IMG/VR virus record: IMGVR_UViG_3300006874_000013
Location: 9,115 to 73,114 of that record
Length of the DNA: 64,000 nt
Origin: a virus
Reading direction: 5' to 3' (one strand)
Shown: in pieces, positions 1 through 64,000 of the stretch
How positions within the stretch are numbered: position 1 is the first letter of the stretch
Layout of the letters: every line of letters begins with the position of its first letter
Notes under the pieces: model-generated
The model's database searches: none
Told to the model about the DNA's origin: nothing
The model's input: only the letters and a program-made list of their open reading frames with translations
Position numbers and translations under genes: made by a program

Positions 1-844
1 ATTGTTGAATTCTTTTTTCTGTCATCCAATCCTTTTGCACATAATGAAATGGTAGTAACTGTTGAAAGTTACCTATCTTAAAGTCATTATATGTTTTGTA
101 ATATGTGGGAATACTGTCTTCCCAGTAATCTGATATAGTTGCACCCTTAATGTTTTGAATATGACTTTTCATATGTACAAATGTGGGCACTGCATCTATG
201 TTTTCTCTAGTGCATTCTGATTCTATTCCTAGTAACTTAATTGCTAGAGCAAAAGCAACATCCGCACTTAATATATCTGGTTTGCCTTTTGGTAGGTACT
301 TGTAAAACATTCTTTGCCAGTGTTGAAATATTATTTCTATCATAGTAAATAATTCTGCGGCTAATTCGCTTTTCTTAAAATAAAAGAATGCTGTGTATAT
401 GTTAGGCAAATTATTTAATTCGAAGGTTTTTCGATAGTAACCTCCTTTGGCAATTTCCCCTCTAAAGGTTCTCACATTTGTAGTTGCCCATACATCTTTT
501 TGTTCAAGTATATCCCACCAGTGGCTTACATCTGTAGGAAAAATCATATCTGTATCTAAAATAACAGTCTCGTCATAAGGAGTCATATGAAAATATTTCC
601 ACTTGTTATTAATTTTCCAATCTAATTCTTTTTCAGCGTCATCGTTCCATGGTATATCAATTATCTTATCAAAAACATTTTCGTGTCTCTGTCTAAGTAA
701 TTTACGTGTAGGTGCATCAACACAAACAGCCAATTTGTTAACTGTACTTTGTGTTAGTTTTAGATTTAATGCTAGTGCATAAGCCTGTTCCAAATAATTT
801 ACATCTTTGGTATTTTGTGCTATTACAATATATCCTTTGCTCAT
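1..844 (-). CDS. GT-A fold (GT8-like) glycosyltransferase-like protein, runs off the window edge (not in ORF track)
   Basis: Manual translation from ATG at 844: MSKGYIVIAQNTKDVNYLEQAYALALNLK...TPYDETVILDTDMIF...YTAFFYFKK...PFHYVQKDW. It has a DxD motif and is a paralog of 1489..2466. The start overlaps the upstream stop (ATGA). Confidence 0.75.
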   Translation of the reverse strand, partial: MSKGYIVIAQNTKDVNYLEQAYALALNLKLTQSTVNKLAVCVDAPTRKLLRQRHENVFDKIIDIPWNDDAEKELDWKINNKWKYFHMTPYDETVILDTDMIFPTDVSHWWDILEQKDVWATTNVRTFRGEIAKGGYYRKTFELNNLPNIYTAFFYFKKSELAAELFTMIEIIFQHWQRMFYKYLPKGKPDILSADVAFALAIKLLGIESECTRENIDAVPTFVHMKSHIQNIKGATISDYWEDSIPTYYKTYNDFKIGNFQQLLPFHYVQKDWMTEKRIQQ

Positions 845-1062
845 ATTTCTCGTATCACTATTATTCCGTATTGGTCCATTGCTACTGTTTTACAACCTAC
901 ATTGTCTATGCCTTTGTTTGCAAAATCAATCATGCGTTGGCTATTACCGCATATAATTTTTAATGGTACACGATCTTGATTCATAAGAATAAAATCTTCT
1001 ACCATTACTTCTACTTCGTGGTGCCTTACACCGTGTAAATCTAAATTATGTGTTATCCCCAT
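841..1062 (-). CDS. Stand-alone Smr (small MutS-related) domain protein
   Basis: LDLHGVRHHEV...LKIICGNS matches the Smr LDLHG / IIxGxG pattern. Likely start is ATG 1062 (MGITHN). Confidence 0.7.
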   Translation of the reverse strand: MGITHNLDLHGVRHHEVEVMVEDFILMNQDRVPLKIICGNSQRMIDFANKGIDNVGCKTVAMDQYGIIVIREI

Positions 1063-1207
1063 CAAACTTTCTTTCACCTCTTGAATAACTGTCCTCAGGG
1101 TCTATTTCTGCATCAGCATTCATAAATCTCATACGTTGTACTAAGTCCCAATTGACTTCTTTCCAATCTTCTTGAATACTGATATATTCTTCTTTTTTCT
1201 TATTCAT
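1046..1207 (-). CDS. Small hypothetical protein (53 aa, MNKKKEEYISIQEDWKEVNWDLVQRMRF...)
   Basis: Manual translation; fills the gap and is coupled to the upstream ORF by an ATGA overlap. Confidence 0.55.
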   Translation of the reverse strand: MNKKKEEYISIQEDWKEVNWDLVQRMRFMNADAEIDPEDSYSRGERKFDGDNT

Positions 1208-1311
1208 TTCTTTTTTTGATTTTTCATAAACAATCTATCTGCTTGACGTTGAAGACTTTTTTCAAGTTGTTTGTCAAACCACTTTCTAAACCATTGCCTA
1301 ATCTTTCCCAT
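1204..1311 (-). CDS. Small basic hypothetical protein (35 aa, MGKIRQWFRKWFDKQLEKSLQRQADRLFMKNQKKK)
   Basis: Manual translation; overlaps both neighbours in a tightly packed operon. Confidence 0.5.
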   Translation of the reverse strand: MGKIRQWFRKWFDKQLEKSLQRQADRLFMKNQKKK

Positions 1312-1483
1312 TTTTCAAACTCCAATCTTCAGTAAACATACAATGACGCCTATTGCCTTTTGGTGTTACGTACACAAACTGCATTGCTAATAGTTGTTCA
1401 ACGGTGCCCTCATTTACTCTGTTAAAATAAGGTTCCTTGTGTACTATGTAATCACCTACACTAGGCGCTTTGCGTTTACCCAC
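1298..1483 (-). CDS. Small hypothetical protein (61 aa)
   Basis: ORF track; co-oriented and tightly packed. Confidence 0.6.
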   Translation of the reverse strand: MGKRKAPSVGDYIVHKEPYFNRVNEGTVEQLLAMQFVYVTPKGNRRHCMFTEDWSLKNGKD

Positions 1484-1488
1484 TTCTT

Positions 1489-2466
1489 CTATCCTGTGCT
1501 TGTTGCTTTTTTAGTTCTTCGTTTTGTTTTGGCTTTTGTTGTTGTTGTTTTTGTGCCATTGTTAACTCCTAAATATTGTAGCATATCTTTACTTACCCTG
1601 TTAAGGGCCCACTTATTCATAATATGAATATCAACATCACGCCAATGCGTGATAATAAAATCTCCAGGGCTTCTTGGCTTTTCTAATAATAATGCAATAG
1701 TATTTAATCCTGTAACTTTCCACACATCATCTAAGTCCCATGTTTTATATAATTTTATGGGCAGTTGTTGTACGCCTTTGTCTTTGTAACCTGCTAACAT
1801 GTGAGCGGCTATACTAAAACTATAATCATTTCTATACACACTGTTATTGAATTTATACAAGTCACTATAATAGTCTCTATTATTTTTTACATGCTTTACA
1901 AAATTAAAAAATGTTTCGCATGTGGTATCTTTTCTAAAATACACTACAGTTGCCCAATACATTGAAATACCTAGTGGACTTAATCTATCAAGATCCTGAT
2001 ATCTTCTACCACGCATGATATCTGTGTATTCCCAATTCATCATTAAATTATTTTGATGTCCCCAACAATGATTCAACGAATTACTAAGTATCAAGTAATC
2101 CGCATCTATCATTATGGTTTCATCATATGGGGATAGATCATAAGCATCACAGCGATTAATGTTGTAAAAGGATAGTTGCTTTGATGTGTGACTTGTGTCT
2201 TTGTAAGTGCGATTATTTTTGAGTTTGAATTCTCGATCTTTTTCAATCTCAATAATATTGCTGGTACACTTGTTGATAAACCTTTTACCAACATCTTTGA
2301 TTTTATATTTTAGGCTGTGTGGATCAGTTATAATAGTAATTTGATCTTTTGTAAATCCTAGGTTCTTTTGTATTAATAGTGCATTGGTCAGAGCTAAACC
2401 TAAATAATCAATCTCGGTATTATTGTGGGCAAATATTAATATACCTCGGCTATTCTCCGTCTTCAT
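1489..2466 (-). CDS. GT-A fold (GT8-like) glycosyltransferase-like protein
   Basis: RGILIFAHN...YDLSPYDETIMIDADYL (DxD)...YWATVVYFRK...YRNDYSFSIA...HIMNK. Confidence 0.7.
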   Translation of the reverse strand: MKTENSRGILIFAHNNTEIDYLGLALTNALLIQKNLGFTKDQITIITDPHSLKYKIKDVGKRFINKCTSNIIEIEKDREFKLKNNRTYKDTSHTSKQLSFYNINRCDAYDLSPYDETIMIDADYLILSNSLNHCWGHQNNLMMNWEYTDIMRGRRYQDLDRLSPLGISMYWATVVYFRKDTTCETFFNFVKHVKNNRDYYSDLYKFNNSVYRNDYSFSIAAHMLAGYKDKGVQQLPIKLYKTWDLDDVWKVTGLNTIALLLEKPRSPGDFIITHWRDVDIHIMNKWALNRVSKDMLQYLGVNNGTKTTTTKAKTKRRTKKATSTG

Positions 2467-2809
2467 TTAAGTCTAGTACCCTGTGTGTTTTTCTTGCTTG
2501 TTTTAGTTTTTCAAACTCAATTAGATATTCATTTGTTACTTCAAAATATCTACTGGTAATCTCTTCTACAAATTCATCTAAGTTAACTTCAATTGGATTT
2601 TCATATATGTCCAATAGCACTGCTGTTTTGTGTTTTTGTTCTTGGAGCATATTGCAGAATGTGATTAAATTTCTATCAATAGAAAATGTGCCACCGTTAA
2701 TACTGTAACTTAGCAAACTTTGTGTTTTTGCCCTTAGAGCATCTTGTTGATTGTTTAAGGTTATGCGATAGTTTGAAAATTCTAATGCTTTAGTTAATTT
2801 TGCACTCAT
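2450..2809 (-). CDS. Hypothetical phage protein (119 aa)
   Basis: ORF track; preceded by TATAAATA. Confidence 0.75.
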   Translation of the reverse strand: MSAKLTKALEFSNYRITLNNQQDALRAKTQSLLSYSINGGTFSIDRNLITFCNMLQEQKHKTAVLLDIYENPIEVNLDEFVEEITSRYFEVTNEYLIEFEKLKQARKTHRVLDLNEDGE

Positions 2810-2821
2810 CTTGTGTTCCCA

Positions 2822-2829
2822 TATTTATA
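2822..2829 (-). promoter_or_regulatory. T4-type late promoter TATAAATA
   Basis: Exact T4 gp55 late consensus 12 nt upstream of ATG 2809. Confidence 0.7.
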
Positions 2830-2843
2830 CTGATATTTAAGTC

Positions 2844-2877
2844 AAAAAAAAGCCAGTAAGTGATTTTACTGGCTTTT
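2844..2877 (-). terminator. Rho-independent terminator
   Basis: Minus strand AAAAGCCAGTAA-aatcac-TTACTGGCTTTTTTTT after the stop of 2896..3873. Confidence 0.85.
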
Positions 2878-2895
2878 AGATTTGCGTGATTGTTA

Positions 2896-3873
2896 TTATG
2901 AACCGCTTATTGCACCCATACTGTCTGTAGGCTGAGTAAAGGTAAAGCCAGAGCCGTTAGCATCTGGTGCATGCCTTCTTGCATTGATTGTTAACGTACC
3001 TGTTGCACTTGCGTCGATTACGTTATCAGTTGCGTCAATAAGTTGTATTCTCAGTGTTACCACTGTTGGGTTTGTTACACTGTTAACTTTTGCTGATGTT
3101 TGAACATAGTCATTTGAGTATGGAGCACTTGCACCATAGTATGTCCAAAGTGTTTGATATGATGTTGCTAGTTCGTAAAAACCAATACCACTTGCACTAC
3201 CTGCACCTGCATTTGATGTTGAGTAATCCATATAGAAATCACCCATGCCACTTAATCTTGCCGCATGTGCATCAAACTGATCACCACTTGAACCTGTGTA
3301 ACTAGCACTGAAACCTAAACGTCCACCACCGTTAAAGAATGCTCTACAAGCACCCTCACTAGCAAATGTCCAAGTTGTTTCTTGCGTTAGTGTGTTAGTC
3401 CATGAACTGGTATATGTTACACTTGCATCTGTTGCTACACTTCTACTTGCTGGACCAAATCTAGCATTCCAGCAATCTTGAATGTTTAACATCAAATTTG
3501 ACCAAGTAGTTGCCGCAATAGTTGTGCTTGAACTTACATCTGAACTAACACCAGAGCGTTGACTTACACCTAAAAACAAACACAATGCCTGTACATCATC
3601 CTGAAGTCTTTTGAAACCGCCTGTTGCGTTGTCAGCATATACAATGCCTCCTGCACTTGCGGCATTAACACCGGCACCACCTTGACTGTATCCATAAGCA
3701 GTAGAATATGTAAATGAAGCGCCTGCAGACAACTGAACGTCTTGTGAACCACCTAGTAATTTGTTTACGTTAGTACGAGCATTATTGAAATCTGCGTCAT
3801 CTATAACGTCACCAGCAACAACTTGCGTCATTGTAGTCATACCGTCTGCGGTAACTGAACTTCCTGATGCCAT
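2896..3873 (-). CDS. Virion structural protein (325 aa, S/T/G/A-rich)
   Basis: Composition, FASEGACRAFFNGGGRL motif, position behind the fibre genes, own late promoter and AGGAG RBS. Confidence 0.65.
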   Translation of the reverse strand: MASGSSVTADGMTTMTQVVAGDVIDDADFNNARTNVNKLLGGSQDVQLSAGASFTYSTAYGYSQGGAGVNAASAGGIVYADNATGGFKRLQDDVQALCLFLGVSQRSGVSSDVSSSTTIAATTWSNLMLNIQDCWNARFGPASRSVATDASVTYTSSWTNTLTQETTWTFASEGACRAFFNGGGRLGFSASYTGSSGDQFDAHAARLSGMGDFYMDYSTSNAGAGSASGIGFYELATSYQTLWTYYGASAPYSNDYVQTSAKVNSVTNPTVVTLRIQLIDATDNVIDASATGTLTINARRHAPDANGSGFTFTQPTDSMGAISGS

Positions 3874-3897
3874 ATGTATCTCCTAATAATATACTTG

Positions 3898-3905
3898 TAT
3901 TTATC
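3898..3905 (-). promoter_or_regulatory. Late promoter GATAAATA
   Basis: Recurrent octamer upstream of structural genes. Confidence 0.65.
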
Positions 3906-6900
3906 TATTTTACACCGATGACTGCTTCAATAACGCCTGCGTCACCGTCTTCTTTATCTTCTAAACTTCTACCAATAACTGCTCTAGCATCGTACTCATC
4001 TTCGCCTAATGCCCAGGCAACACCTGGTACGTCACTGCTGATTAATCTTTCGCCTTTGCAAACTTTGCCTATTACTTTAACAGGAACTCGACCTGTTAAT
4101 GCTACAGGTAAACCCTCTGCATCTTTGTTCATTAGATATGCTGGATCAGTAGATATCACACCAAACACTTCTGTGTCTGCATGATTTGTAGTTTGAGTTA
4201 TTTCTGCACTTCCGCCCAGTTTCACAACTGTGCCTGCTTCGTATTGTTCATCACTTGCATATATCTCAGCCAAGTCAGCATATTGAGCCTGTGTTGCTGT
4301 TGCAGTAATTGTGCCTGCCGCAAAATTACCACTTGAATCTCTAACTACGGCCTTACTTGCTGTATTTGTACTTGTGAACGTGGTTGTGTCTGACAAGTCA
4401 ACAGTTAATGTAACATTACCTGCTGTGCCACCTCCACCTAAACCATTACCTGCGGTAACGCCAGAAATTAATCCAGTGTCTGATAAACTAATAACACCCG
4501 TTGAGTTATCATAAGTTATGCCAGTACCACCTGATACTCTGCCTCTGATATAACTTTCGTGGTTAGTAATACTACTAACAGTACCTGTTAACGCACCTGT
4601 TGAATTTTCTAAAATTTTTGTTCCGTCGTCTTTGAGGACATCACCTCTGATGTCACCGTCAAAGAAATTATTTGCAGTAAACGTATCACCTATATAATTA
4701 GTTGTGGTCAACGTATGAGTTACAGCATTGTAGGAAATTTCGGTTGCATCGGTATATAATGGTCTATCAGTTCCTGTTCCTGACTGTGACATAACAATAT
4801 AGTTTGTTGTAGCACTAGTACTTGTTAATGTTACAGCGGCCGCATTGTCTGAGTTATCAGCAGTACCAATTAAATCACCTGTAAAGTTACCTGTTGCACT
4901 GATATTAGTTGCAGTAACTTGTGTTAATCCTGTTATGGTTGTATCAAGATTAACAGTAATTGTTTGCCCACTTGCACTACTTGTTAAGTTTGTACCACCG
5001 CTAACTGTGAGAACTTGTGTATCTAAATCTACTAGACCAGTTCCTGAATTACCAGCAATACTTAAATCGTCATCTCTGTCTAATCCATCGACGTATGCTT
5101 TCAATTCTGTGTTAGCAGTATCAACGTAATCTTTTACAGCGGCTGATGTTGGTATTGTTGTATCAGTGTCATTACTTGCAATACCATCTGCTTCGTCAAC
5201 AAATTTAGTTACAGTAATACTTTCGCCTGTATCTCTCAGAGAGCCAAATGACACAGTGCCGCCTATTGTGGCGTCACCTGATGCTGTTGTGAATCCTGCT
5301 GAAGTAAATACACCTGTACCTACAATAGTACCAGGACCAAATGTCAATGATCCTGATGCAGAAATAAATTCCATTTCTGGTGCAGTACCACCAACTCTCA
5401 ATTTGTTTACATACAGTCTATCTTCACTAGGAATATATTTGAGATTAAAGTTATTTGTGCCGCCACCTTTTAGGTCACTAGCACTACCAGTAGCATCTGA
5501 GAACAATACATATTGTGCTCCAGTAGATGTTGTATCTGATGTGATACTAACCTGTGTTGCTGGACCTACTAGTCTACCTGTGCCACTTAAATTAATATCT
5601 TGGTTTGCTCTAACATTTATTTCATTAAATGTTGCAGAAGGAGAACCTGATGCAGACATAATTAATGAACTATCAAATGTTGCAACACCTGTAACACCTA
5701 ATGCTCCGTCAACATTAGTGATACCTAAATTAGATGTTCCTGTTACTGATAAATCTTGATCAAATGTAACATCGCCTAGTGATCTCAATGACGATGTGAT
5801 GTTTGCGGTAGCAATGTTTCCGTTATCTGCAAAAATATTGTTTACATAAATGTTATCAATTTTATTTGATAAATCACCTAAATCTTCTGCGCCTAAACCA
5901 TTTACAACTAAGTTACCATTAATGGTTGTATCGCCATTAAGTGTAGAAGTGTTGTTAACTGTTAACACATCTGTTACTAGTTCTGCAGATGTAATACTTA
6001 GTGAACCACTGCTACTAGTTAAATCACCCGTTAAGTCTATGTCACCACCGACAACTAAATCATCGTTAACAGTGATGTCTTCAATTGTTAAACTAGATAA
6101 GCCAATAATGCTGTTAGCATATAATGTTGTCACTTCGTTTGAAGCGTCACCTATTTGGTTGGCGTATAATGTATCAAATGATGTAACAGCATCCAACTCG
6201 TATTCTTGTCTAACATTAATACCTTTTTTGATTAGTCCAGTTGCTCTACCAGTACGTGATGATGCTATACCAACACCAGTTTGTGTTAGTTCAGGATTGT
6301 AGTTAATTGTTAAACCATCTACAGGTGTTTGAGTATCAGACGCTATTGTAAATTGACTGTCTGAGAACAATGCCATGATTGTTTCGTATTGCTCGCCAAT
6401 TTGTGTTGTACCTCTGTTTGCACCTGCATTTGAATCTATAGTGCTTTTTACATACACTAATGCCAATACTGGATGTACAATGCCAATCGGCCCGTCTTCT
6501 TTTAAGAAAAGTGTACGTAATCTAGTTCCAAAGAATGTGGCATTATCGTTGTTAAGATCATTGCTAAATGTATTAGTAATTTCTCCACCATATGATGCTG
6601 GTAAGAATTGATTACCGTTGTAAATTTCTAATACGTTTTTGCTTGTATTAAAGAATGCTGTACCTGCACGTAAATCAGTTGTTGGTCTATTAGGCTCACT
6701 GTTTACTAAAATGCCTGTGGATCTTTTCCATACATCACCGTCATAAACTTTGAATAAGCCTTCTGATTTATCATACCAAAGTTGTCCTGTTAATTTTACA
6801 GCAGGATTTGGTGCAGTAGAACTAGCAAAATTTTCTAAATGCCTTAAAGTGTTCTGAGCAAAATATTGTCCGTAGTTGGATACCTGGCGTCCAACTAGAG

Positions 6901-6985
6901 CCAGCGAATAATTAGTAGAATCGACTTTGTTGTCTTCTACTGTAACTGTAATTGTTTGATCGCTGTTTTTTATAATATATGGCAT
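3905..6985 (-). CDS. Tail fibre/spike with C-terminal peptidase G2-type intramolecular chaperone (IMC) domain
   Basis: N-terminal LVGRQVSNYGQYF...LENFA...GQLWYDK anchor shared with 11747..14116; beta-rich middle; C-terminal YADLAEIY...GTVVKLGG...GVISTDPAYLMN...VALTGRVPVKV. Confidence 0.8.
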   Translation of the reverse strand: MPYIIKNSDQTITVTVEDNKVDSTNYSLALVGRQVSNYGQYFAQNTLRHLENFASSTAPNPAVKLTGQLWYDKSEGLFKVYDGDVWKRSTGILVNSEPNRPTTDLRAGTAFFNTSKNVLEIYNGNQFLPASYGGEITNTFSNDLNNDNATFFGTRLRTLFLKEDGPIGIVHPVLALVYVKSTIDSNAGANRGTTQIGEQYETIMALFSDSQFTIASDTQTPVDGLTINYNPELTQTGVGIASSRTGRATGLIKKGINVRQEYELDAVTSFDTLYANQIGDASNEVTTLYANSIIGLSSLTIEDITVNDDLVVGGDIDLTGDLTSSSGSLSITSAELVTDVLTVNNTSTLNGDTTINGNLVVNGLGAEDLGDLSNKIDNIYVNNIFADNGNIATANITSSLRSLGDVTFDQDLSVTGTSNLGITNVDGALGVTGVATFDSSLIMSASGSPSATFNEINVRANQDINLSGTGRLVGPATQVSITSDTTSTGAQYVLFSDATGSASDLKGGGTNNFNLKYIPSEDRLYVNKLRVGGTAPEMEFISASGSLTFGPGTIVGTGVFTSAGFTTASGDATIGGTVSFGSLRDTGESITVTKFVDEADGIASNDTDTTIPTSAAVKDYVDTANTELKAYVDGLDRDDDLSIAGNSGTGLVDLDTQVLTVSGGTNLTSSASGQTITVNLDTTITGLTQVTATNISATGNFTGDLIGTADNSDNAAAVTLTSTSATTNYIVMSQSGTGTDRPLYTDATEISYNAVTHTLTTTNYIGDTFTANNFFDGDIRGDVLKDDGTKILENSTGALTGTVSSITNHESYIRGRVSGGTGITYDNSTGVISLSDTGLISGVTAGNGLGGGGTAGNVTLTVDLSDTTTFTSTNTASKAVVRDSSGNFAAGTITATATQAQYADLAEIYASDEQYEAGTVVKLGGSAEITQTTNHADTEVFGVISTDPAYLMNKDAEGLPVALTGRVPVKVIGKVCKGERLISSDVPGVAWALGEDEYDARAVIGRSLEDKEDGDAGVIEAVIGVK

Positions 6986-7004
6986 ACTTTTTACCTGTTT
7001 ACAC

Positions 7005-7012
7005 TATTTATC
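7005..7012 (-). promoter_or_regulatory. Late promoter GATAAATA
   Basis: Octamer 19 nt upstream of ATG 6985. Confidence 0.65.
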
Positions 7013-7013
7013 A

Positions 7014-10000
7014 TTATCGATCAATCCCAAAACTTGGTGTGTCTGTATTAAAAGTATCATCAATTGGATCAGTATATCCACAGAATTCACTGTTAAATTC
7101 TATTACTTGTTGATATGTACCACCTTGTCCATCATGGTAGTCTTGATATTGTATGTACCTTGCACTTCCAGTTCCACAATATGCCGTTCCGGCTGGTGTA
7201 CCTGCCGCTGGATGCTGTGGGGGCTCTTCATAACCACATGCTTCTGAGTTTTCTTCTATTAATTCTCTGTATGTACCGCCTTGTCCATCATGATAGTTTT
7301 GATAACGATTATATCTTGTAGTTCCTGTGCCACAGAACGGTTGACCTGCTGGTGTTCCTCTATCTGGATAATCTGGAGCAGGAACATAACCACATTCTTC
7401 AGAATTTGCTTCTACAGTTTCAAAATAGTATCCACCTTGGCCATCGTTATATGTTTGTACTAATGCATACTCACCATATTCATTATATTCTCCTAGTAAA
7501 TTAGCACAAAATGGTGCACCCAGTGGTGTGCCATTGTCTGGATGATTAGGCTCAGGCTCTGGTTCTACATAACCACATGTTGTAGAATTTCTTTCTACAA
7601 CCTGTGTTGTTGTGCCGCCGGCGCCATCATGATAATCTTGATACAAGGTATACTCATCACTGCCAATGCCGCAATACTGATTACCTGAAGGAGTTCCTGC
7701 ATCTGGATAGGTAGGTGGTGCTTCGTATCCACACTGTGTGGAATTTTCTTCTAGTAATACAGTAATAATGTTGCCATTTCCATCGTGCTGTCTTTGATAC
7801 AAGTTGTATTGTGCTCTTCTTTCTCCACAGAATGGATCTCCTGCTGGTGTACCTTCTGGTGGATGATCTGGGCCCGGGTCCGGTACTACGTAACCACACT
7901 GTGTAGAATTTGTTTCAATAACTCTGATTTCTGGTATGTTTGTAGATGTTGCAAAAGTCTGTAATAGATCAAACTCACCGTATGTATTGTAAACTCCTAA
8001 TACACTAGCACAGAACGGTTCACCAATTGGGTCACCTGGATTTGGTGTATCTATAATGGGTTCTTCGTAGCCACATATTTTAGAGTTTGCTTCAATTAAA
8101 CGTGTCTCTGTCCCACCTTGTCCATCATGATAATCTTGATAGCGATTGAATCGATTTGACCCAGTGCCACAGTATGCCGCTCCGGCTGGTGTACCTGCCG
8201 CTGGGTGTTCATCATCTACAGGTGCTGTGTATCCACATAATTCTGAATTTGGTGTTTCTCTGGTTTCACTTGCGCCACCTTGACCGTCTGCAAGTACTTC
8301 ATATAATGTATATTGCACACCCGGCATTGTGACTGGGCTACCTAACACATCAATGGTTCCGCCACCACAGTAAGAAAATATCACTGTTCCTGCCGCAGGA
8401 TTTTCTTCTGGTATAAAGCCACATTCTGTGCTATTCACTGTGTCTAAAGTTCTTATTTCGCCACCTGTGCCATTAGCAACCACTTTGTATCTATTATACT
8501 GTGTGTTCTCAGTATTACCACATTCATATCTCAGGAATGTACCATATATAGGATATTGTGTATAACCACATAATGGACTATTAAATTGTGTTTCTGTATA
8601 GAAACCGCCCTGACCATTGTGATACGTTACATATCTTGTGTATTGATCTGTGCCTGTTCCGCATATTGCAGAATGGAAAGTTCCGTATGGTTCAGGTGTT
8701 ACATCACCAAACTCTTCTTCTAAGTATTTCAGTAAGTCTTCATCACTACACCCAAAATCTGTGTTTAATGGAGCCGGTGGAGCATTAGAATTAAGGTAAC
8801 CATATGTTTCAAAGTACTCCATTAAAGCAGTCCAATATGCTTCACATGCTGTGAAATCTGTTTCTGGGTCGCCGCCCGGATCAGGATCATATAAACATGT
8901 TTGTACATCATTAGAACGTATAAATGTTGCTATTTCGCCACCTGATCCATCTGCAGTGATTTTATACAATTCATATCCAAGTGTGTTAGGATTACCGGTA
9001 GTATCTCTACATTCCCAACGCAAGAAAGTTCCAGCAGTGGGATCATCAGTACCTGGATCATTTGGACAAGGCCTATTTATGAAATTATCGGCACCAAGTG
9101 AAACACTTATAGTTCCAACAGCATTAAATGTTTCTCCTGTCTCATTGTCTAATACTGAATATGTTGAGTGTCCTGATATATGAAAGCCCATTTCTGGACC
9201 CACTTTGACACCTGGTGTATCTGTTGACAGGCTCAAAGAAAACATGCCGCTGTTTACACTTACTCGACCTTGTACCATAAAAAACACATCCATGATTGGA
9301 TCTATTTGAGCTTCGTCATTTACATAAGCATGTCCAATTAATGTTTGATTAAGAGCCAATGTTTCTTGAGGAGTAAGGAAGAACGTTAGTCTATCAGAAA
9401 ACTCGTCAGGTACACCAGAGTGCCAATTTCTAGTATAAGTTACACCATCATTGAATGGACCAGCCCTAGCAGTAAAAGTCCCACCACCGTCAAAGAAGGC
9501 TGTCATAAACAATTCATCAACTGGCATTGTTGCAGGAGTACAATATTGTTGATGAACGCCCACATCATTAAATGTAGGAGTTGTATATTGGCTGTCAGTG
9601 TTGAGAATTTCTAAAGGCACTGAACCAATTGGACTGAGATTCACGCCTAGGCCGGACGCATCAAATATTTTCAATCTTCCGCGTTTAGTTTCATAATGAT
9701 CTGGGTCTTCTCTGGTAACAACACTAAAATTACCTACGTATCTGCCATCTTTTCCGTTTCTTGGATAATTGTTATCATAAGTTAGGCTGTAAGTACCGGT
9801 TCTGTTACCTGTTGCTAGGTCATCAGTGTCATTGAGATCAGAGATACTGTAACTCAAAAATGGGCTCGGTACTTGATTAAAACCTTCATACTCGCCAACG
9901 TCATAGCCTTTTACATTTCTGCCCCAAACTGTGTAGTTAACAGTTTCTCCTTCGTCAACCACAGAGTGGCCTTCGTATGGCGCAGGGCTTCCTGATTTTT

Positions 10001-11747
10001 GCTTGTCTGAATCTAAATAAAGTTGTTGTGGGCGATTTAATTCTCTTGCAAATGCAGTAGGGGATTCATCCCATGGTACTGCAACTGGTGGATAAGGCGC
10101 CGCACCAATTTTAGGTCCAGCCCACACTGTGGCCTTAACTGTTATTAGGTTTCTTATATCCCTATAGACGGTGCCATCTCCGGTGGCCCAAATTCCATAT
10201 TCACCGTTGCATCGATTATCTTTTTCTGTGGTAAATGTTAATCTAGCATAACCTTGTTCATTTACTTCCGAACCCATATTATTGGAAACGCCAAAAAGGG
10301 TATCTAAGCCTGATCTATTTGGCGATGGTGCATCAAATACCACATAATATACATTACCAAAATCAAAACTGTCGTTAGGATCATCGTATAATTCTCGAGC
10401 GGTAAATTTTCCATCCTTCATGTAGTTTTCTAATTTGGCTTCTAATATGATTGTGTCACCCTCTGTGTGATGCATGATTTCTTGGCCTGAAACATTTAAG
10501 ATTTTGATGTGGCTAATCCATGGTCCTGTGAGTTCACATGCTGGTATTTCTTGTGTGTAAATTGTCAATCCAACATTGCCGCCAAAATATTTTACCTCAG
10601 AATCATTTATTACCTCACCAGTTATTTTATGCGTAAATTTGAGGTATGTCTCACATTTGATTCTCATGTATCCTGTGTTATCATTTACATAAGTATTTGC
10701 CCATTCATACCAATGCTCTAGAGTACCAAAATAAACACCACTGCCAGTCCATGGTTCATGCCCACCTTCTGCAACACGAGTTTCAAGTTCTACGTATCCG
10801 TTTTGACCAACAGTTGGCTCCAGAATTGAAATACTTGCATCTACCGGATAGTCCAAGCCACCTGGATCACCTCTGAATCTTTGCCATGTTCCATCTAGGT
10901 ATTGAACTTCGATAGTCATCCCTAAATTTTCTGAATTCCATGCTGTGCTCGGCGATATAAATGTGCGTAAGTTTCTCAATGATGCCATAAAGGTGCCGCC
11001 ACCTTTGTATTCGCCCTCTGCTACACAATAGTTAATGTGCATGGGCTCCGACACAGCAAAGTCACCTATGATGCTGACATTAGGTGTTTCCGCTGTACTT
11101 TTATAATTTAGTGTAGAAACCCTAGATGGTTCGTTTGTTTGGGCTACAACAATATATTTGTCGGGCTGGTTCTCATGATCAAAATTGTAGGTTCCTTTAA
11201 CCCTACCAATTGTCATCATTCTGAAACGATAATTGTGCAGACCACTCTGACCGTTATTAATTTCTAGTGTGACTTGTCCTTGGGCCGCGTTTGAAAAATC
11301 AATACTAAACTGACCACTGGCAGTACTAATTGGGGCAAAACCTCCTCCTGGTGGTGCCATCTCCCATATATAACCTGGTTCTTCGTTGAGATGTTGCGGA
11401 CATGATCCTGGCTGAGACTTGAATGTGGTTCTGGCTTGTGCTGTGATTTTTTGTGTTGCAGTGCCACCCTCATAGGCATCAAACGTAGTTGGAGGTTGCT
11501 GAAGATATTCTATTTCTGGTGCATTGAATACACAAGTTGGCAAGCAAGAGTTTTTATCGAAATCACTGAAACAAATTTTACCTGTAGGTAAAACTACATC
11601 ATCTGCTACTTCGGAATCAAAATATCTTAGGCCTCTGTAATCACCTATGCAGTTTGGATCATTTGATGTTGGAAAACAACTAGACAGTTTTGTTTTAATT
11701 TCTGAGATGCAAATGCCATTTAATTTATCAATTGCTCCACCACTCAT
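7014..11747 (-). CDS. 1577-aa putative fibre-tip adhesin with 11 C-terminal two-Cys repeats
   Basis: Coupled (TAATG) to the S74 fibre gene; beta-rich middle; repeats P-x-x-G-T...C...Y-H-D-G-x-G-G...N-S-x-x-C-G-Y. Confidence 0.7.
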   Translation of the reverse strand: MSGGAIDKLNGICISEIKTKLSSCFPTSNDPNCIGDYRGLRYFDSEVADDVVLPTGKICFSDFDKNSCLPTCVFNAPEIEYLQQPPTTFDAYEGGTATQKITAQARTTFKSQPGSCPQHLNEEPGYIWEMAPPGGGFAPISTASGQFSIDFSNAAQGQVTLEINNGQSGLHNYRFRMMTIGRVKGTYNFDHENQPDKYIVVAQTNEPSRVSTLNYKSTAETPNVSIIGDFAVSEPMHINYCVAEGEYKGGGTFMASLRNLRTFISPSTAWNSENLGMTIEVQYLDGTWQRFRGDPGGLDYPVDASISILEPTVGQNGYVELETRVAEGGHEPWTGSGVYFGTLEHWYEWANTYVNDNTGYMRIKCETYLKFTHKITGEVINDSEVKYFGGNVGLTIYTQEIPACELTGPWISHIKILNVSGQEIMHHTEGDTIILEAKLENYMKDGKFTARELYDDPNDSFDFGNVYYVVFDAPSPNRSGLDTLFGVSNNMGSEVNEQGYARLTFTTEKDNRCNGEYGIWATGDGTVYRDIRNLITVKATVWAGPKIGAAPYPPVAVPWDESPTAFARELNRPQQLYLDSDKQKSGSPAPYEGHSVVDEGETVNYTVWGRNVKGYDVGEYEGFNQVPSPFLSYSISDLNDTDDLATGNRTGTYSLTYDNNYPRNGKDGRYVGNFSVVTREDPDHYETKRGRLKIFDASGLGVNLSPIGSVPLEILNTDSQYTTPTFNDVGVHQQYCTPATMPVDELFMTAFFDGGGTFTARAGPFNDGVTYTRNWHSGVPDEFSDRLTFFLTPQETLALNQTLIGHAYVNDEAQIDPIMDVFFMVQGRVSVNSGMFSLSLSTDTPGVKVGPEMGFHISGHSTYSVLDNETGETFNAVGTISVSLGADNFINRPCPNDPGTDDPTAGTFLRWECRDTTGNPNTLGYELYKITADGSGGEIATFIRSNDVQTCLYDPDPGGDPETDFTACEAYWTALMEYFETYGYLNSNAPPAPLNTDFGCSDEDLLKYLEEEFGDVTPEPYGTFHSAICGTGTDQYTRYVTYHNGQGGFYTETQFNSPLCGYTQYPIYGTFLRYECGNTENTQYNRYKVVANGTGGEIRTLDTVNSTECGFIPEENPAAGTVIFSYCGGGTIDVLGSPVTMPGVQYTLYEVLADGQGGASETRETPNSELCGYTAPVDDEHPAAGTPAGAAYCGTGSNRFNRYQDYHDGQGGTETRLIEANSKICGYEEPIIDTPNPGDPIGEPFCASVLGVYNTYGEFDLLQTFATSTNIPEIRVIETNSTQCGYVVPDPGPDHPPEGTPAGDPFCGERRAQYNLYQRQHDGNGNIITVLLEENSTQCGYEAPPTYPDAGTPSGNQYCGIGSDEYTLYQDYHDGAGGTTTQVVERNSTTCGYVEPEPEPNHPDNGTPLGAPFCANLLGEYNEYGEYALVQTYNDGQGGYYFETVEANSEECGYVPAPDYPDRGTPAGQPFCGTGTTRYNRYQNYHDGQGGTYRELIEENSEACGYEEPPQHPAAGTPAGTAYCGTGSARYIQYQDYHDGQGGTYQQVIEFNSEFCGYTDPIDDTFNTDTPSFGIDR
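7075..9045 (-). repeat. Coding tandem repeat array, 11 units with cores of about 45-57 aa
   Basis: Counted in the translation. Units 5 and 11 share near-identical DNA (7180-7211 vs 8173-8204). Confidence 0.9.
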
Positions 11748-14116
11748 TACTTCCCTAGTTCCTTCTTAAGAACTTCAATCTCACTGCTAAGTGATTTAAC
11801 GGCTTCTATGAGTAGGGGAACAAGTTTGTGATATGCTACAGATTTAACACCAGTATCTTCGTCTGTTTTAACTACTTCAGGTAAAATCTCTTCAACTTCT
11901 TGTGCAATTACTCCTACGTCGTGCCCACTTTTGCCAGATTGTTCGTTCCAATCAAAGGTAACTCCCCTTAATGATTTTACTGTATCTACTGGATTTACAA
12001 TTAATTCTATGTTGTCTTTGAATCGTCTATCACTGGTAACTGATGTATCAAATGCACATATATCACCAGACACATTTAAGTCACCAAGGACTTCGCCAGT
12101 AAAATTCAATTGCTGTGCTGAATATGAAAGACCTGTGCTGAATGTTATACTGCCAAATATCTCATCTGCTGTTGTGGCCGCTCCGGCTACATTAAATGAT
12201 GGATATGTGCCTGTTACACTGCATTTTCCACTACCTGTGATTGCTACGATTTGATCAGGTGCACTGTTAGTAATTACACCACTGCCATCTATGCTAATAC
12301 CTGCGCCGGCGCTAAACAATCCTCTGATGTCAGCATTTGCAACTTCTATGTTATTTGCATTCACAGTTATACCATATCCGCCGCCAACTTCAAGTTCAGT
12401 TGTTGTCAATGATAATCCGTCATTTATTGCAGGACTGTACACTGCTGAAGATGGTCTTAAACCTGCTCCCGGAAGAACTGAGTCTAGCCATACAGTTTTA
12501 GAAAACTCATATATGCCATTTGCTGAATTGTATGTAAGTCCAGCACCATCGCTAAAGTGTGCTCTTACTTCTGAAGCACTTGGTCCAGTATATGTAAATA
12601 TACCTGTAGAATTATCATAACTCAACGAACCGTCACCACCATTATCATCCACACTTAATGCTAATCTAGAACGTGCATCTGTATAATATAAATTTGTACT
12701 GCCTTCGTTTAAGTCGTCTGTGGTAAACTCATCTATGTCTACAATTATTTCATCTGGTGCTACTGTGATACCTGTGCCTGCACCAATATCAAGTGTAACA
12801 GTGATTTCTTCGATGCCGTCTACAGTGGTTGTTGTTTCTGTTGACACAGTACCACCGCTGGCTACAAAATTTGTTAAACTACTTGCAGGTCTACGGAAAA
12901 ACAATTGACCTGATCCGTTTGTGAATAACTGATGACCTGATGAACCATCTGATGTAGGAAATGCGTAACCGTCACCACCATGTGTGCCTACTGTTAGAAC
13001 ATTAGCAACATTTACATTACTAAAATATGCATTTCCGATTGGGTTTGCTTCACTGCCAAAGTCGCCACCATCTGTACTGATGTTGCCTTTAATAGTGATG
13101 TCGTCCACATATATAATGCTTATTGGATTTGCGTCTTCACCTATGTTAACATCATCGGCGCCGCCTGTGGTAATGCTATTACCTACTATGAAATCTTGTG
13201 CAAAAACTTCATCAAATTGGCTTGCCGCATCACCTAAATCGTAAGTGGCGTTTGCACTTGGTAGGCTATGTTGTGAATTATAAAATACTTGACTTGCAGA
13301 TATATTAGCACCGTCACTGCCATAACTTCCTAAGTTTAATGCATATGATGTATTTGCTCTATCTGCTACATTTGCTACTTCTACTCTAGTCTTGTTATCT
13401 GCTCTTAAGTTTAACCCTTTTCGAATAGTTGTACCAATACCACCAGTTTCGTTTAACTGATCGTACCAATTAATAGTTTCATCATTTGAAAAACTGTTTA
13501 CATCGTCTGCTGTGAATTCTGCATGATCGTTAAACAGTGCAATAATTGTTTCACCACCAGGTTTTGTTGCTGAAGATGTACTGCTGTTTTCGTATATGAC
13601 TGCCATTACTGCACGTTGCACACCTGCATCGTCAGTTAAAAATATTGTTCTTAATTTTGTACCATATTGTACAGGACTACCTAATGCGGCAATACCACTA
13701 TATCCAGAATTGACTTCACCTGGTACTACTGCTAATTTATAAGAACCATTGTGAGCAATGTTTAATTGTTGTGTTGTGGTATCATAAAAAAATGTACCGT
13801 CACCATTTTGTCCTTGAAAACCCACAGGATTAGTTGCACTTACTATAGGTCTTGTTGGTAGCCATGCGCCACCTGCTGAATCAAAAACTCTCAGTGTTTT
13901 GTATGTTTTATCATACCATAGTTGTCCGTCTACTGAATTAGCGGGTGGTGTTGCATCAGTTGCAAAATTATCAAGTAAGTCTACAAAAGTTTTTGCAAAT
14001 ATTTCACCGTAGTTTTCATAATTACGTCCAACTAAATCAATGGAAAAATCTTGATTCAGTTGATTGTCCGCTATTGTGATCGGATCGCCGGCTCTGTTGT
14101 CAAATACGTATGGCAT
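11747..14116 (-). CDS. Tail fibre with C-terminal peptidase S74 intramolecular chaperone
   Basis: TSDRRFKDNIELI...LRGVTFDW...GVIAQEVEEILPEVV...VAYHKLVPLLIEAVK followed by a coiled coil. Confidence 0.88.
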   Translation of the reverse strand: MPYVFDNRAGDPITIADNQLNQDFSIDLVGRNYENYGEIFAKTFVDLLDNFATDATPPANSVDGQLWYDKTYKTLRVFDSAGGAWLPTRPIVSATNPVGFQGQNGDGTFFYDTTTQQLNIAHNGSYKLAVVPGEVNSGYSGIAALGSPVQYGTKLRTIFLTDDAGVQRAVMAVIYENSSTSSATKPGGETIIALFNDHAEFTADDVNSFSNDETINWYDQLNETGGIGTTIRKGLNLRADNKTRVEVANVADRANTSYALNLGSYGSDGANISASQVFYNSQHSLPSANATYDLGDAASQFDEVFAQDFIVGNSITTGGADDVNIGEDANPISIIYVDDITIKGNISTDGGDFGSEANPIGNAYFSNVNVANVLTVGTHGGDGYAFPTSDGSSGHQLFTNGSGQLFFRRPASSLTNFVASGGTVSTETTTTVDGIEEITVTLDIGAGTGITVAPDEIIVDIDEFTTDDLNEGSTNLYYTDARSRLALSVDDNGGDGSLSYDNSTGIFTYTGPSASEVRAHFSDGAGLTYNSANGIYEFSKTVWLDSVLPGAGLRPSSAVYSPAINDGLSLTTTELEVGGGYGITVNANNIEVANADIRGLFSAGAGISIDGSGVITNSAPDQIVAITGSGKCSVTGTYPSFNVAGAATTADEIFGSITFSTGLSYSAQQLNFTGEVLGDLNVSGDICAFDTSVTSDRRFKDNIELIVNPVDTVKSLRGVTFDWNEQSGKSGHDVGVIAQEVEEILPEVVKTDEDTGVKSVAYHKLVPLLIEAVKSLSSEIEVLKKELGK

Positions 14117-14127
14117 TCACTTTCCTC

Positions 14128-14817
14128 TTAACTTAATTGCACCCTTACTGTGTATATGATTTCTATAATTCTGTTTGAGCTTTTTTGCACTGGGTGAAAA
14201 ATTACATGCGTAAGCATTGTGCTAGTGTCAATAGGATCTGAACCGTCTGTAGGTGTAGGATTTGTTGGGAACGTAAATAATGCTAGTTCATCAAATATAT
14301 AATCACCTTCATTGGTAGTACTGCTATCGAATATATCTTGATCTGCTGGTTCGTTGTAACCTAGTGTACAGATAATTTTCAAATCAGTATAACTTGTGCC
14401 GTTAATAATTTCTATTCTGTTATTGTCAGCATCAGTATTAGAATTATGTTTACTAATTTCTTTCTTATAAGTTCTACTGTAAAGATTAGCACCTGTTTCA
14501 TATGAATCGTTTACTCTGGGGGTTTTATATTGTACTTTGCCCGAAGTATCTATGCTGGTTGCACCATTACCAAATGCCATATAGTGTATAAATGAATTAT
14601 TACGATCATCGCTTGATTCTTTATATCCTTTTAGAGCCTGTGCAACAATGTATGCCATATTACCGTAGTGAATAGCATTTCTTTTATTAACAATCTCTTC
14701 GCCAGTATCTTTGTCGCGAATCAAAATATGACCACTAACATTCAATCCCATATTTTCGTTAGGTTGCTCTGCATTGTTCATTTCTTTTTGATCCTCTGTA
14801 TTCTTTTCTTCGCTCAT
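14128..14817 (-). CDS. Baseplate/virion structural protein
   Basis: GHILIRD...KRNAIHYGN...MAFGNG...FDELALF...THVIFHPVQKS. Start reassigned to ATG 14817 because GATAAATA lies at 14823-14830. Confidence 0.7.
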   Translation of the reverse strand: MSEEKNTEDQKEMNNAEQPNENMGLNVSGHILIRDKDTGEEIVNKRNAIHYGNMAYIVAQALKGYKESSDDRNNSFIHYMAFGNGATSIDTSGKVQYKTPRVNDSYETGANLYSRTYKKEISKHNSNTDADNNRIEIINGTSYTDLKIICTLGYNEPADQDIFDSSTTNEGDYIFDELALFTFPTNPTPTDGSDPIDTSTMLTHVIFHPVQKSSNRIIEIIYTVRVQLS

Positions 14818-14822
14818 GCTGT

Positions 14823-14830
14823 TATTTATC
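14823..14830 (-). promoter_or_regulatory. Late promoter GATAAATA (5 nt before ATG)
   Basis: GATAAATA-ACAGC-ATG. Confidence 0.65.
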
Positions 14831-14854
14831 ACTTTTATTAAGTACTGTTATAAA

Positions 14855-17800
14855 TTATAAGTTATGTAAAAACTTCATAATGCTGTACTGGTTGTTAAAG
14901 TCTACATTTGCTCTATCTGCTAAACTTAATGAAATATTACTTAATACTTCTGCGGCATCCCATTTCTCATCTGCAGATTGATCACCATAATCAAATGACT
15001 TAAAGTCTATTGTAGCATTTGCAACAAATAAATTAGTGTCCAGTGTATCAGTATAACTTGCTACTATTTCTATGTCGTTGCCATTTATTGCTGTAATACT
15101 AACAACCTCATAAATGTTTGCATTGCTTTGATGTGTTAATCTCACTGCTTCACCTACAACTAAAGTCATGCTAGATTGTAGTGTAACATTTGCAACTGTA
15201 CTGTTAGCACTATTAACCACTGCATCTACTGTTGTTGTAGTAATATTACCAGATTCTATTGCGTCCCAAGCATCGTATATGTCATCGCCTGTGCCTAATT
15301 GTCCATCAAGCCCTGCTTCTATTTCGTCCCATTTTGCTCTAATATCGTCATATATAATTCCTAGATCAAGCCAAACGTTTGACTCAGGATTTAGATTATT
15401 GAAATGATCTAACACTTGAGCACTATATACTGGTGTATTAGTAACATGTTTTTCTATGCTGGTTCCAAACACACCGCGAGTTAACATGCTTAATGTATTT
15501 CCAGACTTTCTACCATAGTGTATTCTTTCACTGCCTAACCAAATCATTCCAGGAGTAGTAGACGTTGGTTCTGGTAAAAATGAACCATTATTTACTTTAA
15601 TTTGTCTACTATTAATCTGAACATTTGCTGTTATATATGTTGTAGTCTTAGGCCTTATTCTCACATAGTCTGTGCCGCCAAACAAGTTGTTATGTACTCT
15701 ATATGTAACTTCTTTGGCACTAGGTGTAACCTTTGCATGTTGTACATTACCGTTGGCATGGGCTGATGTTGTGACTGTTATGATTAAACTTTCTAAAGGA
15801 TCAAGCAGTGCTAGTTCTTCTGGACGTTCTTCACCATATCCAACACGTTGGAATGTGATGCCGTCAAAGCCTTCTTTGATGTTACCGTCTCTTCTTATTG
15901 TAGCATTGCCACTGAATACGCCTTCATATTCTTTTAATTCTACTATTCTATCCCAAGTCAAATCACCTATTCCAACTGTTGTTGTACCATAATCATTATC
16001 TACAATAACACTGGTATCCTTGTCAGTGTTATCATCGTATGGCAATGAGGAATAACCAAATTCCGTAATTTTTTCAGTGGTATAATAAATGTCATCTGGT
16101 ATAGTTGTAAAGTTATATCCGTCTAGTTCTTCACCTCTAAAGTTGCCGCCAACTTTTTCTTTGATCAATGCAAACGTGCCTTTAAGTCTATTGTCCTCAA
16201 CCATATTTGTCATCAAAGTTGCATTACCAATTATGTTACTGTTAGAAGATGCATTTGATGTATTAAAGTATGCATTTACTTCAGATGCAAACATGGATTT
16301 AACTTCTTGATCGTATTTGAATATTCTATCTGTTGCACGTATAGTAGCATTTGCAGAAACAAGTGTGCTTGTTCTATCACTGATACTTGCGTTGCTTAAC
16401 AAGTTTAGATTAGCAATATTTTCGCCGATACTTTGTGCTAGTGTAACATTTGATTTATCCCAATCTGCTGTTGTCAGTCTCCAGTTTGTTCTATCAAATA
16501 CTAATGTAGATTTAACTTTTCTTATAGGATTGGTTGACATATCCTGTAGTCTTTGTTTATAATAGTCTACATATCGTTTGTGTTGTCTCATTATTTCAGA
16601 GTCATCTCTGGAGAAGTCATCTAGTATTCTCACAGAGTTTGTACTTGCATCGACATATGGAGGTTTGTCAAAATCTGTTAAAGCATTTTGGCCTATGTAA
16701 TCAATAGGAGTTTTCTTGCCGTCTTTGTATTCTCTGATTTTTGAGCTAAATGGTTTAACTTCATTCATGTAATCGAGAACTTTTTCAAAGTTATCAGGCT
16801 TGAATCCGCTAAATTTAATAAGGTCTGATTCTTCTTTTTCAATGTAGACATAACTGGTCTTAAATGCCCAACTAAGTTCGCCTTGCTCTAAGTATGCATA
16901 CTTCATTAATTCAAAGAAGATCTCATTTATAGAACCATTTGTTTTGAATACATTATTAATCAAAGCAGTTAGTACTTCTCTTAACTCCAATGCCAAACCA
17001 GTGTTTGGTTCATCACTGAATACTCTATCACTAAATTCTATTGTTTCATCTTTAATAGACACTAAATCAAATTTTGACAATGGTGCATTCCATAAAAACA
17101 ATTTAGTTTCTTTATTGTTTTTATATTGAACTTGTATAACTGTAGCATCTGGTAAATCAGTTAAGCGATCCATTTCTTCTATGCTGGCAACTTTATAAGT
17201 AGGTTTGTATGAATCATCATACCTAATTTTTTTATTAGTTAGTTCATCTACTCTAATAGTTTCGTAATAGTTTACTGTGCTAACATAATTGAGATTGGTA
17301 CTCAATCCTATGTTCCAGTTCTTATATTCCGTATTAAGTTTTGTATCTGCTAAAATTTCATTCAGTTTAGATACCAACAACCTTCTTGCTTGTTTAATAT
17401 CTGCAAACATTGTTTGTCTAGGTCTAACAGCAATACCATATTTTTCAATTTCACTGAGATTATCAGCAGGTACTTGATTTCCTAAAATATCTTGACCGCA
17501 TATACTGTCAATTAATTTTTCAATCAAAAAGTCAGGTATTTTGTTATCTGAATCATTTTCTCTCAGTAACTTCCAAGCAGTGTGGTTAATGCCTTCATTG
17601 TTTTTAGAATTGTTGATGTTTACTTGTAAATTTACTTCTTGATCTATATTGTTATCTACATTAGATAATACTAATGTGTCATTGGAAATGGCTGTTAATA
17701 ATTTTATTCCGTAGCCAATTGGATTTGCAATATATCTTGCAAGTGTACGTGTATCAATTTTTCTGCCAAGATCTCTTTTTGTACGATTGTCTACTTTGGT

Positions 17801-20800
17801 CCTATTCATTACCCAGTAATAATACATTTGCTTGTACTCACCATTGGTGTCTAATCTACGTTCAGTAACGTATTGATTAGTCCAACGTGGTACGCCGTCG
17901 CCTATCCAATTTTGTGGTAGTGATTTACTTTCTACCCATTCACATACTGTAATAGAACTTCCTGGGAAAGCTCTACCCCAATTCTTTGCTCTTTCTTCTA
18001 GTGGGCCTTGTTCGTACCAAGTGTATTTTACAGTACTGGTATCCCACCAAACTTTACCTACTTGATCTTTACCAAATGTTGTTCTAGCAGTGTTATAGTT
18101 TACTGGATCGGTGTCAGTAATATAATGTATTTCGTTGTCCATAAAGCCAGGTAACACACCTTTGAATGGATCCCAAAGATTGAGATCAAATTCTTTGTTG
18201 CCTGTTTCTGGGTCATAAATTATTGCATTTTGTATGTAGTCAACATCTACTAATTCTGTTTGCCATCTTATAGGATTACCGTATTCAAGATAAGCCCATC
18301 CACCTTCGATAAATCCAGGCATAGAGTCTATTGATATGTCAAACTCGGTAGTAATAAAATTGTCTACCCATGCTTTAGGTTCTCCAACATACGGATTTCT
18401 TTCTTCGTCTAGATTATCGTTTGCAGTTACTACGTTGTTATCGTTAAATCTCTTACTTTCAAATACCTGTATTGGTGTTACTTGATTTGCTGAGCCAGTT
18501 AAAAATACATTACCACCTTGCAATGTTTGCAAGTCGTATTCATAAACTTCCATCCAACTTTCTGCATCACCGTCACCAAATAAACTGTTGTTGTCGTTTA
18601 GTGGGTATCGTTGGAAATTAATAGGATTACCTGCTAAAGGATTATCTGCACTGGATACAGGTGGTCGTCCAACTGTGTCAACACAAAGCATAGTCATTAC
18701 CACAGCATCTTCTGCTACATTTCTATCAGGTCCCACTAATGCACGTATTTGTTCTGCTTCTAGGACACCTAATTGTCCTGAATCAATTAATTCTTGTACT
18801 TTTCTTTTGTATAAATCTGTTGCGGCATCTTGTGTTAATCCTCCAACATCGATAGTGCCCTCTATACAATACGATGCAACATTATAATCGCCTAATGGTA
18901 TTTCTATAGGCGGTTGTGGATCACCAGTAGGCGATGTAATTCTTATACCAGGATACGATGTTTTAATTATTAACGGAACAATGTCTCTGTTGTCGTCAAC
19001 TGTTGCTGTCAAATCTTCTGGATCATATCCAACACCACTGAATGCATCACGCATTCGACGTGCAATATCTGCTGGTGCATTTATTTCTTGTACAACATCA
19101 GGTAAATTTAATTGTTCTTTTATTGTGCCTTTTTCATTACAGTTTGCAACGTTTTGACTTGTGAGGAATACCCTAGCACCAGTACCACCAGGAACTTTTT
19201 TATCTCTAAGATATTGTCCAAAGTTGCTTTGTTCTACACCATTTGCATCAATGTAAGTGCTAGTTGGATCAAAATCAATTGCATATTCTTTTCTTAACAG
19301 TAAACCTAAATTATATGCTTCTTCGGCAAATCTTTCCCAATCTTTTGCTGTTGTTGGTGCCACTGGCCAATTACCAGTTAACATAGGTGCAATATCTACT
19401 AACACAAATGTACTAGGATCATACGCACCTGGACTACCGTTGTATTTTATCCATCTTAGTGGTTTATCATCACTTGCATTAGTATCAAAAGGATAACCTG
19501 TGTATATAAATTCTGGATACCTTGTCCAATCTGGATGTTTGTAATTTGTACCGTAATCACTTAGTGAACCAGACTTTTCAAATGGTACTTGTGCATATTC
19601 TGGGTGTACATCTACACCAGTCTTGCCGCCTGCTTCAACTATTTCTTGATCTATGTCAACACTAAAACCCTGAATAATATTATATGAATCTTCGATGTCA
19701 CTGTAAAATATATTATTTCTACTAGGGTCTCCCATACCTAGCACTTTAGCCTTACTACTAAAGAAGTTTTCTAAGAATGGTTCTGTATTTTGTAATTTTC
19801 CGCTAAAGCCAATAGGTTCATAATCGTATTCTAACGGAATACCATATGTTAAATCACTTGGGAAAATTTCATACAATCCTCTATCAATACATTTTAGAGA
19901 TGTTATACCTCCACTACCGTCGATACCTGTGACAATAAATTTTGCAACTCGCAGTGGACCTTCCATGCCTTTAGCATCCGCTGACATTTCAGCATTAGGA
20001 GACAATAAATCTGCTACGCCTGATCTTTCTGTACCTAGTGATGCAGGGTCTATGCCTATCAATGCTGATACCTGTGCAGGAACTTTCTGCATGTTAGGAT
20101 TAACTGTTTCTATCCACCAGTCGCCTGATTCGGAAAACTCTGCTGGTACATTATAATCTGTTATCCATGTACTTCTTGCTTCTATACTGATTTTTGTGTG
20201 CCTTGGGAATATAGCATTAACAGCCTCAGCACTTACAAAACTTTGGTGTTGTATTTCAAAGAACCATGGCGACCAACCAAATGCACCACTGTTATCATGA
20301 TTATTTCTAATCACAAGATCAACACCGTAATTGTCGTCATAAACAGTACCAGTTGCACCCGCGGCTGGCGCCGAAGTTGCAACAAACCTAGTTCCTATAG
20401 TATTGTTATCAGCACCATGATCTGTGTAAGTCACATTTCCAACTGTTCTAATACCGTATGTTCTGCCTGGTATCATCTCTGCGGCATTAATATATGGTGG
20501 TGAATCCAAAGGTTCTTCTTGCAATGTTTTTGGAACCCAAAATAATGTAAATCTTTTATGACCAAATGTTATGGTATCACCTGCTTTGTAATCAAGAGAC
20601 TGATCACCTGGATCACTGTAAGTAAATGTGGAGTCGTATGCTTGTTTACCCCAATGATTGTCATCTGTTGCTATCACAACTGTGTTGGTGTTTTCATCAA
20701 TACTGTTTACATATCCGTGCCATCTAGTTGTGTTAGCAAGATCAATGTTTCCACGATCTTCGTCGGCATCGTATGTGACGTTAACAACTAAGTCACCAAC

Positions 20801-23800
20801 TTCAATACCATCTACGTTATTAAGTACCAAAGAATGGTGTGTATCATCAGCGGTCGATGTGTTATTAAATACGTCCGCATAAGCCACGTTTGCATCTAAT
20901 ATTTTTGTTAAGTCATTGCTAACAGGATAGTGTCCTATTTCAACATATGATTGCTGTCTCAGTGCTTTACCTGGTGCAAAGGCATTTGTAAAGGTACTGT
21001 TATTAGTTACAATTCTAGCTCTTTCCGCTTGTCTTACATGTGGTTCAACGTCTGGATCTACCCAAAAAACTCCTTGCAATGAAGCAAAGCCTCCTAAGCC
21101 TACATCAGCATTACCATAGCCTCTGTCTTCACGCTCGGAAGTTGTTGAACCATCTGGATTTCTTGTGGCATGCATGTCATACGTATATGATTGACCAATA
21201 GTAGCAGGTCTTCTTGCACGTACATATCTATCAAAAATTTCTGTGGTTCCTGTGGCGTTTCCGTTAACATCAAATTCTTGGACTTCTCTTGTGACTTTGA
21301 AAAGTTCATTTTCTACTACAGTGTATTGAGGTGTCCAAGCGTCATTGATTGTTTTATCTGCAGTACGTCTAGGTGAATAATCTACTACAGTGACTTTTGG
21401 TGGATTATTATAATCATATCCAAAACCGCCATTCAATAATTCTATTGCCGCAATGCCGCCATTTTCATCTAATGATGTTACAACTGCCGCCGCACCTATA
21501 CCAGAACCGTCTCCGGCTTCTCCGCTCGAATCTATAACAATTTGTATATAATTAGGGTCGCTATATCCTGCGCCGGCACTATCTATACAAATCATTGTGA
21601 TAGGACCACGTGGGTCTTGTACTGGTGTTCCACCTACTAATCTTAATCTATCGCCTATCTGATATCCACTACCACCTGTGCTGTACACAGATACATTAGA
21701 TTCTGTTTCTGTAACTTGTGGTAACCACACATTAGGTGCTTCTCCTTTTGAAAATCCCATTTCTCGAAGTTCTGCTTCAGATGGTATGTATTCAACAAAT
21801 CTTTCTAGATTTGGATCAGGGTCAAAGTCGTGATACTTTGCTTTGAGCTTTTCTGCAAGTGTTGCATTTTCAGGGTCATCTAATTCATCAGGCGTGTGCC
21901 TTAGAGATAAAAATGGGCTTCTACCTTGATCTACTAATTGTGTTTTGAGATACGATTGCGGATATGGTTTTTGACTTGATTGTTGTCCTCTTTGTACAGG
22001 ATATGTTCCACCAATAACATCATTGGCACTAAAAATTGTGGCATTAGCAGTTTTTGCAATACTTTTATGCGTGTCTGCTCTTTGCTCAAACCCTCTGTTA
22101 ACATGAAAGTCACCAACTTGTTTGTATTTTCCTGCTCCACAGCCATTAGCAATATTAAATGGCATACCATCGCAACTTGACAAAACAATTTCTTTATCGC
22201 CAGTACTGCCTGCTGATACTTCGGCTCTAATACCAGATCTCAAACAGTTAACTTGTGTTGCTATGTCTATTACACCGTTACCTCTGAAAATAACTTTACG
22301 CCCGTTTAGCAGTAACTCAGAACCTCTGTTTAATCCTGTCATATCTCCTTCAGGTATTACAACATTTGGGACTGGTGCTCTAAATTCAACTCTTGCTGGA
22401 GGGCCTGCAGGTTCCAAGAATCCGCCTGGTCCAAATTCCAGAGGAGTAATATCCATCATTTGTATATTATTATATTTTATATCATCAAATGGTTCTGCAT
22501 ATTCTAATGGTTCTGGAATGAACACATCATCCTCTTGTGTAGCAGAATATCCTGTACTTGCATTTCTTGGTTGAGATGTGTTTGGTATTGTAGGAGTGTC
22601 ATCAAACGGTACAGTAATGCTGTCATCGGTTGTTGGTCTACCTGATGTTACATTATTAACAGGTTGCCCATTTACATAATATTGTGAACCTACTTTTACA
22701 GGTTGATAAGATATTGTCCTGCTAGTTTTATTTAGATTTAATAAGTTTTGTAAATTTTTAGCCCATGGTTCTTGGTTAGCATCATATGATTGAAGAGGTG
22801 TTGATTCTCTGGCTACTGTTGTTAACTTTTTAGCCAGAGGTATTACAAAACCTCCACTAACACGTTGCGTAGTTTGATTTACATATCTATCAGTTGAGAG
22901 TTCTTGACTAAATCCTACTTGTTGTAAATCTGATAATTTAATTCTCTTTGGTGCTTTTGCAGTTGAAGGTATAAATTTATTACCACTATAAGGCTTTGCA
23001 TAATAAGGACTACTATTACCTGCTTTTACACTTCCTAATTCTTCAGCATTAAATGCCGCAAAATATTTTTCTTTCAACGAAGCATTATCGTCTACAACAC
23101 CTTCTTTATAAGTGTAATTGCTTAATGGAGTATCAAATCCCTTTTGTAGACTTACACATTGATTAATTATTTGTTGCTGATCATTGCCTGCCCAATATGC
23201 ATTTAATGTCAAACAATGTGCTAATGCTTGTGAACACAAGATAGGTTTTCTGCCTTCGGCATCTGATGCGCCTACATACATAGAACCCATAGGCGTACCT
23301 AAACATGATAACCCTATTCTTTCATCAGTTAAAGGAACGTCTATTTTATATGGAACCATTGCAGTATCAGGTATAGATACCTGAAGAGCTATATATTGCC
23401 TAGTTGCAGGTGCGTCTTCTGCCGTTGAACTTCCAGTGTTGTCGTAATTAGTGCCTACTGTGGCCCACGAGCCATCAAAGTTACTACTGTCAGTAAAGTC
23501 AGCATAGATCCTTTCATAGTTTTCTGGTGGTCCTTTTAACGTTTCAAAATTGTTTTCAGTGACACCTCTATATGTTTTCCAGTTTGTAAATCTAGTTACA
23601 AAATTGTATTCAATGCCTTTTGAATTATAAATTAAGCCATAATGTCCTACACTGGGTTGACCAGAATTTTTTAGCATTGGTGTTCTGGAAATTGCTTTGC
23701 TCCAATCGTTGCCATTGAGTTTGTAGTGCCAAAATGCAAATGCTTTATGCTGTGCAGACTCGTGCCAAATCTTAATGTATTCAGCTCTCATGTATCTCCA

Positions 23801-24769
23801 CAAATCACCATTTTGTTTCCAGTATTCGCTTGTCCATGGTATTACTGGAGGTAAACCTACACCTGCTTGAATCTTACCGCCTATAGAACCAAACGCATTC
23901 TGAGCACCAGGAATATATGCTGGGTTACCAATTTTTAAGTTTTCATATATCCATGCAGGGCTTAAATTTTCAGGATTTGCAAGTTTCATATCCTCAAACG
24001 TTTTTGTTTTGTCAAACATTGAACCAGTTACTAACCTTGCCAATTGTAATTCATAAAAAGCATAGTCTCTTTGAGATATGCCGTCTGGCATACCTGGCAT
24101 CTGAGTATAAGGATCAGCATTTAATATTGTGTCTGCCCAACGATCTAAAAGTTGTACCTTTGTATCTCGATTCATTACAGTTTCAAAAAAGTTTGCTGAC
24201 TTAAATTCTGTCTGTAAATACTCTGAATTATTTGCGTTATGATATCCTCTAAAAATTGCTTGCCTAAAGTTTAATGAACCCATATCTTTAAGGCGAGAAT
24301 ATTTGATAAAGTTTTTATACCATGCTTCTCTGCTATTACTTTGGCTTACATAAGTTCTATCATCATTGAATATTGGGATAGGAGTAAATGATCTTGTTGT
24401 TGGAAAATCAAATCCTACACTTCTAAAATTGTTAAAGAAATTTTGTGCTGGAACTTCACTCCATGGATTATGATCGGCTTCTTTGTACTCTAGTGTCCAC
24501 TCAAATAAACTTTTTCTGTAGCCAGTTGGGTCTGCAGATTCTTGTGCTACTGCAAAGTTAGAAGAATTCCACACTGTCCATAATCCTTCGAGTTCTTTGA
24601 AGTTGCTGGAAAAACTTGCTAATGATCTAGAAGTGTCTAAATCTTTACCGTTCAACTTTTGCCAATCATGAAAAAGTAGCTCGAAGCCTGGCCAAGAATA
24701 TGGGCTGAGATTTCCTACTTGTGAATCAATCTCTATAGAATCAGTTGTGGTATAATTTTCAACAGCCAA
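14855..24769 (-). CDS. Giant virion/baseplate protein (3304 aa), TTG start
   Basis: TTG preceded by GGAAAGAGGA RBS and a late promoter; GSGY-type repeats; C-terminal part with WDPFKG, GKVWWD, EVKPFSSKIREY motifs that I associate with large-phage baseplate wedge proteins. Confidence 0.75.
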   Translation of the reverse strand: MAVENYTTTDSIEIDSQVGNLSPYSWPGFELLFHDWQKLNGKDLDTSRSLASFSSNFKELEGLWTVWNSSNFAVAQESADPTGYRKSLFEWTLEYKEADHNPWSEVPAQNFFNNFRSVGFDFPTTRSFTPIPIFNDDRTYVSQSNSREAWYKNFIKYSRLKDMGSLNFRQAIFRGYHNANNSEYLQTEFKSANFFETVMNRDTKVQLLDRWADTILNADPYTQMPGMPDGISQRDYAFYELQLARLVTGSMFDKTKTFEDMKLANPENLSPAWIYENLKIGNPAYIPGAQNAFGSIGGKIQAGVGLPPVIPWTSEYWKQNGDLWRYMRAEYIKIWHESAQHKAFAFWHYKLNGNDWSKAISRTPMLKNSGQPSVGHYGLIYNSKGIEYNFVTRFTNWKTYRGVTENNFETLKGPPENYERIYADFTDSSNFDGSWATVGTNYDNTGSSTAEDAPATRQYIALQVSIPDTAMVPYKIDVPLTDERIGLSCLGTPMGSMYVGASDAEGRKPILCSQALAHCLTLNAYWAGNDQQQIINQCVSLQKGFDTPLSNYTYKEGVVDDNASLKEKYFAAFNAEELGSVKAGNSSPYYAKPYSGNKFIPSTAKAPKRIKLSDLQQVGFSQELSTDRYVNQTTQRVSGGFVIPLAKKLTTVARESTPLQSYDANQEPWAKNLQNLLNLNKTSRTISYQPVKVGSQYYVNGQPVNNVTSGRPTTDDSITVPFDDTPTIPNTSQPRNASTGYSATQEDDVFIPEPLEYAEPFDDIKYNNIQMMDITPLEFGPGGFLEPAGPPARVEFRAPVPNVVIPEGDMTGLNRGSELLLNGRKVIFRGNGVIDIATQVNCLRSGIRAEVSAGSTGDKEIVLSSCDGMPFNIANGCGAGKYKQVGDFHVNRGFEQRADTHKSIAKTANATIFSANDVIGGTYPVQRGQQSSQKPYPQSYLKTQLVDQGRSPFLSLRHTPDELDDPENATLAEKLKAKYHDFDPDPNLERFVEYIPSEAELREMGFSKGEAPNVWLPQVTETESNVSVYSTGGSGYQIGDRLRLVGGTPVQDPRGPITMICIDSAGAGYSDPNYIQIVIDSSGEAGDGSGIGAAAVVTSLDENGGIAAIELLNGGFGYDYNNPPKVTVVDYSPRRTADKTINDAWTPQYTVVENELFKVTREVQEFDVNGNATGTTEIFDRYVRARRPATIGQSYTYDMHATRNPDGSTTSEREDRGYGNADVGLGGFASLQGVFWVDPDVEPHVRQAERARIVTNNSTFTNAFAPGKALRQQSYVEIGHYPVSNDLTKILDANVAYADVFNNTSTADDTHHSLVLNNVDGIEVGDLVVNVTYDADEDRGNIDLANTTRWHGYVNSIDENTNTVVIATDDNHWGKQAYDSTFTYSDPGDQSLDYKAGDTITFGHKRFTLFWVPKTLQEEPLDSPPYINAAEMIPGRTYGIRTVGNVTYTDHGADNNTIGTRFVATSAPAAGATGTVYDDNYGVDLVIRNNHDNSGAFGWSPWFFEIQHQSFVSAEAVNAIFPRHTKISIEARSTWITDYNVPAEFSESGDWWIETVNPNMQKVPAQVSALIGIDPASLGTERSGVADLLSPNAEMSADAKGMEGPLRVAKFIVTGIDGSGGITSLKCIDRGLYEIFPSDLTYGIPLEYDYEPIGFSGKLQNTEPFLENFFSSKAKVLGMGDPSRNNIFYSDIEDSYNIIQGFSVDIDQEIVEAGGKTGVDVHPEYAQVPFEKSGSLSDYGTNYKHPDWTRYPEFIYTGYPFDTNASDDKPLRWIKYNGSPGAYDPSTFVLVDIAPMLTGNWPVAPTTAKDWERFAEEAYNLGLLLRKEYAIDFDPTSTYIDANGVEQSNFGQYLRDKKVPGGTGARVFLTSQNVANCNEKGTIKEQLNLPDVVQEINAPADIARRMRDAFSGVGYDPEDLTATVDDNRDIVPLIIKTSYPGIRITSPTGDPQPPIEIPLGDYNVASYCIEGTIDVGGLTQDAATDLYKRKVQELIDSGQLGVLEAEQIRALVGPDRNVAEDAVVMTMLCVDTVGRPPVSSADNPLAGNPINFQRYPLNDNNSLFGDGDAESWMEVYEYDLQTLQGGNVFLTGSANQVTPIQVFESKRFNDNNVVTANDNLDEERNPYVGEPKAWVDNFITTEFDISIDSMPGFIEGGWAYLEYGNPIRWQTELVDVDYIQNAIIYDPETGNKEFDLNLWDPFKGVLPGFMDNEIHYITDTDPVNYNTARTTFGKDQVGKVWWDTSTVKYTWYEQGPLEERAKNWGRAFPGSSITVCEWVESKSLPQNWIGDGVPRWTNQYVTERRLDTNGEYKQMYYYWVMNRTKVDNRTKRDLGRKIDTRTLARYIANPIGYGIKLLTAISNDTLVLSNVDNNIDQEVNLQVNINNSKNNEGINHTAWKLLRENDSDNKIPDFLIEKLIDSICGQDILGNQVPADNLSEIEKYGIAVRPRQTMFADIKQARRLLVSKLNEILADTKLNTEYKNWNIGLSTNLNYVSTVNYYETIRVDELTNKKIRYDDSYKPTYKVASIEEMDRLTDLPDATVIQVQYKNNKETKLFLWNAPLSKFDLVSIKDETIEFSDRVFSDEPNTGLALELREVLTALINNVFKTNGSINEIFFELMKYAYLEQGELSWAFKTSYVYIEKEESDLIKFSGFKPDNFEKVLDYMNEVKPFSSKIREYKDGKKTPIDYIGQNALTDFDKPPYVDASTNSVRILDDFSRDDSEIMRQHKRYVDYYKQRLQDMSTNPIRKVKSTLVFDRTNWRLTTADWDKSNVTLAQSIGENIANLNLLSNASISDRTSTLVSANATIRATDRIFKYDQEVKSMFASEVNAYFNTSNASSNSNIIGNATLMTNMVEDNRLKGTFALIKEKVGGNFRGEELDGYNFTTIPDDIYYTTEKITEFGYSSLPYDDNTDKDTSVIVDNDYGTTTVGIGDLTWDRIVELKEYEGVFSGNATIRRDGNIKEGFDGITFQRVGYGEERPEELALLDPLESLIITVTTSAHANGNVQHAKVTPSAKEVTYRVHNNLFGGTDYVRIRPKTTTYITANVQINSRQIKVNNGSFLPEPTSTTPGMIWLGSERIHYGRKSGNTLSMLTRGVFGTSIEKHVTNTPVYSAQVLDHFNNLNPESNVWLDLGIIYDDIRAKWDEIEAGLDGQLGTGDDIYDAWDAIESGNITTTTVDAVVNSANSTVANVTLQSSMTLVVGEAVRLTHQSNANIYEVVSITAINGNDIEIVASYTDTLDTNLFVANATIDFKSFDYGDQSADEKWDAAEVLSNISLSLADRANVDFNNQYSIMKFLHNL

Positions 24770-24787
24770 TTTATTTCCTCTTTCCTA

Positions 24788-24795
24788 TATTTATC
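24788..24795 (-). promoter_or_regulatory. Late promoter GATAAATA
   Basis: Octamer in the 45-nt gap between the two giant ORFs. Confidence 0.65.
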
Positions 24796-24814
24796 ACATC
24801 AATAAACTAGGGTT

Positions 24815-27800
24815 TTATCTCTTCTGCTTTTCATTACCATCTTCTAATGTCGCAGAGTTGTGTACACACATATCTTCAACAAAGTAGTTATGGTATTCAC
24901 CAACATCACACAAGTGATAAACAGTATCAGTTTTGCCAGTGTTAACAATATTTGTTACAACTGCATTATCAACAAGTCCATGTAGTTCTCTGCCAATTTC
25001 TAATTTCTCTGCTTGTTCAGTTGAATCTAGTCCTGTTACATACTGCATGTCTTCTTGTACAAAGTTAGGATCTATATTAGCCCACTTACCGTCAGCAGTT
25101 CTAAATGGATGGTCTGCTGTGGTTTCAATAACAGTGCCATCGTCTAAAGTTAGTTCGTATATGTTACATGTTCTTGGAACCATTAATTCTTCGACAGTAG
25201 CATTTACAATTTCATTTGTATTGTTATCATATGATTTAACTGCATCACCTTTTACAACATCTTTAATTTCTTTTTGTGTACCATCAGCCATAGTAACTTT
25301 CATGTGTCCCGTGAAACAGCCGCCGCCACCACCTGAATTCTGTCCTGGCGGAGTACCATCTGATGGTGGTGCATCATCCTCGCAACTGAATCCTCCAAAT
25401 ATTGGATAACCTGAGATATTTCCTCCTTGAGCTCTGTTACATGTCCACATTAATCCGTAATGCCCTGGTCCACCTCTGTTACTAAACATTAATCTAATAA
25501 AATAGAATTTGTTTGCTTCTAGATACACTGCTTTTCTGTGTTGCGACCACTGGTTCCACCAATTTGCCTTTGTTTCATCTGTGGTAGTCCATCCAGTTTT
25601 CATCAACCAGTTATGTGCAGGACCATTAGCAACATTTTCTTTGCTACTTTCTAATCTGTCGGTCCAGCATCCGTTGTGTGCAACATTTGCTGTGCTGATA
25701 TAATTATACCCATTATCAGCATTAAATCCATCATCAGTGAACCATTCTTTGAAAGTCCCTGGTGCGGCATCACCGCCGCTTGGTGATGGTCCAGAGCCAT
25801 CATCTGGCACACCAATTCGGGCATAATTTTTGAAACCGCCGCTAATGTAATTTGGGTATGCGTTCCATATGTCTAAATCTGGTTCAGGCGGGCCACTTGA
25901 CAAGTAGACAATCAATTGGTCATCACCCCAACCACTAAAGTAATATACGCCTGTGTGTGGAGCAAACATATATCCTTTTAGTTCATATGAATGCTGACCT
26001 TGTCCTGAATTATATTTGTGGAAGGATTTTACAGTTCTATTTACTATTGGTGCAGACCCTGCTGTACGTGTTCGCCATGGCTTCCAAATGTTAGAGTTTG
26101 AGAAACTTTTGAAATACGAAGGAGAAATATACAAGTCATGGTACGGCCAATATACGTTGTCAACTTCACGTTTAGAACCCCACCAATCTTCTCCGTGTTT
26201 TGCATCTTGTGCAGAGTTGTTATCATCTCTGAGGGCTTTCCAGCCTTTTAATACAGCACCATTTCTATATGCTCTACTTGGTCTATTAGTATCATCACAA
26301 GAAGGTCCTGGTGGCACATAGTCATCTGGCTTTTCGCCTACAAATCTTATCACCGCTTGGTTTCTTATTATTGAAGGTCCGTCTGCTGTATCGTCAGCCG
26401 CTTCAAAATAATTATATGCATGACTGTAGTCATTAGCATACGAGCCGTTAACATCTCTAAGTGTGTTACCTGCTGTATCTGAAAGTGAAGGTACCATCCA
26501 TAATGTGATGTATTTGCCTTTATTACAATCTACATTTAATGCTCTAATATAGCCAATGCCATTGAAACCAAACTCATTGTTTTCGTTAAAGCCTTTGCCT
26601 GTCATCTCAGTGGCAAGATCACTATCCCAATCTGACCATTTAACAGAGATATCATCGTCGTTGAGTTCTGATATTAATCTTGTGAATGTTAAATCATTAT
26701 AGAGTCTTGTTTCGTTGTTTGAAATATTCTCTACATTATCATACGTGTGTAGGCCTTTGTCATTGGTATCAAATATAGCATCAACTTGTGTATATCTATT
26801 AGCACCAGATGTTAAATTTTGATCTACACCATATCTAGATATTTGATCACCATTTCTGGTTGGAATATCATTTGCATTGTTCATTGTGGTTTTAAGCAGT
26901 CGTGTGTCCGGGTCTGCTAACCAAGCACCTAGATCAAGATGATTGGTCATAACTTTGCTGGATCCAAACAACGGCTGTTTACTTTGCCATAAAACATAAC
27001 CAGTTGCATTACCCCAAGGTTTTGCTTTTATGGTGTCGTTTTCAACATGAGAATTTAGGAATACATCTATACTGCCTGATGTTGCTATTTCAACTGTTTT
27101 GCTAAAGAAGAATTGCATGTCACCACCGAATCCATATTGATTACTATCAAAAAATGCTTGACAATTTGTTAATGTATTAAGCATTAGTTGTGTAGTAAAT
27201 GATCTCCCGGCATCGGTTGTATTAACTGAGCCAGTTGGATTACTTTTTCCTTCGAGGCCGTCATTCATTTCCTCAAAGAAATACTGTGTTTCTTTTTCTG
27301 TACACACACCTGGTGCAGTTGTGCCAGGAGGCGTAGGATCATCTGGCGTTTCTATTGCTAAACAAGGACCAGGTGCCTGGGTAATTTTTGCCAGTGTGTT
27401 TACAGGTGCGCCACCCTCTACTGTGGGTACAGATTGGAAGCCTAATTGTTGTTCTAATTCGCCACTGCTGAGTAATCTTGTATTACTCAAACTGTAATTT
27501 TGTGTACTTCCTGCAACTGGTATAGGTGTTGCACTTCTAGTCAATGCTGGAAGATCTACAACTAAGGTATCGTCATCACCAGTACTAGCACTGCCAGTTT
27601 CTACAGGATCAAATTGATCTATATAACTATCAACATCATCTGGTGTGAGTATTGCTCCTGATTGGTTAATAGCATAATCAACTGTTACATTATTCCAGCC
27701 TTTTCCAGCCCAACCTGTGTCAGGTATCAATCTTCTTGTGATTGCATTTGGTGGTAATTCTGTAAGCCTGATATATTTTACACGTACAACTGTGCCGTCG

Positions 27801-30800
27801 TAATCACTGTAAATAGGTGCTGGATTGCCGTCTGCATCAAGTTGATCATAGTTATAACCTGTTATCTGATCAACGTATGTGAATGGCTCTGTCCAAAAAC
27901 ATGCAACAAATATATGTTCTGGGCGTAGTAATGTGTTGTCCTCGTCGTTGTCATTTTCATTTGCAACGCCGTCACTGACCACTTCATCAATTTCTAAATA
28001 GTCCCACCACTCTTCATCAAAGAAGAAGTTGTAATCAATTTCTCTATCAACGCCATTGATATCTTCGAATATGCCATCCCAAAATGCTTGATTAGAGTCA
28101 CCTTCTCTTGATCTGCTGTCTGGTTGCAATCCAGTAAGATCTTCTTCTGTATATCTAACACCATTAATTTCGTATAAACGTCTGTCAACGTTAAATACAG
28201 GAGGATTTACAGTAAATCTTCTACTGTATTTGAATCTAGAAATAGGCTTGTCATATGTAAGGTCACTTACATCGGGATAGTCTAATGCATCATGGTCGTC
28301 ACCTGCTTGATAATATCCACTACCGTAACCTAGTGTTTCATTATCTACTGATCCAGGGCCGCCTGATGTAGGTGCCCATTGACCTGGTGCTAGACCTGGT
28401 GTCCATAGAAGGAATTGGCCAAAGCCTGTTTGTGGAACATATATTTCTTCTCCTTCGGCACCACCTGGTAATATACCTCCTGGCTCTCCAATTGGATAAT
28501 CTATATACGTAGATAGTTTGGCCTGTGTTCCACTTGGTAATGCTGTAAAGTTTGCTATTCGATCTGAATTATTTCCACCTGCTAACGCAAAAGGTTCTGG
28601 AATCAATTGAGGGCCTACATAAGCGGCCGGTTCAACTGCTTTTAAGTTTACAATGTTTTTGGTTTTTCTCAATCTAATAGGATCTTTTGGTTCTGTAATC
28701 TTATTATCAGAATCAATTGAAGGTAATATCTCATTTCTCCAATAGTAATCTGTTGTGTCATATTGACCAAAATCGGCATACCTATTGAGAGTAGCATTAA
28801 AATCATGATCTATGTTAGGTGGATTACTCTCATCCAACTTAATATAATAAACATGATTATCTGAATTTTGTACTGCTTGGTAAATCAAAAATACATTTTC
28901 ATTTTTAATTGCACGTAACCTGTATGTAGGAATACTAATAGAATCTGAACCTGCAGTAAACGTCTTTTTATCAAGCATGTTGTATGTTTGTTGTTTTCTA
29001 CCAGGCCTCCAAGATCTACTTGAGTTTGCACTACCAGGAATTTGTTTTAGAACTAAATCCTCATTTATATAATCTAGGTTATTAGTTTGCATGTAGGTAC
29101 CAACATGAAACTCCGGCATTGGAGGAATTCTTGGTTCTTGTTTGTCATTTACAATTACACCATCTTTCACAATAGTTTCTTCGGGCACATACATTTGTAT
29201 TTCGTTATCCCAAATATAATTGATATCATCTTTAACATATCTCAATCCGTACACAGGACCTGATTGTATTGGGCCTTTATAAAAATTAGGATCTATTCTG
29301 GATTCATCCTCTGAACCAATTACCATTGAACCAGTAACAGAATTTTCTTGAATGCTATTTAATGCTTCAGTGCTTAAAACATAAGGCCCGTAATCATGAA
29401 TTAACGGTGCAGGTGTATCTCCTACAACAGGTATCCACGGACTTTTCAACATTGGAATTTTAAGTTGCATAGATGGTAATCCTGTTTTTGGATTAACTGT
29501 TGTCATGCTAGTTGGATCTGTGAAACTTTGTTTTAATTTAATAGTTCTGTTTAGGTCGTTTTCCAATGCCTGTGGATTCAAATAACTAGTTAAATGTTGT
29601 TGACTGCCTTTAAGTGTAACAACACCCTGGTCCACAGTACTTAATTGTGGATATAAAATATTTCTACCCATGTCTCTTTGTACATCAACATCAATACTAA
29701 TTTGTGTATCACTTGGTAATGCATCTGGGTGTATTACACAAACACTTCCGTCCTCTACAATGCTTACAAATCTTGGATTAACAATTTCAGCATTGCTTGA
29801 ATACTTAACAACTGTTTCTGTTAAATCTGTGCTTCTGGTTAATCCTATACTGTTAGTTGAGTTTGCAAAATCAGCATTTATGTTACCAGATTCATATGGC
29901 ACACTGCCATTGATTGTTCCTATTTTGTGATCATAGTAAATCTGTGTTGTAGTTGACTTAGCCCAACGATTATTAATGTATAATTCTTTTGGTGTAACTT
30001 TATTAATGCTGTAAATTTGATTGTATGCTTTTGGACTAGCAAAGTGTACAGCAATGCGTTTTCCATATTCAGCATATAGAGGCGATATACCATGATCACT
30101 TACTGTTTTAATTTTGATTCCTTCAGTGGTAATGGTACCTGACTGGTATCCAAATGTAAACGGAGAAGGAATTGTAATATTGCCATTTTCAGAACTTTTA
30201 ACTCTAAACATACCTTCAAAGTTATTTGCAAATACTCTCACAATATCATTATCGCTTAGTGGAAGATCTGGATTGCGTGTAACTAATTTTGTATTGTTTA
30301 AGTGTCTAACACTTAAGGCATTACCAGCAACACTATTAGGTCTTGTAATGGTAAAACTTCTTTGTGTGACATTGCTAACAATGTGATATCTACCTGTATC
30401 ACTAGAATAATCTTTATATGATTTTATAACAAATGCTAAATTGTTAATGTTACTTACAACATTAGCATCTTCGAGCAAAGGCTCATTTATATGGAGCAAT
30501 GCATTTGTAGGATTTTGTGAATAGCCAATCAGTTTATGAGTTTTTGTAAACAGTGATTGAATTTTAGCAATAGTTGCTGTGTTTGCATCTGATGGTAAAC
30601 CAAATTGTGTGTCTACATTGATGCTACCAGTAACCGTTATACTGGTATTTGCAAAACTACCACTAGAGTCATCAAGAATATTTTGATCAATTTCAGCATT
30701 TCCAAAATTCATATTAGGTGTTGCTGTTGCTGAACCACTGATACTGATTGTTGGTGTGCTAGTAAAGCCTACACCGCCATTCACAACATTTAGTGCTGTA

Positions 30801-33800
30801 ACTTTGGCATTTATTACTGCTTCGCCTGAGAAACCTGTGCCGTCACCGTGTATGGTTACTGCTGGTGCTTGAGTATATCCAGAGCCAATGTTTGTAACAA
30901 CTGCTCTCACATTACCTTGTAGAATTGGTACTGCGGTTGCATTTTGTCCGCCTGTGCCTGTGATTGTCACAGTAGGTAAATTGTTACTTTCATAACCGCT
31001 ACCACGTTCTAAAATATTGATATTTAATATTTGACCAGTTACTGGGTCAACGTCCATGTCTCTGACTTCTGCTGTTGCTGTTGTTCCTGAACTAGGTGGA
31101 GTAATTGTTACTGTTACTGGATTAGTAGCATTGTAATCGCCGTTACTGTCAGGTCCAGTGTACAAATAATCTTGTCCTGGGTCGGTAATTGTAAAGCCCA
31201 CAATTTCAGCATCAAAAATATCTGTACGCACTGTAGCGCCTGTTCCACCACCACCGCCAAGTGACACATTAGCACGTTGGAAATTGTTGTCAGTGATAAT
31301 GTTTACGGTGCTTACATTACCTTCTATGTTTGCTGTAATGGTTGCACCTAAGTCTGGTGTTACTGTAACAGTAGGTGGTTCTGAGTATCCTGAGCCTGCA
31401 CTTGTAATTGTTAAGTTAGCAATACTAGTTGGGTTAAGAGATACATTACCTGATGTTACTGTAGCAACTACAGCGTCACGTTGTACTTTAGTACCAATGT
31501 TATCTATGATTTGTACAGCATCACCGTTACTGATAGTGCCTATAGACCCGGTTAATTGTACGGTGTTTCCATCACTGCTACTTACAATACTAGCACGTAA
31601 TCCAGACAACACTTGGCTTACAACTGGTTCTGTAGATATAATGTCATAACTGTTAAGAGGACCAATAGATTGAATTCTTGCTTCAATCTGCCTTGGTGCC
31701 TCAAAGCCTCTAACTTTGCTGGTTGCTTCTCTAATTATTCTTTCGTTGTTCCATACAACAATGTTATCATTTACATTTGCGTTTTGTAATGACAACACAA
31801 AATCTAAATATTTTCCAGTATTGATTTCGCCAATTTGGTTGCTGTCAATGTATGATATCAAACTGTAATTTGTAAACAGTGTTACATTGCCACTTTCACT
31901 TCTTTCTAGATAGTTTACTTTTTTACTTGCTGTTTCGCTTAATAAATTATCACCTGCAGGAATTAATTCGTATACGTTCCAATCTTCGTTTTCTGATTTA
32001 GCAACATGTATGTAATCATTTTGTTTTGGCTTGAATATAAAATCATCTCTGTATAAATCACTAATACTTTCTACATCAAATGCCAAGAAGTTAACATTCG
32101 CTGAGTTTACATAACCAGCATTACTAATTCTAGGATAGTTACTGTCTGTCATGCCAAATATATCAACGTTGGCTGTAGTTGGCCAAAGTTTGCTGATTTT
32201 ATCACCTTCTGGTTTCTTCAAGAATCTTGTAGCATCGTCAATATCAAATACTAGTATGTCTTTTGACGATGACGGCACAACATCATATGTTCGCTTGATT
32301 CCTACTCTAGGGGCAATACCTTCTTTAGCAGTTACTTTGATTCTCACTTTAGAATTAGGTAGATCACCAACAAAATTTTCAGTGAAAGTTAGTGTAGGTC
32401 TTTCTATAATTTGTATTACAGCATTTTCATCTAACGCATAATAAGTGTCACGTTGTTGTTCGTTTGCATCATAATCTCCTGGTGGATTAACTTTTGCTGT
32501 TAATACAGAATCAGGTAACAGACTAATATCATTAAAAGTAATACTGTTTGTAGCCAATGTAAACACATTACCATTTGAAACTAATGTACCATCTGAAGTG
32601 TATGTGCTAGGCGAATTATAAATTCTCACATTGTTTACAAAAACTTCAACGTATTTGTATTGGCTGTTGTCGCCTTTAACTAAATTAGATGGATCTATGT
32701 TTTGAGCACTATTAAATGCTAAAGATACACTGTTATTAACTAATTCAAATGCATTGTTGTCTGCATCAGCAATATTACTTGTATTAAGTGATGGATATTC
32801 TGCAAGTGTTGTAATTGAAAAATTAGAACCTTCGTCAAATGTCCAGTATATATCTAAAGGATTATTCGGATCAACTCTAGGTACATTTGCATCATCAACT
32901 TCCACAACTATATCATTTGCTGTAGTTGTATAAGTAGGATCTTCGTTTGCTAATGCGCCAACAAGACTAAATTTTTGTTGAGGTTGATATCTAGCATTAG
33001 TTATTCCAATGTTTGCGCCGTCTACCACAGTAAAATCACTACCTGATAAAGTAATAATATCTTTTGCAACTAAATCAATTACAGATGCGTTTGCATCAAG
33101 GTCTGTATAGTTTGTTATGCTACTTGCTGTGACATTAACGTTCAGACTAGTATTACTGTTAATTGCACTTGCAATATTTGCACCAGTAACGTTTGAAGTA
33201 CCGTCTGAATGTGTAACAGTAAGCCTAACAGTGCTTTCAGAAACATGATCTGTGATCTCAAATTCTGTAGAAGTTGTGTCAGTAATGTATGTATTACCAA
33301 TTGCTAATGCTTTGTCAAGCACAGTTTCTACTTCATTGATTAATACATTTGAAGCAACTACTCTTGCGGCTAATGCAGTTGGGTCATCATAACCTGAACC
33401 AGACTCCGTTACAATAATACTGTCTAATTTGTTATTGCTGTTTAACTTAGCAACTGCTGTTGCACGTTTTCCTTTAGGATTACTAGGCATTGATATTTCA
33501 ATCTCTGGTAATCTTTCGTAATTGTATCTTGCTTCGAACACATCTATGCGTTCAATACAATTAGTTGTACTTTGTGGATAATCTAATTTTATTAATTGAC
33601 TATTCTGTTTGAAGTCTGTTTTGTATAATTTAAGTTCAATGTTTTGCTTGTTTTTTGTATTACCAAAATCGCCTACACGTAATGCCCATTCGTCGTATAC
33701 AGTAATGTTGCCTTGGACAATACTGTTACTGTTAGCCAAACGTGTTAAACTTTCCTTAGTACCTTTATTCTGAATCATGCCTTGATAGAATTCAAACTGT

Positions 33801-36800
33801 TGTTCATCAAGCACATCAAGTTCTGTTAGATAACTTTTTTCTTGGTAGCCAAACAATGCTCTACTTTGTTCGTATAGTTGTTTTTCAACAGGCACAAATC
33901 CTAATTCATGATAGCGACCTAAACTTTCCGCCATATTATCTAAGTTTGGTCTAAGTTCGTCACCATCAATTATAAAGCCTTCTGAAAAGAATTTACCTGT
34001 CCAGTTCTTTGTTCTGTTTGCTTTGATCTTGATTCTCTTATGTCTTTGATCATATAAATTATCAAAGATTACATCAGCAAACACAGTTTGATTATCAAAC
34101 ACTAGTGCATGTTCAATTTCTTTTGTGAACAACATGCAACCATAAATTTGTTGTCCTAGCGGAGGAATAATTTCTATTTGAGACCCTTCTCTATTAATTT
34201 GGCATTTACCAGGATCAACAACTGCGCCTGTTTGATCTATGATAGAAAATTGATCTCTGTCAGTCCTATTAATCTTAGCAATAAAACCTCGAGGAGCAGT
34301 AAACAACAAACGTTTTGCAAGTGGTGATAATTCAATGGTATTACCTATTTCCCATTTACCTGTTGTCCAAAACAAAAATTGTTTGCCAGCATACATCCAG
34401 TCATTGACATCATTGATAGCACCGTCAAATTCTCCAAAGTCAAAACCTTCCTGATTATTATAAGCACCTAGGCCTATTAATAAGTCAAAAACTTCTTGTA
34501 TAGTTTCAAATTCTGTATCATAGTATACTCTAACTGGTACTGATTTTCTAACTTGATACAATGCCGCTTCTGCACCATTTTTCTGTGGTAATTTACTTAA
34601 TGTATTCCAATACTGTGGATCAAAATTTGTACCAGATGTAACATTTAGTTTTGCTCTAAAGTAACTTCTATTATACTCAACTATTGTGCCTTTAGGATAA
34701 CTTTGTTCTGGTGCCCATTTAACATGTGGTGCTGGTTCGCCACCAACAGAAATTAACGATTTAGGACTCTTAGGATCAACTGGTAATACATTAAAGTATC
34801 CTCTGTTTTTATCGTACCCTCTTACAATATACCCACCAGCACTTTTTTCAATAATAATGCCGCTATAAAAATTCCTTGATTTATAATTACTACTATGTAG
34901 GTTGACATTTATATTCTCTTGTGGTATAATTAAACTTGTAGCATTACCGTCATTACTATATTGGTCTGTTCTAGCAACCATGGTGTCTTTATCAATGAAG
35001 CCACTCATTCTCTGTGCTAAATTGGTATTCAGGGTTCTCATTTTAGTTGCAAAGTCATCTACAATGCTGAGATTTTGAAACTTTAACCATGTGTATATAA
35101 ATTGTGTATAACCAATTGCTGTTATGAAATTTTTATTTTGATCTAGTTCGCCATGTATATGGAATTCCGTTGGATCATAAAACTTCCAAAACTCTCCAGT
35201 ATTTTTATTGAGAATATATTCTTTGTTACAACTAGGCCTTGTTAAAGAAATTGGATTACTAAAGAAAGTAGCAAACAATCCTGGTTTGGATAATAGCAGT
35301 GCCTCCGACATTGCAAAAGGAAATTCTTCTGTGTTCCTCCACGCATACTCTGCTGGACTGCAATCACCAAATGACCATTTACCAGAAATACCGGTTGTGC
35401 TAACCACTGAAGTATTTAATGTGCTTCTTATATAATAATCAGCATCTTGATTTATATACCCATTATTTTTGTTATTGTCTGTTTCATCTATAACTACTTC
35501 TAATATAGCTCTGTAGCCATCACCTTGTATAGTTGCTAATGCTTCAGTGTAACCTGAGCCGGAATTTGTGATTGTAATTGCTTGTATAGCACCATCAACA
35601 ATAGTTGCAGTAGCAGTAGCACCACTTCCGTTGCCAGTAATTGCAACTGTTGCGTTAGTGTACTGCCCACCTTTGTTTTTGATTTTTATTTCTTTTATTA
35701 AACCTGTATCAGGAGCATTTGAATAAAAACAATTTTGATAAACATTATTACCTGAAGTTCCTTGCCCTGAACTTCCGCCTACATGGAAAGGGAAAACAGG
35801 TTTGTTGTTTTCATCTACTGTGGCAACATAAAATCTAATAGGTGTATTCGGTGATTCTGGTGTACGTGCATATCTAACATTATATTCATCAACATACTCG
35901 TCACCACTGCCGGCAGTTGGTTCCCAGTCTTCTATAAATTGACCAGTGTAAGCACCACCTGGACCAGATTGTCTTGTACCTGATCTCACTGCCCATTTAG
36001 ATTTAATTCTCACAATACTGTTTGAGTCTATACCTTGAGCACCACCGTATCCATATGGACCATAAATAGGCAGACCATCTAATGCCCAACCTACTATTGG
36101 GGAGTGTTCAGTTGTACTCCACTCAGTTAATCCTGCTACACGTGGACTAAAGACATGATAGTGTAAAATGCCGTCCTCAACACTTGCATGACCTGAATCC
36201 GGATCATGATTTTTTGTAACAGTTGAGTAATGCCATTCACCTTCGCCTTTCCAACTTTCTTCTGATTTAATATTGTATACCGGTATACCATTTACTGCCA
36301 CAGCAACAGGACCCTTGCCTTGCTTTTGTGAATTGCCTGTAGGAGGTATATTTGCTAAATCTCTTTTTGGAATAGTGTAACTTACAGCATCAAATTCAAT
36401 TGACTCGCCATCTAGTGTGGCGTGTCCAGAATGTTCGTAGTGTAACCCGTCTAGTGTATGATTAGGTATAGTATGACTTTGTACATACAAATTACCGCTA
36501 TCTAGTGAAACTGATACACCGTCGTTTCTAGCAAATGATGTTACTTGAATATCTGTAAGGGCATTTACAAATTCGTTATTCCATTGCTTTGTTAGTGTTG
36601 TGGTATCTGTAGAAATAATATCAGCAGGTGCAATCAAGTCGCCGTTGCTGTCAACTGGAATTACTTCATGCAGTCCAATTCTTCTAAAGGGGTTGTTCTT
36701 CTTGAACGCATCATTGTGAATATTTGCTCTAGGGCCTTTTCTTATTATGCCTTGCTCTAAATCATTCCATAATTTTTCATTGGTAGGAGAATAATCTATA

Positions 36801-39800
36801 ATAGGACTTACTTTGTTTGTATCGCCCGAAGCATACAAAGCATATTCGCTGTCCCACCATATAGGCTTTTCTGTAAAGCCTAACATTTCCCATGGATGAG
36901 TATTTGGTTTAATGGTATCGTAGTAATACAAATAGAAGCCTTTCCAATGCCCTGGTATTAAACCTGTATTTGCATAGTTCCATGTAAATTTATTATTTTC
37001 ATCATAGAATTCATTGACTGTACCATCGAGATTATTTCTCTGCAACCAACTAGAGTATGAACTTATCATCAAGTCATTGAACTCTTTATACTCTAATGAT
37101 GTTTTTCTAAATTCGCCATTTTGTGAACTAAACACACTATGTTCTGGCATGCTGTTATTAGTTCTAAACTCTGCTTTAGCACTGTTAAATATTCTCTTTT
37201 CAAATTCTAATAACAAGTCATCACGTAAGTCTCCCTTGATAGGTGTCTCACTTCCGTCATGGCCTATAATAACCTTTAAGGGTTGAGAGAAACTCTTGTC
37301 TATTGTAATTTCAGGTTTGAACAGTGGATATAATCCCATTGTGCTTGGAGTAGGAGGACATTGAGCACTATCTCTTTCTGCATCGTATAACTTAAATAAA
37401 ACAGTATCACCAGAACTCAAATTAACACTGTCTTGTATTGTAATGGTTAAAGGTTCAAACGAACTTATTACATAATCGTGATCAACAGTTAATAATTTTT
37501 GATTTAGAAATACCAATAAACTGTGTTCAAGTTTGTCTAGGTCTGCATCATATACACTTGTAAATGTCTTATCTGCAGGCGTACTTGGAATGCCAACTAA
37601 AAATTCTTCTTCTTTGTAATTGTCACCATATGGCAAAATATATGTTCTATTAAATACATCTCTGCCTACTTTGTAACTTTGTGTATTTCGAATAACTTGT
37701 TCTAAAATATCACTGACAGCAATACCATCTGTATCTTTGGTATCATAGTATTTGTTAATTTCATTTTTGATTCTGTTTTTGAATTTCACATACTCAGCTC
37801 TATTAAATTTCAAAGCATCTATTAAGTTGTGTGGTTGATCATCAAGTAAAAATGAACCTAGTATAACATTTTGATCAGTGTTTACAATTTTGTTTGCAAA
37901 TGTATCACTTTTAACAATACTATCAGAATTATTTGAACCAAATTTTAATCCAGAGAAACCTTCTTGGTTGCTCATGTAATCACTAAAGTGTTCCATATAT
38001 TGTGGCTGACTTATACCAACAATATCTTGTTTTAGTACATTGTTTTTCCAACCAATTGGTAATTCGTATTTAGAAATATTTTGATCGTCAATTAATCCTA
38101 CTTCTGAATTTACACTGATTTCTAAAATATCATTTGCTGAATATGGAATAGAATCTAGTCGTATAAAACCTTTGTTGGTGCTAAAGTATTGAAAGCCTGT
38201 GATTTCATCACCGTTAAGTGTAACTGTAATTTCGTAGCCGCTACTAAATTTAGGATTGCTTTTTGGTTCAGCACCAATATAAAAATCTTTTATTTGTCTA
38301 TCAACAACTGCTTGTGGTAAAGAATATGTAGAAACAATTTTTTGTACATTAGGTTCTGAAACATGTTTCCAATGTGCATGATATTCTACAACTTTTTTGT
38401 TTAACTTGTAAAATTTGTAACCACTGATGTTTTTGCTTGAGTTGCCACCAAACGGAATAAAATTATAGTTACCTGTTTTTTGAAAATTTTCAAACAGTAT
38501 TTCTGAACTAGATTTGAATTGCTTGTATACTAACGGAAACCCAAGCTCTATATCAGAAACCAAACTTACACTTGTGTTACTTTCCCCGGTAGGAATGCTA
38601 GTTGCATAACCAAAGATTTTGTTTCCTGTAAAGTTGTTCTGAGGATATAAATCACTATCACCTAAATATTGTCCTTTGTTATCATAGAGATTAAATAAAG
38701 GCTCTTGATTAATTTTTGATTTGTGCTGTGCTTGTACCCAACCTACACTAGTCCAGACATATTCGGAACCAAGATATTTTGAACCTGAATCTACGCAAAC
38801 AACATCACCAACTACTGGCGTCATTGGTATAAAATTATCATCGCCGTCAACTGCGCCTGCTGGATTATTTAATGCTGGAACTCTAGATAGTGTAACAAAT
38901 GCTTGTGCGTTTGAGCCTTGATAGATGTATTGTGAAACTTCCTTATCTTCATTAGGAAAGATCATATATGCATTTGATACATCTACTGAATCAACTAATT
39001 GTCCTGTTTTAAGTCCCTTTACGTCAGCAATTGAGAAATCAGCCACAGAAACATTTACAGTGTAAAGTAATTTCTCTCCATGCTTGTATAATTCTAATTC
39101 TTTATCAAACTCTATAATAGGTCTATTTGCACGTTTGGTTTTTTCTGGTATTGAATCGCCAGCATCTCTGAAATTTTCTATGTGGTACCAATGATTAACT
39201 CTACTCCAAGCGTTTTTATTAGTAGCACCACGCTCCTGAATTAAGTAATCTTTTTCCCAATCTACTGATGTATCAAGTCTATAAGATACAGGATTGTTTG
39301 ATGTTATTTCAGTTAATTTTATTGCATCGCCAACACCAGATACAATAAATGTTTTGCTAGTTTCTGTTGCTGGAATGACATAGTTGCCTGAGAACTCTAC
39401 CTTCATTCCGTTTCTCATAGACTTACCATTAGGCAATGTATAAGTTTTTTTACCAAGTATGTCTAAGTCTATATCTATATAATCAGATGCTGTACCAGTT
39501 ATTGTGATTACCGATGGTCCTTCTGGTACCCAATAATATTCTTGGTAATTAATAAATTTGTCAACATTTATAGGAGGTAAAAATGTACTATATCTATCTG
39601 AAAATAATTTATTATGGTTTTTTGTCTGTACACCATAACTTTTTAATAAGTCTATAAACTCATCATAAAAAATTAAATTTTCTGGCTTGTTAGTATCTGA
39701 TGTTTTTGTACTAACTGTAGGCGATAAACTATAGAAACGTTTTGACGCAGTAGGGTGTATAATATATGCACCTTCTACATCATGGTCTTCGCCACGTTGG

Positions 39801-39931
39801 CTACCAATAAACCCTTTGACTAATTCAACATTAGCCTTGCTGAATAATTGCTCAACAGTGTTATCAAAGAAATTTTTGATAGCATTAGTTTGATGTATAA
39901 CTGGTAACTTTTTATAAATCTTATCAGCCAT
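24815..39931 (-). CDS. Giant baseplate wedge-like protein (5038 aa) with YHYH, GSGY-type repeats, PA14/GLEYA-like and C-terminal Hint domains
   Basis: Coupled to gp6 (TAATG); PPINVDKFINYQEYYW and NAWSRVNHWYH N-terminal motifs; position equivalent to T4 gp7; domain motifs visible in the translation. Confidence 0.8.
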   Translation of the reverse strand: MADKIYKKLPVIHQTNAIKNFFDNTVEQLFSKANVELVKGFIGSQRGEDHDVEGAYIIHPTASKRFYSLSPTVSTKTSDTNKPENLIFYDEFIDLLKSYGVQTKNHNKLFSDRYSTFLPPINVDKFINYQEYYWVPEGPSVITITGTASDYIDIDLDILGKKTYTLPNGKSMRNGMKVEFSGNYVIPATETSKTFIVSGVGDAIKLTEITSNNPVSYRLDTSVDWEKDYLIQERGATNKNAWSRVNHWYHIENFRDAGDSIPEKTKRANRPIIEFDKELELYKHGEKLLYTVNVSVADFSIADVKGLKTGQLVDSVDVSNAYMIFPNEDKEVSQYIYQGSNAQAFVTLSRVPALNNPAGAVDGDDNFIPMTPVVGDVVCVDSGSKYLGSEYVWTSVGWVQAQHKSKINQEPLFNLYDNKGQYLGDSDLYPQNNFTGNKIFGYATSIPTGESNTSVSLVSDIELGFPLVYKQFKSSSEILFENFQKTGNYNFIPFGGNSSKNISGYKFYKLNKKVVEYHAHWKHVSEPNVQKIVSTYSLPQAVVDRQIKDFYIGAEPKSNPKFSSGYEITVTLNGDEITGFQYFSTNKGFIRLDSIPYSANDILEISVNSEVGLIDDQNISKYELPIGWKNNVLKQDIVGISQPQYMEHFSDYMSNQEGFSGLKFGSNNSDSIVKSDTFANKIVNTDQNVILGSFLLDDQPHNLIDALKFNRAEYVKFKNRIKNEINKYYDTKDTDGIAVSDILEQVIRNTQSYKVGRDVFNRTYILPYGDNYKEEEFLVGIPSTPADKTFTSVYDADLDKLEHSLLVFLNQKLLTVDHDYVISSFEPLTITIQDSVNLSSGDTVLFKLYDAERDSAQCPPTPSTMGLYPLFKPEITIDKSFSQPLKVIIGHDGSETPIKGDLRDDLLLEFEKRIFNSAKAEFRTNNSMPEHSVFSSQNGEFRKTSLEYKEFNDLMISSYSSWLQRNNLDGTVNEFYDENNKFTWNYANTGLIPGHWKGFYLYYYDTIKPNTHPWEMLGFTEKPIWWDSEYALYASGDTNKVSPIIDYSPTNEKLWNDLEQGIIRKGPRANIHNDAFKKNNPFRRIGLHEVIPVDSNGDLIAPADIISTDTTTLTKQWNNEFVNALTDIQVTSFARNDGVSVSLDSGNLYVQSHTIPNHTLDGLHYEHSGHATLDGESIEFDAVSYTIPKRDLANIPPTGNSQKQGKGPVAVAVNGIPVYNIKSEESWKGEGEWHYSTVTKNHDPDSGHASVEDGILHYHVFSPRVAGLTEWSTTEHSPIVGWALDGLPIYGPYGYGGAQGIDSNSIVRIKSKWAVRSGTRQSGPGGAYTGQFIEDWEPTAGSGDEYVDEYNVRYARTPESPNTPIRFYVATVDENNKPVFPFHVGGSSGQGTSGNNVYQNCFYSNAPDTGLIKEIKIKNKGGQYTNATVAITGNGSGATATATIVDGAIQAITITNSGSGYTEALATIQGDGYRAILEVVIDETDNNKNNGYINQDADYYIRSTLNTSVVSTTGISGKWSFGDCSPAEYAWRNTEEFPFAMSEALLLSKPGLFATFFSNPISLTRPSCNKEYILNKNTGEFWKFYDPTEFHIHGELDQNKNFITAIGYTQFIYTWLKFQNLSIVDDFATKMRTLNTNLAQRMSGFIDKDTMVARTDQYSNDGNATSLIIPQENINVNLHSSNYKSRNFYSGIIIEKSAGGYIVRGYDKNRGYFNVLPVDPKSPKSLISVGGEPAPHVKWAPEQSYPKGTIVEYNRSYFRAKLNVTSGTNFDPQYWNTLSKLPQKNGAEAALYQVRKSVPVRVYYDTEFETIQEVFDLLIGLGAYNNQEGFDFGEFDGAINDVNDWMYAGKQFLFWTTGKWEIGNTIELSPLAKRLLFTAPRGFIAKINRTDRDQFSIIDQTGAVVDPGKCQINREGSQIEIIPPLGQQIYGCMLFTKEIEHALVFDNQTVFADVIFDNLYDQRHKRIKIKANRTKNWTGKFFSEGFIIDGDELRPNLDNMAESLGRYHELGFVPVEKQLYEQSRALFGYQEKSYLTELDVLDEQQFEFYQGMIQNKGTKESLTRLANSNSIVQGNITVYDEWALRVGDFGNTKNKQNIELKLYKTDFKQNSQLIKLDYPQSTTNCIERIDVFEARYNYERLPEIEISMPSNPKGKRATAVAKLNSNNKLDSIIVTESGSGYDDPTALAARVVASNVLINEVETVLDKALAIGNTYITDTTSTEFEITDHVSESTVRLTVTHSDGTSNVTGANIASAINSNTSLNVNVTASSITNYTDLDANASVIDLVAKDIITLSGSDFTVVDGANIGITNARYQPQQKFSLVGALANEDPTYTTTANDIVVEVDDANVPRVDPNNPLDIYWTFDEGSNFSITTLAEYPSLNTSNIADADNNAFELVNNSVSLAFNSAQNIDPSNLVKGDNSQYKYVEVFVNNVRIYNSPSTYTSDGTLVSNGNVFTLATNSITFNDISLLPDSVLTAKVNPPGDYDANEQQRDTYYALDENAVIQIIERPTLTFTENFVGDLPNSKVRIKVTAKEGIAPRVGIKRTYDVVPSSSKDILVFDIDDATRFLKKPEGDKISKLWPTTANVDIFGMTDSNYPRISNAGYVNSANVNFLAFDVESISDLYRDDFIFKPKQNDYIHVAKSENEDWNVYELIPAGDNLLSETASKKVNYLERSESGNVTLFTNYSLISYIDSNQIGEINTGKYLDFVLSLQNANVNDNIVVWNNERIIREATSKVRGFEAPRQIEARIQSIGPLNSYDIISTEPVVSQVLSGLRASIVSSSDGNTVQLTGSIGTISNGDAVQIIDNIGTKVQRDAVVATVTSGNVSLNPTSIANLTITSAGSGYSEPPTVTVTPDLGATITANIEGNVSTVNIITDNNFQRANVSLGGGGGTGATVRTDIFDAEIVGFTITDPGQDYLYTGPDSNGDYNATNPVTVTITPPSSGTTATAEVRDMDVDPVTGQILNINILERGSGYESNNLPTVTITGTGGQNATAVPILQGNVRAVVTNIGSGYTQAPAVTIHGDGTGFSGEAVINAKVTALNVVNGGVGFTSTPTISISGSATATPNMNFGNAEIDQNILDDSSGSFANTSITVTGSINVDTQFGLPSDANTATIAKIQSLFTKTHKLIGYSQNPTNALLHINEPLLEDANVVSNINNLAFVIKSYKDYSSDTGRYHIVSNVTQRSFTITRPNSVAGNALSVRHLNNTKLVTRNPDLPLSDNDIVRVFANNFEGMFRVKSSENGNITIPSPFTFGYQSGTITTEGIKIKTVSDHGISPLYAEYGKRIAVHFASPKAYNQIYSINKVTPKELYINNRWAKSTTTQIYYDHKIGTINGSVPYESGNINADFANSTNSIGLTRSTDLTETVVKYSSNAEIVNPRFVSIVEDGSVCVIHPDALPSDTQISIDVDVQRDMGRNILYPQLSTVDQGVVTLKGSQQHLTSYLNPQALENDLNRTIKLKQSFTDPTSMTTVNPKTGLPSMQLKIPMLKSPWIPVVGDTPAPLIHDYGPYVLSTEALNSIQENSVTGSMVIGSEDESRIDPNFYKGPIQSGPVYGLRYVKDDINYIWDNEIQMYVPEETIVKDGVIVNDKQEPRIPPMPEFHVGTYMQTNNLDYINEDLVLKQIPGSANSSRSWRPGRKQQTYNMLDKKTFTAGSDSISIPTYRLRAIKNENVFLIYQAVQNSDNHVYYIKLDESNPPNIDHDFNATLNRYADFGQYDTTDYYWRNEILPSIDSDNKITEPKDPIRLRKTKNIVNLKAVEPAAYVGPQLIPEPFALAGGNNSDRIANFTALPSGTQAKLSTYIDYPIGEPGGILPGGAEGEEIYVPQTGFGQFLLWTPGLAPGQWAPTSGGPGSVDNETLGYGSGYYQAGDDHDALDYPDVSDLTYDKPISRFKYSRRFTVNPPVFNVDRRLYEINGVRYTEEDLTGLQPDSRSREGDSNQAFWDGIFEDINGVDREIDYNFFFDEEWWDYLEIDEVVSDGVANENDNDEDNTLLRPEHIFVACFWTEPFTYVDQITGYNYDQLDADGNPAPIYSDYDGTVVRVKYIRLTELPPNAITRRLIPDTGWAGKGWNNVTVDYAINQSGAILTPDDVDSYIDQFDPVETGSASTGDDDTLVVDLPALTRSATPIPVAGSTQNYSLSNTRLLSSGELEQQLGFQSVPTVEGGAPVNTLAKITQAPGPCLAIETPDDPTPPGTTAPGVCTEKETQYFFEEMNDGLEGKSNPTGSVNTTDAGRSFTTQLMLNTLTNCQAFFDSNQYGFGGDMQFFFSKTVEIATSGSIDVFLNSHVENDTIKAKPWGNATGYVLWQSKQPLFGSSKVMTNHLDLGAWLADPDTRLLKTTMNNANDIPTRNGDQISRYGVDQNLTSGANRYTQVDAIFDTNDKGLHTYDNVENISNNETRLYNDLTFTRLISELNDDDISVKWSDWDSDLATEMTGKGFNENNEFGFNGIGYIRALNVDCNKGKYITLWMVPSLSDTAGNTLRDVNGSYANDYSHAYNYFEAADDTADGPSIIRNQAVIRFVGEKPDDYVPPGPSCDDTNRPSRAYRNGAVLKGWKALRDDNNSAQDAKHGEDWWGSKREVDNVYWPYHDLYISPSYFKSFSNSNIWKPWRTRTAGSAPIVNRTVKSFHKYNSGQGQHSYELKGYMFAPHTGVYYFSGWGDDQLIVYLSSGPPEPDLDIWNAYPNYISGGFKNYARIGVPDDGSGPSPSGGDAAPGTFKEWFTDDGFNADNGYNYISTANVAHNGCWTDRLESSKENVANGPAHNWLMKTGWTTTDETKANWWNQWSQHRKAVYLEANKFYFIRLMFSNRGGPGHYGLMWTCNRAQGGNISGYPIFGGFSCEDDAPPSDGTPPGQNSGGGGGCFTGHMKVTMADGTQKEIKDVVKGDAVKSYDNNTNEIVNATVEELMVPRTCNIYELTLDDGTVIETTADHPFRTADGKWANIDPNFVQEDMQYVTGLDSTEQAEKLEIGRELHGLVDNAVVTNIVNTGKTDTVYHLCDVGEYHNYFVEDMCVHNSATLEDGNEKQKR
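24857..25318 (-). other. Hint (intein-like) domain, 154 aa, without homing endonuclease
   Basis: Block A CFTGHMKVTMADG, block B TTADHPF, terminal HNYFVEDMCVHN followed by Ser. Confidence 0.92.
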
Positions 39932-42900
39932 TAGTAACTACTGCCTCCACTTGAACTTGAACCTGTGCCAGTGCCAGACGAAGTATCAGAACTGCTACTG
40001 CTTATCGTGGTGTCTGATGTTTTATAATTTCCGTGATAGTATGTCACACCATTTGGCATATAGAAAGTTTGCCCAAAGAATGTATGCATATGAGTTGTAC
40101 CGTTACCTGCTAATTCAGCAACTTCTTTTGATGAGTACAATGGATAGTAACCTTCGATTGCATATGGTCCTGCTTCTTTGTTTGCGTTTGCATATTTACT
40201 ACCTACATTGACTTCTTCCTGTAAGTCGTTATTACTTAATGTTTTACTGTCCAATCTACTGATAATTTCGATATCATTTACAGTGGCAGTACTCAAGAAT
40301 AATTCGTTGGGTTCAGACTTAACTTGGAACATTTCGCCAAACTTGCCTGTGCTGTTTTGTGGCATGATAACAATACTACCAATCGCACTTCCTAACTGCT
40401 GGTGTATATATGTACTCAATTCTGTGAAGTAGAATGTTTCACCAAACTCCCAATTTTTCACATTGAAGTATTGATTGATTACAGAAATTATTCTAGTTTT
40501 TAATTCATTGTCACTGAATTGATCTGACAATTTGATAACTCTAAATTTTGCTCTTAATTTACTATTGGCTTTGTTACCAAATAATAATTTGAATTTTGCA
40601 CTTCTAAATACTAGACTATCTGTTGCATTCTTATAATCATTTAATTTTTCAAATTCTATGCCTAACTGATTGCTTGTAGGCTCTAATGGAAATTCTGTAT
40701 TTTGTCTATTTTGCCATTTGAGAACTTCTTCGTAGTATGTTGTTGTAAGCATGACCATTTCTATAATGTTACTGATGCTTGGATCAATTCTCACATCACC
40801 GGGTGCAATATGATTCCATTTAATAATGGCATTCTCTTTAATAGGTGCTAGATTGTTTTGAGTTTGACCTCTGCCTGGCCTTGTAAAATAATCTGCGGCC
40901 TCTATTAATTTTGTTTCGGTGATAGATGTGCCAATTGGTGTAACTTGATACGTTTTATCATCATCTAACACATAAATTATCAAACCAGACGCATTGGATT
41001 TGTTTTCAAATTCTAGTGCTAATGCTTTTGTTTTAACAACAATCCAATCTAAAGTATTAAGAGTATACTGCCTATTGAAACTGCCTGGAGACAGAATGTT
41101 TCTACTGTTTGAAATATCTAGTACAGTTTCATCTCGTAGATCTACTATGTTGCCTACAAATGGTCTATTGTATCTATAACCGTCAAAGTCATTATAATAC
41201 TCAAAATACACCAAGTCTGTTTTGTCAGCAAACTCAGAAAATTGTAAAGGATAGTCTGGTACTAAATCACCATCAGTGTCTATTGGTGCAACTTTGATTT
41301 TCCTAGCATCAATATATCCGTCTGCTTCTTTGAATACATCTACAACGTCCCAAACAATCGGTCTATCCAATTTATCTCTGTTATTTTCATAATAGACATT
41401 TAATTTGTCGTTGCTGATATTACCACTGGTGTCTGACATATACAGATAATCTGAATTTTGTAAATTAGTATATCGCAATGTACCTGTTCTTGTTACTGAA
41501 TCCCATTTGGTAAAAAGTATTCTACCAAAATTATCTGCAATGGCATTTCCATTTTTATCTGTTGCTTGTGGTGATGTAGCACCTAAGTTTGCTTGGACAA
41601 ATTGCTCAGTTGATAATGAACCGTTTTCTTGTAACTGCTTATACATAATAAATGCAACTGTACCTGAATCGTCTACAATATCAGAGCCAAATGTGGTTGC
41701 ATTAAATGATATGTCTATGTATGATGGCATGGAACTAATTTTACCTGTATTAGATTGAATAACAACATTAGTTTCCGATGACACACCGCCTGAACTGCTA
41801 AATGTGTTCAAAGGAACCACAGCATCATTTACAAATAAATCTCTATCTCTGTAACTTTGTGGGGTGGCACCAACATCAGTTCTTAAAATACCAAAATTAC
41901 TTACCCAAGAAACGTTAACATCTTCCCAGGTAGTATCTCTGGTTCTCAACGGTATTTCTACCAATCTACCACGTGGTACAGTTGAAACTCCAATTGTTTC
42001 GTTTTGCCACGCACTGCCTGTCCAACTGAATGTTTCAGTTTCGCCCGGCCTAGTATTCACTGTAGTAAAGATTACACTATCACGTTTACTTCTGTTGTTG
42101 GAATCTAATACTTTAATACTTTTTGTGTTGTAAAATTTGAGATCGCTTTTGCTTTGAACAACATAATCAAAACCTCTTGTTGTTAATGTGTATTTGTAAG
42201 TATTGTTATCAACAGCAGAATACTCCATAAACAATAGCCAACTGTTTGTTCCTCTGTAATTATTGTCTATGCTAAAAGCATTAGTTTTTGTATCTGTAGA
42301 GATATTTGCTGAGCTAATCACGTACCAAGAATCTTTTAATAAATCATAACCTAAAGCAAACGATTCTTCTGCTTTAATTTTATCTACGATCGTTGTTGCT
42401 TCAGTTGTAGAAAATTGTTTTCTCAATGAAGGTATAACTTCTATGAGTCTGTATCCTGTTGGTACATCTTCACTTAGTGTCCAAGGACCAGTTCCTGTGG
42501 ACAATGCACTAGACAATGCTCCGTTGTTAGAAATTTTAATGGCTCGTGCCCAAACAACTTGTGCTGTGTCATTTGGATTTACAAATTTTAAGAAACAATT
42601 TTCTTTCAAAGGCAATAATTTATTACCATGCGTATTGTAAGTTTCTGATCCTATAGTAGGATTGTTTGTGAGCACATCAACAGAACCAGTAGAGAACTGC
42701 TCAGTTAAATATCCTGTTGTGCCTTTTGCTTTGGATGGTTGTGTGTTCCACAACACATTATCTGCTACAGTATATTTGAATGTGTTTACACTGCCATTTG
42801 CAGTAGGGTCAGTATAAATGTTTCTCATAGAGTAGTAAACAAAATTATTTAATGATAATGTTTTTAATTTGTTTGTTAAAATACTTGCTGTAATTTCCAC

Positions 42901-44412
42901 AGGTGTTGAAGTATCGTTAACAAAAATTTGTTCACTTTCAGTTGCGTCATCTATATACAAGAACGCATCGTTGGCAAATGTTTCAACACTTTTATATGCT
43001 CCAGTAGGATCGTTGATATCAATGTATCTACTGTGTCCGCTGTGAGTTCTGTTGATTGCCTTCATTTTAGTAATGTTTGTGCTTTGACTTTGTGGGAACA
43101 CATTATAGTCTTGTGCTGACACCATTCTATTTTGTGTATAGAATACCTGTGGTGCTCTTTCTTTGATAGCCGCTAAACTTTCTGCAGGTGTACTATTTCT
43201 AATAACCTCCATTAAATCGAATGTAATTGTCAAACCAAAGTTTTTACCATCTTCGTTTTTGTACGGTATTGTGATTGATTTATTTTTTGCATCATTTGGT
43301 TTGATAACATATCTAGTAGGGGAACTTATTCTATGCCATAATCTAAATACACCGTTTGGAATGTTTGCAAAGTTTCCATCGCTGAATCTAAGAGTAATTC
43401 CTGCTGTGCCTTTATTTTCTATTGCGTATAGATTACGTGTGTTCAACGATGAACTAGTGTAATTTAATGTCTGCCCAATTGTGTTTGGAATTTTTGTCCA
43501 TTTATTTTTAACAGAGCCGTTTGCATTGATTTCTTGCAAGTAAACATCATCTTCATTGATATCAATTTTAGATATTGTTTCTTGTCTATTTTCAACTGGT
43601 GTAGTAAAATTAAAATCTTGTGACTGTAAATCACCTTGCTTTATCATTACAAAAAAACCAGTATCCTTACTGTTAAGACCTTTACTGTCATTTCTATAAA
43701 TCATATGGAAAGGATTTGTAGGGTCTGGGTGCCTCTCATAAAATTGATCGTTGTCTTTGAGATCTGGATTAATTACATTGAAGTTTCTTTTCACACCATT
43801 TACTGAGATAGGAATGTTGTATGTTATAGGTGCATTCAATGCAGTATTTAATTGATACAGTTCTGAAGGAATGTCATTGATTGTGCCTTCTTTCACAGGT
43901 GCCGAAAACCTATTTGTTTTACTCATAGCACTGTTTAAGATTGTTATAAATTGTTCGTAACTTTGACCGTTATTAACATCGTCCCAATAAATTGTTCTAC
44001 CTGATAAGTTAGTACCTAAACTGTCTGTAATAGGCTCGTTTGTTCTAACGCTGGTAACTTTCATTAGTCCACTTGCGGCAATGTTTCTTTTAGGATTGTA
44101 TCCTAACATACGTGCAAGTTTGAAAACAGAATCTCTACTTTCAGCAGTTTCTAAAAAGTTTTCTCTGCTGTTAAGATCCATTCTGAAAGAAAGTGATTGT
44201 GAAAGGTATGCTAACAGATCAATGATGGCAATAAATTCTGAACTGTCAATGTAATCATTGAAATTTTCAGGATAATTTTTCCTAATGTAATCTACTAAAG
44301 AACTTCTTATAGTATCAAAGTCGTATGCTTGAAAGTTAATTTTAGTATATGCTTTATATGCAACTTTCCAATCTTCTGCCGCAAATAAATTATTTTGTCT
44401 ATTAATAGCCAT
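39931..44412 (-). CDS. gp6: Baseplate wedge subunit, T4 gp6-like (1493 aa, with insertions)
   Basis: YDFDTIRSSL...ENFNDYIDSSEFIAIIDLLAY...RENFLETAE...LARMLGY; ESLAAIKERAP...QNRMVSAQDY. Confidence 0.85.
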   Translation of the reverse strand: MAINRQNNLFAAEDWKVAYKAYTKINFQAYDFDTIRSSLVDYIRKNYPENFNDYIDSSEFIAIIDLLAYLSQSLSFRMDLNSRENFLETAESRDSVFKLARMLGYNPKRNIAASGLMKVTSVRTNEPITDSLGTNLSGRTIYWDDVNNGQSYEQFITILNSAMSKTNRFSAPVKEGTINDIPSELYQLNTALNAPITYNIPISVNGVKRNFNVINPDLKDNDQFYERHPDPTNPFHMIYRNDSKGLNSKDTGFFVMIKQGDLQSQDFNFTTPVENRQETISKIDINEDDVYLQEINANGSVKNKWTKIPNTIGQTLNYTSSSLNTRNLYAIENKGTAGITLRFSDGNFANIPNGVFRLWHRISSPTRYVIKPNDAKNKSITIPYKNEDGKNFGLTITFDLMEVIRNSTPAESLAAIKERAPQVFYTQNRMVSAQDYNVFPQSQSTNITKMKAINRTHSGHSRYIDINDPTGAYKSVETFANDAFLYIDDATESEQIFVNDTSTPVEITASILTNKLKTLSLNNFVYYSMRNIYTDPTANGSVNTFKYTVADNVLWNTQPSKAKGTTGYLTEQFSTGSVDVLTNNPTIGSETYNTHGNKLLPLKENCFLKFVNPNDTAQVVWARAIKISNNGALSSALSTGTGPWTLSEDVPTGYRLIEVIPSLRKQFSTTEATTIVDKIKAEESFALGYDLLKDSWYVISSANISTDTKTNAFSIDNNYRGTNSWLLFMEYSAVDNNTYKYTLTTRGFDYVVQSKSDLKFYNTKSIKVLDSNNRSKRDSVIFTTVNTRPGETETFSWTGSAWQNETIGVSTVPRGRLVEIPLRTRDTTWEDVNVSWVSNFGILRTDVGATPQSYRDRDLFVNDAVVPLNTFSSSGGVSSETNVVIQSNTGKISSMPSYIDISFNATTFGSDIVDDSGTVAFIMYKQLQENGSLSTEQFVQANLGATSPQATDKNGNAIADNFGRILFTKWDSVTRTGTLRYTNLQNSDYLYMSDTSGNISNDKLNVYYENNRDKLDRPIVWDVVDVFKEADGYIDARKIKVAPIDTDGDLVPDYPLQFSEFADKTDLVYFEYYNDFDGYRYNRPFVGNIVDLRDETVLDISNSRNILSPGSFNRQYTLNTLDWIVVKTKALALEFENKSNASGLIIYVLDDDKTYQVTPIGTSITETKLIEAADYFTRPGRGQTQNNLAPIKENAIIKWNHIAPGDVRIDPSISNIIEMVMLTTTYYEEVLKWQNRQNTEFPLEPTSNQLGIEFEKLNDYKNATDSLVFRSAKFKLLFGNKANSKLRAKFRVIKLSDQFSDNELKTRIISVINQYFNVKNWEFGETFYFTELSTYIHQQLGSAIGSIVIMPQNSTGKFGEMFQVKSEPNELFLSTATVNDIEIISRLDSKTLSNNDLQEEVNVGSKYANANKEAGPYAIEGYYPLYSSKEVAELAGNGTTHMHTFFGQTFYMPNGVTYYHGNYKTSDTTISSSSSDTSSGTGTGSSSSGGSSY

Positions 44413-44780
44413 TACAATCCTTCCGAAATATTTCTTATATACTCAACATAAAGTGAATCTGTGGTATTCTGAGGCACGAATGTAAATTCAATTTCGGCAC
44501 GAATTACATGGTCAAGCACTATAACATTGAGTGTTTTAATCTTTGCTCTAGGATCTCTATTAAAAATTTTTTCTATATCCTCTTCAACTTCTTTTTGTAA
44601 CTTTGTTGTGCTAGGCTCCATTAAAAGATCCCATATAATAGAACCAAAAGTTGGATTCATTACTCTTTCGCCTTTGCGAGTATAAAGTTCATTCAATAAA
44701 TCACGTTTTACCAATTCAGAACCTGTCAACGTAAAAGGTGCTGAATTTTCTACTGTGCTGAATCCTACGAAGTTTACCAT
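44412..44780 (-). CDS. gp25: Baseplate wedge subunit, gp25/GPW family
   Basis: LVKRDLLNELYTRKGERVMNPTFGSIIWDLLMEP...DPR. Confidence 0.9.
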   Translation of the reverse strand: MVNFVGFSTVENSAPFTLTGSELVKRDLLNELYTRKGERVMNPTFGSIIWDLLMEPSTTKLQKEVEEDIEKIFNRDPRAKIKTLNVIVLDHVIRAEIEFTFVPQNTTDSLYVEYIRNISEGL

Positions 44781-44785
44781 ACAAG

Positions 44786-44817
44786 TATTTATCTAATTTA
44801 TTAAAACTAGTTTTAAT
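44786..44817 (-). promoter_or_regulatory. Late promoter GATAAATA with upstream perfect 18-bp palindrome ATTAAAACTAGTTTTAAT
   Basis: Read directly: palindrome 44800-44817, 6-nt spacer, octamer 44786-44793, 5 nt to ATG. Confidence 0.7.
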
Positions 44818-44829
44818 TACCAAAAACAC

Positions 44830-44858
44830 TTGACAATACTTCTAGAGTGTGCTTAAAT
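44830..44858 (+). promoter_or_regulatory. Sigma70-like early promoter
   Basis: TTGACA-17 nt-TTAAAT upstream of ORF 44914. Confidence 0.55.
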
Positions 44859-44913
44859 ACATACAAGCACTGCAAAGTGTGAAACCCTAAACCCACAGAA
44901 AGAGGATGCTTAA

Positions 44914-45159
44914 ATGCGTCGGTTAGCAAAAAAGTTCAGAGATATTTGGGCTGTGGCTGAGCAACGTAACAAACAAGAGTCGGGCAGATTCCATCAAATT
45001 TATGAAACCAAAAAAGGCTTTGTAGAGATGGGCATTTACGACTACAAAACCAAAAAGTTTGTTACGTTCAACACTGTTAATCTAGTAGGCAACTACAGAT
45101 ATGATGGTGTTGACTTTCCAACTGAATTTTCGGAGATGGAAAATTTAGTGCTGTCATAA
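44914..45159 (+). CDS. Hypothetical protein (81 aa), independent transcription unit
   Basis: GAGGA RBS, own promoter and terminator. Confidence 0.8.
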   Translation: MRRLAKKFRDIWAVAEQRNKQESGRFHQIYETKKGFVEMGIYDYKTKKFVTFNTVNLVGNYRYDGVDFPTEFSEMENLVLS

Positions 45160-45160
45160 T

Positions 45161-45190
45161 AAAAAAGAGGGGTTTGACCCCTCTTTTTTT
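45161..45190. terminator. Bidirectional rho-independent terminator
   Basis: AAAAAAGAGGGG-tttga-CCCCTCTTTTTTT. Confidence 0.9.
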
Positions 45191-45211
45191 ATAAAAGTGT
45201 AAATATTTACT

Positions 45212-45385
45212 ATGTCAAATCATGAAGACTCTAATGCAGAAATCTATCGTCGACAAATTTTAGCACTTGAGGATACTATAAAGTTATTGAAAAGAAATCT
45301 ATTGGAAGAAAGCAAATTGAAATATGATGCCTACAAACGCATCGGAGAATTGACTTCTACTAGATCTTCGTTGAATCAAAACTAA
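45212..45385 (+). CDS. Small coiled-coil protein (57 aa, MSNHEDSNAEIYRRQILALEDTIKLLKRNLLEESKLKYDAYKRIGEL...)
   Basis: Manual translation; TGTAAATA 6 nt upstream; heptad pattern. Confidence 0.6.
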   Translation: MSNHEDSNAEIYRRQILALEDTIKLLKRNLLEESKLKYDAYKRIGELTSTRSSLNQN

Positions 45386-48179
45386 AGTTTCTAAAGGCCG
45401 CTTTAATTTCGTTTATGGTTTGAGGAGCACCAAACGCCGCATTTGGATCTCCTTGGAACTTCATTTTGTGAAAATCTTGTCTCTTGTAATATAAATCTTC
45501 AGCAAGTTCGCCAAGTGGTGCGCCACCACGTGGATAATCTCTGGTAAGCCCAATACCCTGTTCATCTGATGTTTGGAATACTTCTGCTTCGTATGCTCTC
45601 ATTTGCACTAACGTTTCTTGTTTTTCCATATCGCCACCTGGGGTGCTTGGTGCCATAGTCCAACCTTTCATGAGATAAGGAACAATTTCAAATTTTTCTT
45701 CATTAATTGCTCTCAGTACATTGCTGTTCAAAAATCTTTCTGGGCCAATGTGATGTGCAAAACTTGTTACTGCTAAACGTTGATTATTGCTCAGTGGAGT
45801 TTTTACAGCATGTTTAACACTTTCAAAAGATTTATTCATATCGCCAATAAAACCAACTGTTTCGCCTATAGGACCTAAGCCATTTGAGAAATCAACAATT
45901 TGAAAACCGTTAGCATCTTCAAATATAAATCCTCCAGCATCTTGTATCATTGAAATACCTTGTGCTTCTAATGCATTAGCAAATCCTTTTACGTCTGTGA
46001 TAACACCATTGATGTCTGCAAATTGAGATTTAATGTTGTTAATCTCTCCCATTAATTCTTGTACTTGCCCTTCAAGTAAATCAACAGGTATGCCGGCTTC
46101 AAGTGCAAATGCTCTTAGCCTTGCTTCAATCTCAGTTAAATTTTTAGCCATACCAATCACTTTTTCTAGTTCAGGATTTGAAACTGCAAATCTAACTGGT
46201 GGCAACATTGCTTTGAATGCCGCGGTCATTTCATCCAATCCTGTGATCTGTAAAAGTTGATCTTTGGCCATTTCCTTGAATTCGTTATATACAGCGGCAA
46301 GTCCAGCAAAGGTTGGGATACTGTTTAATAAAGCATTGCCTGCTCCTGCAATTTGACTTGCGGCACTAACTGCTTGATCTGCGGCTCCAGTAATACTGTT
46401 TTGTAAGTCTGTTACAGTTTTTCCAGCAGAATCTACTGCACCCATAGCAACTTGTGTACCACTTGGGGTTTGAACATCACTGCCTTTGCCTGTGGTAGGG
46501 TCAACAGTGCCTTCACCTTGTGTAGCATTTTCCACTTTTTCATAAGCGGCCTTGACTGCTTCGTTTTGTGTGTCTATTGCTAGGTCACTAGGTATAAGTT
46601 GATTCTTTTCAGGATCGTAATTGTAATGCATATCAGGCTCTGGGCCTGGCAGTCTTGTTAATGTTGTTAAAATCTCATGCACCGTGCCAGTACGTTTACC
46701 ACCAGTAGTAAGTGGTGCAGTGGAATCTCTATCAAATTCTGGTGCATCTTCTGGTGCTAGTTTCTTTTTGCCTTTTGCGGTTTCACTGGCTGGTCTTGCA
46801 TACGGAGGTACAGGTGGAGTAGGTGTACTTGCAAAACTGTTCAAATTCATAACAAGAGCATCAGCATTAAATGCCAATCCACCAAACATATTAACAGCAC
46901 CTGCTATCACATCAAATCCGATACCCGATAACATTGTAACTCTGCCTGCCATACATACAACTTCAAAGTTACCTGTACCAGTAGACATAGAATTAGCGCC
47001 TGTTGTTACCAAAGTAGAACCACCACTGTTTATATTGACATCACCAGTACTGGCTGTTAAGTATGAGTTTCTACTGGAATTAAAATGCATGTCACTGGCA
47101 GAGTCTAATTTAATTTCACCACCTGTGCCCAGTGGTCCTGTAATGTCTCCTGCTATGCCTTGTATAACAGCACCACCTGGTGCTCGTTGTCCGGCTATGT
47201 TGTCACCTAATGCAGTTACATGTACGTTTTGCCCTGCTTCTAAATTTAAGTTGTATTCTGCACGTAAGTTTAAGTCTCCCATAGATCTGATATTGATACT
47301 GTTCTCACCAAATATATCAATTTGTCCATTGTTTTTGAACTCCATTTTTGCGGAGCCTTTTTGATTAATTATAAATATCGAACCAGTGGTATCATCGAGC
47401 AAAAGTTGTGCGCCGCCACCGGACCTTATTCTGATAATTCTGCTGTCCTTGTGATCATCCATTATGAACTGATGACCTGAAGCTCTAACGTTAGATTTTT
47501 TGCCGGGCTGTGTTAAATCTCCGCCGCCGCTTTTAAGCAATCGTCCTGGTGTTAGTATACCAAATACTTCACTGGGTGCTTCACGTCTTGAACCCGAACT
47601 GCCAAATCCCCTAATAGGATCTAGTGCCAGCCCTTGCTTGACCACTGCTTCTGATAAATCAAACTCAATGGGTCTCGGTCTATCGTTTGATGTGGGCTTG
47701 CCTTCTTTGGGACTTATTTCTGTAGTAGGTAATGATACACTGCTGTCGGCATATGATACAGCCGCTGGTTGTCCTGGAATACTGTTTGAAAATTTTCCTG
47801 GAAAAACACATGATAATATTAAACCAAATTTTGAATCACCGTCACCAAATGCCACAACAACATGGTTGCCAATATCAGGTGGTTGCATCCAAAATCCATA
47901 GGATTGTATAGCACCTTCTGGGTCTTCTATGTCGTCGCTGAGATTTGCATATCGTGTTGTACCTGCAAACGGAGAGCACCATAAGCATTGCACAATCTGA
48001 GAGCTTCTACTTTGAGTTGCTGGAATTCTCACTGCAATCGCATGTTCGAATGCTTCGTCAAGATTGTCTTCGATGATTCCCAGTGCAATGTTTTTAGGAA
48101 CACCAAGACGCTCTCTGAAATCTCTTATATTTACGATTTCATTGATGTCTCTATTTAATGTTCTAGTTGTCTGCGACAT
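45360..48179 (-). CDS. gp5: Baseplate hub/central spike, gp5/VgrG-like, with degenerate GH24 lysozyme-like C-terminal domain
   Basis: OB-fold SYGFWMQPPDIGNHVVVAF; GHQFIMDD...IRIRSGGGAQLLLDD; beta-helix repeats; C-terminal PLSNNQRLAVTSFAHHIG...LVQMRAYEAEVF. Confidence 0.8.
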   Translation of the reverse strand: MSQTTRTLNRDINEIVNIRDFRERLGVPKNIALGIIEDNLDEAFEHAIAVRIPATQSRSSQIVQCLWCSPFAGTTRYANLSDDIEDPEGAIQSYGFWMQPPDIGNHVVVAFGDGDSKFGLILSCVFPGKFSNSIPGQPAAVSYADSSVSLPTTEISPKEGKPTSNDRPRPIEFDLSEAVVKQGLALDPIRGFGSSGSRREAPSEVFGILTPGRLLKSGGGDLTQPGKKSNVRASGHQFIMDDHKDSRIIRIRSGGGAQLLLDDTTGSIFIINQKGSAKMEFKNNGQIDIFGENSINIRSMGDLNLRAEYNLNLEAGQNVHVTALGDNIAGQRAPGGAVIQGIAGDITGPLGTGGEIKLDSASDMHFNSSRNSYLTASTGDVNINSGGSTLVTTGANSMSTGTGNFEVVCMAGRVTMLSGIGFDVIAGAVNMFGGLAFNADALVMNLNSFASTPTPPVPPYARPASETAKGKKKLAPEDAPEFDRDSTAPLTTGGKRTGTVHEILTTLTRLPGPEPDMHYNYDPEKNQLIPSDLAIDTQNEAVKAAYEKVENATQGEGTVDPTTGKGSDVQTPSGTQVAMGAVDSAGKTVTDLQNSITGAADQAVSAASQIAGAGNALLNSIPTFAGLAAVYNEFKEMAKDQLLQITGLDEMTAAFKAMLPPVRFAVSNPELEKVIGMAKNLTEIEARLRAFALEAGIPVDLLEGQVQELMGEINNIKSQFADINGVITDVKGFANALEAQGISMIQDAGGFIFEDANGFQIVDFSNGLGPIGETVGFIGDMNKSFESVKHAVKTPLSNNQRLAVTSFAHHIGPERFLNSNVLRAINEEKFEIVPYLMKGWTMAPSTPGGDMEKQETLVQMRAYEAEVFQTSDEQGIGLTRDYPRGGAPLGELAEDLYYKRQDFHKMKFQGDPNAAFGAPQTINEIKAAFRNFSFDSTKI

Positions 48180-48187
48180 GTTGTTCC

Positions 48188-50635
48188 TTAATTATCGCCT
48201 GGACCCATTCCAAACATATTCTCATCAAAGTTATTAGTTTCTTCTTTTTCTTCAACCTCTTCAACCTCTGTTTCAGTTTTCTTCAAAAGGTTAGTGCCTA
48301 CAATTCTTGATGCTGTAACGTTTGTGGTAAACCTACCACCATTAAACGTACACACACTAGATATATATCTATATAGGCCGCTAAAGGTCCTGGATTCTCC
48401 GTCGTATTGCCAGTAGCCACTATTATATGCACTGTCCTCATCACGCCAGTCAATATCAAATTTTTCTGGTGCTTTGATTCTCAGTATAAAATGATTATCG
48501 TTGTGGTACCAGTCTGCACTTTCTTCATCGCTTCTTTCTATTCCAGGTGCACCTAAATACCAAGGATCTCCTCTGATTTCCATATCTAATCTAATTAAAA
48601 ATGATCTGTCTTGCATGTGTTGATCAACAAGATTTCCAAACAGAGTATTTCTCACACTGTTTGATTTGTATGTGGCTTCTTTGACTGGATTAGAAGAAAC
48701 ATTTGTGCTTTTGGTTTGAGGGTCACTTAGTGATTCGTCAACCTCAACTTTGGTAAATCCAAGTTCTGTTAATACATCAGATGATTGTGAACTGTCACTA
48801 GCCAATACCAAATCAGTGCTATAAATGTAAGGAGATTCATCTGGTTCATAACTGTCTACGGGCGTTACATTAATTACATTATCGTATCCCAACGAACCAG
48901 CAAGATCTGATGCAGTATTACTGTCTATGCCACCTATGAGATCATCTAAAGCATCATCGTCACCCGAAGTAAGTATAGCAGTAACCTCATCAAGATCGGC
49001 GCCTGTTAATTCTGATAATGTACTTAATGCTGTGTTAACCGAATCCAATCCCTCATCTATTTTATCTTTGATATCGTTGAAGAAAGATTTTATGCTGTCT
49101 AAGTCATTTTCTTTTTTGGCTTCTTTTTCTTTTTCAACTTCAGATTCAACTGTGGTTTCTTGATCTTGAGGAATAGTTGTACTAAGTTTGTTTGATTCCG
49201 CAACTGAAAAACTGCCTACGGAACCAAAACCTGGTGCTAACAGTAATGCCACACCAGCATCATATTTTATATCTAATGCAATAATTTGATCATTCAGTCC
49301 AGTAAAAATATAATTGTATGCTTTTTTAAGACCGCTTTCAGCAATTATTTGTTCTAGGCGTGACTGTGCCGAATCTGTTTTGAGATCTTGTTCATCTTCT
49401 TTAACTGCAATGTCAGTTCTAGAACTTTTATAAAGCACAGGTATATACTTGTATTTGTAAGCATACACTTTTCTTTTGCTGTCGTACCCAGTAGTTTCTG
49501 TTATTGCATTAAGCCTATACCAACTCACATAGGCTTGCTCCGGTTTAGAATCTGATCCTGGATCCTCAATATCATCTCTTCGTGTGATTTTTGTATAAAA
49601 CTCATCGTTCATGCTAAGTAATGTTGCAAAAAATTGATCTATGGTTGTTCCAATTGGAAATGTAATTTTGTCACCATCTATGATTTTTTCTGGTGAGCCA
49701 TCATTTTCAATTTTCTTGGTTTGAACAATAGCAGATTCACGTTCTATAGCATCAGCCACACTAGCAAGTTCATTCATTTGTCTGTTTATTCTTTCAGCAT
49801 CTTGTGTATCGGATGTTAGCAAGTCTTGATTTTTGATTGTGTAAAAATCGTCTTCTGCATCACCTTTGTTAATTAACTGTGATAAATCAAATTCATATTG
49901 GTCGGGTGTTTCACTATCAGACAACTCTTCGTAGTATTTGTTAAGTGCATCTTTTAGTACGTTTACATGGTCTTCTATGGTTTTGCCACTGGTTGATATT
50001 TCAATTGGCAATTTATATACGGAACGTCTAAATGCAAAACTCTGTAGTGATGCACAGATAAAGTCATATTTACTGCCACCATTGTCTATGGCTACAGTAA
50101 AGTTTCTAACTGCTAATTTGTATCTATATGGGCCTGATATTACCAGAGGGGAACCACCCTCATCTAATATTTCTGAACCACCTTCACTGGCAGTTGGTCC
50201 TGTGTATCCTTGAAACCTTATCTCCAAAAACAAGTTTGGATTGACATTTGGTTTCATGCCTAAATATTTCATTGCCAATTTCATTTCGTCTATGAATGTA
50301 GCAGAGCCTGGTTGCGTAATAGTAAATTTTACACCAACTGAATTTGGGCCATTGGCATTACTGAGATTAGTAATTTCAACATTATCTATGAGATTCCCGC
50401 CTACTACTCCTGTTTGTGCTAGTATAACCATGTCCCCTGGATTTTCAGGTGCAAGTGATGGATCAGGACTTGATAGTTCGTCTTTGGCGTCTTTGGTTAA
50501 TGTATCATTCATCATATAAAGACGAATGTTGTATGTTGGATTAGAAAAATAGTCTAAGACGTTTCCGTAAACCTTACCAACATAAGGATCGTTAAATTCA
50601 GGTATTCTTGCATTTGAACCGAGAAATCTAGCCAT
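48188..50635 (-). CDS. Putative baseplate hub protein (gp27-like)
   Basis: Position between gp53-like and gp5-like genes; LDMEIRGDPWYL and FSGLYRYISSVCTFNGGRFT C-terminal motifs. Confidence 0.6.
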   Translation of the reverse strand: MARFLGSNARIPEFNDPYVGKVYGNVLDYFSNPTYNIRLYMMNDTLTKDAKDELSSPDPSLAPENPGDMVILAQTGVVGGNLIDNVEITNLSNANGPNSVGVKFTITQPGSATFIDEMKLAMKYLGMKPNVNPNLFLEIRFQGYTGPTASEGGSEILDEGGSPLVISGPYRYKLAVRNFTVAIDNGGSKYDFICASLQSFAFRRSVYKLPIEISTSGKTIEDHVNVLKDALNKYYEELSDSETPDQYEFDLSQLINKGDAEDDFYTIKNQDLLTSDTQDAERINRQMNELASVADAIERESAIVQTKKIENDGSPEKIIDGDKITFPIGTTIDQFFATLLSMNDEFYTKITRRDDIEDPGSDSKPEQAYVSWYRLNAITETTGYDSKRKVYAYKYKYIPVLYKSSRTDIAVKEDEQDLKTDSAQSRLEQIIAESGLKKAYNYIFTGLNDQIIALDIKYDAGVALLLAPGFGSVGSFSVAESNKLSTTIPQDQETTVESEVEKEKEAKKENDLDSIKSFFNDIKDKIDEGLDSVNTALSTLSELTGADLDEVTAILTSGDDDALDDLIGGIDSNTASDLAGSLGYDNVINVTPVDSYEPDESPYIYSTDLVLASDSSQSSDVLTELGFTKVEVDESLSDPQTKSTNVSSNPVKEATYKSNSVRNTLFGNLVDQHMQDRSFLIRLDMEIRGDPWYLGAPGIERSDEESADWYHNDNHFILRIKAPEKFDIDWRDEDSAYNSGYWQYDGESRTFSGLYRYISSVCTFNGGRFTTNVTASRIVGTNLLKKTETEVEEVEEKEETNNFDENMFGMGPGDN

Positions 50636-50637
50636 TG

Positions 50638-50958
50638 TTAACCTTTCAAAGAATTCACAGAGCTCTTCGAAGGTAAAATTATTTTAGTGCCGGCCTTAAA
50701 GTCTCTGATTGGGTCTTTTAATATATCAGGATTTCTAAGTGAGAACACCCACCATAATCGTGAATTTTCGTATATAGCATAAGCCAATAGATCTGGGCGT
50801 TCATCGTACATGGGAGCAATTACATAACTCTCATCTTTCAGTGTGCTTTTAATTTTAGGCAATTCGTTAAGTCCTAAAAACTTATTATCAATAAGTTCAT
50901 CTTTACGAATAAAACTATCTCCACGATAAATTTGCTTGTTGTCTGCTGATTTAGCCAT
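50638..50958 (-). CDS. Baseplate wedge protein, gp53-like (LysM-like)
   Basis: YDERPDLLAYAIYENSRLWWVFSLRN. Confidence 0.8.
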   Translation of the reverse strand: MAKSADNKQIYRGDSFIRKDELIDNKFLGLNELPKIKSTLKDESYVIAPMYDERPDLLAYAIYENSRLWWVFSLRNPDILKDPIRDFKAGTKIILPSKSSVNSLKG

Positions 50959-51878
50959 TAAATAAATCCTGGTAATGTGCCGTTGGCAACATTGTGTATA
51001 CTAAAGTTCCTTCTCACTCTGTGAGGTGTGTATGCTGTTGATAAGTTAAGCATGATGTTTGAACGCGAAGGCACATAGGTCACTTTATCACCAAAGGTAA
51101 CTGGTACATAGTCAACATCATCTGGATACTGAATAGTGTAGTTTGAAATAACTACTGGTATTTTATTAAATCCATATTCGCCCATATATTCAAATAACAA
51201 TACCGGAGGTGGCGTACCATAATCTTTATCAACCACTGCTCTATCACCATAATAACCTTTTGTTGCAATTTTTATAAATGTGTAAACTGCTAAAAGATAT
51301 CTTGCTTCATAATTATTAGTAGCATAGAAGTCTGCCGCAACTGGCAATTCAGGTGGTACACTTTTGTTAAATGTTTGAACAGGATAATTCATACCTTGTT
51401 CTTGGTGAGTTTCATACTCTGCTGTACCTGATAAGAATATCTGTGGCGTTGTCTGCCATACTAAACCGCCCGAGTCTTGTATGGGTTGCATTAAATATTG
51501 GTCTGCACCTAATGCATTGTAAAATGTTTCTTCGCCACCTTTTTTTGGACGCAGTCTTGCTCTCCAGTCATAGTTTTCCATGTGAGGCTGACCAGTGTCT
51601 AGTGTTAACTCATCAGTAGATGCTGTATTAATAAAACTTTTCTTCTCTTCAAGGGATTCTGCTAACTTTTGTGCAATAACCGTATCAAATGATGAGCTAC
51701 CATAATCGGCCTGGGTTCCACCAAAGCCAGGAAAAACTTTACCTAGCAATCCACCGGCTATATCACCAAGCAGTGGATTCTTATTTCTAAGTTTGTCAAT
51801 ACCTTTGGCCGCGGCTTGGTTAAGCACATTATCAATTGCTGTGGTAGTACTTGTAAAATCTTCTGGTCCTAGTGCCAT
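50958..51878 (-). CDS. Tail tube initiator / baseplate-tube cap (gp48/gp54-like)
   Basis: GTPPPVLLFEYMGEYGFNKIPVVISNYTIQYPDDVDY. Start reassigned to ATG 51878 (AGGAG RBS). Confidence 0.65.
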   Translation of the reverse strand: MALGPEDFTSTTTAIDNVLNQAAAKGIDKLRNKNPLLGDIAGGLLGKVFPGFGGTQADYGSSSFDTVIAQKLAESLEEKKSFINTASTDELTLDTGQPHMENYDWRARLRPKKGGEETFYNALGADQYLMQPIQDSGGLVWQTTPQIFLSGTAEYETHQEQGMNYPVQTFNKSVPPELPVAADFYATNNYEARYLLAVYTFIKIATKGYYGDRAVVDKDYGTPPPVLLFEYMGEYGFNKIPVVISNYTIQYPDDVDYVPVTFGDKVTYVPSRSNIMLNLSTAYTPHRVRRNFSIHNVANGTLPGFI

Positions 51879-51895
51879 GGTTTCTCCTATAGTTG

Positions 51896-51927
51896 TATTT
51901 ATCGAAATAGTTAAAACTAGTGTTAAT
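51896..51927 (-). promoter_or_regulatory. Late promoter GATAAATA with upstream near-palindrome ATTAACACTAGTTTTAAC
   Basis: Same architecture and 6-nt spacer as 44786-44817. Confidence 0.7.
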
Positions 51928-51950
51928 AGCCACATTTAGTACATTTTAGG

Positions 51951-51979
51951 TTGACATAAAGGTATATATATTATATACT
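51951..51979 (+). promoter_or_regulatory. Sigma70-type promoter of the gp55-gp47-gp46 operon
   Basis: TTGACA-17 nt-TATACT; AGGAG RBS before ATG 52012. Confidence 0.85.
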
Positions 51980-52011
51980 GTTTGTTAAATTAATCTATTA
52001 TAGGAGACTCA

Positions 52012-52893
52012 ATGGCAGTCGCAAAGAAAACAAATTACCTAAACAACAAAGACATATTAAAAGAAATACACAAAAGCAAAATGAGTTTTTGTTGGTTAAC
52101 TGACGAGCAATACAGCATCTATGATATCATTTTAGATGATGTCAGCGAAATTAATTCTAACACATTGCTGGCCGCAAAAGAAAACAAGGCCGCTAGATTA
52201 CAAAGTGAAGCCTATGCTGAAGCAATGAGTACACATGACAAGAAAAATTATCGAAATAAACCAAAGCAAAAAGACTTTGCTGTAGATATAGAGACCATAG
52301 GAGATGACGAAGTTGTGTTTCGCATCATGACTTACGATCACATTCCTGAAGAAGAAGGTCGTAAAAAGAATCCAAAAACAGTAGCAGACACAAAAGCAAA
52401 AGTAAACTTCCCTCCATTTCAGCATTATGCGTATGTAGGTAAGCAACTTAAAGAAGTAGCAAGAAGCCATTGGAAGGGCGATATTGCTACTGGCACGTTT
52501 GATGCAAAACACGGACAGATCACAAATAAACTAGGAACTATGTTCTTAAAACTAGTAGAACGTTACAGTCATAGAGCAAACTGGCGTGGCTACACTTATG
52601 TAGACGAAATGCGTGGACAAGCATTAGTCCAACTAAGCCAAGTGGGCCTTCAGTTTAACGAAGCAAAATCTGATAATCCTTTTGCTTACTATACTGCGGC
52701 AGTGAACAACAGTTTTACCAGAGTTCTAAACTTAGAAAAGAGAAATCAAACTATCAGAGATGATATCCTTATTGAGCAAGGTCACTTACCAAGTTTCAGC
52801 AGACAAATTGCACACGAAGATGAAATGAAAAGGTTACGTGAAAGTGCTGAAAAAGAACCCACAAATTCAGACACAGAGGCATTCGATTACTAA
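52012..52893 (+). CDS. gp55: Late-transcription sigma factor, T4 gp55-like, with N-terminal insertion
   Basis: NYLNNKDILKEI...NWRGYTYVDEM...FNEAKSDNPFAYYT...FTRVLNLEKRNQ; synteny with gp47/gp46. Confidence 0.88.
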   Translation: MAVAKKTNYLNNKDILKEIHKSKMSFCWLTDEQYSIYDIILDDVSEINSNTLLAAKENKAARLQSEAYAEAMSTHDKKNYRNKPKQKDFAVDIETIGDDEVVFRIMTYDHIPEEEGRKKNPKTVADTKAKVNFPPFQHYAYVGKQLKEVARSHWKGDIATGTFDAKHGQITNKLGTMFLKLVERYSHRANWRGYTYVDEMRGQALVQLSQVGLQFNEAKSDNPFAYYTAAVNNSFTRVLNLEKRNQTIRDDILIEQGHLPSFSRQIAHEDEMKRLRESAEKEPTNSDTEAFDY

Positions 52894-53909
52894 TGAGTTC
52901 GCTGTTTAAGACAGCGGCTTGCTTTACAGATATACACTACGGATTAAAGCAAAACAGCCGCTTACATTTAGACGACTGTCATAGATATATTGACTGGTTC
53001 ATTGCAGAAGCAAAAGCAAGGAATGCAGAAACCTGCATATTCCTCGGAGACTGGAGTCATCATAGAGCAAGTGTAAATGTTGCTACACTGAATGCTTCAA
53101 TTCAAGATCTAAAAAAACTTAATGACGCATTTGAAAAAGTGTATTTCATTACAGGTAATCACGATTTGTATTACAGAGATAAACGTGAACTAAACAGCAT
53201 TGAGTATGCCAGAGACCTTTCTAACTTTGTTATGGTCGATGACATGTTCCTTGAAGATGACGTTGCTATTGTACCGTGGCTTGTAGGCGACGATTACAAA
53301 ACTGTAGCAAAAATGAAATGCAAATACATGTTTGGGCATTTCGAATTACCGTACTTCAAAATGAATGCAATGGTAGAAATGCCAGACCATGGTGGCATCA
53401 ATGACACAATGTTAAGTGGTCCTGAGTATGTGTTCAGTGGACACTTCCACAAACGTCAATACAAAAACAACATACACTACATTGGCAATGCTTTCCCACA
53501 TAATTATGCAGACGTTTCAGATGATGAACGTGGTGCTATGTTTTTAACATGGGGCGAAGAACCTGTGTATGTGAATTGGGGTGAATGTCCTAAGTATAGA
53601 GTTTTTACACTTAAACAATTACTTGATGATCATGAAAATCTACTTGACAACTATACGTATGCTCGTGTAAAATTAGATATAAGCATTAGTTACGAAGAAG
53701 CAACTTTTATTAAAGAAAAGTTTGCTGAACAATATAATGTTAGAGAATTACAATTACTGCCTATCAAAGAAGAAGAAAACGAGTTTGAAGGTGGCGAGAT
53801 TAAATTTGAAAGTGTTGATCAGATTGTTATTAATCAATTAGAAACAATCGAAAGTAACACAGTGGACAAACAAAAACTTATTGATATCTATAACGGTTTA
53901 GAAATATAG
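52893..53909 (+). CDS. gp47: Recombination nuclease subunit (Mre11/SbcD-like)
   Basis: Metallophosphoesterase motifs DIHYG, GDWSH, GNHD, GHFE, SGHFH. Confidence 0.93.
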   Translation: MSSLFKTAACFTDIHYGLKQNSRLHLDDCHRYIDWFIAEAKARNAETCIFLGDWSHHRASVNVATLNASIQDLKKLNDAFEKVYFITGNHDLYYRDKRELNSIEYARDLSNFVMVDDMFLEDDVAIVPWLVGDDYKTVAKMKCKYMFGHFELPYFKMNAMVEMPDHGGINDTMLSGPEYVFSGHFHKRQYKNNIHYIGNAFPHNYADVSDDERGAMFLTWGEEPVYVNWGECPKYRVFTLKQLLDDHENLLDNYTYARVKLDISISYEEATFIKEKFAEQYNVRELQLLPIKEEENEFEGGEIKFESVDQIVINQLETIESNTVDKQKLIDIYNGLEI

Positions 53910-53910
53910 T

Positions 53911-55680
53911 ATGCTGAAAATTAAAAATGTGAGTGCCAAAAACTTTATGAGTATTGGCGCACAGACGCAGGCAGTTAATTTTGGAGATTGCCAACTTACA
54001 TTAGTTTTAGGACATAATTTGGACTTGGGTGGTGACGGTAGCAGAAATGGTACTGGTAAAACCACTATCATTAATGCACTCAGTTATGCACTGTATGGCG
54101 ATGCTCTCACAAACATTCGCAAAGACAATCTCATAAACAAAACAAACGGTAAGCAAATGATTGTTACTGTTGACTTTGAAATTGACGACGTGTCATATAG
54201 AATTGAACGTGGGCGTAGACCTAACACACTGAAGTTTTTTGTTGACGGGACTGAACCTGGTGATGGTGAACAACAAGGCGATAGCAGAGAAACACAAAAA
54301 GAAATTGAAAAAGTAATTGGCTTCCCACATGAAATGTTCAAGCAACTTATTGCACTGAACACTTACACGGAACCTTTCCTCAGTCTCAAAGCAAACGATC
54401 AACGTGCAATGATTGAGCAACTGCTTGGTATCACAGAGTTGTCGCAAAAAGCAGAATTACTTAAAGAGTTATTAAAGCAAACAAAAGACAATATTAAAGA
54501 AGAAGAAATTAAAATTACTGCTATCAAGAACAGCAACGAAAGAATAGAAAAAAATATTACAGAGATCGAAAGTCGCAGTAGAGCATGGGATAAAACACAT
54601 CAAGATAAAGTTGTAGATCTTAAAAATGTTGTTGAAACTATGCAAGAAATTGACATTGATGTTGAACTAGAAAAACACAAACACAATGCAGAAGTTAAAG
54701 AACAAACTGATTCGTTAAAAACATTAGAAAACGAATTGGAAAGAAACAGCACATCTCTTACTCGCAGTAATAAAAAAATACAAGAACTAAAAGATAATAT
54801 TGTAAAAGCAGAAGAAGGTGTATGTCCTGCATGTGAACAAAGTACAGCACACTTAGATACACACGAAGAATACACACAAGATTTACGTGACAAGTTAGAA
54901 GCAGAAAACGAATACAATGCTGAAGTAGAATCACGAAGTAACGAACTTAGTGATGCTATAAAAACATTTGACAAGATAGGGCAAGAAGAAGACACATTCT
55001 ATAACACATTAGAAAGTGCATTAGAGCACAAACACAATTACGAAAACTTAATTACACAACTTGAAGAAAAACTTGCTGACGTCAATCCGTACATAGAGCA
55101 AATAGAATCTCTCAAAGAATCTGGTTTGCAAGAGATTAGTTTTGACAATATAAACGAGTTAACGTTCTTAAAAGAGCATCAAGAATTCTTGTATCAATTG
55201 CTTACAAGCAAGGACAGTTTCATACGTAAACGTATTATTGATCAGAACATAGCATACTTAAATCACCGTTTAGCATGGTACTTGGACAAGATAGGATTGC
55301 CACATGATGTGAGATTTGCAAGTGATTTAGGCGTTGAAATTACAGAATACGGGCGTGACTTAGACTTTGATAATCTAAGCAGAGGCGAACGTAATCGACT
55401 TATTTTGAGCCTAAGTTGGGCATTTAGAGACATATATGAGAGTCTAAATAGGCCTATGAATTTGCTGTGTATTGACGAATTAATAGACAGCGGCATGGAT
55501 TCTATGGGTGTAGAGAACAGTCTTGCTATACTTAAAAAAATGAACAGAGAGCAAGGTAAAAACATCATGTTGATCTCGCACAAAGAAGAACTAGTTGGTC
55601 GTGTAAACAATGTACTCACAGTAATCAAGGAAGGCGGATTTACATCATACAACACGGACACAGAGTATGTCGACCAGTGA
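53911..55680 (+). CDS. gp46: Recombination ATPase subunit (Rad50/SbcC-like)
   Basis: Walker A NGTGKTT, coiled coil with CPAC zinc hook, LSRGE signature, Walker B LCIDE, ISH. Confidence 0.95.
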   Translation: MLKIKNVSAKNFMSIGAQTQAVNFGDCQLTLVLGHNLDLGGDGSRNGTGKTTIINALSYALYGDALTNIRKDNLINKTNGKQMIVTVDFEIDDVSYRIERGRRPNTLKFFVDGTEPGDGEQQGDSRETQKEIEKVIGFPHEMFKQLIALNTYTEPFLSLKANDQRAMIEQLLGITELSQKAELLKELLKQTKDNIKEEEIKITAIKNSNERIEKNITEIESRSRAWDKTHQDKVVDLKNVVETMQEIDIDVELEKHKHNAEVKEQTDSLKTLENELERNSTSLTRSNKKIQELKDNIVKAEEGVCPACEQSTAHLDTHEEYTQDLRDKLEAENEYNAEVESRSNELSDAIKTFDKIGQEEDTFYNTLESALEHKHNYENLITQLEEKLADVNPYIEQIESLKESGLQEISFDNINELTFLKEHQEFLYQLLTSKDSFIRKRIIDQNIAYLNHRLAWYLDKIGLPHDVRFASDLGVEITEYGRDLDFDNLSRGERNRLILSLSWAFRDIYESLNRPMNLLCIDELIDSGMDSMGVENSLAILKKMNREQGKNIMLISHKEELVGRVNNVLTVIKEGGFTSYNTDTEYVDQ

Positions 55681-56341
55681 GTTTAGACAGGCTCCAACTA
55701 GTCCAAGACTAACCATTTATTTTGACGACAATCATAACGGTGATGGATTAGCAACACTCGAAGATTACAAAGCAATATTCAATAAGCATTTTTTAGGAAC
55801 ACAATTTCAAAATGTCATGGAATGGTGTTGTGGTCCTGCATTTGTAGGGTTTACATTTTTAGCAGAAGGTATTTTTAGAAACTTAACTTGTGCTGACATT
55901 GAAGCAGATGTAGAACGCAGTATAAATGAAACATTAAAACACAAGCAAAATTACAATCACAGAGTGAGTTTTATTCAAAGCGATTGCTTTGATAATATAG
56001 AACAGAAGTTTGATCTAATAGTAGGTAATCCCCCTCACTTTATAGATGACAGTTCCGGTGAATATCAAACCTTTTTAGATAGGAATATTGATCACAAAAC
56101 TAAATATGATTGCGAACGAACAGCAATCGACTGGGACTGGCAATCACATAAAAAATTCTTTCAGCAAGTACGGCAACACCTCAATCCAGGCGGATATGTA
56201 ATACTTAATGAAAATGCACAAGGTGCAACCGAAGAAACATTTGAACAAATGATTGCTGATTCTGGTTTGCAAAAACATGCGGTTTATCGTAGCAAGAATC
56301 CTTCTAGACCATTTTACTGGTACATGATATTGAAGGGCTGA
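55667..56341 (+). CDS. Class I SAM-dependent methyltransferase (HemK/MTS-like)
   Basis: Motif I MEWCCGPAFVG, ADIE, SDCF, FDLIVGNPPHF, HLNPGG. Confidence 0.8.
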   Translation: MSTSEFRQAPTSPRLTIYFDDNHNGDGLATLEDYKAIFNKHFLGTQFQNVMEWCCGPAFVGFTFLAEGIFRNLTCADIEADVERSINETLKHKQNYNHRVSFIQSDCFDNIEQKFDLIVGNPPHFIDDSSGEYQTFLDRNIDHKTKYDCERTAIDWDWQSHKKFFQQVRQHLNPGGYVILNENAQGATEETFEQMIADSGLQKHAVYRSKNPSRPFYWYMILKG

Positions 56342-56352
56342 TAAATCAATGT

Positions 56353-56778
56353 ATGTCTTATTGGATCTATAAAGGAAAACAAATTGACGAGCTACCAGAA
56401 GGGTGCGAAGCATTTGTATACTTGATCACAAACAAGAAAAATGGCAAAAAATACATAGGCAAAAAACTAGCAAAATTCAAAACCACTAAACCACCACTTA
56501 AAGGCAAAAAAAGAAAACGCAAAGGCACCAAAGAAAGTGATTGGCGAGAATACTGGGGCAGTTCAGATCATCTCAAAGCAGATGTAGAAAAGTATGGCGA
56601 AGAAAATTTTATTCGTGAAATACTGCATGTTTGTCCAAGTAGAGGTGTAGCCAGTTACTTAGAAGCACAGGAACAATTTGAACGCAAGGTATTGCTCACT
56701 GATGATTACTATAATGGAATTATCAACGTAAGAGTAGGAGGTTCAAAAATCTTACGTGAAGCACTGAACAAGGACTAA
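56353..56778 (+). CDS. GIY-YIG family nuclease (141 aa, single domain)
   Basis: AFVYLITNKKNGKKYIGKK...YWGSS...FIREIL...YLEAQEQF...YYN. Confidence 0.8.
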   Translation: MSYWIYKGKQIDELPEGCEAFVYLITNKKNGKKYIGKKLAKFKTTKPPLKGKKRKRKGTKESDWREYWGSSDHLKADVEKYGEENFIREILHVCPSRGVASYLEAQEQFERKVLLTDDYYNGIINVRVGGSKILREALNKD

Positions 56779-57282
56779 CTATAACTTGCAGGCACACATG
56801 GCATTCACAGACACCAAGTCTTTCACATAATTTATAAACAGCACACAAGGTTAGCAGGCCGGATAGTAATACTGCTGTGGAAAAAGTATCCGAAAAGTAG
56901 GAACACACGCAACACATTGAGACACACCCATGGTGTTAAGTATTGATGTAGATTGAATGCTGTCAATCAAGAACCACATAGCTCTTAAAAACTGTAACGA
57001 GTAGGAACGAGGTTACAGGTAATACACTGAATGTATTTTATAATACACTTAATGTATGATGTCGACGTAGGTTGGGAAAGGTCAGAGCCCATAGAGCAGT
57101 GAAAACACCTACTTCCAAGTCAGGCCGACGCGACTCACGTGAAGCCAATTTTTTTTTGATGGAACCGTAACAGGTTCCGTCTGACCTCAACATCTACGTG
57201 AAACTGAAATGTTCTTTCTTCGAAAGAAATTTCGAACAAATGAATGAGTGAAGTGAAACGAACGAATGAATGCAGTTAGAAA
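56779..57282 (+). ncRNA. Candidate large structured non-coding RNA (family not recognised; boundaries and strand approximate)
   Basis: No credible ORF in a gene-dense genome; about ten predicted stems and an 8-bp loop/distal pseudoknot pairing found by eye. Confidence 0.55.
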
Positions 57283-57298
57283 AGGCCTTACAGGCCTA
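57280..57298 (-). terminator. Probable terminator of the gp26-like transcript
   Basis: Minus strand AGGCCT-gta-AGGCCT-TTT just after the stop at 57306. Confidence 0.5.
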
Positions 57299-57305
57299 AT
57301 AAGTA

Positions 57306-57548
57306 TTAAAGTTCTTCTTGAACACCTTTGCCGGATTTGAGTCTATTATAATTATTGATGGTTTTTACAGCAAGGTTTCTTTCACGTGCGGACATGAGTT
57401 GTGCATCTGACCAAGAAATACTACCGCCTGAATACACAGCAATTTCGATGAGGGATTTTTCTAGTAGGTCTGCTTCTGAGCGTAATCTATTAAGTAACTT
57501 AACGATTTCCTCAGATGTTTGTGTTGCTAAGAAGCGGTGAAAAAATTT
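57306..57548 (-). CDS. -1 frameshift extension (78 aa, gp51/gpGT-like) of the gp26-like chaperone
   Basis: Open -1 frame FHRFLATQTSEEIVKLLNRL...SISWSDAQLMSARER...QEEL*, entered at slippery A-AAT-TTT-TTC, with no start codon near its 5' end. Confidence 0.7.
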   Translation of the reverse strand, partial: KFFHRFLATQTSEEIVKLLNRLRSEADLLEKSLIEIAVYSGGSISWSDAQLMSARERNLAVKTINNYNRLKSGKGVQEEL

Positions 57549-58372
57549 ACAGGATCAAAATTTATCTCCTGTTCAAATTGTTCATTACACTTTTCACATT
57601 CTAGTAAAACTTTCTTTTCAACACCAATCTTGTTTACTTCAGCAATGTTTTCTTCAATGGCTCTGCCAATTTTTGCATCGCAGTTTTCCATAAACTCTCT
57701 GATTGATTTTTTATCAGTTACCACAAAATCGTCGCCTTCAGCATCTTTGCCTTTGATACTGGCAACACTGTCAACCATTAAGTCAAAGTTGAGAGCGGCA
57801 ATCTGTATAAAGTTTGTGTTGAATGCTTTGAGCTGTTCCATTTCGTCATTGATAGACTGAATGTTTTGTAAACTTCTTGTGGTTTGAAAATTTGCAATAC
57901 CTGCCTTCACAGAACTTTCGTAAGTGAACGGTCTCACTTCAATTGACAAACCGTTGTCAGTTTCAAAACTGTAAGTTTCTTCTAGAGTTGTCATGCTTTC
58001 AAGTGCAGATTCGATACTGCCTACAGAAGTAACTTCTTCTTTGCACTTGGGGCATTGTCCAGTAACATCAATATCGTCACCGTTTGTGGCTCCTTGCATT
58101 GCAATTAATAATGCATCAACATCATTACTTAATAGTTCTCTAGGTTTTTTAACAGCAGGCACACAACTTTGGATAACTTGTGCTACTGCTTCACCATTTA
58201 ACAATGCATCAGGATTCTTCATGATCATTTCGTCTTTTGACGTCATGGGGAAAATAGGTAATTCTCCGTTCTCTGGCATGTCAATGACTTGATCAGAATA
58301 AAATTTACCCTTAGATGGTAATTGTGTGTATAACCTAGGTGCTCGGTAAAAGCCCTGTAATGGATTTGCCAT
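57527..58372 (-). CDS. Baseplate hub/tail assembly chaperone, T4 gp26-like
   Basis: NPLQGFYRAP...LPSKGKFY...PMTSKDE...DVDALLIAM...CPKC...CEKC...FDPVNFF. Start reassigned to ATG 58372 (GGAG RBS). Confidence 0.8.
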   Translation of the reverse strand: MANPLQGFYRAPRLYTQLPSKGKFYSDQVIDMPENGELPIFPMTSKDEMIMKNPDALLNGEAVAQVIQSCVPAVKKPRELLSNDVDALLIAMQGATNGDDIDVTGQCPKCKEEVTSVGSIESALESMTTLEETYSFETDNGLSIEVRPFTYESSVKAGIANFQTTRSLQNIQSINDEMEQLKAFNTNFIQIAALNFDLMVDSVASIKGKDAEGDDFVVTDKKSIREFMENCDAKIGRAIEENIAEVNKIGVEKKVLLECEKCNEQFEQEINFDPVNFFTAS

Positions 58373-58464
58373 ATTAAAACTCCAGTTAATTATTTCGATA
58401 AATACACTAATAAAGCAGTGATTTATACGCAAAGGTATTTATCACCATAAAAACATGTGTTAAT
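58373..58464. promoter_or_regulatory. Face-to-face pair of late promoters (GATAAATA + at 58397-58404, - at 58436-58443), each with an upstream box
   Basis: Both octamers read directly in the 103-nt gap between the divergent genes. Confidence 0.65.
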
Positions 58465-58475
58465 GGATTTTTTGA

Positions 58476-61400
58476 ATGGCAGGCAAAACCACAGTTAATA
58501 TACCAGGAGAAGACGGCAGAGATCGCGAGGTTACCTTACCTGCATACGCCATGGACTCTACTCTGAGAGATTTGGTGAAAGCCATGTCTGCTCTGTCTGG
58601 TATCAGTGAAGAAACTAAAAAAGCCATGGAAAATCTTGGCAAAGACACCAACGATAATTTCAAGAATCAAAACGCAACAGACAAAAAACGAAACGAAATA
58701 GCCAACAATCAATTAAACAGTTTGAAGAATCTTAATAAAACTGTTGAAGAAAATGCTGAAGACGCCAAAAAACAAACTGGTGTTTTAAGAGAAGCATTCG
58801 AAGATGCTGGCGGAGTACTGAAATCTTTATTCCTTGGCGCAATCAGTTTAACAAGCACTGCATTGTACAACTTGGTGACTACTGGTTATAACACTGGACA
58901 AGTTTTAGTTGATCTAAACAGACAAGGTATACTGTTTAACAAAACCCTAGATGGCATGACTGCCAGTGAGGCGTTTGGTAGTTTGACTGCACTAGGCATG
59001 CAGGCATCTGATGCAGGACAAATTCTTGGGGATTATTCCAGAGTGGTTGCCACACTTGGTGTTAGTGCAATCACTGATCAATCTAGAGCAATAGCAAACA
59101 GTACCAAAATGGGTGCAGAATTTGGTATGACCATGAGTGAGCTCACTGGTTATATTTCAGATGAATTAGACATCAGACAAACTTTGGGTATGATTGATCA
59201 ATTACAGAGATCAAGAGTATCAAAAAGTTCAGAAGAATTATTCAGAAAACAAATACAGTTTTCACAGGTACTAGGTACTTCCATGGATGACCTTCAAAAA
59301 TCTGCCGCTGGCATACTTGATAACCCAATGGCTAGATCTGCTTTTGCATTGATTGACGAATTAGGCACATCCTCAGAAGACCTTGCAAATCAATTAAGAA
59401 TCAGTACATCACAAATGGCAGGTATGGGATTTGATCAAAAATTAATAGATCAAATTGGCAACGAAATGTTTGATATCACTGCATTTTTCAGCGATGCAGG
59501 TATGAATTTACAGGCCGCGTTTGCTTCAACTGGTACAGCCGCAGGTAAAGAAGTAGTAGGCATGATATCTGAAATAAACAGTGCTATTGCAAATAATGAT
59601 ATTAAAACAGCCACAAAAAAAATTGGAGACCTTCCTGGATTCATGGAAGATGCAATCAATGATATGGGTCCAGAAGGCATTGCAAGTTTCAGAAGGGTAG
59701 CAACAGAAATTGGCGGCGAGATGGGTGCGTCATTATTGATGAGCATGAACTCAGTGAGATTGTATCAGAAAAATTTAGAAGCACTAACTGAAGCTCACAA
59801 AAAGCAAGGCGATACAACCAAACTTACAACTGATGAGTTTCAAAGTATGTTTAATAATTTAGCACAAGCCTCTAAATCATTTGAACAGTCTAAGAAATCT
59901 ATCACCGGTGCGTTAGATACTATCAGAATGGCATCCACTGGTATATTACAACAAAGTGGTATTGCTGATGCAGTAACAAATGTCTTAACCAGATTTTCGT
60001 CGATGCTTGTTGACAGAAGTAAGGAAATTAATGATGCAATAACAAGATTAGCAAAAAGATTTGGTTTTCTTGATGGCAATGCAGACGATTTGTCTACAAC
60101 CATAGGCGAAGGTTTAATAGACACAATGGGAAATTTTATTGATCATGCTTTAGACTTTATAGAAAGCATTAACCCAGAAATGTTAAGTGGCCTGTTTGAT
60201 ACTGTTACAAGCACATTTACCTCCGCAATAGATGCTGTAAACTTAGTGATTGCTGGATTAAGTGCATTTGGTAATTTCCTAACTAGTTCTATGTTCAGCG
60301 ACGATGCAAGTTTTTGGTTAAAAGGTGCAGAACTATTTGCCAAAGTATTCGGAACTGCATTTCTTGCTTCTGCCGCTGTTAGATTAGTCGGTAAAGGTGT
60401 TTCAGCAGTTACTGGAGGATTACTTGGTGGCAAGGACAAAGCGGCACCAAGCAGTGTGGCCGCAGGTGTTGGCCAAGGCTTAGGCAAGGCAGGTGCTGGT
60501 ATCAAGATGTTTGGTAAAGGACTAGCAAGTTTCCCAGCCGCGGCCATTCTTGGCGCAGGCAAGTTAGCCGCCGCAATAGCAATTATTGCTGGCGCAGTGG
60601 GACTATCAGGATATATCATAGGCCTAGGCTTAGGGTCAATGGCAGAAGCATTCAAAAAATTCAATGAAGTAGATGGCATGAACTTGTTGAAAGTTGGTGG
60701 CGGATTGATTGCTCTCAGTGCCGGCATGTTGGCTTTTGGTGCTGGTGCAGTTGTGGGTGCCATTGGTAACATTGTGGGCGGCATATTAGACGGTCTTAAT
60801 GAAATGTTTGGTGGCGAGTCTATGTTTGACAAACTGAAAACGTTTGGCGAAATGGAATTAAACTATAACGGCATTAGAAACAATGCAGAAGCAGTAGCGG
60901 CATATGGTGTAGCAATGGGCAAACTAGGCGGTGGCCAGTTAGCCGCAGGGTTTGGTAATTTAGTTGGCACACTAATGGATGGCCTCAATGAATTTTTTGG
61001 TGGCAAGACACCATTTGAAAAAATGGAAGAGTTTGGCAACATGAATTTTGACACAGAACGCATTGCTAGAAATGCAGGTGCGTTTGGTATTTTTGCTGAA
61101 GCACTCAGTAAAGCCAGTAAAGCAGATTTCACTGCACTAGATGACATTGGCGACATCATGGACGATGTCAATGATGAATTAGAACATTTTTCAAACACCA
61201 AGAAAATTGATCCTGTGGGTCTAGCAAGTAATGCCAATTCATTGAAAGTGTATGCTGGAGCATTAAAAGAATTAAGCAGAGTAAACCCAGACAAAATTAC
61301 CAGTTTAGGTGAAGCCATTGGAGTGTTACATCAAGCACTAAGCAATTACACTGGACCTGGCTACTTTGAATCTTTAGCTCAAATGAGTGGACAAACACTT

Positions 61401-61604
61401 GATGTGGTTTCTACCATGATGTTTGGCAACGGCGAAAATGCACAACCAAGCACAGAAGCAGTTTCAACTGCAGATAGTGGTTCCGAATCATCTAAAGAAG
61501 CTCAAGCCAGAGCAACACTGTTTAATGCCATGATAGATCCAGCACAATTAAACCGATTAGAAAAAGTTCTTATAAGAATTGAAGAGAAAACACTAGGCGC
61601 ATAA
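58476..61604 (+). CDS. Tape measure protein (1042 aa)
   Basis: Long helical A/G/L-rich protein with a hydrophobic segment and a 63-aa internal repeat; next to the chaperone gene. Confidence 0.75.
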   Translation: MAGKTTVNIPGEDGRDREVTLPAYAMDSTLRDLVKAMSALSGISEETKKAMENLGKDTNDNFKNQNATDKKRNEIANNQLNSLKNLNKTVEENAEDAKKQTGVLREAFEDAGGVLKSLFLGAISLTSTALYNLVTTGYNTGQVLVDLNRQGILFNKTLDGMTASEAFGSLTALGMQASDAGQILGDYSRVVATLGVSAITDQSRAIANSTKMGAEFGMTMSELTGYISDELDIRQTLGMIDQLQRSRVSKSSEELFRKQIQFSQVLGTSMDDLQKSAAGILDNPMARSAFALIDELGTSSEDLANQLRISTSQMAGMGFDQKLIDQIGNEMFDITAFFSDAGMNLQAAFASTGTAAGKEVVGMISEINSAIANNDIKTATKKIGDLPGFMEDAINDMGPEGIASFRRVATEIGGEMGASLLMSMNSVRLYQKNLEALTEAHKKQGDTTKLTTDEFQSMFNNLAQASKSFEQSKKSITGALDTIRMASTGILQQSGIADAVTNVLTRFSSMLVDRSKEINDAITRLAKRFGFLDGNADDLSTTIGEGLIDTMGNFIDHALDFIESINPEMLSGLFDTVTSTFTSAIDAVNLVIAGLSAFGNFLTSSMFSDDASFWLKGAELFAKVFGTAFLASAAVRLVGKGVSAVTGGLLGGKDKAAPSSVAAGVGQGLGKAGAGIKMFGKGLASFPAAAILGAGKLAAAIAIIAGAVGLSGYIIGLGLGSMAEAFKKFNEVDGMNLLKVGGGLIALSAGMLAFGAGAVVGAIGNIVGGILDGLNEMFGGESMFDKLKTFGEMELNYNGIRNNAEAVAAYGVAMGKLGGGQLAAGFGNLVGTLMDGLNEFFGGKTPFEKMEEFGNMNFDTERIARNAGAFGIFAEALSKASKADFTALDDIGDIMDDVNDELEHFSNTKKIDPVGLASNANSLKVYAGALKELSRVNPDKITSLGEAIGVLHQALSNYTGPGYFESLAQMSGQTLDVVSTMMFGNGENAQPSTEAVSTADSGSESSKEAQARATLFNAMIDPAQLNRLEKVLIRIEEKTLGA

Positions 61605-61624
61605 TCATTTCTCTTTCCAAATAC

Positions 61625-61653
61625 TTGACAATCCTGATAAATACTGCTACAAT
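61625..61653 (+). promoter_or_regulatory. Sigma70-type promoter with nested late promoter GATAAATA
   Basis: TTGACA-17 nt-TACAAT with TGn extension; GATAAATA at 61636-61643. Confidence 0.75.
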
Positions 61654-61674
61654 AGTTAAAAATATGGATCATTT

Positions 61675-63393
61675 ATGAGCTGGAGAAAACATTTTACACC
61701 TGTAGACAATAGTGGTTTACCACTAAATGTGCAGGGTACAAATACAAGTGACGGACCGGGCTTCGGTGCTAACCAATTAAGCAGTTGGTTACCAGAAGTT
61801 TATTCTGGCTCTCCAAACAGATTGATGCGTTATCTGCAATATGATAACATGGATACTGATACAGAAATTAATGCCGCATTAGATACCATTGCAGAGTTTG
61901 GCACACAAGAAGAAGAAAACAATTCTCTGCCTTTCGCAATCAATTACTTAACTGATCCTAGTGACACTGAAAGTAAAATCATTGACAAAACACTTACACA
62001 ATGGTGTAATCTCAACAATCTTTACAAAAGAGCATTTAGAATTTTCCGTAATACTATCAAGTATGGCGATCAAGTGTTTATCAGAGATCCTCAAACATAT
62101 GAATTGTACTGGGTTGATCCTGCTAATGTTGAAAAAGTGATTGTGAATGAAACGGAAGGCAAAAAGATTGAAACATATTTTATTAAAAATCTAGATCCTA
62201 TCTTCCAAGAGCAAATTGCTACCGATGCTAGTGCATTACATCAAAGACCATATGGTAGTGGACAAGGTATTGCCGGAATTATGAATCCTGTAAATCCAAA
62301 CACAGGTGGTTCATACAGTGCAGGTGCAATGGACGGTGTTGATCAAGGTGTGCCTGTGAGTGCAGAACACATTGTACACATCAGTTTAACAGAAGGAATG
62401 GACAGTGCATGGCCTTTTGGTATCAGTATTTTAGAACCAATATTCAAAATCTTTAAGCAAAAAGAACTTTTAGAAGACAGTATTATTATATACAGGGTAC
62501 ACAGAGCACCAGAAAGACGTGTGTTCTTTATTGATGTTGGTAATATGCCACCTCACAAAGCAAGACAGTACTTAGAACAAGTAAAATACGAAGTACAACA
62601 AAAACGTGTACCAGGTAAAAACGCACAAGGACAAAGTGTTGCTGATAGTGCATACAATCCAATGAGTATGTTGGAAGATTATTTCTTTGCACAGACAGCA
62701 GACGGTAGAGGTAGTAAAGTTGACACACTACCAGGCGGTGAAAACCTAGGACAAATTGACGATTTAAGATATTTCAATAACAAATTATTACGTGGTTTGC
62801 GTATTCCAAGCAGTTATTTGCCTACAGGACCTGATGATGGTTCTGCAATATATCAAGATGGCAAAGTTGGTGTAGCATTTATACAAGAATACAGATTTGC
62901 AAAGTATGTAGAACGTTTACAAAAACAAATTCAAGAAGATATTGACAGAGAATTCAAAATGTATCTCAAACACAGAGGTATAGAAATAGATTCAGGTAAC
63001 TTCTTCTTAGAATTTAACAAACCAATGAACTTTAGCAGTTACAGAGAACTGCAAATTGAAACAGAACGAGCAACACTGCTTAATAGTGTGATGAATGTAC
63101 CATTCTTGAGCAATCAATTCAAGCTCAAGAAGTATTTAGGCTTAACTGAAGACGAAATTAGAGAAAACGAAGAGCTTTGGCGTCAAGAAAACGATGTTCA
63201 AAAGTTTGAATCTATCCAAACTGACGGCGGTGGAGCGTCATTGTCGAGTATTGGCATAAGACCTGAACCAAATGCAGACGTAGATCTAGATGCAGAAGTA
63301 CCATTAGAAGATTTACCTGCAGAACCAGGCGCTGAAGCAGGATTAGATTCGTTAGCGGCACCAGAAACGCCGCCAACAGGAGGAACAGTATAA
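61675..63393 (+). CDS. gp20: Portal protein, T4 gp20-like
   Basis: LLEDSIIIYRVHRAPERRVFFIDVGNMP...SMLEDYFF...GRGSKVDTLPGGENLGQIDDLRYF. Confidence 0.96.
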   Translation: MSWRKHFTPVDNSGLPLNVQGTNTSDGPGFGANQLSSWLPEVYSGSPNRLMRYLQYDNMDTDTEINAALDTIAEFGTQEEENNSLPFAINYLTDPSDTESKIIDKTLTQWCNLNNLYKRAFRIFRNTIKYGDQVFIRDPQTYELYWVDPANVEKVIVNETEGKKIETYFIKNLDPIFQEQIATDASALHQRPYGSGQGIAGIMNPVNPNTGGSYSAGAMDGVDQGVPVSAEHIVHISLTEGMDSAWPFGISILEPIFKIFKQKELLEDSIIIYRVHRAPERRVFFIDVGNMPPHKARQYLEQVKYEVQQKRVPGKNAQGQSVADSAYNPMSMLEDYFFAQTADGRGSKVDTLPGGENLGQIDDLRYFNNKLLRGLRIPSSYLPTGPDDGSAIYQDGKVGVAFIQEYRFAKYVERLQKQIQEDIDREFKMYLKHRGIEIDSGNFFLEFNKPMNFSSYRELQIETERATLLNSVMNVPFLSNQFKLKKYLGLTEDEIRENEELWRQENDVQKFESIQTDGGGASLSSIGIRPEPNADVDLDAEVPLEDLPAEPGAEAGLDSLAAPETPPTGGTV

Positions 63394-63593
63394 TGAGATT
63401 AGACGAATTTTATAGTCCAGAAGAAGATCAAAAAGACAAATTAAAGAAAACTGACACCAGAAAGACTAGATTAACACTAGAACAACTAAATAAGTTGCGT
63501 AAAGTCAGAGACATGAAGGAAACGGAAGAAGCAGAACATGAAAAATTTGTTCGCAAAATGTATTCTGCTCCTGCCCAAACACCTACACTGTAA
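63393..63593 (+). CDS. Small protein downstream of portal (66 aa)
   Basis: Coupled by TAATG; TRKTRLTLEQLNKLRK motif. Confidence 0.75.
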   Translation: MRLDEFYSPEEDQKDKLKKTDTRKTRLTLEQLNKLRKVRDMKETEEAEHEKFVRKMYSAPAQTPTL

Positions 63594-63782
63594 AAACACT
63601 GTTTTAAGTGGCGATTTTCTGTATATAAATAAAATACAGTCAAAATCACTTCAAAAAACACCCATTTTACCTACATAAACTCAAAAACACATAAGTAATA
63701 GTAAGAACTAGGTACTGAAATGTGCCTGATTCTGTAACATTGTTACAGAAGTTTGAACATTTATACTAATTGGAGGCCACAA

Positions 63783-64000
63783 ATGTCAGAATCAAACAAA
63801 TTAGAGCAGATTCTCGAACTCCTTCTTGCAGAAGAAAATGAAAAAGCAGAAGAGCTTTTACATGAGTACGTTGTTGCTAAAGCCCGTCAGGAATATGAAA
63901 AAGTTTTAGACGAAGCAACAGAGGAAGTTGAGGAGTCTGAAGAAGAATCAGTAGAAGAAGCAACCGAATCAGAAGAAGAAGCAGTAGAAGAGGCTGAAGA
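63783..64000 (+). CDS. Highly acidic prohead core/scaffold-like protein, truncated by the window edge (not in ORF track)
   Basis: GGAGG RBS; MSESNKLEQILELLLAEENEKAEELLHEYVVAKARQEYEKVLDEATEEVEE... Confidence 0.7.
   Translation, partial: MSESNKLEQILELLLAEENEKAEELLHEYVVAKARQEYEKVLDEATEEVEESEEESVEEATESEEEAVEEAE

What the first reader, a model, noticed from the sequence alone, without database searches (positions are those of the whole stretch)
56779..57305. ~530-nt highly structured, pseudoknotted non-coding region directly behind a single-domain GIY-YIG nuclease
This is the longest gap without a credible ORF in the window, and it is packed with pairings. Seen: GTAGGT(57067-72)/ACCTAC(57107-12) enclosing TGGG/CCCA, whose loop AGGTCAGA(57079-86) is exactly complementary to distal TCTGACCT(57180-87), giving a pseudoknot; GGAACC-gtaaca-GGTTCC (57161-78); TCACGT(57135-40)/ACGTGA(57196-201); CTGTAAC/GTTACAG (56992-57018); a 16-bp stem with two mismatches (57022-57057); GATTGA/TCAATC (56951-68); TGTGG/CCACA (56876-56978); TAGCAG/CTGCTG; ACACC/GGTGT; and a possible long-range GTAGAT(56948-53)/ATCTAC(57192-97). 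I see no tRNA, tmRNA, RNase P or group I/II intron hallmarks. No terminator separates it from the nuclease gene, which seems to have its own late promoter (GATAAATC 56340-47). Inference: an undescribed phage ncRNA, possibly a partner or guide scaffold of the small basic GIY-YIG protein, by analogy with nuclease-plus-RNA pairs such as IscB/HEARO. Alternatives are a ribozyme or a structured replication/packaging signal.
Basis: partly seen in the sequence, partly recalled or inferred. Interest (0 to 1): 0.88.

Follow-up and report, generated by a model that had tools for sequence, protein, structure and literature searches.

The report
New large structured phage RNA
The gap behind the small GIY-YIG nuclease gene holds a roughly 460-base, pseudoknotted non-coding RNA that is conserved in many uncultured giant T4-like water phages, matches no catalogued RNA family, and has no known function.

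Summary
Window 56779-57305 is non-coding and conserved in over 130 uncultured phage contigs. It evolves by compensatory base-pair changes. In the 5' domain 96.4% of cells are paired against 79.3% in shuffles, and 25 of 35 pairs show double changes. G·U outnumbers A·C 276:27 and 197:3, so the + strand is the RNA.

It matches none of 4227 Rfam families and is not a tRNA or tmRNA. No isolate phage holds the core.

The loop pseudoknot is kept only by wobble changes. Three are not supported.

The guide-RNA reading is weakened. The RNA follows the GIY-YIG gene in 125 of 136 pattern-hit loci. But two non-T4 phages carry it without that gene. Melnitz and L038/L039 have the nuclease without the RNA, and their proteins look the same.

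One unexplained feature stands out: two direct copies of a lineage-specific 7-10-mer about 59 nt apart, identical in 84 of 89 and 25 of 25 loci.

Best reading: an independent new ncRNA gene genetically linked to a homing-type nuclease. Its biochemical role is inferred only.

The parts
56353..56778 (+). Single-domain SegE-type GIY-YIG nuclease gene (141 aa), directly upstream of the RNA.
   Evidence: Pfam PF19835, E 4.9e-35. AF2 model pLDDT 89; best Foldseek rows are the I-TevI catalytic domain 1LN0/1MK0, prob 0.97/0.95 but E about 0.1. It lies upstream on the same strand in 103 of 109 and 22 of 27 motif loci.
56779..56835 (+). Leader with short repeated motifs (CATGGCA-like, CAGACACCAAGTC-like). 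A sigma-70-like match, TTCACA-16-CATAAT at 56804-56831, would start transcription near 56838.
   Evidence: The repeats vary in copy number (1-3) among relatives. Promoter-like matches are not enriched over shuffles, 7 against 8.6. In 35 of 66 relatives this stretch is absent and the RNA starts on the nuclease stop codon.
56838..56968 (+). 5' domain closed by an H-type pseudoknot. Helix 1 is 56838-43 with 56958-63; helix 5 is 56951-55 with 56964-68. Inside are helix 2 (56852-57 with 56872-77, invariant GGCC in the loop), helix 3 (56886-90 with 56900-04, plus GTG 56877-79 with CAC 56906-08) and helix 4 (56915-23 with 56940-48).
   Evidence: 35 pairs, 96.4% paired against 79.3% in shuffles (0 of 500 reach it), 25 pairs with double changes, slid controls 28-52%. 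for GTG/CAC, 98.5%.
56992..57018 (+). Central hairpin (56992-96 with 57014-18) with conserved loop ..TAGGAACGAG... Loop GGAA 57004-07 pairs with TTCC 57113-16 (E1:E2).
   Evidence: Helix 6 has 4 of 5 pairs with double changes. E1:E2 is kept in 65 of 66, with two compensatory changes in one clade.
57019..57060 (+). Variable hairpin: conserved position, free length and sequence.
   Evidence: Alignments. RNAalifold pairs.
57060..57092 (+). Nearly invariant block GTCGACGTAGGTTGGGAAAGGTCAGAGCCCA, the most conserved part of the RNA.
   Evidence: Conservation line of A1, 91 sequences. Used as the search pattern.
57064..57115 (+). Hairpin P-a: 57067-72 with 57107-12, outer 57064-65 with 57114-15, inner TGGG 57073-76 with CCCA 57088-91.
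   Evidence: helix 1 100% paired with 2 pairs showing double changes; helix 2 96.7%. The outer two pairs compete with E1:E2.
57080..57186 (+). Loop-to-tail pseudoknot: 57080-84 (GGTCA) with 57182-86 (TGACC).
   Evidence: helix 3: pairs are kept, only one-sided wobble-compatible changes, no double change. Plausible but not proven.
57133..57144 (+). X1, first copy of the lineage-specific direct repeat (ACTC + ACGTGAA + G).
57149..57157 (+). Run of 9 T after a weak hairpin that holds X1. It looks like a terminator in this clade only.
   Evidence: In most other lineages it is replaced by the 3' strand of a closing stem (TCTCG/CGAGA type).
57158..57181 (+). Hairpin P-b: GATGGAACC with GGTTCCGTC.
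   Evidence: helix 4: 98.7% paired, 4 pairs with double changes.
57192..57203 (+). X2, second copy of the direct repeat (ATCT + ACGTGAA + A).
57211..57300 (+). 3' tail: small hairpin (about 57212-57228), purine-rich GAATGA-like stretch, and terminal hairpin GGCC 57284-87 with GGCC 57293-96.
   Evidence: Alignments. The terminal hairpin covaries (GGCC/GGCC, GACAC/GTGTC, GGTCC/GGACC). The T-rich tail lies on the - strand side, so it may also terminate the convergent gp26 operon.
57306..57437 (-). Small conserved ORF (43 aa) that bounds the RNA on the right. Not part of the RNA.
   Evidence: tblastn match in 38 of 38 gp26 loci at a fixed distance behind gp26.

Best explanation
Window about 56838-57300 (+) is the gene of a previously uncatalogued structured non-coding RNA of roughly 460 nt, carried by uncultured giant (about 350 kb) T4-like aquatic myophages.

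Shown:
- It is non-coding, conserved, and maintained by compensatory changes on the + strand.
- It has a pseudoknotted 5' domain, a central hairpin whose loop pairs with a distant strand, a variable hairpin, an almost invariant 32-nt core inside a second hairpin/pseudoknot, and a 3' tail.
- It is single-copy in each contig searched.
- It can exist without the nuclease gene.

Inferred:
- It is made as the 3' part of the nuclease transcript, or from a start at its 5' helix, and folds into a compact scaffold that acts in trans during infection.
- Its two tandem pseudo-repeat arms (GGAAC..GTTCC-GTCT-N15-X) display two identical copies of a lineage-specific 7-10-nt sequence X. I take X to be the working end, recognising one external partner twice, most simply by base pairing with another nucleic acid.
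- The near-constant position behind the GIY-YIG gene is genetic linkage. A homing-type nuclease sits beside, and co-mobilises or targets, an extremely conserved RNA gene, as recalled for T4 SegB and the tRNA cluster. It is not an obligate RNA-protein enzyme.
For: - Homologues: blastn and nhmmer find the gap conserved in most of the 38 gp26 loci. A context-free DNA pattern finds at least 119 further stretches and 35 with a second pattern, giving 97 clusters at 92% identity.
- Structure: with the figures given under parts.
- Strand: G·U against A·C is 276:27 (A3) and 197:3 (A1). L078 has a canonical + strand terminator after the RNA.
- Non-coding.
- Not a known RNA. No isolate phage among 50,697 records holds the core at E up to 10.
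- Independence from the nuclease: L078 and L086. Melnitz lacks the RNA. L038/L039 show no RNA match. Nuclease proteins with and without the RNA are alike.
- Linkage: 103 of 109 and 22 of 27 loci. The RNA 5' helix lies on or over the stop codon in 35 of 66.
- X repeats: identical in 84 of 89 and 25 of 25, with at least 13 different 7-mers. Other sequences are repeated in L078 and L030. No internal or nearby complement was found.
- Copy number: one copy per contig in four contigs of 104-120 kb and in the 8.6-kb L078 contig.
- Presence in RNA libraries: contigs of 4 metatranscriptome runs from 4 studies cover the nuclease gene and the RNA 5' half. Three bridge the stop codon: 56624-57086, 56372-57018 and 56750-56971.
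- Horizontal movement hint: the L078+L086 cores group next to the clade holding the window, while more divergent T4-like members lie outside. Supports are low, 0.78 and 0.66.
Against: - No biochemical role is shown. The 'external partner for X' step rests only on not finding an internal complement, and no candidate target was found.
- The linkage of 125 of 136 loci, the same strand and the overlap with the stop codon are also what a dedicated RNA cofactor or a 3' regulatory element of the nuclease would look like. The two nuclease-free cases are one lineage.
- The metatranscriptome evidence is assembled contigs only. It gives no strand, ends or abundance, and DNA carry-over cannot be excluded.
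- Where transcription starts is unknown. The promoter-like match is not above chance.
- The homing-site idea was not tested: no cleavage site is known, and this nuclease has no separate DNA-binding domain.
- The parallel change of E1-E4 is one clade-level event.
Confidence: 0.5

Rival explanations
1. The RNA is a dedicated cofactor of the GIY-YIG nuclease: a guide or specificity module, or an inhibitor or antitoxin-like partner. It would be made from the same transcript and bound by the small basic protein, which lacks a DNA-binding domain of its own.
For: - Adjacency on the same strand in 125 of 136 pattern-hit loci.
- The RNA begins on or over the stop codon in 35 of 66.
- No terminator-like site lies between gene and RNA.
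- RNA-library contigs bridge the junction.
- The protein is nuclease domain only, with a Lys/Arg-rich loop.
- X is lineage-specific, like a guide.
Against: - The RNA exists without the nuclease in L078 and L086.
- The nuclease exists without the RNA in Melnitz and L038/L039, with the same basic loop and 72-78% identity.
- X is internal and duplicated, not terminal, and no matching target was found.
Confidence: 0.2
2. It is a cis-acting 3' element of the nuclease transcript. It would be a two-state switch or conditional terminator that sets mRNA stability, or read-through into the convergent baseplate genes, using the duplicated strands (E1/E3, E2/E4, X1/X2) as alternative partners.
For: - The duplicated strands change in parallel.
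- In this clade X1 sits in a weak hairpin followed by a T-run.
- The position is directly 3' of the gene.
Against: - About 460 nt with an invariant core is far more than such elements need.
- The T-run is absent in most lineages.
- The RNA stands alone with its own terminator in L078.
- No common complement for X1 and X2 was found.
Confidence: 0.12
3. It is a ribozyme, self-processing or otherwise, whose invariant pseudoknotted core is the active site. It might, for example, cut itself free of the nuclease mRNA at its 5' end.
For: - An invariant 32-nt block sits inside nested helices and pseudoknots.
- The RNA 5' boundary coincides with the end of the ORF.
Against: - No match to any self-cleaving ribozyme, RNase P or intron model in Rfam, even at E up to 10.
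- No data on RNA ends.
- It does not interrupt a gene.
Confidence: 0.1
4. It is a DNA-level signal (replication origin, packaging or recombination site), and the pairings are incidental.
For: - It lies at the border of the replication/recombination and baseplate modules, where genes are often inserted.
- In L078 and L086 it lies just upstream of the terminase genes.
- It has direct repeats.
Against: - Compensatory changes keep pairs.
- The strand asymmetry, G·U 276 against A·C 27 and 197 against 3, is not expected for double-stranded DNA sites.
Confidence: 0.04

Closest known systems
HEARO / omega-RNA of IscB and TnpB (nuclease-associated structured RNAs)
   Same: It is a large pseudoknotted RNA next to a small mobile-element-type nuclease gene. 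It overlaps the end of the ORF, as recalled for TnpB reRNA.
   Different: The nuclease is GIY-YIG, not RuvC/HNH. There is no Rfam match. RNA and nuclease each occur without the other. No terminal guide segment was identified.
GOLLD and ROOL (large ornate RNAs, often in phages, function unknown)
   Same: It is a phage-borne RNA of several hundred nt with many helices, pseudoknots and variable peripheral domains, and its function is unknown. The abstract of PMC12286853, seen only in the listing, reports that GOLLD, ROOL and OLE form homo-oligomers.
   Different: There is no sequence or structure match in Rfam. It is smaller, and has a different host range (aquatic giant T4-like phages). Oligomerisation was not tested here; only an invariant self-complementary GGCC loop was noted.
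T4 SegB next to the tRNA gene cluster
   Same: A free-standing GIY-YIG Seg-type nuclease gene sits beside highly conserved structured-RNA genes, which would explain linkage without a physical complex.
   Different: This protein has only the 141-aa nuclease domain. No cleavage site or preferential inheritance has been shown.
Group I introns carrying GIY-YIG genes (T4 td / I-TevI)
   Same: A GIY-YIG gene lies beside a structured RNA in a T4-type phage. I-TevI is the nearest solved fold of the protein.
   Different: The RNA interrupts no gene, has no 5' half upstream of the ORF, and gives no Rfam intron match.
Two-piece tmRNA with glutamine riboswitch of Melnitz-like phages (PMC9004378; passages read)
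   Same: It is a structured RNA encoded by related aquatic T4-like phages.
   Different: ARAGORN finds no tmRNA and Rfam gives no tmRNA or glnA match in the window. Melnitz itself lacks this RNA.

Membership tests
Any Rfam 15 family (4227 models) | Match at or near the family's gathering score. | tested here: not met
   0 matches at gathering over the whole window. Only chance-level rows (E 2.6-8.6, at most 16 bits) in 1.4-kb and 0.5-kb scans. Nothing consistent in 11 homologue loci.
tRNA / tmRNA (one- or two-piece) | tRNA-like domain and tag frame recognised by ARAGORN or the Rfam tmRNA models. | tested here: not met
   ARAGORN finds 0 genes in the window. No tmRNA-clan match.
Group I intron with homing endonuclease gene | Interrupts a host gene, with intron parts on both sides of the ORF. 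| tested here: not met
   The nuclease gene directly follows complete gp46 or a methyltransferase gene. Downstream genes converge.
Group I intron with homing endonuclease gene | Catalytic core (P3-P9, G-binding site). | tested here: inconclusive
   There is no RF00028 match. The helices were not compared by hand with the intron core.
Omega-RNA / HEARO-type nuclease guide RNA | Obligate co-occurrence of the RNA and its nuclease. | tested here: not met
   The RNA occurs without the nuclease in L078 and L086. The nuclease occurs without the RNA in Melnitz and L038/L039.
Omega-RNA / HEARO-type nuclease guide RNA | A variable guide segment that matches a target. | tested here: inconclusive
   X is variable between lineages, but it is internal and duplicated. 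No complement was found within 4 kb either side or in the window.
Type III toxin-antitoxin RNA (ToxI-like) | Tandem near-identical repeats upstream of the toxin gene, separated from it by a terminator (definition recalled). | tested here: not met
   The RNA lies downstream of the gene. There are only two partial pseudo-repeats, which share E, GTCT and X but not the spacer.
GIY-YIG nuclease superfamily (the neighbouring protein) | Domain profile match and conserved motif residues. | tested here: met
   PF19835, E 4.9e-35. Y23, Y34, G36, R88, E89 and N121 are invariant in 24 homologues; their catalytic roles are recalled, not tested. The fold is nearest the I-TevI catalytic domain.
Template RNA with terminal redundancy (telomerase RNA, DRT2 ncRNA; recalled) | An associated reverse transcriptase. 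| tested here: not met
   No RVT_1 match in 5 contigs, including an 86%-complete genome of 299,910 bp. Host enzymes were not examined.

The most novel reading that the evidence does not exclude
The RNA is the nucleic-acid-recognising half of a new kind of phage machine. The scaffold binds a protein, either the domain-only GIY-YIG nuclease where it is present or another enzyme elsewhere. The two identical X segments then pair with a target, which would make this the first RNA-directed GIY-YIG-type system. Alternatively the X...X arrangement marks a template with terminal redundancy for repeat synthesis, or the RNA builds an RNA-only oligomer like ROOL and GOLLD. None of these is excluded by the data.
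Probability: 0.12. Interest if true: 0.95.

Novelty: categorically new. Interest (0 to 1): 0.78.

Why it matters
Large, intricately folded RNAs with near-invariant cores are rare, and the known ones have nearly all turned out to be ribozymes, ribonucleoprotein scaffolds or guide RNAs.

This one is widespread in uncultured giant T4-like phages of lakes and seas, with over 130 loci and 97 sequence clusters. It is found in RNA libraries from four studies and sits beside a nuclease gene. Its feature of two co-evolving identical direct repeats is not explained by ordinary base pairing.

It gives RNA biologists a defined new family with an alignment and a covariance model to test. It gives phage biologists a new conserved element at the replication/baseplate module border. 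It also shows that gene callers will mis-annotate this stretch as small hypothetical ORFs.

Tried and rejected
- Known RNA families: rejected.
- Hidden protein gene: rejected. A semi-open frame 'GKVRA..' across the core is broken by +1/+2 indels in relatives.
- RNase P idea: the core recalled RNase P CR-I to me from memory. The topology differs and Rfam gives no match, so I dropped it without a formal test.
- Internal partner for X: none at a consistent column (at most 10 of 61) and no perfect complement within 4 kb either side. In the window, a third direct copy in the nuclease 3' end (56750-61) and a complement in the small ORF (57380-88) do not recur in relatives.
- Long-range GTAGGT/ATCTAC, which RNAalifold chose: the local ACCTAC partner fits the covarying position better.
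- Reverse-transcriptase template idea: no RVT_1 found.
- Bacterial origin: of 80 listed genome contigs pattern hits, only L163 is real (148.7 bits). It is the same phage architecture inside a Crocinitomicaceae MAG contig. L216 at 20.2 bits is treated as chance.
- Melnitz downstream region: no nhmmer or pattern match.
- PDB by sequence for the nuclease: nothing relevant.
- Metatranscriptome cover: no contig lay on 57119-57200 or on most of 57300-57450 in the four runs. Contigs break at the edges of the invariant core, where strains branch, so nothing is concluded about RNA ends.
- Literature: five searches gave no description of this RNA. Only listings and abstracts were seen, plus passages of PMC9004378. 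Supplementary files were not opened and could list motifs I did not see.
Full report
**Context.** The window is a fragment of an uncultured virus record of 73 kb. The region reads gp55 late sigma factor, gp47, gp46, a methyltransferase, a 141-aa SegE-type GIY-YIG nuclease (56353-56778, +), the gap in question, a 43-aa ORF (57306-57437, -), gp26 baseplate hub (-), and a 1042-aa protein. CheckV-type completeness is 20-34% for related contigs of 73-138 kb and 86% for one of 299,910 bp, which points to genomes of about 350 kb, that is, giant T4-like myophages. The nearest isolates for gp26 are jumbo phages at 33-37% identity. The nearest for the nuclease is Methylophilales phage Melnitz at 72%.

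Folding of the single sequence is only modestly better than dinucleotide shuffles: z -2.2 on +, with 3 of 100 shuffles as good, and z -3.6 on -. By itself that would be weak. The comparative evidence is strong.
- Using gp26 to fetch 38 related loci, blastn and nhmmer find the gap conserved in most of them (up to 84% identity for L002/L005) while gp26 is 54-86% identical. They find nothing in L038 or L039.
- A context-free DNA pattern from the most conserved block found at least 119 more stretches in viral contigs. A second pattern found 35.
- After removing duplicates there are 110 full-length copies in 97 clusters at 92% identity.
- There is no conserved ORF. Gap lengths are mostly not multiples of three (82 of 653 and 79 of 334 are), and 80 of 91 cores have stops in all three + frames.

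**Structure.**
- On 48 diverse sequences of the 5' domain, RNAalifold predicts 30 pairs, 20 with compensatory double changes. I added the local hairpin GATTG/CAATC, whose loop is the 3' strand of the long-range helix 56838-43/56958-63.
- The tool then counts 35 pairs with 96.4% of cells paired against 79.3% in column shuffles (0 of 500 reach it), 25 pairs with double changes, a covariation score of 0.534 against 0.218, and 28-52% pairing when partners are slid by 1-3 columns. The 5' domain is therefore an H-type pseudoknot enclosing three further helices.
- On 91 sequences of the 3' core, the hairpins GA.GTAGGT/ACCTAC.TC with inner TGGG/CCCA, and GATGGAACC/GGTTCCGTC, are kept at 100%, 96.7% and 98.7%, with double changes.
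- The loop of the central hairpin (GGAA 57004-07) pairs with TTCC 57113-16 in 65 of 66 sequences, with two compensatory changes in one clade.
- The 16-bp stem at 57022-57057 is a variable hairpin.
- G·U pairs outnumber A·C mismatches 276:27 and 197:3 on the + strand, so the + strand is the one under selection. This agrees with a canonical + strand terminator after the RNA in L078.

**What it is not.** Rfam 15 gives no match at gathering thresholds over the window. It gives nothing meaningful at E up to 10 on the region and nothing consistent on 11 homologue loci. ARAGORN finds no tRNA or tmRNA. This matters because Melnitz-like phages are reported to carry a two-piece tmRNA with a glutamine riboswitch (PMC9004378; passages read). 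blastn of the core against 50,697 isolate phage records finds nothing at E up to 10. Five literature searches found no description.

**Relation to the nuclease.** The linkage is striking.
- Among 109 unique loci found by the RNA motif alone, 103 have the GIY-YIG gene directly upstream on the same strand. Of the other six, four are chance pattern hits that the covariance model rejects.
- Among 27 further loci, 22 have it and 5 are cut off upstream.
- In 35 of 66 loci the conserved 5' strand of helix 1 lies on the last codons and stop codon of the nuclease gene.
- The nuclease is 64-80% identical in most loci where gp46 is about 53% and gp26 about 30% identical.

But the link is not obligate.
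- L078 and L086 are contigs of a different, non-T4 phage type. They carry the full-length RNA in a 680-nt gap upstream of small and large terminase genes, with no GIY-YIG gene.
- Melnitz has the nuclease next to its ribonucleotide reductase genes and has no trace of the RNA.
- L038/L039 have the nuclease inverted beside the small ORF, with no RNA match.
- Nucleases with and without the RNA share the same length, motifs and Lys/Arg-rich loop.
- The AF2 model (pLDDT 89) is nearest the I-TevI catalytic domain, though at Foldseek E of about 0.1.

I therefore read the pair as genetically linked rather than as an obligate ribonucleoprotein. A homing-type nuclease parked beside an extremely conserved RNA gene is a known pattern (T4 SegB and the tRNA cluster, recalled). 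A low-resolution tree of the RNA core places the non-T4 copies beside the clade that contains the window. It also places the window's RNA nearer to distantly related phages than to some close ones, which hints at horizontal exchange (supports 0.66-0.78).

**The unexplained feature.** Two segments, X1 (57137-43, after ACTC) and X2 (57196-202, after ATCT), are direct repeats.
- In 84 of 89 cluster representatives at least 6 bases are identical in both copies, and in 25 of 25 further loci all 7 are. Yet at least 13 different 7-mers occur across lineages.
- L078 repeats ATCATCAAGT, and the divergent L030 group repeats TCTTGAT.
- For the variable X1 columns 57137, 57141 and 57143, the best mutual-information partner is the matching X2 column; for 57140 and 57144 it ranks second.
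- I found no complementary partner inside the RNA (at most 10 of 61 at any column) or within 4 kb.
- The two copies are the ends of two tandem pseudo-repeat units, GGAAC..GTTCC-GTCT-N15-X. Their paired parts (E1/E3 and E2/E4) also changed together from GGAAC to GAAGC in one clade.
- Equality without an internal complement suggests one of four things: recognition of one external partner twice, alternative folds, two sites for one protein, or a template with terminal redundancy. For the last, no reverse transcriptase was found in five contigs, including an 86%-complete genome.

**Expression.** Fourteen RNA-library runs hold part of the stretch. Four metatranscriptome runs from four studies were laid. 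Their assembled contigs cover the nuclease gene and the RNA up to about 57086-57118. Three contigs bridge the stop codon, and contigs of relatives' cores are also present. These are contigs, so they show presence in RNA libraries only, not strand, ends or level.

**Verdict.** About seven of its eleven proposed pairings are right, one pseudoknot is plausible, and three are wrong. The RNA-guide analogy is not supported as stated.
- The most likely account (about 0.5) is an independent trans-acting ncRNA gene linked to a homing-type nuclease, with the two X copies as its recognition elements.
- A nuclease cofactor (0.2), a cis regulatory element (0.12) and a ribozyme (0.1) remain open.
- The existence and fold of the RNA I hold at about 0.9. 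The mechanism is inference.

Noticed in passing
window 57306-57437 (-): A 43-aa ORF directly behind gp26 is conserved in 38 of 38 related loci, at 40-81% identity and at a fixed distance. It is probably a real small gene of the baseplate operon and has no family match.
   Followed up: partly
window 24815-39931 (-) and 14855-24769 (-): Two giant ORFs of 5038 aa and 3304 aa, plus others of 1026-1577 aa, lie in the structural region. They were not examined.
   Followed up: no
between the RNA and the small ORF/gp26 in L003, L007, L008, L025, L026, L030-L035: This border is an insertion hot spot. Different relatives carry extra ORFs there: a 57-59-aa ORF with an N-terminal L(T/S)GC motif that looks like a lipoprotein signal, a 238-aa ORF with a DxDGT start that looks HAD-phosphatase-like, a 423-427-aa ORF with a CxxCH motif, a 343-aa ORF, a 156-aa ORF and a 142-aa ORF. 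These labels are by eye; no family scan was run.
   Followed up: no
window 55667-56341 (+): A methyltransferase gene lies between gp46 and the nuclease gene. Among the loci examined it is present only in the window, L002 and L005. Elsewhere the nuclease follows gp46 directly.
   Followed up: partly
L163 (contig of 72,803 bp in a Crocinitomicaceae MAG): It has the same gp47-gp46-nuclease-RNA-gp26 architecture, with an RNA core identical to that of L079. It is either a mis-binned phage contig or a hint at a Bacteroidota host.
   Followed up: partly
window 845-1488 and 44781-45359: Two other gaps of about 640 and 580 nt hold no ORF of 90 aa or more. The Rfam scan and model R1 find nothing there. 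They were not examined further.
   Followed up: no
L060, L102, L140 (5' domain insert): In these three lineages helix 4 carries a roughly 70-nt insert that contains a GGTTCGAATC-like (T-loop-like) sequence.
   Followed up: no
window 56858-61 and 57061-66: There is an invariant self-complementary GGCC in the apical loop of helix 2, and a GTCGAC palindrome just 5' of hairpin P-a. Both could mediate RNA-RNA dimerisation.
   Followed up: no
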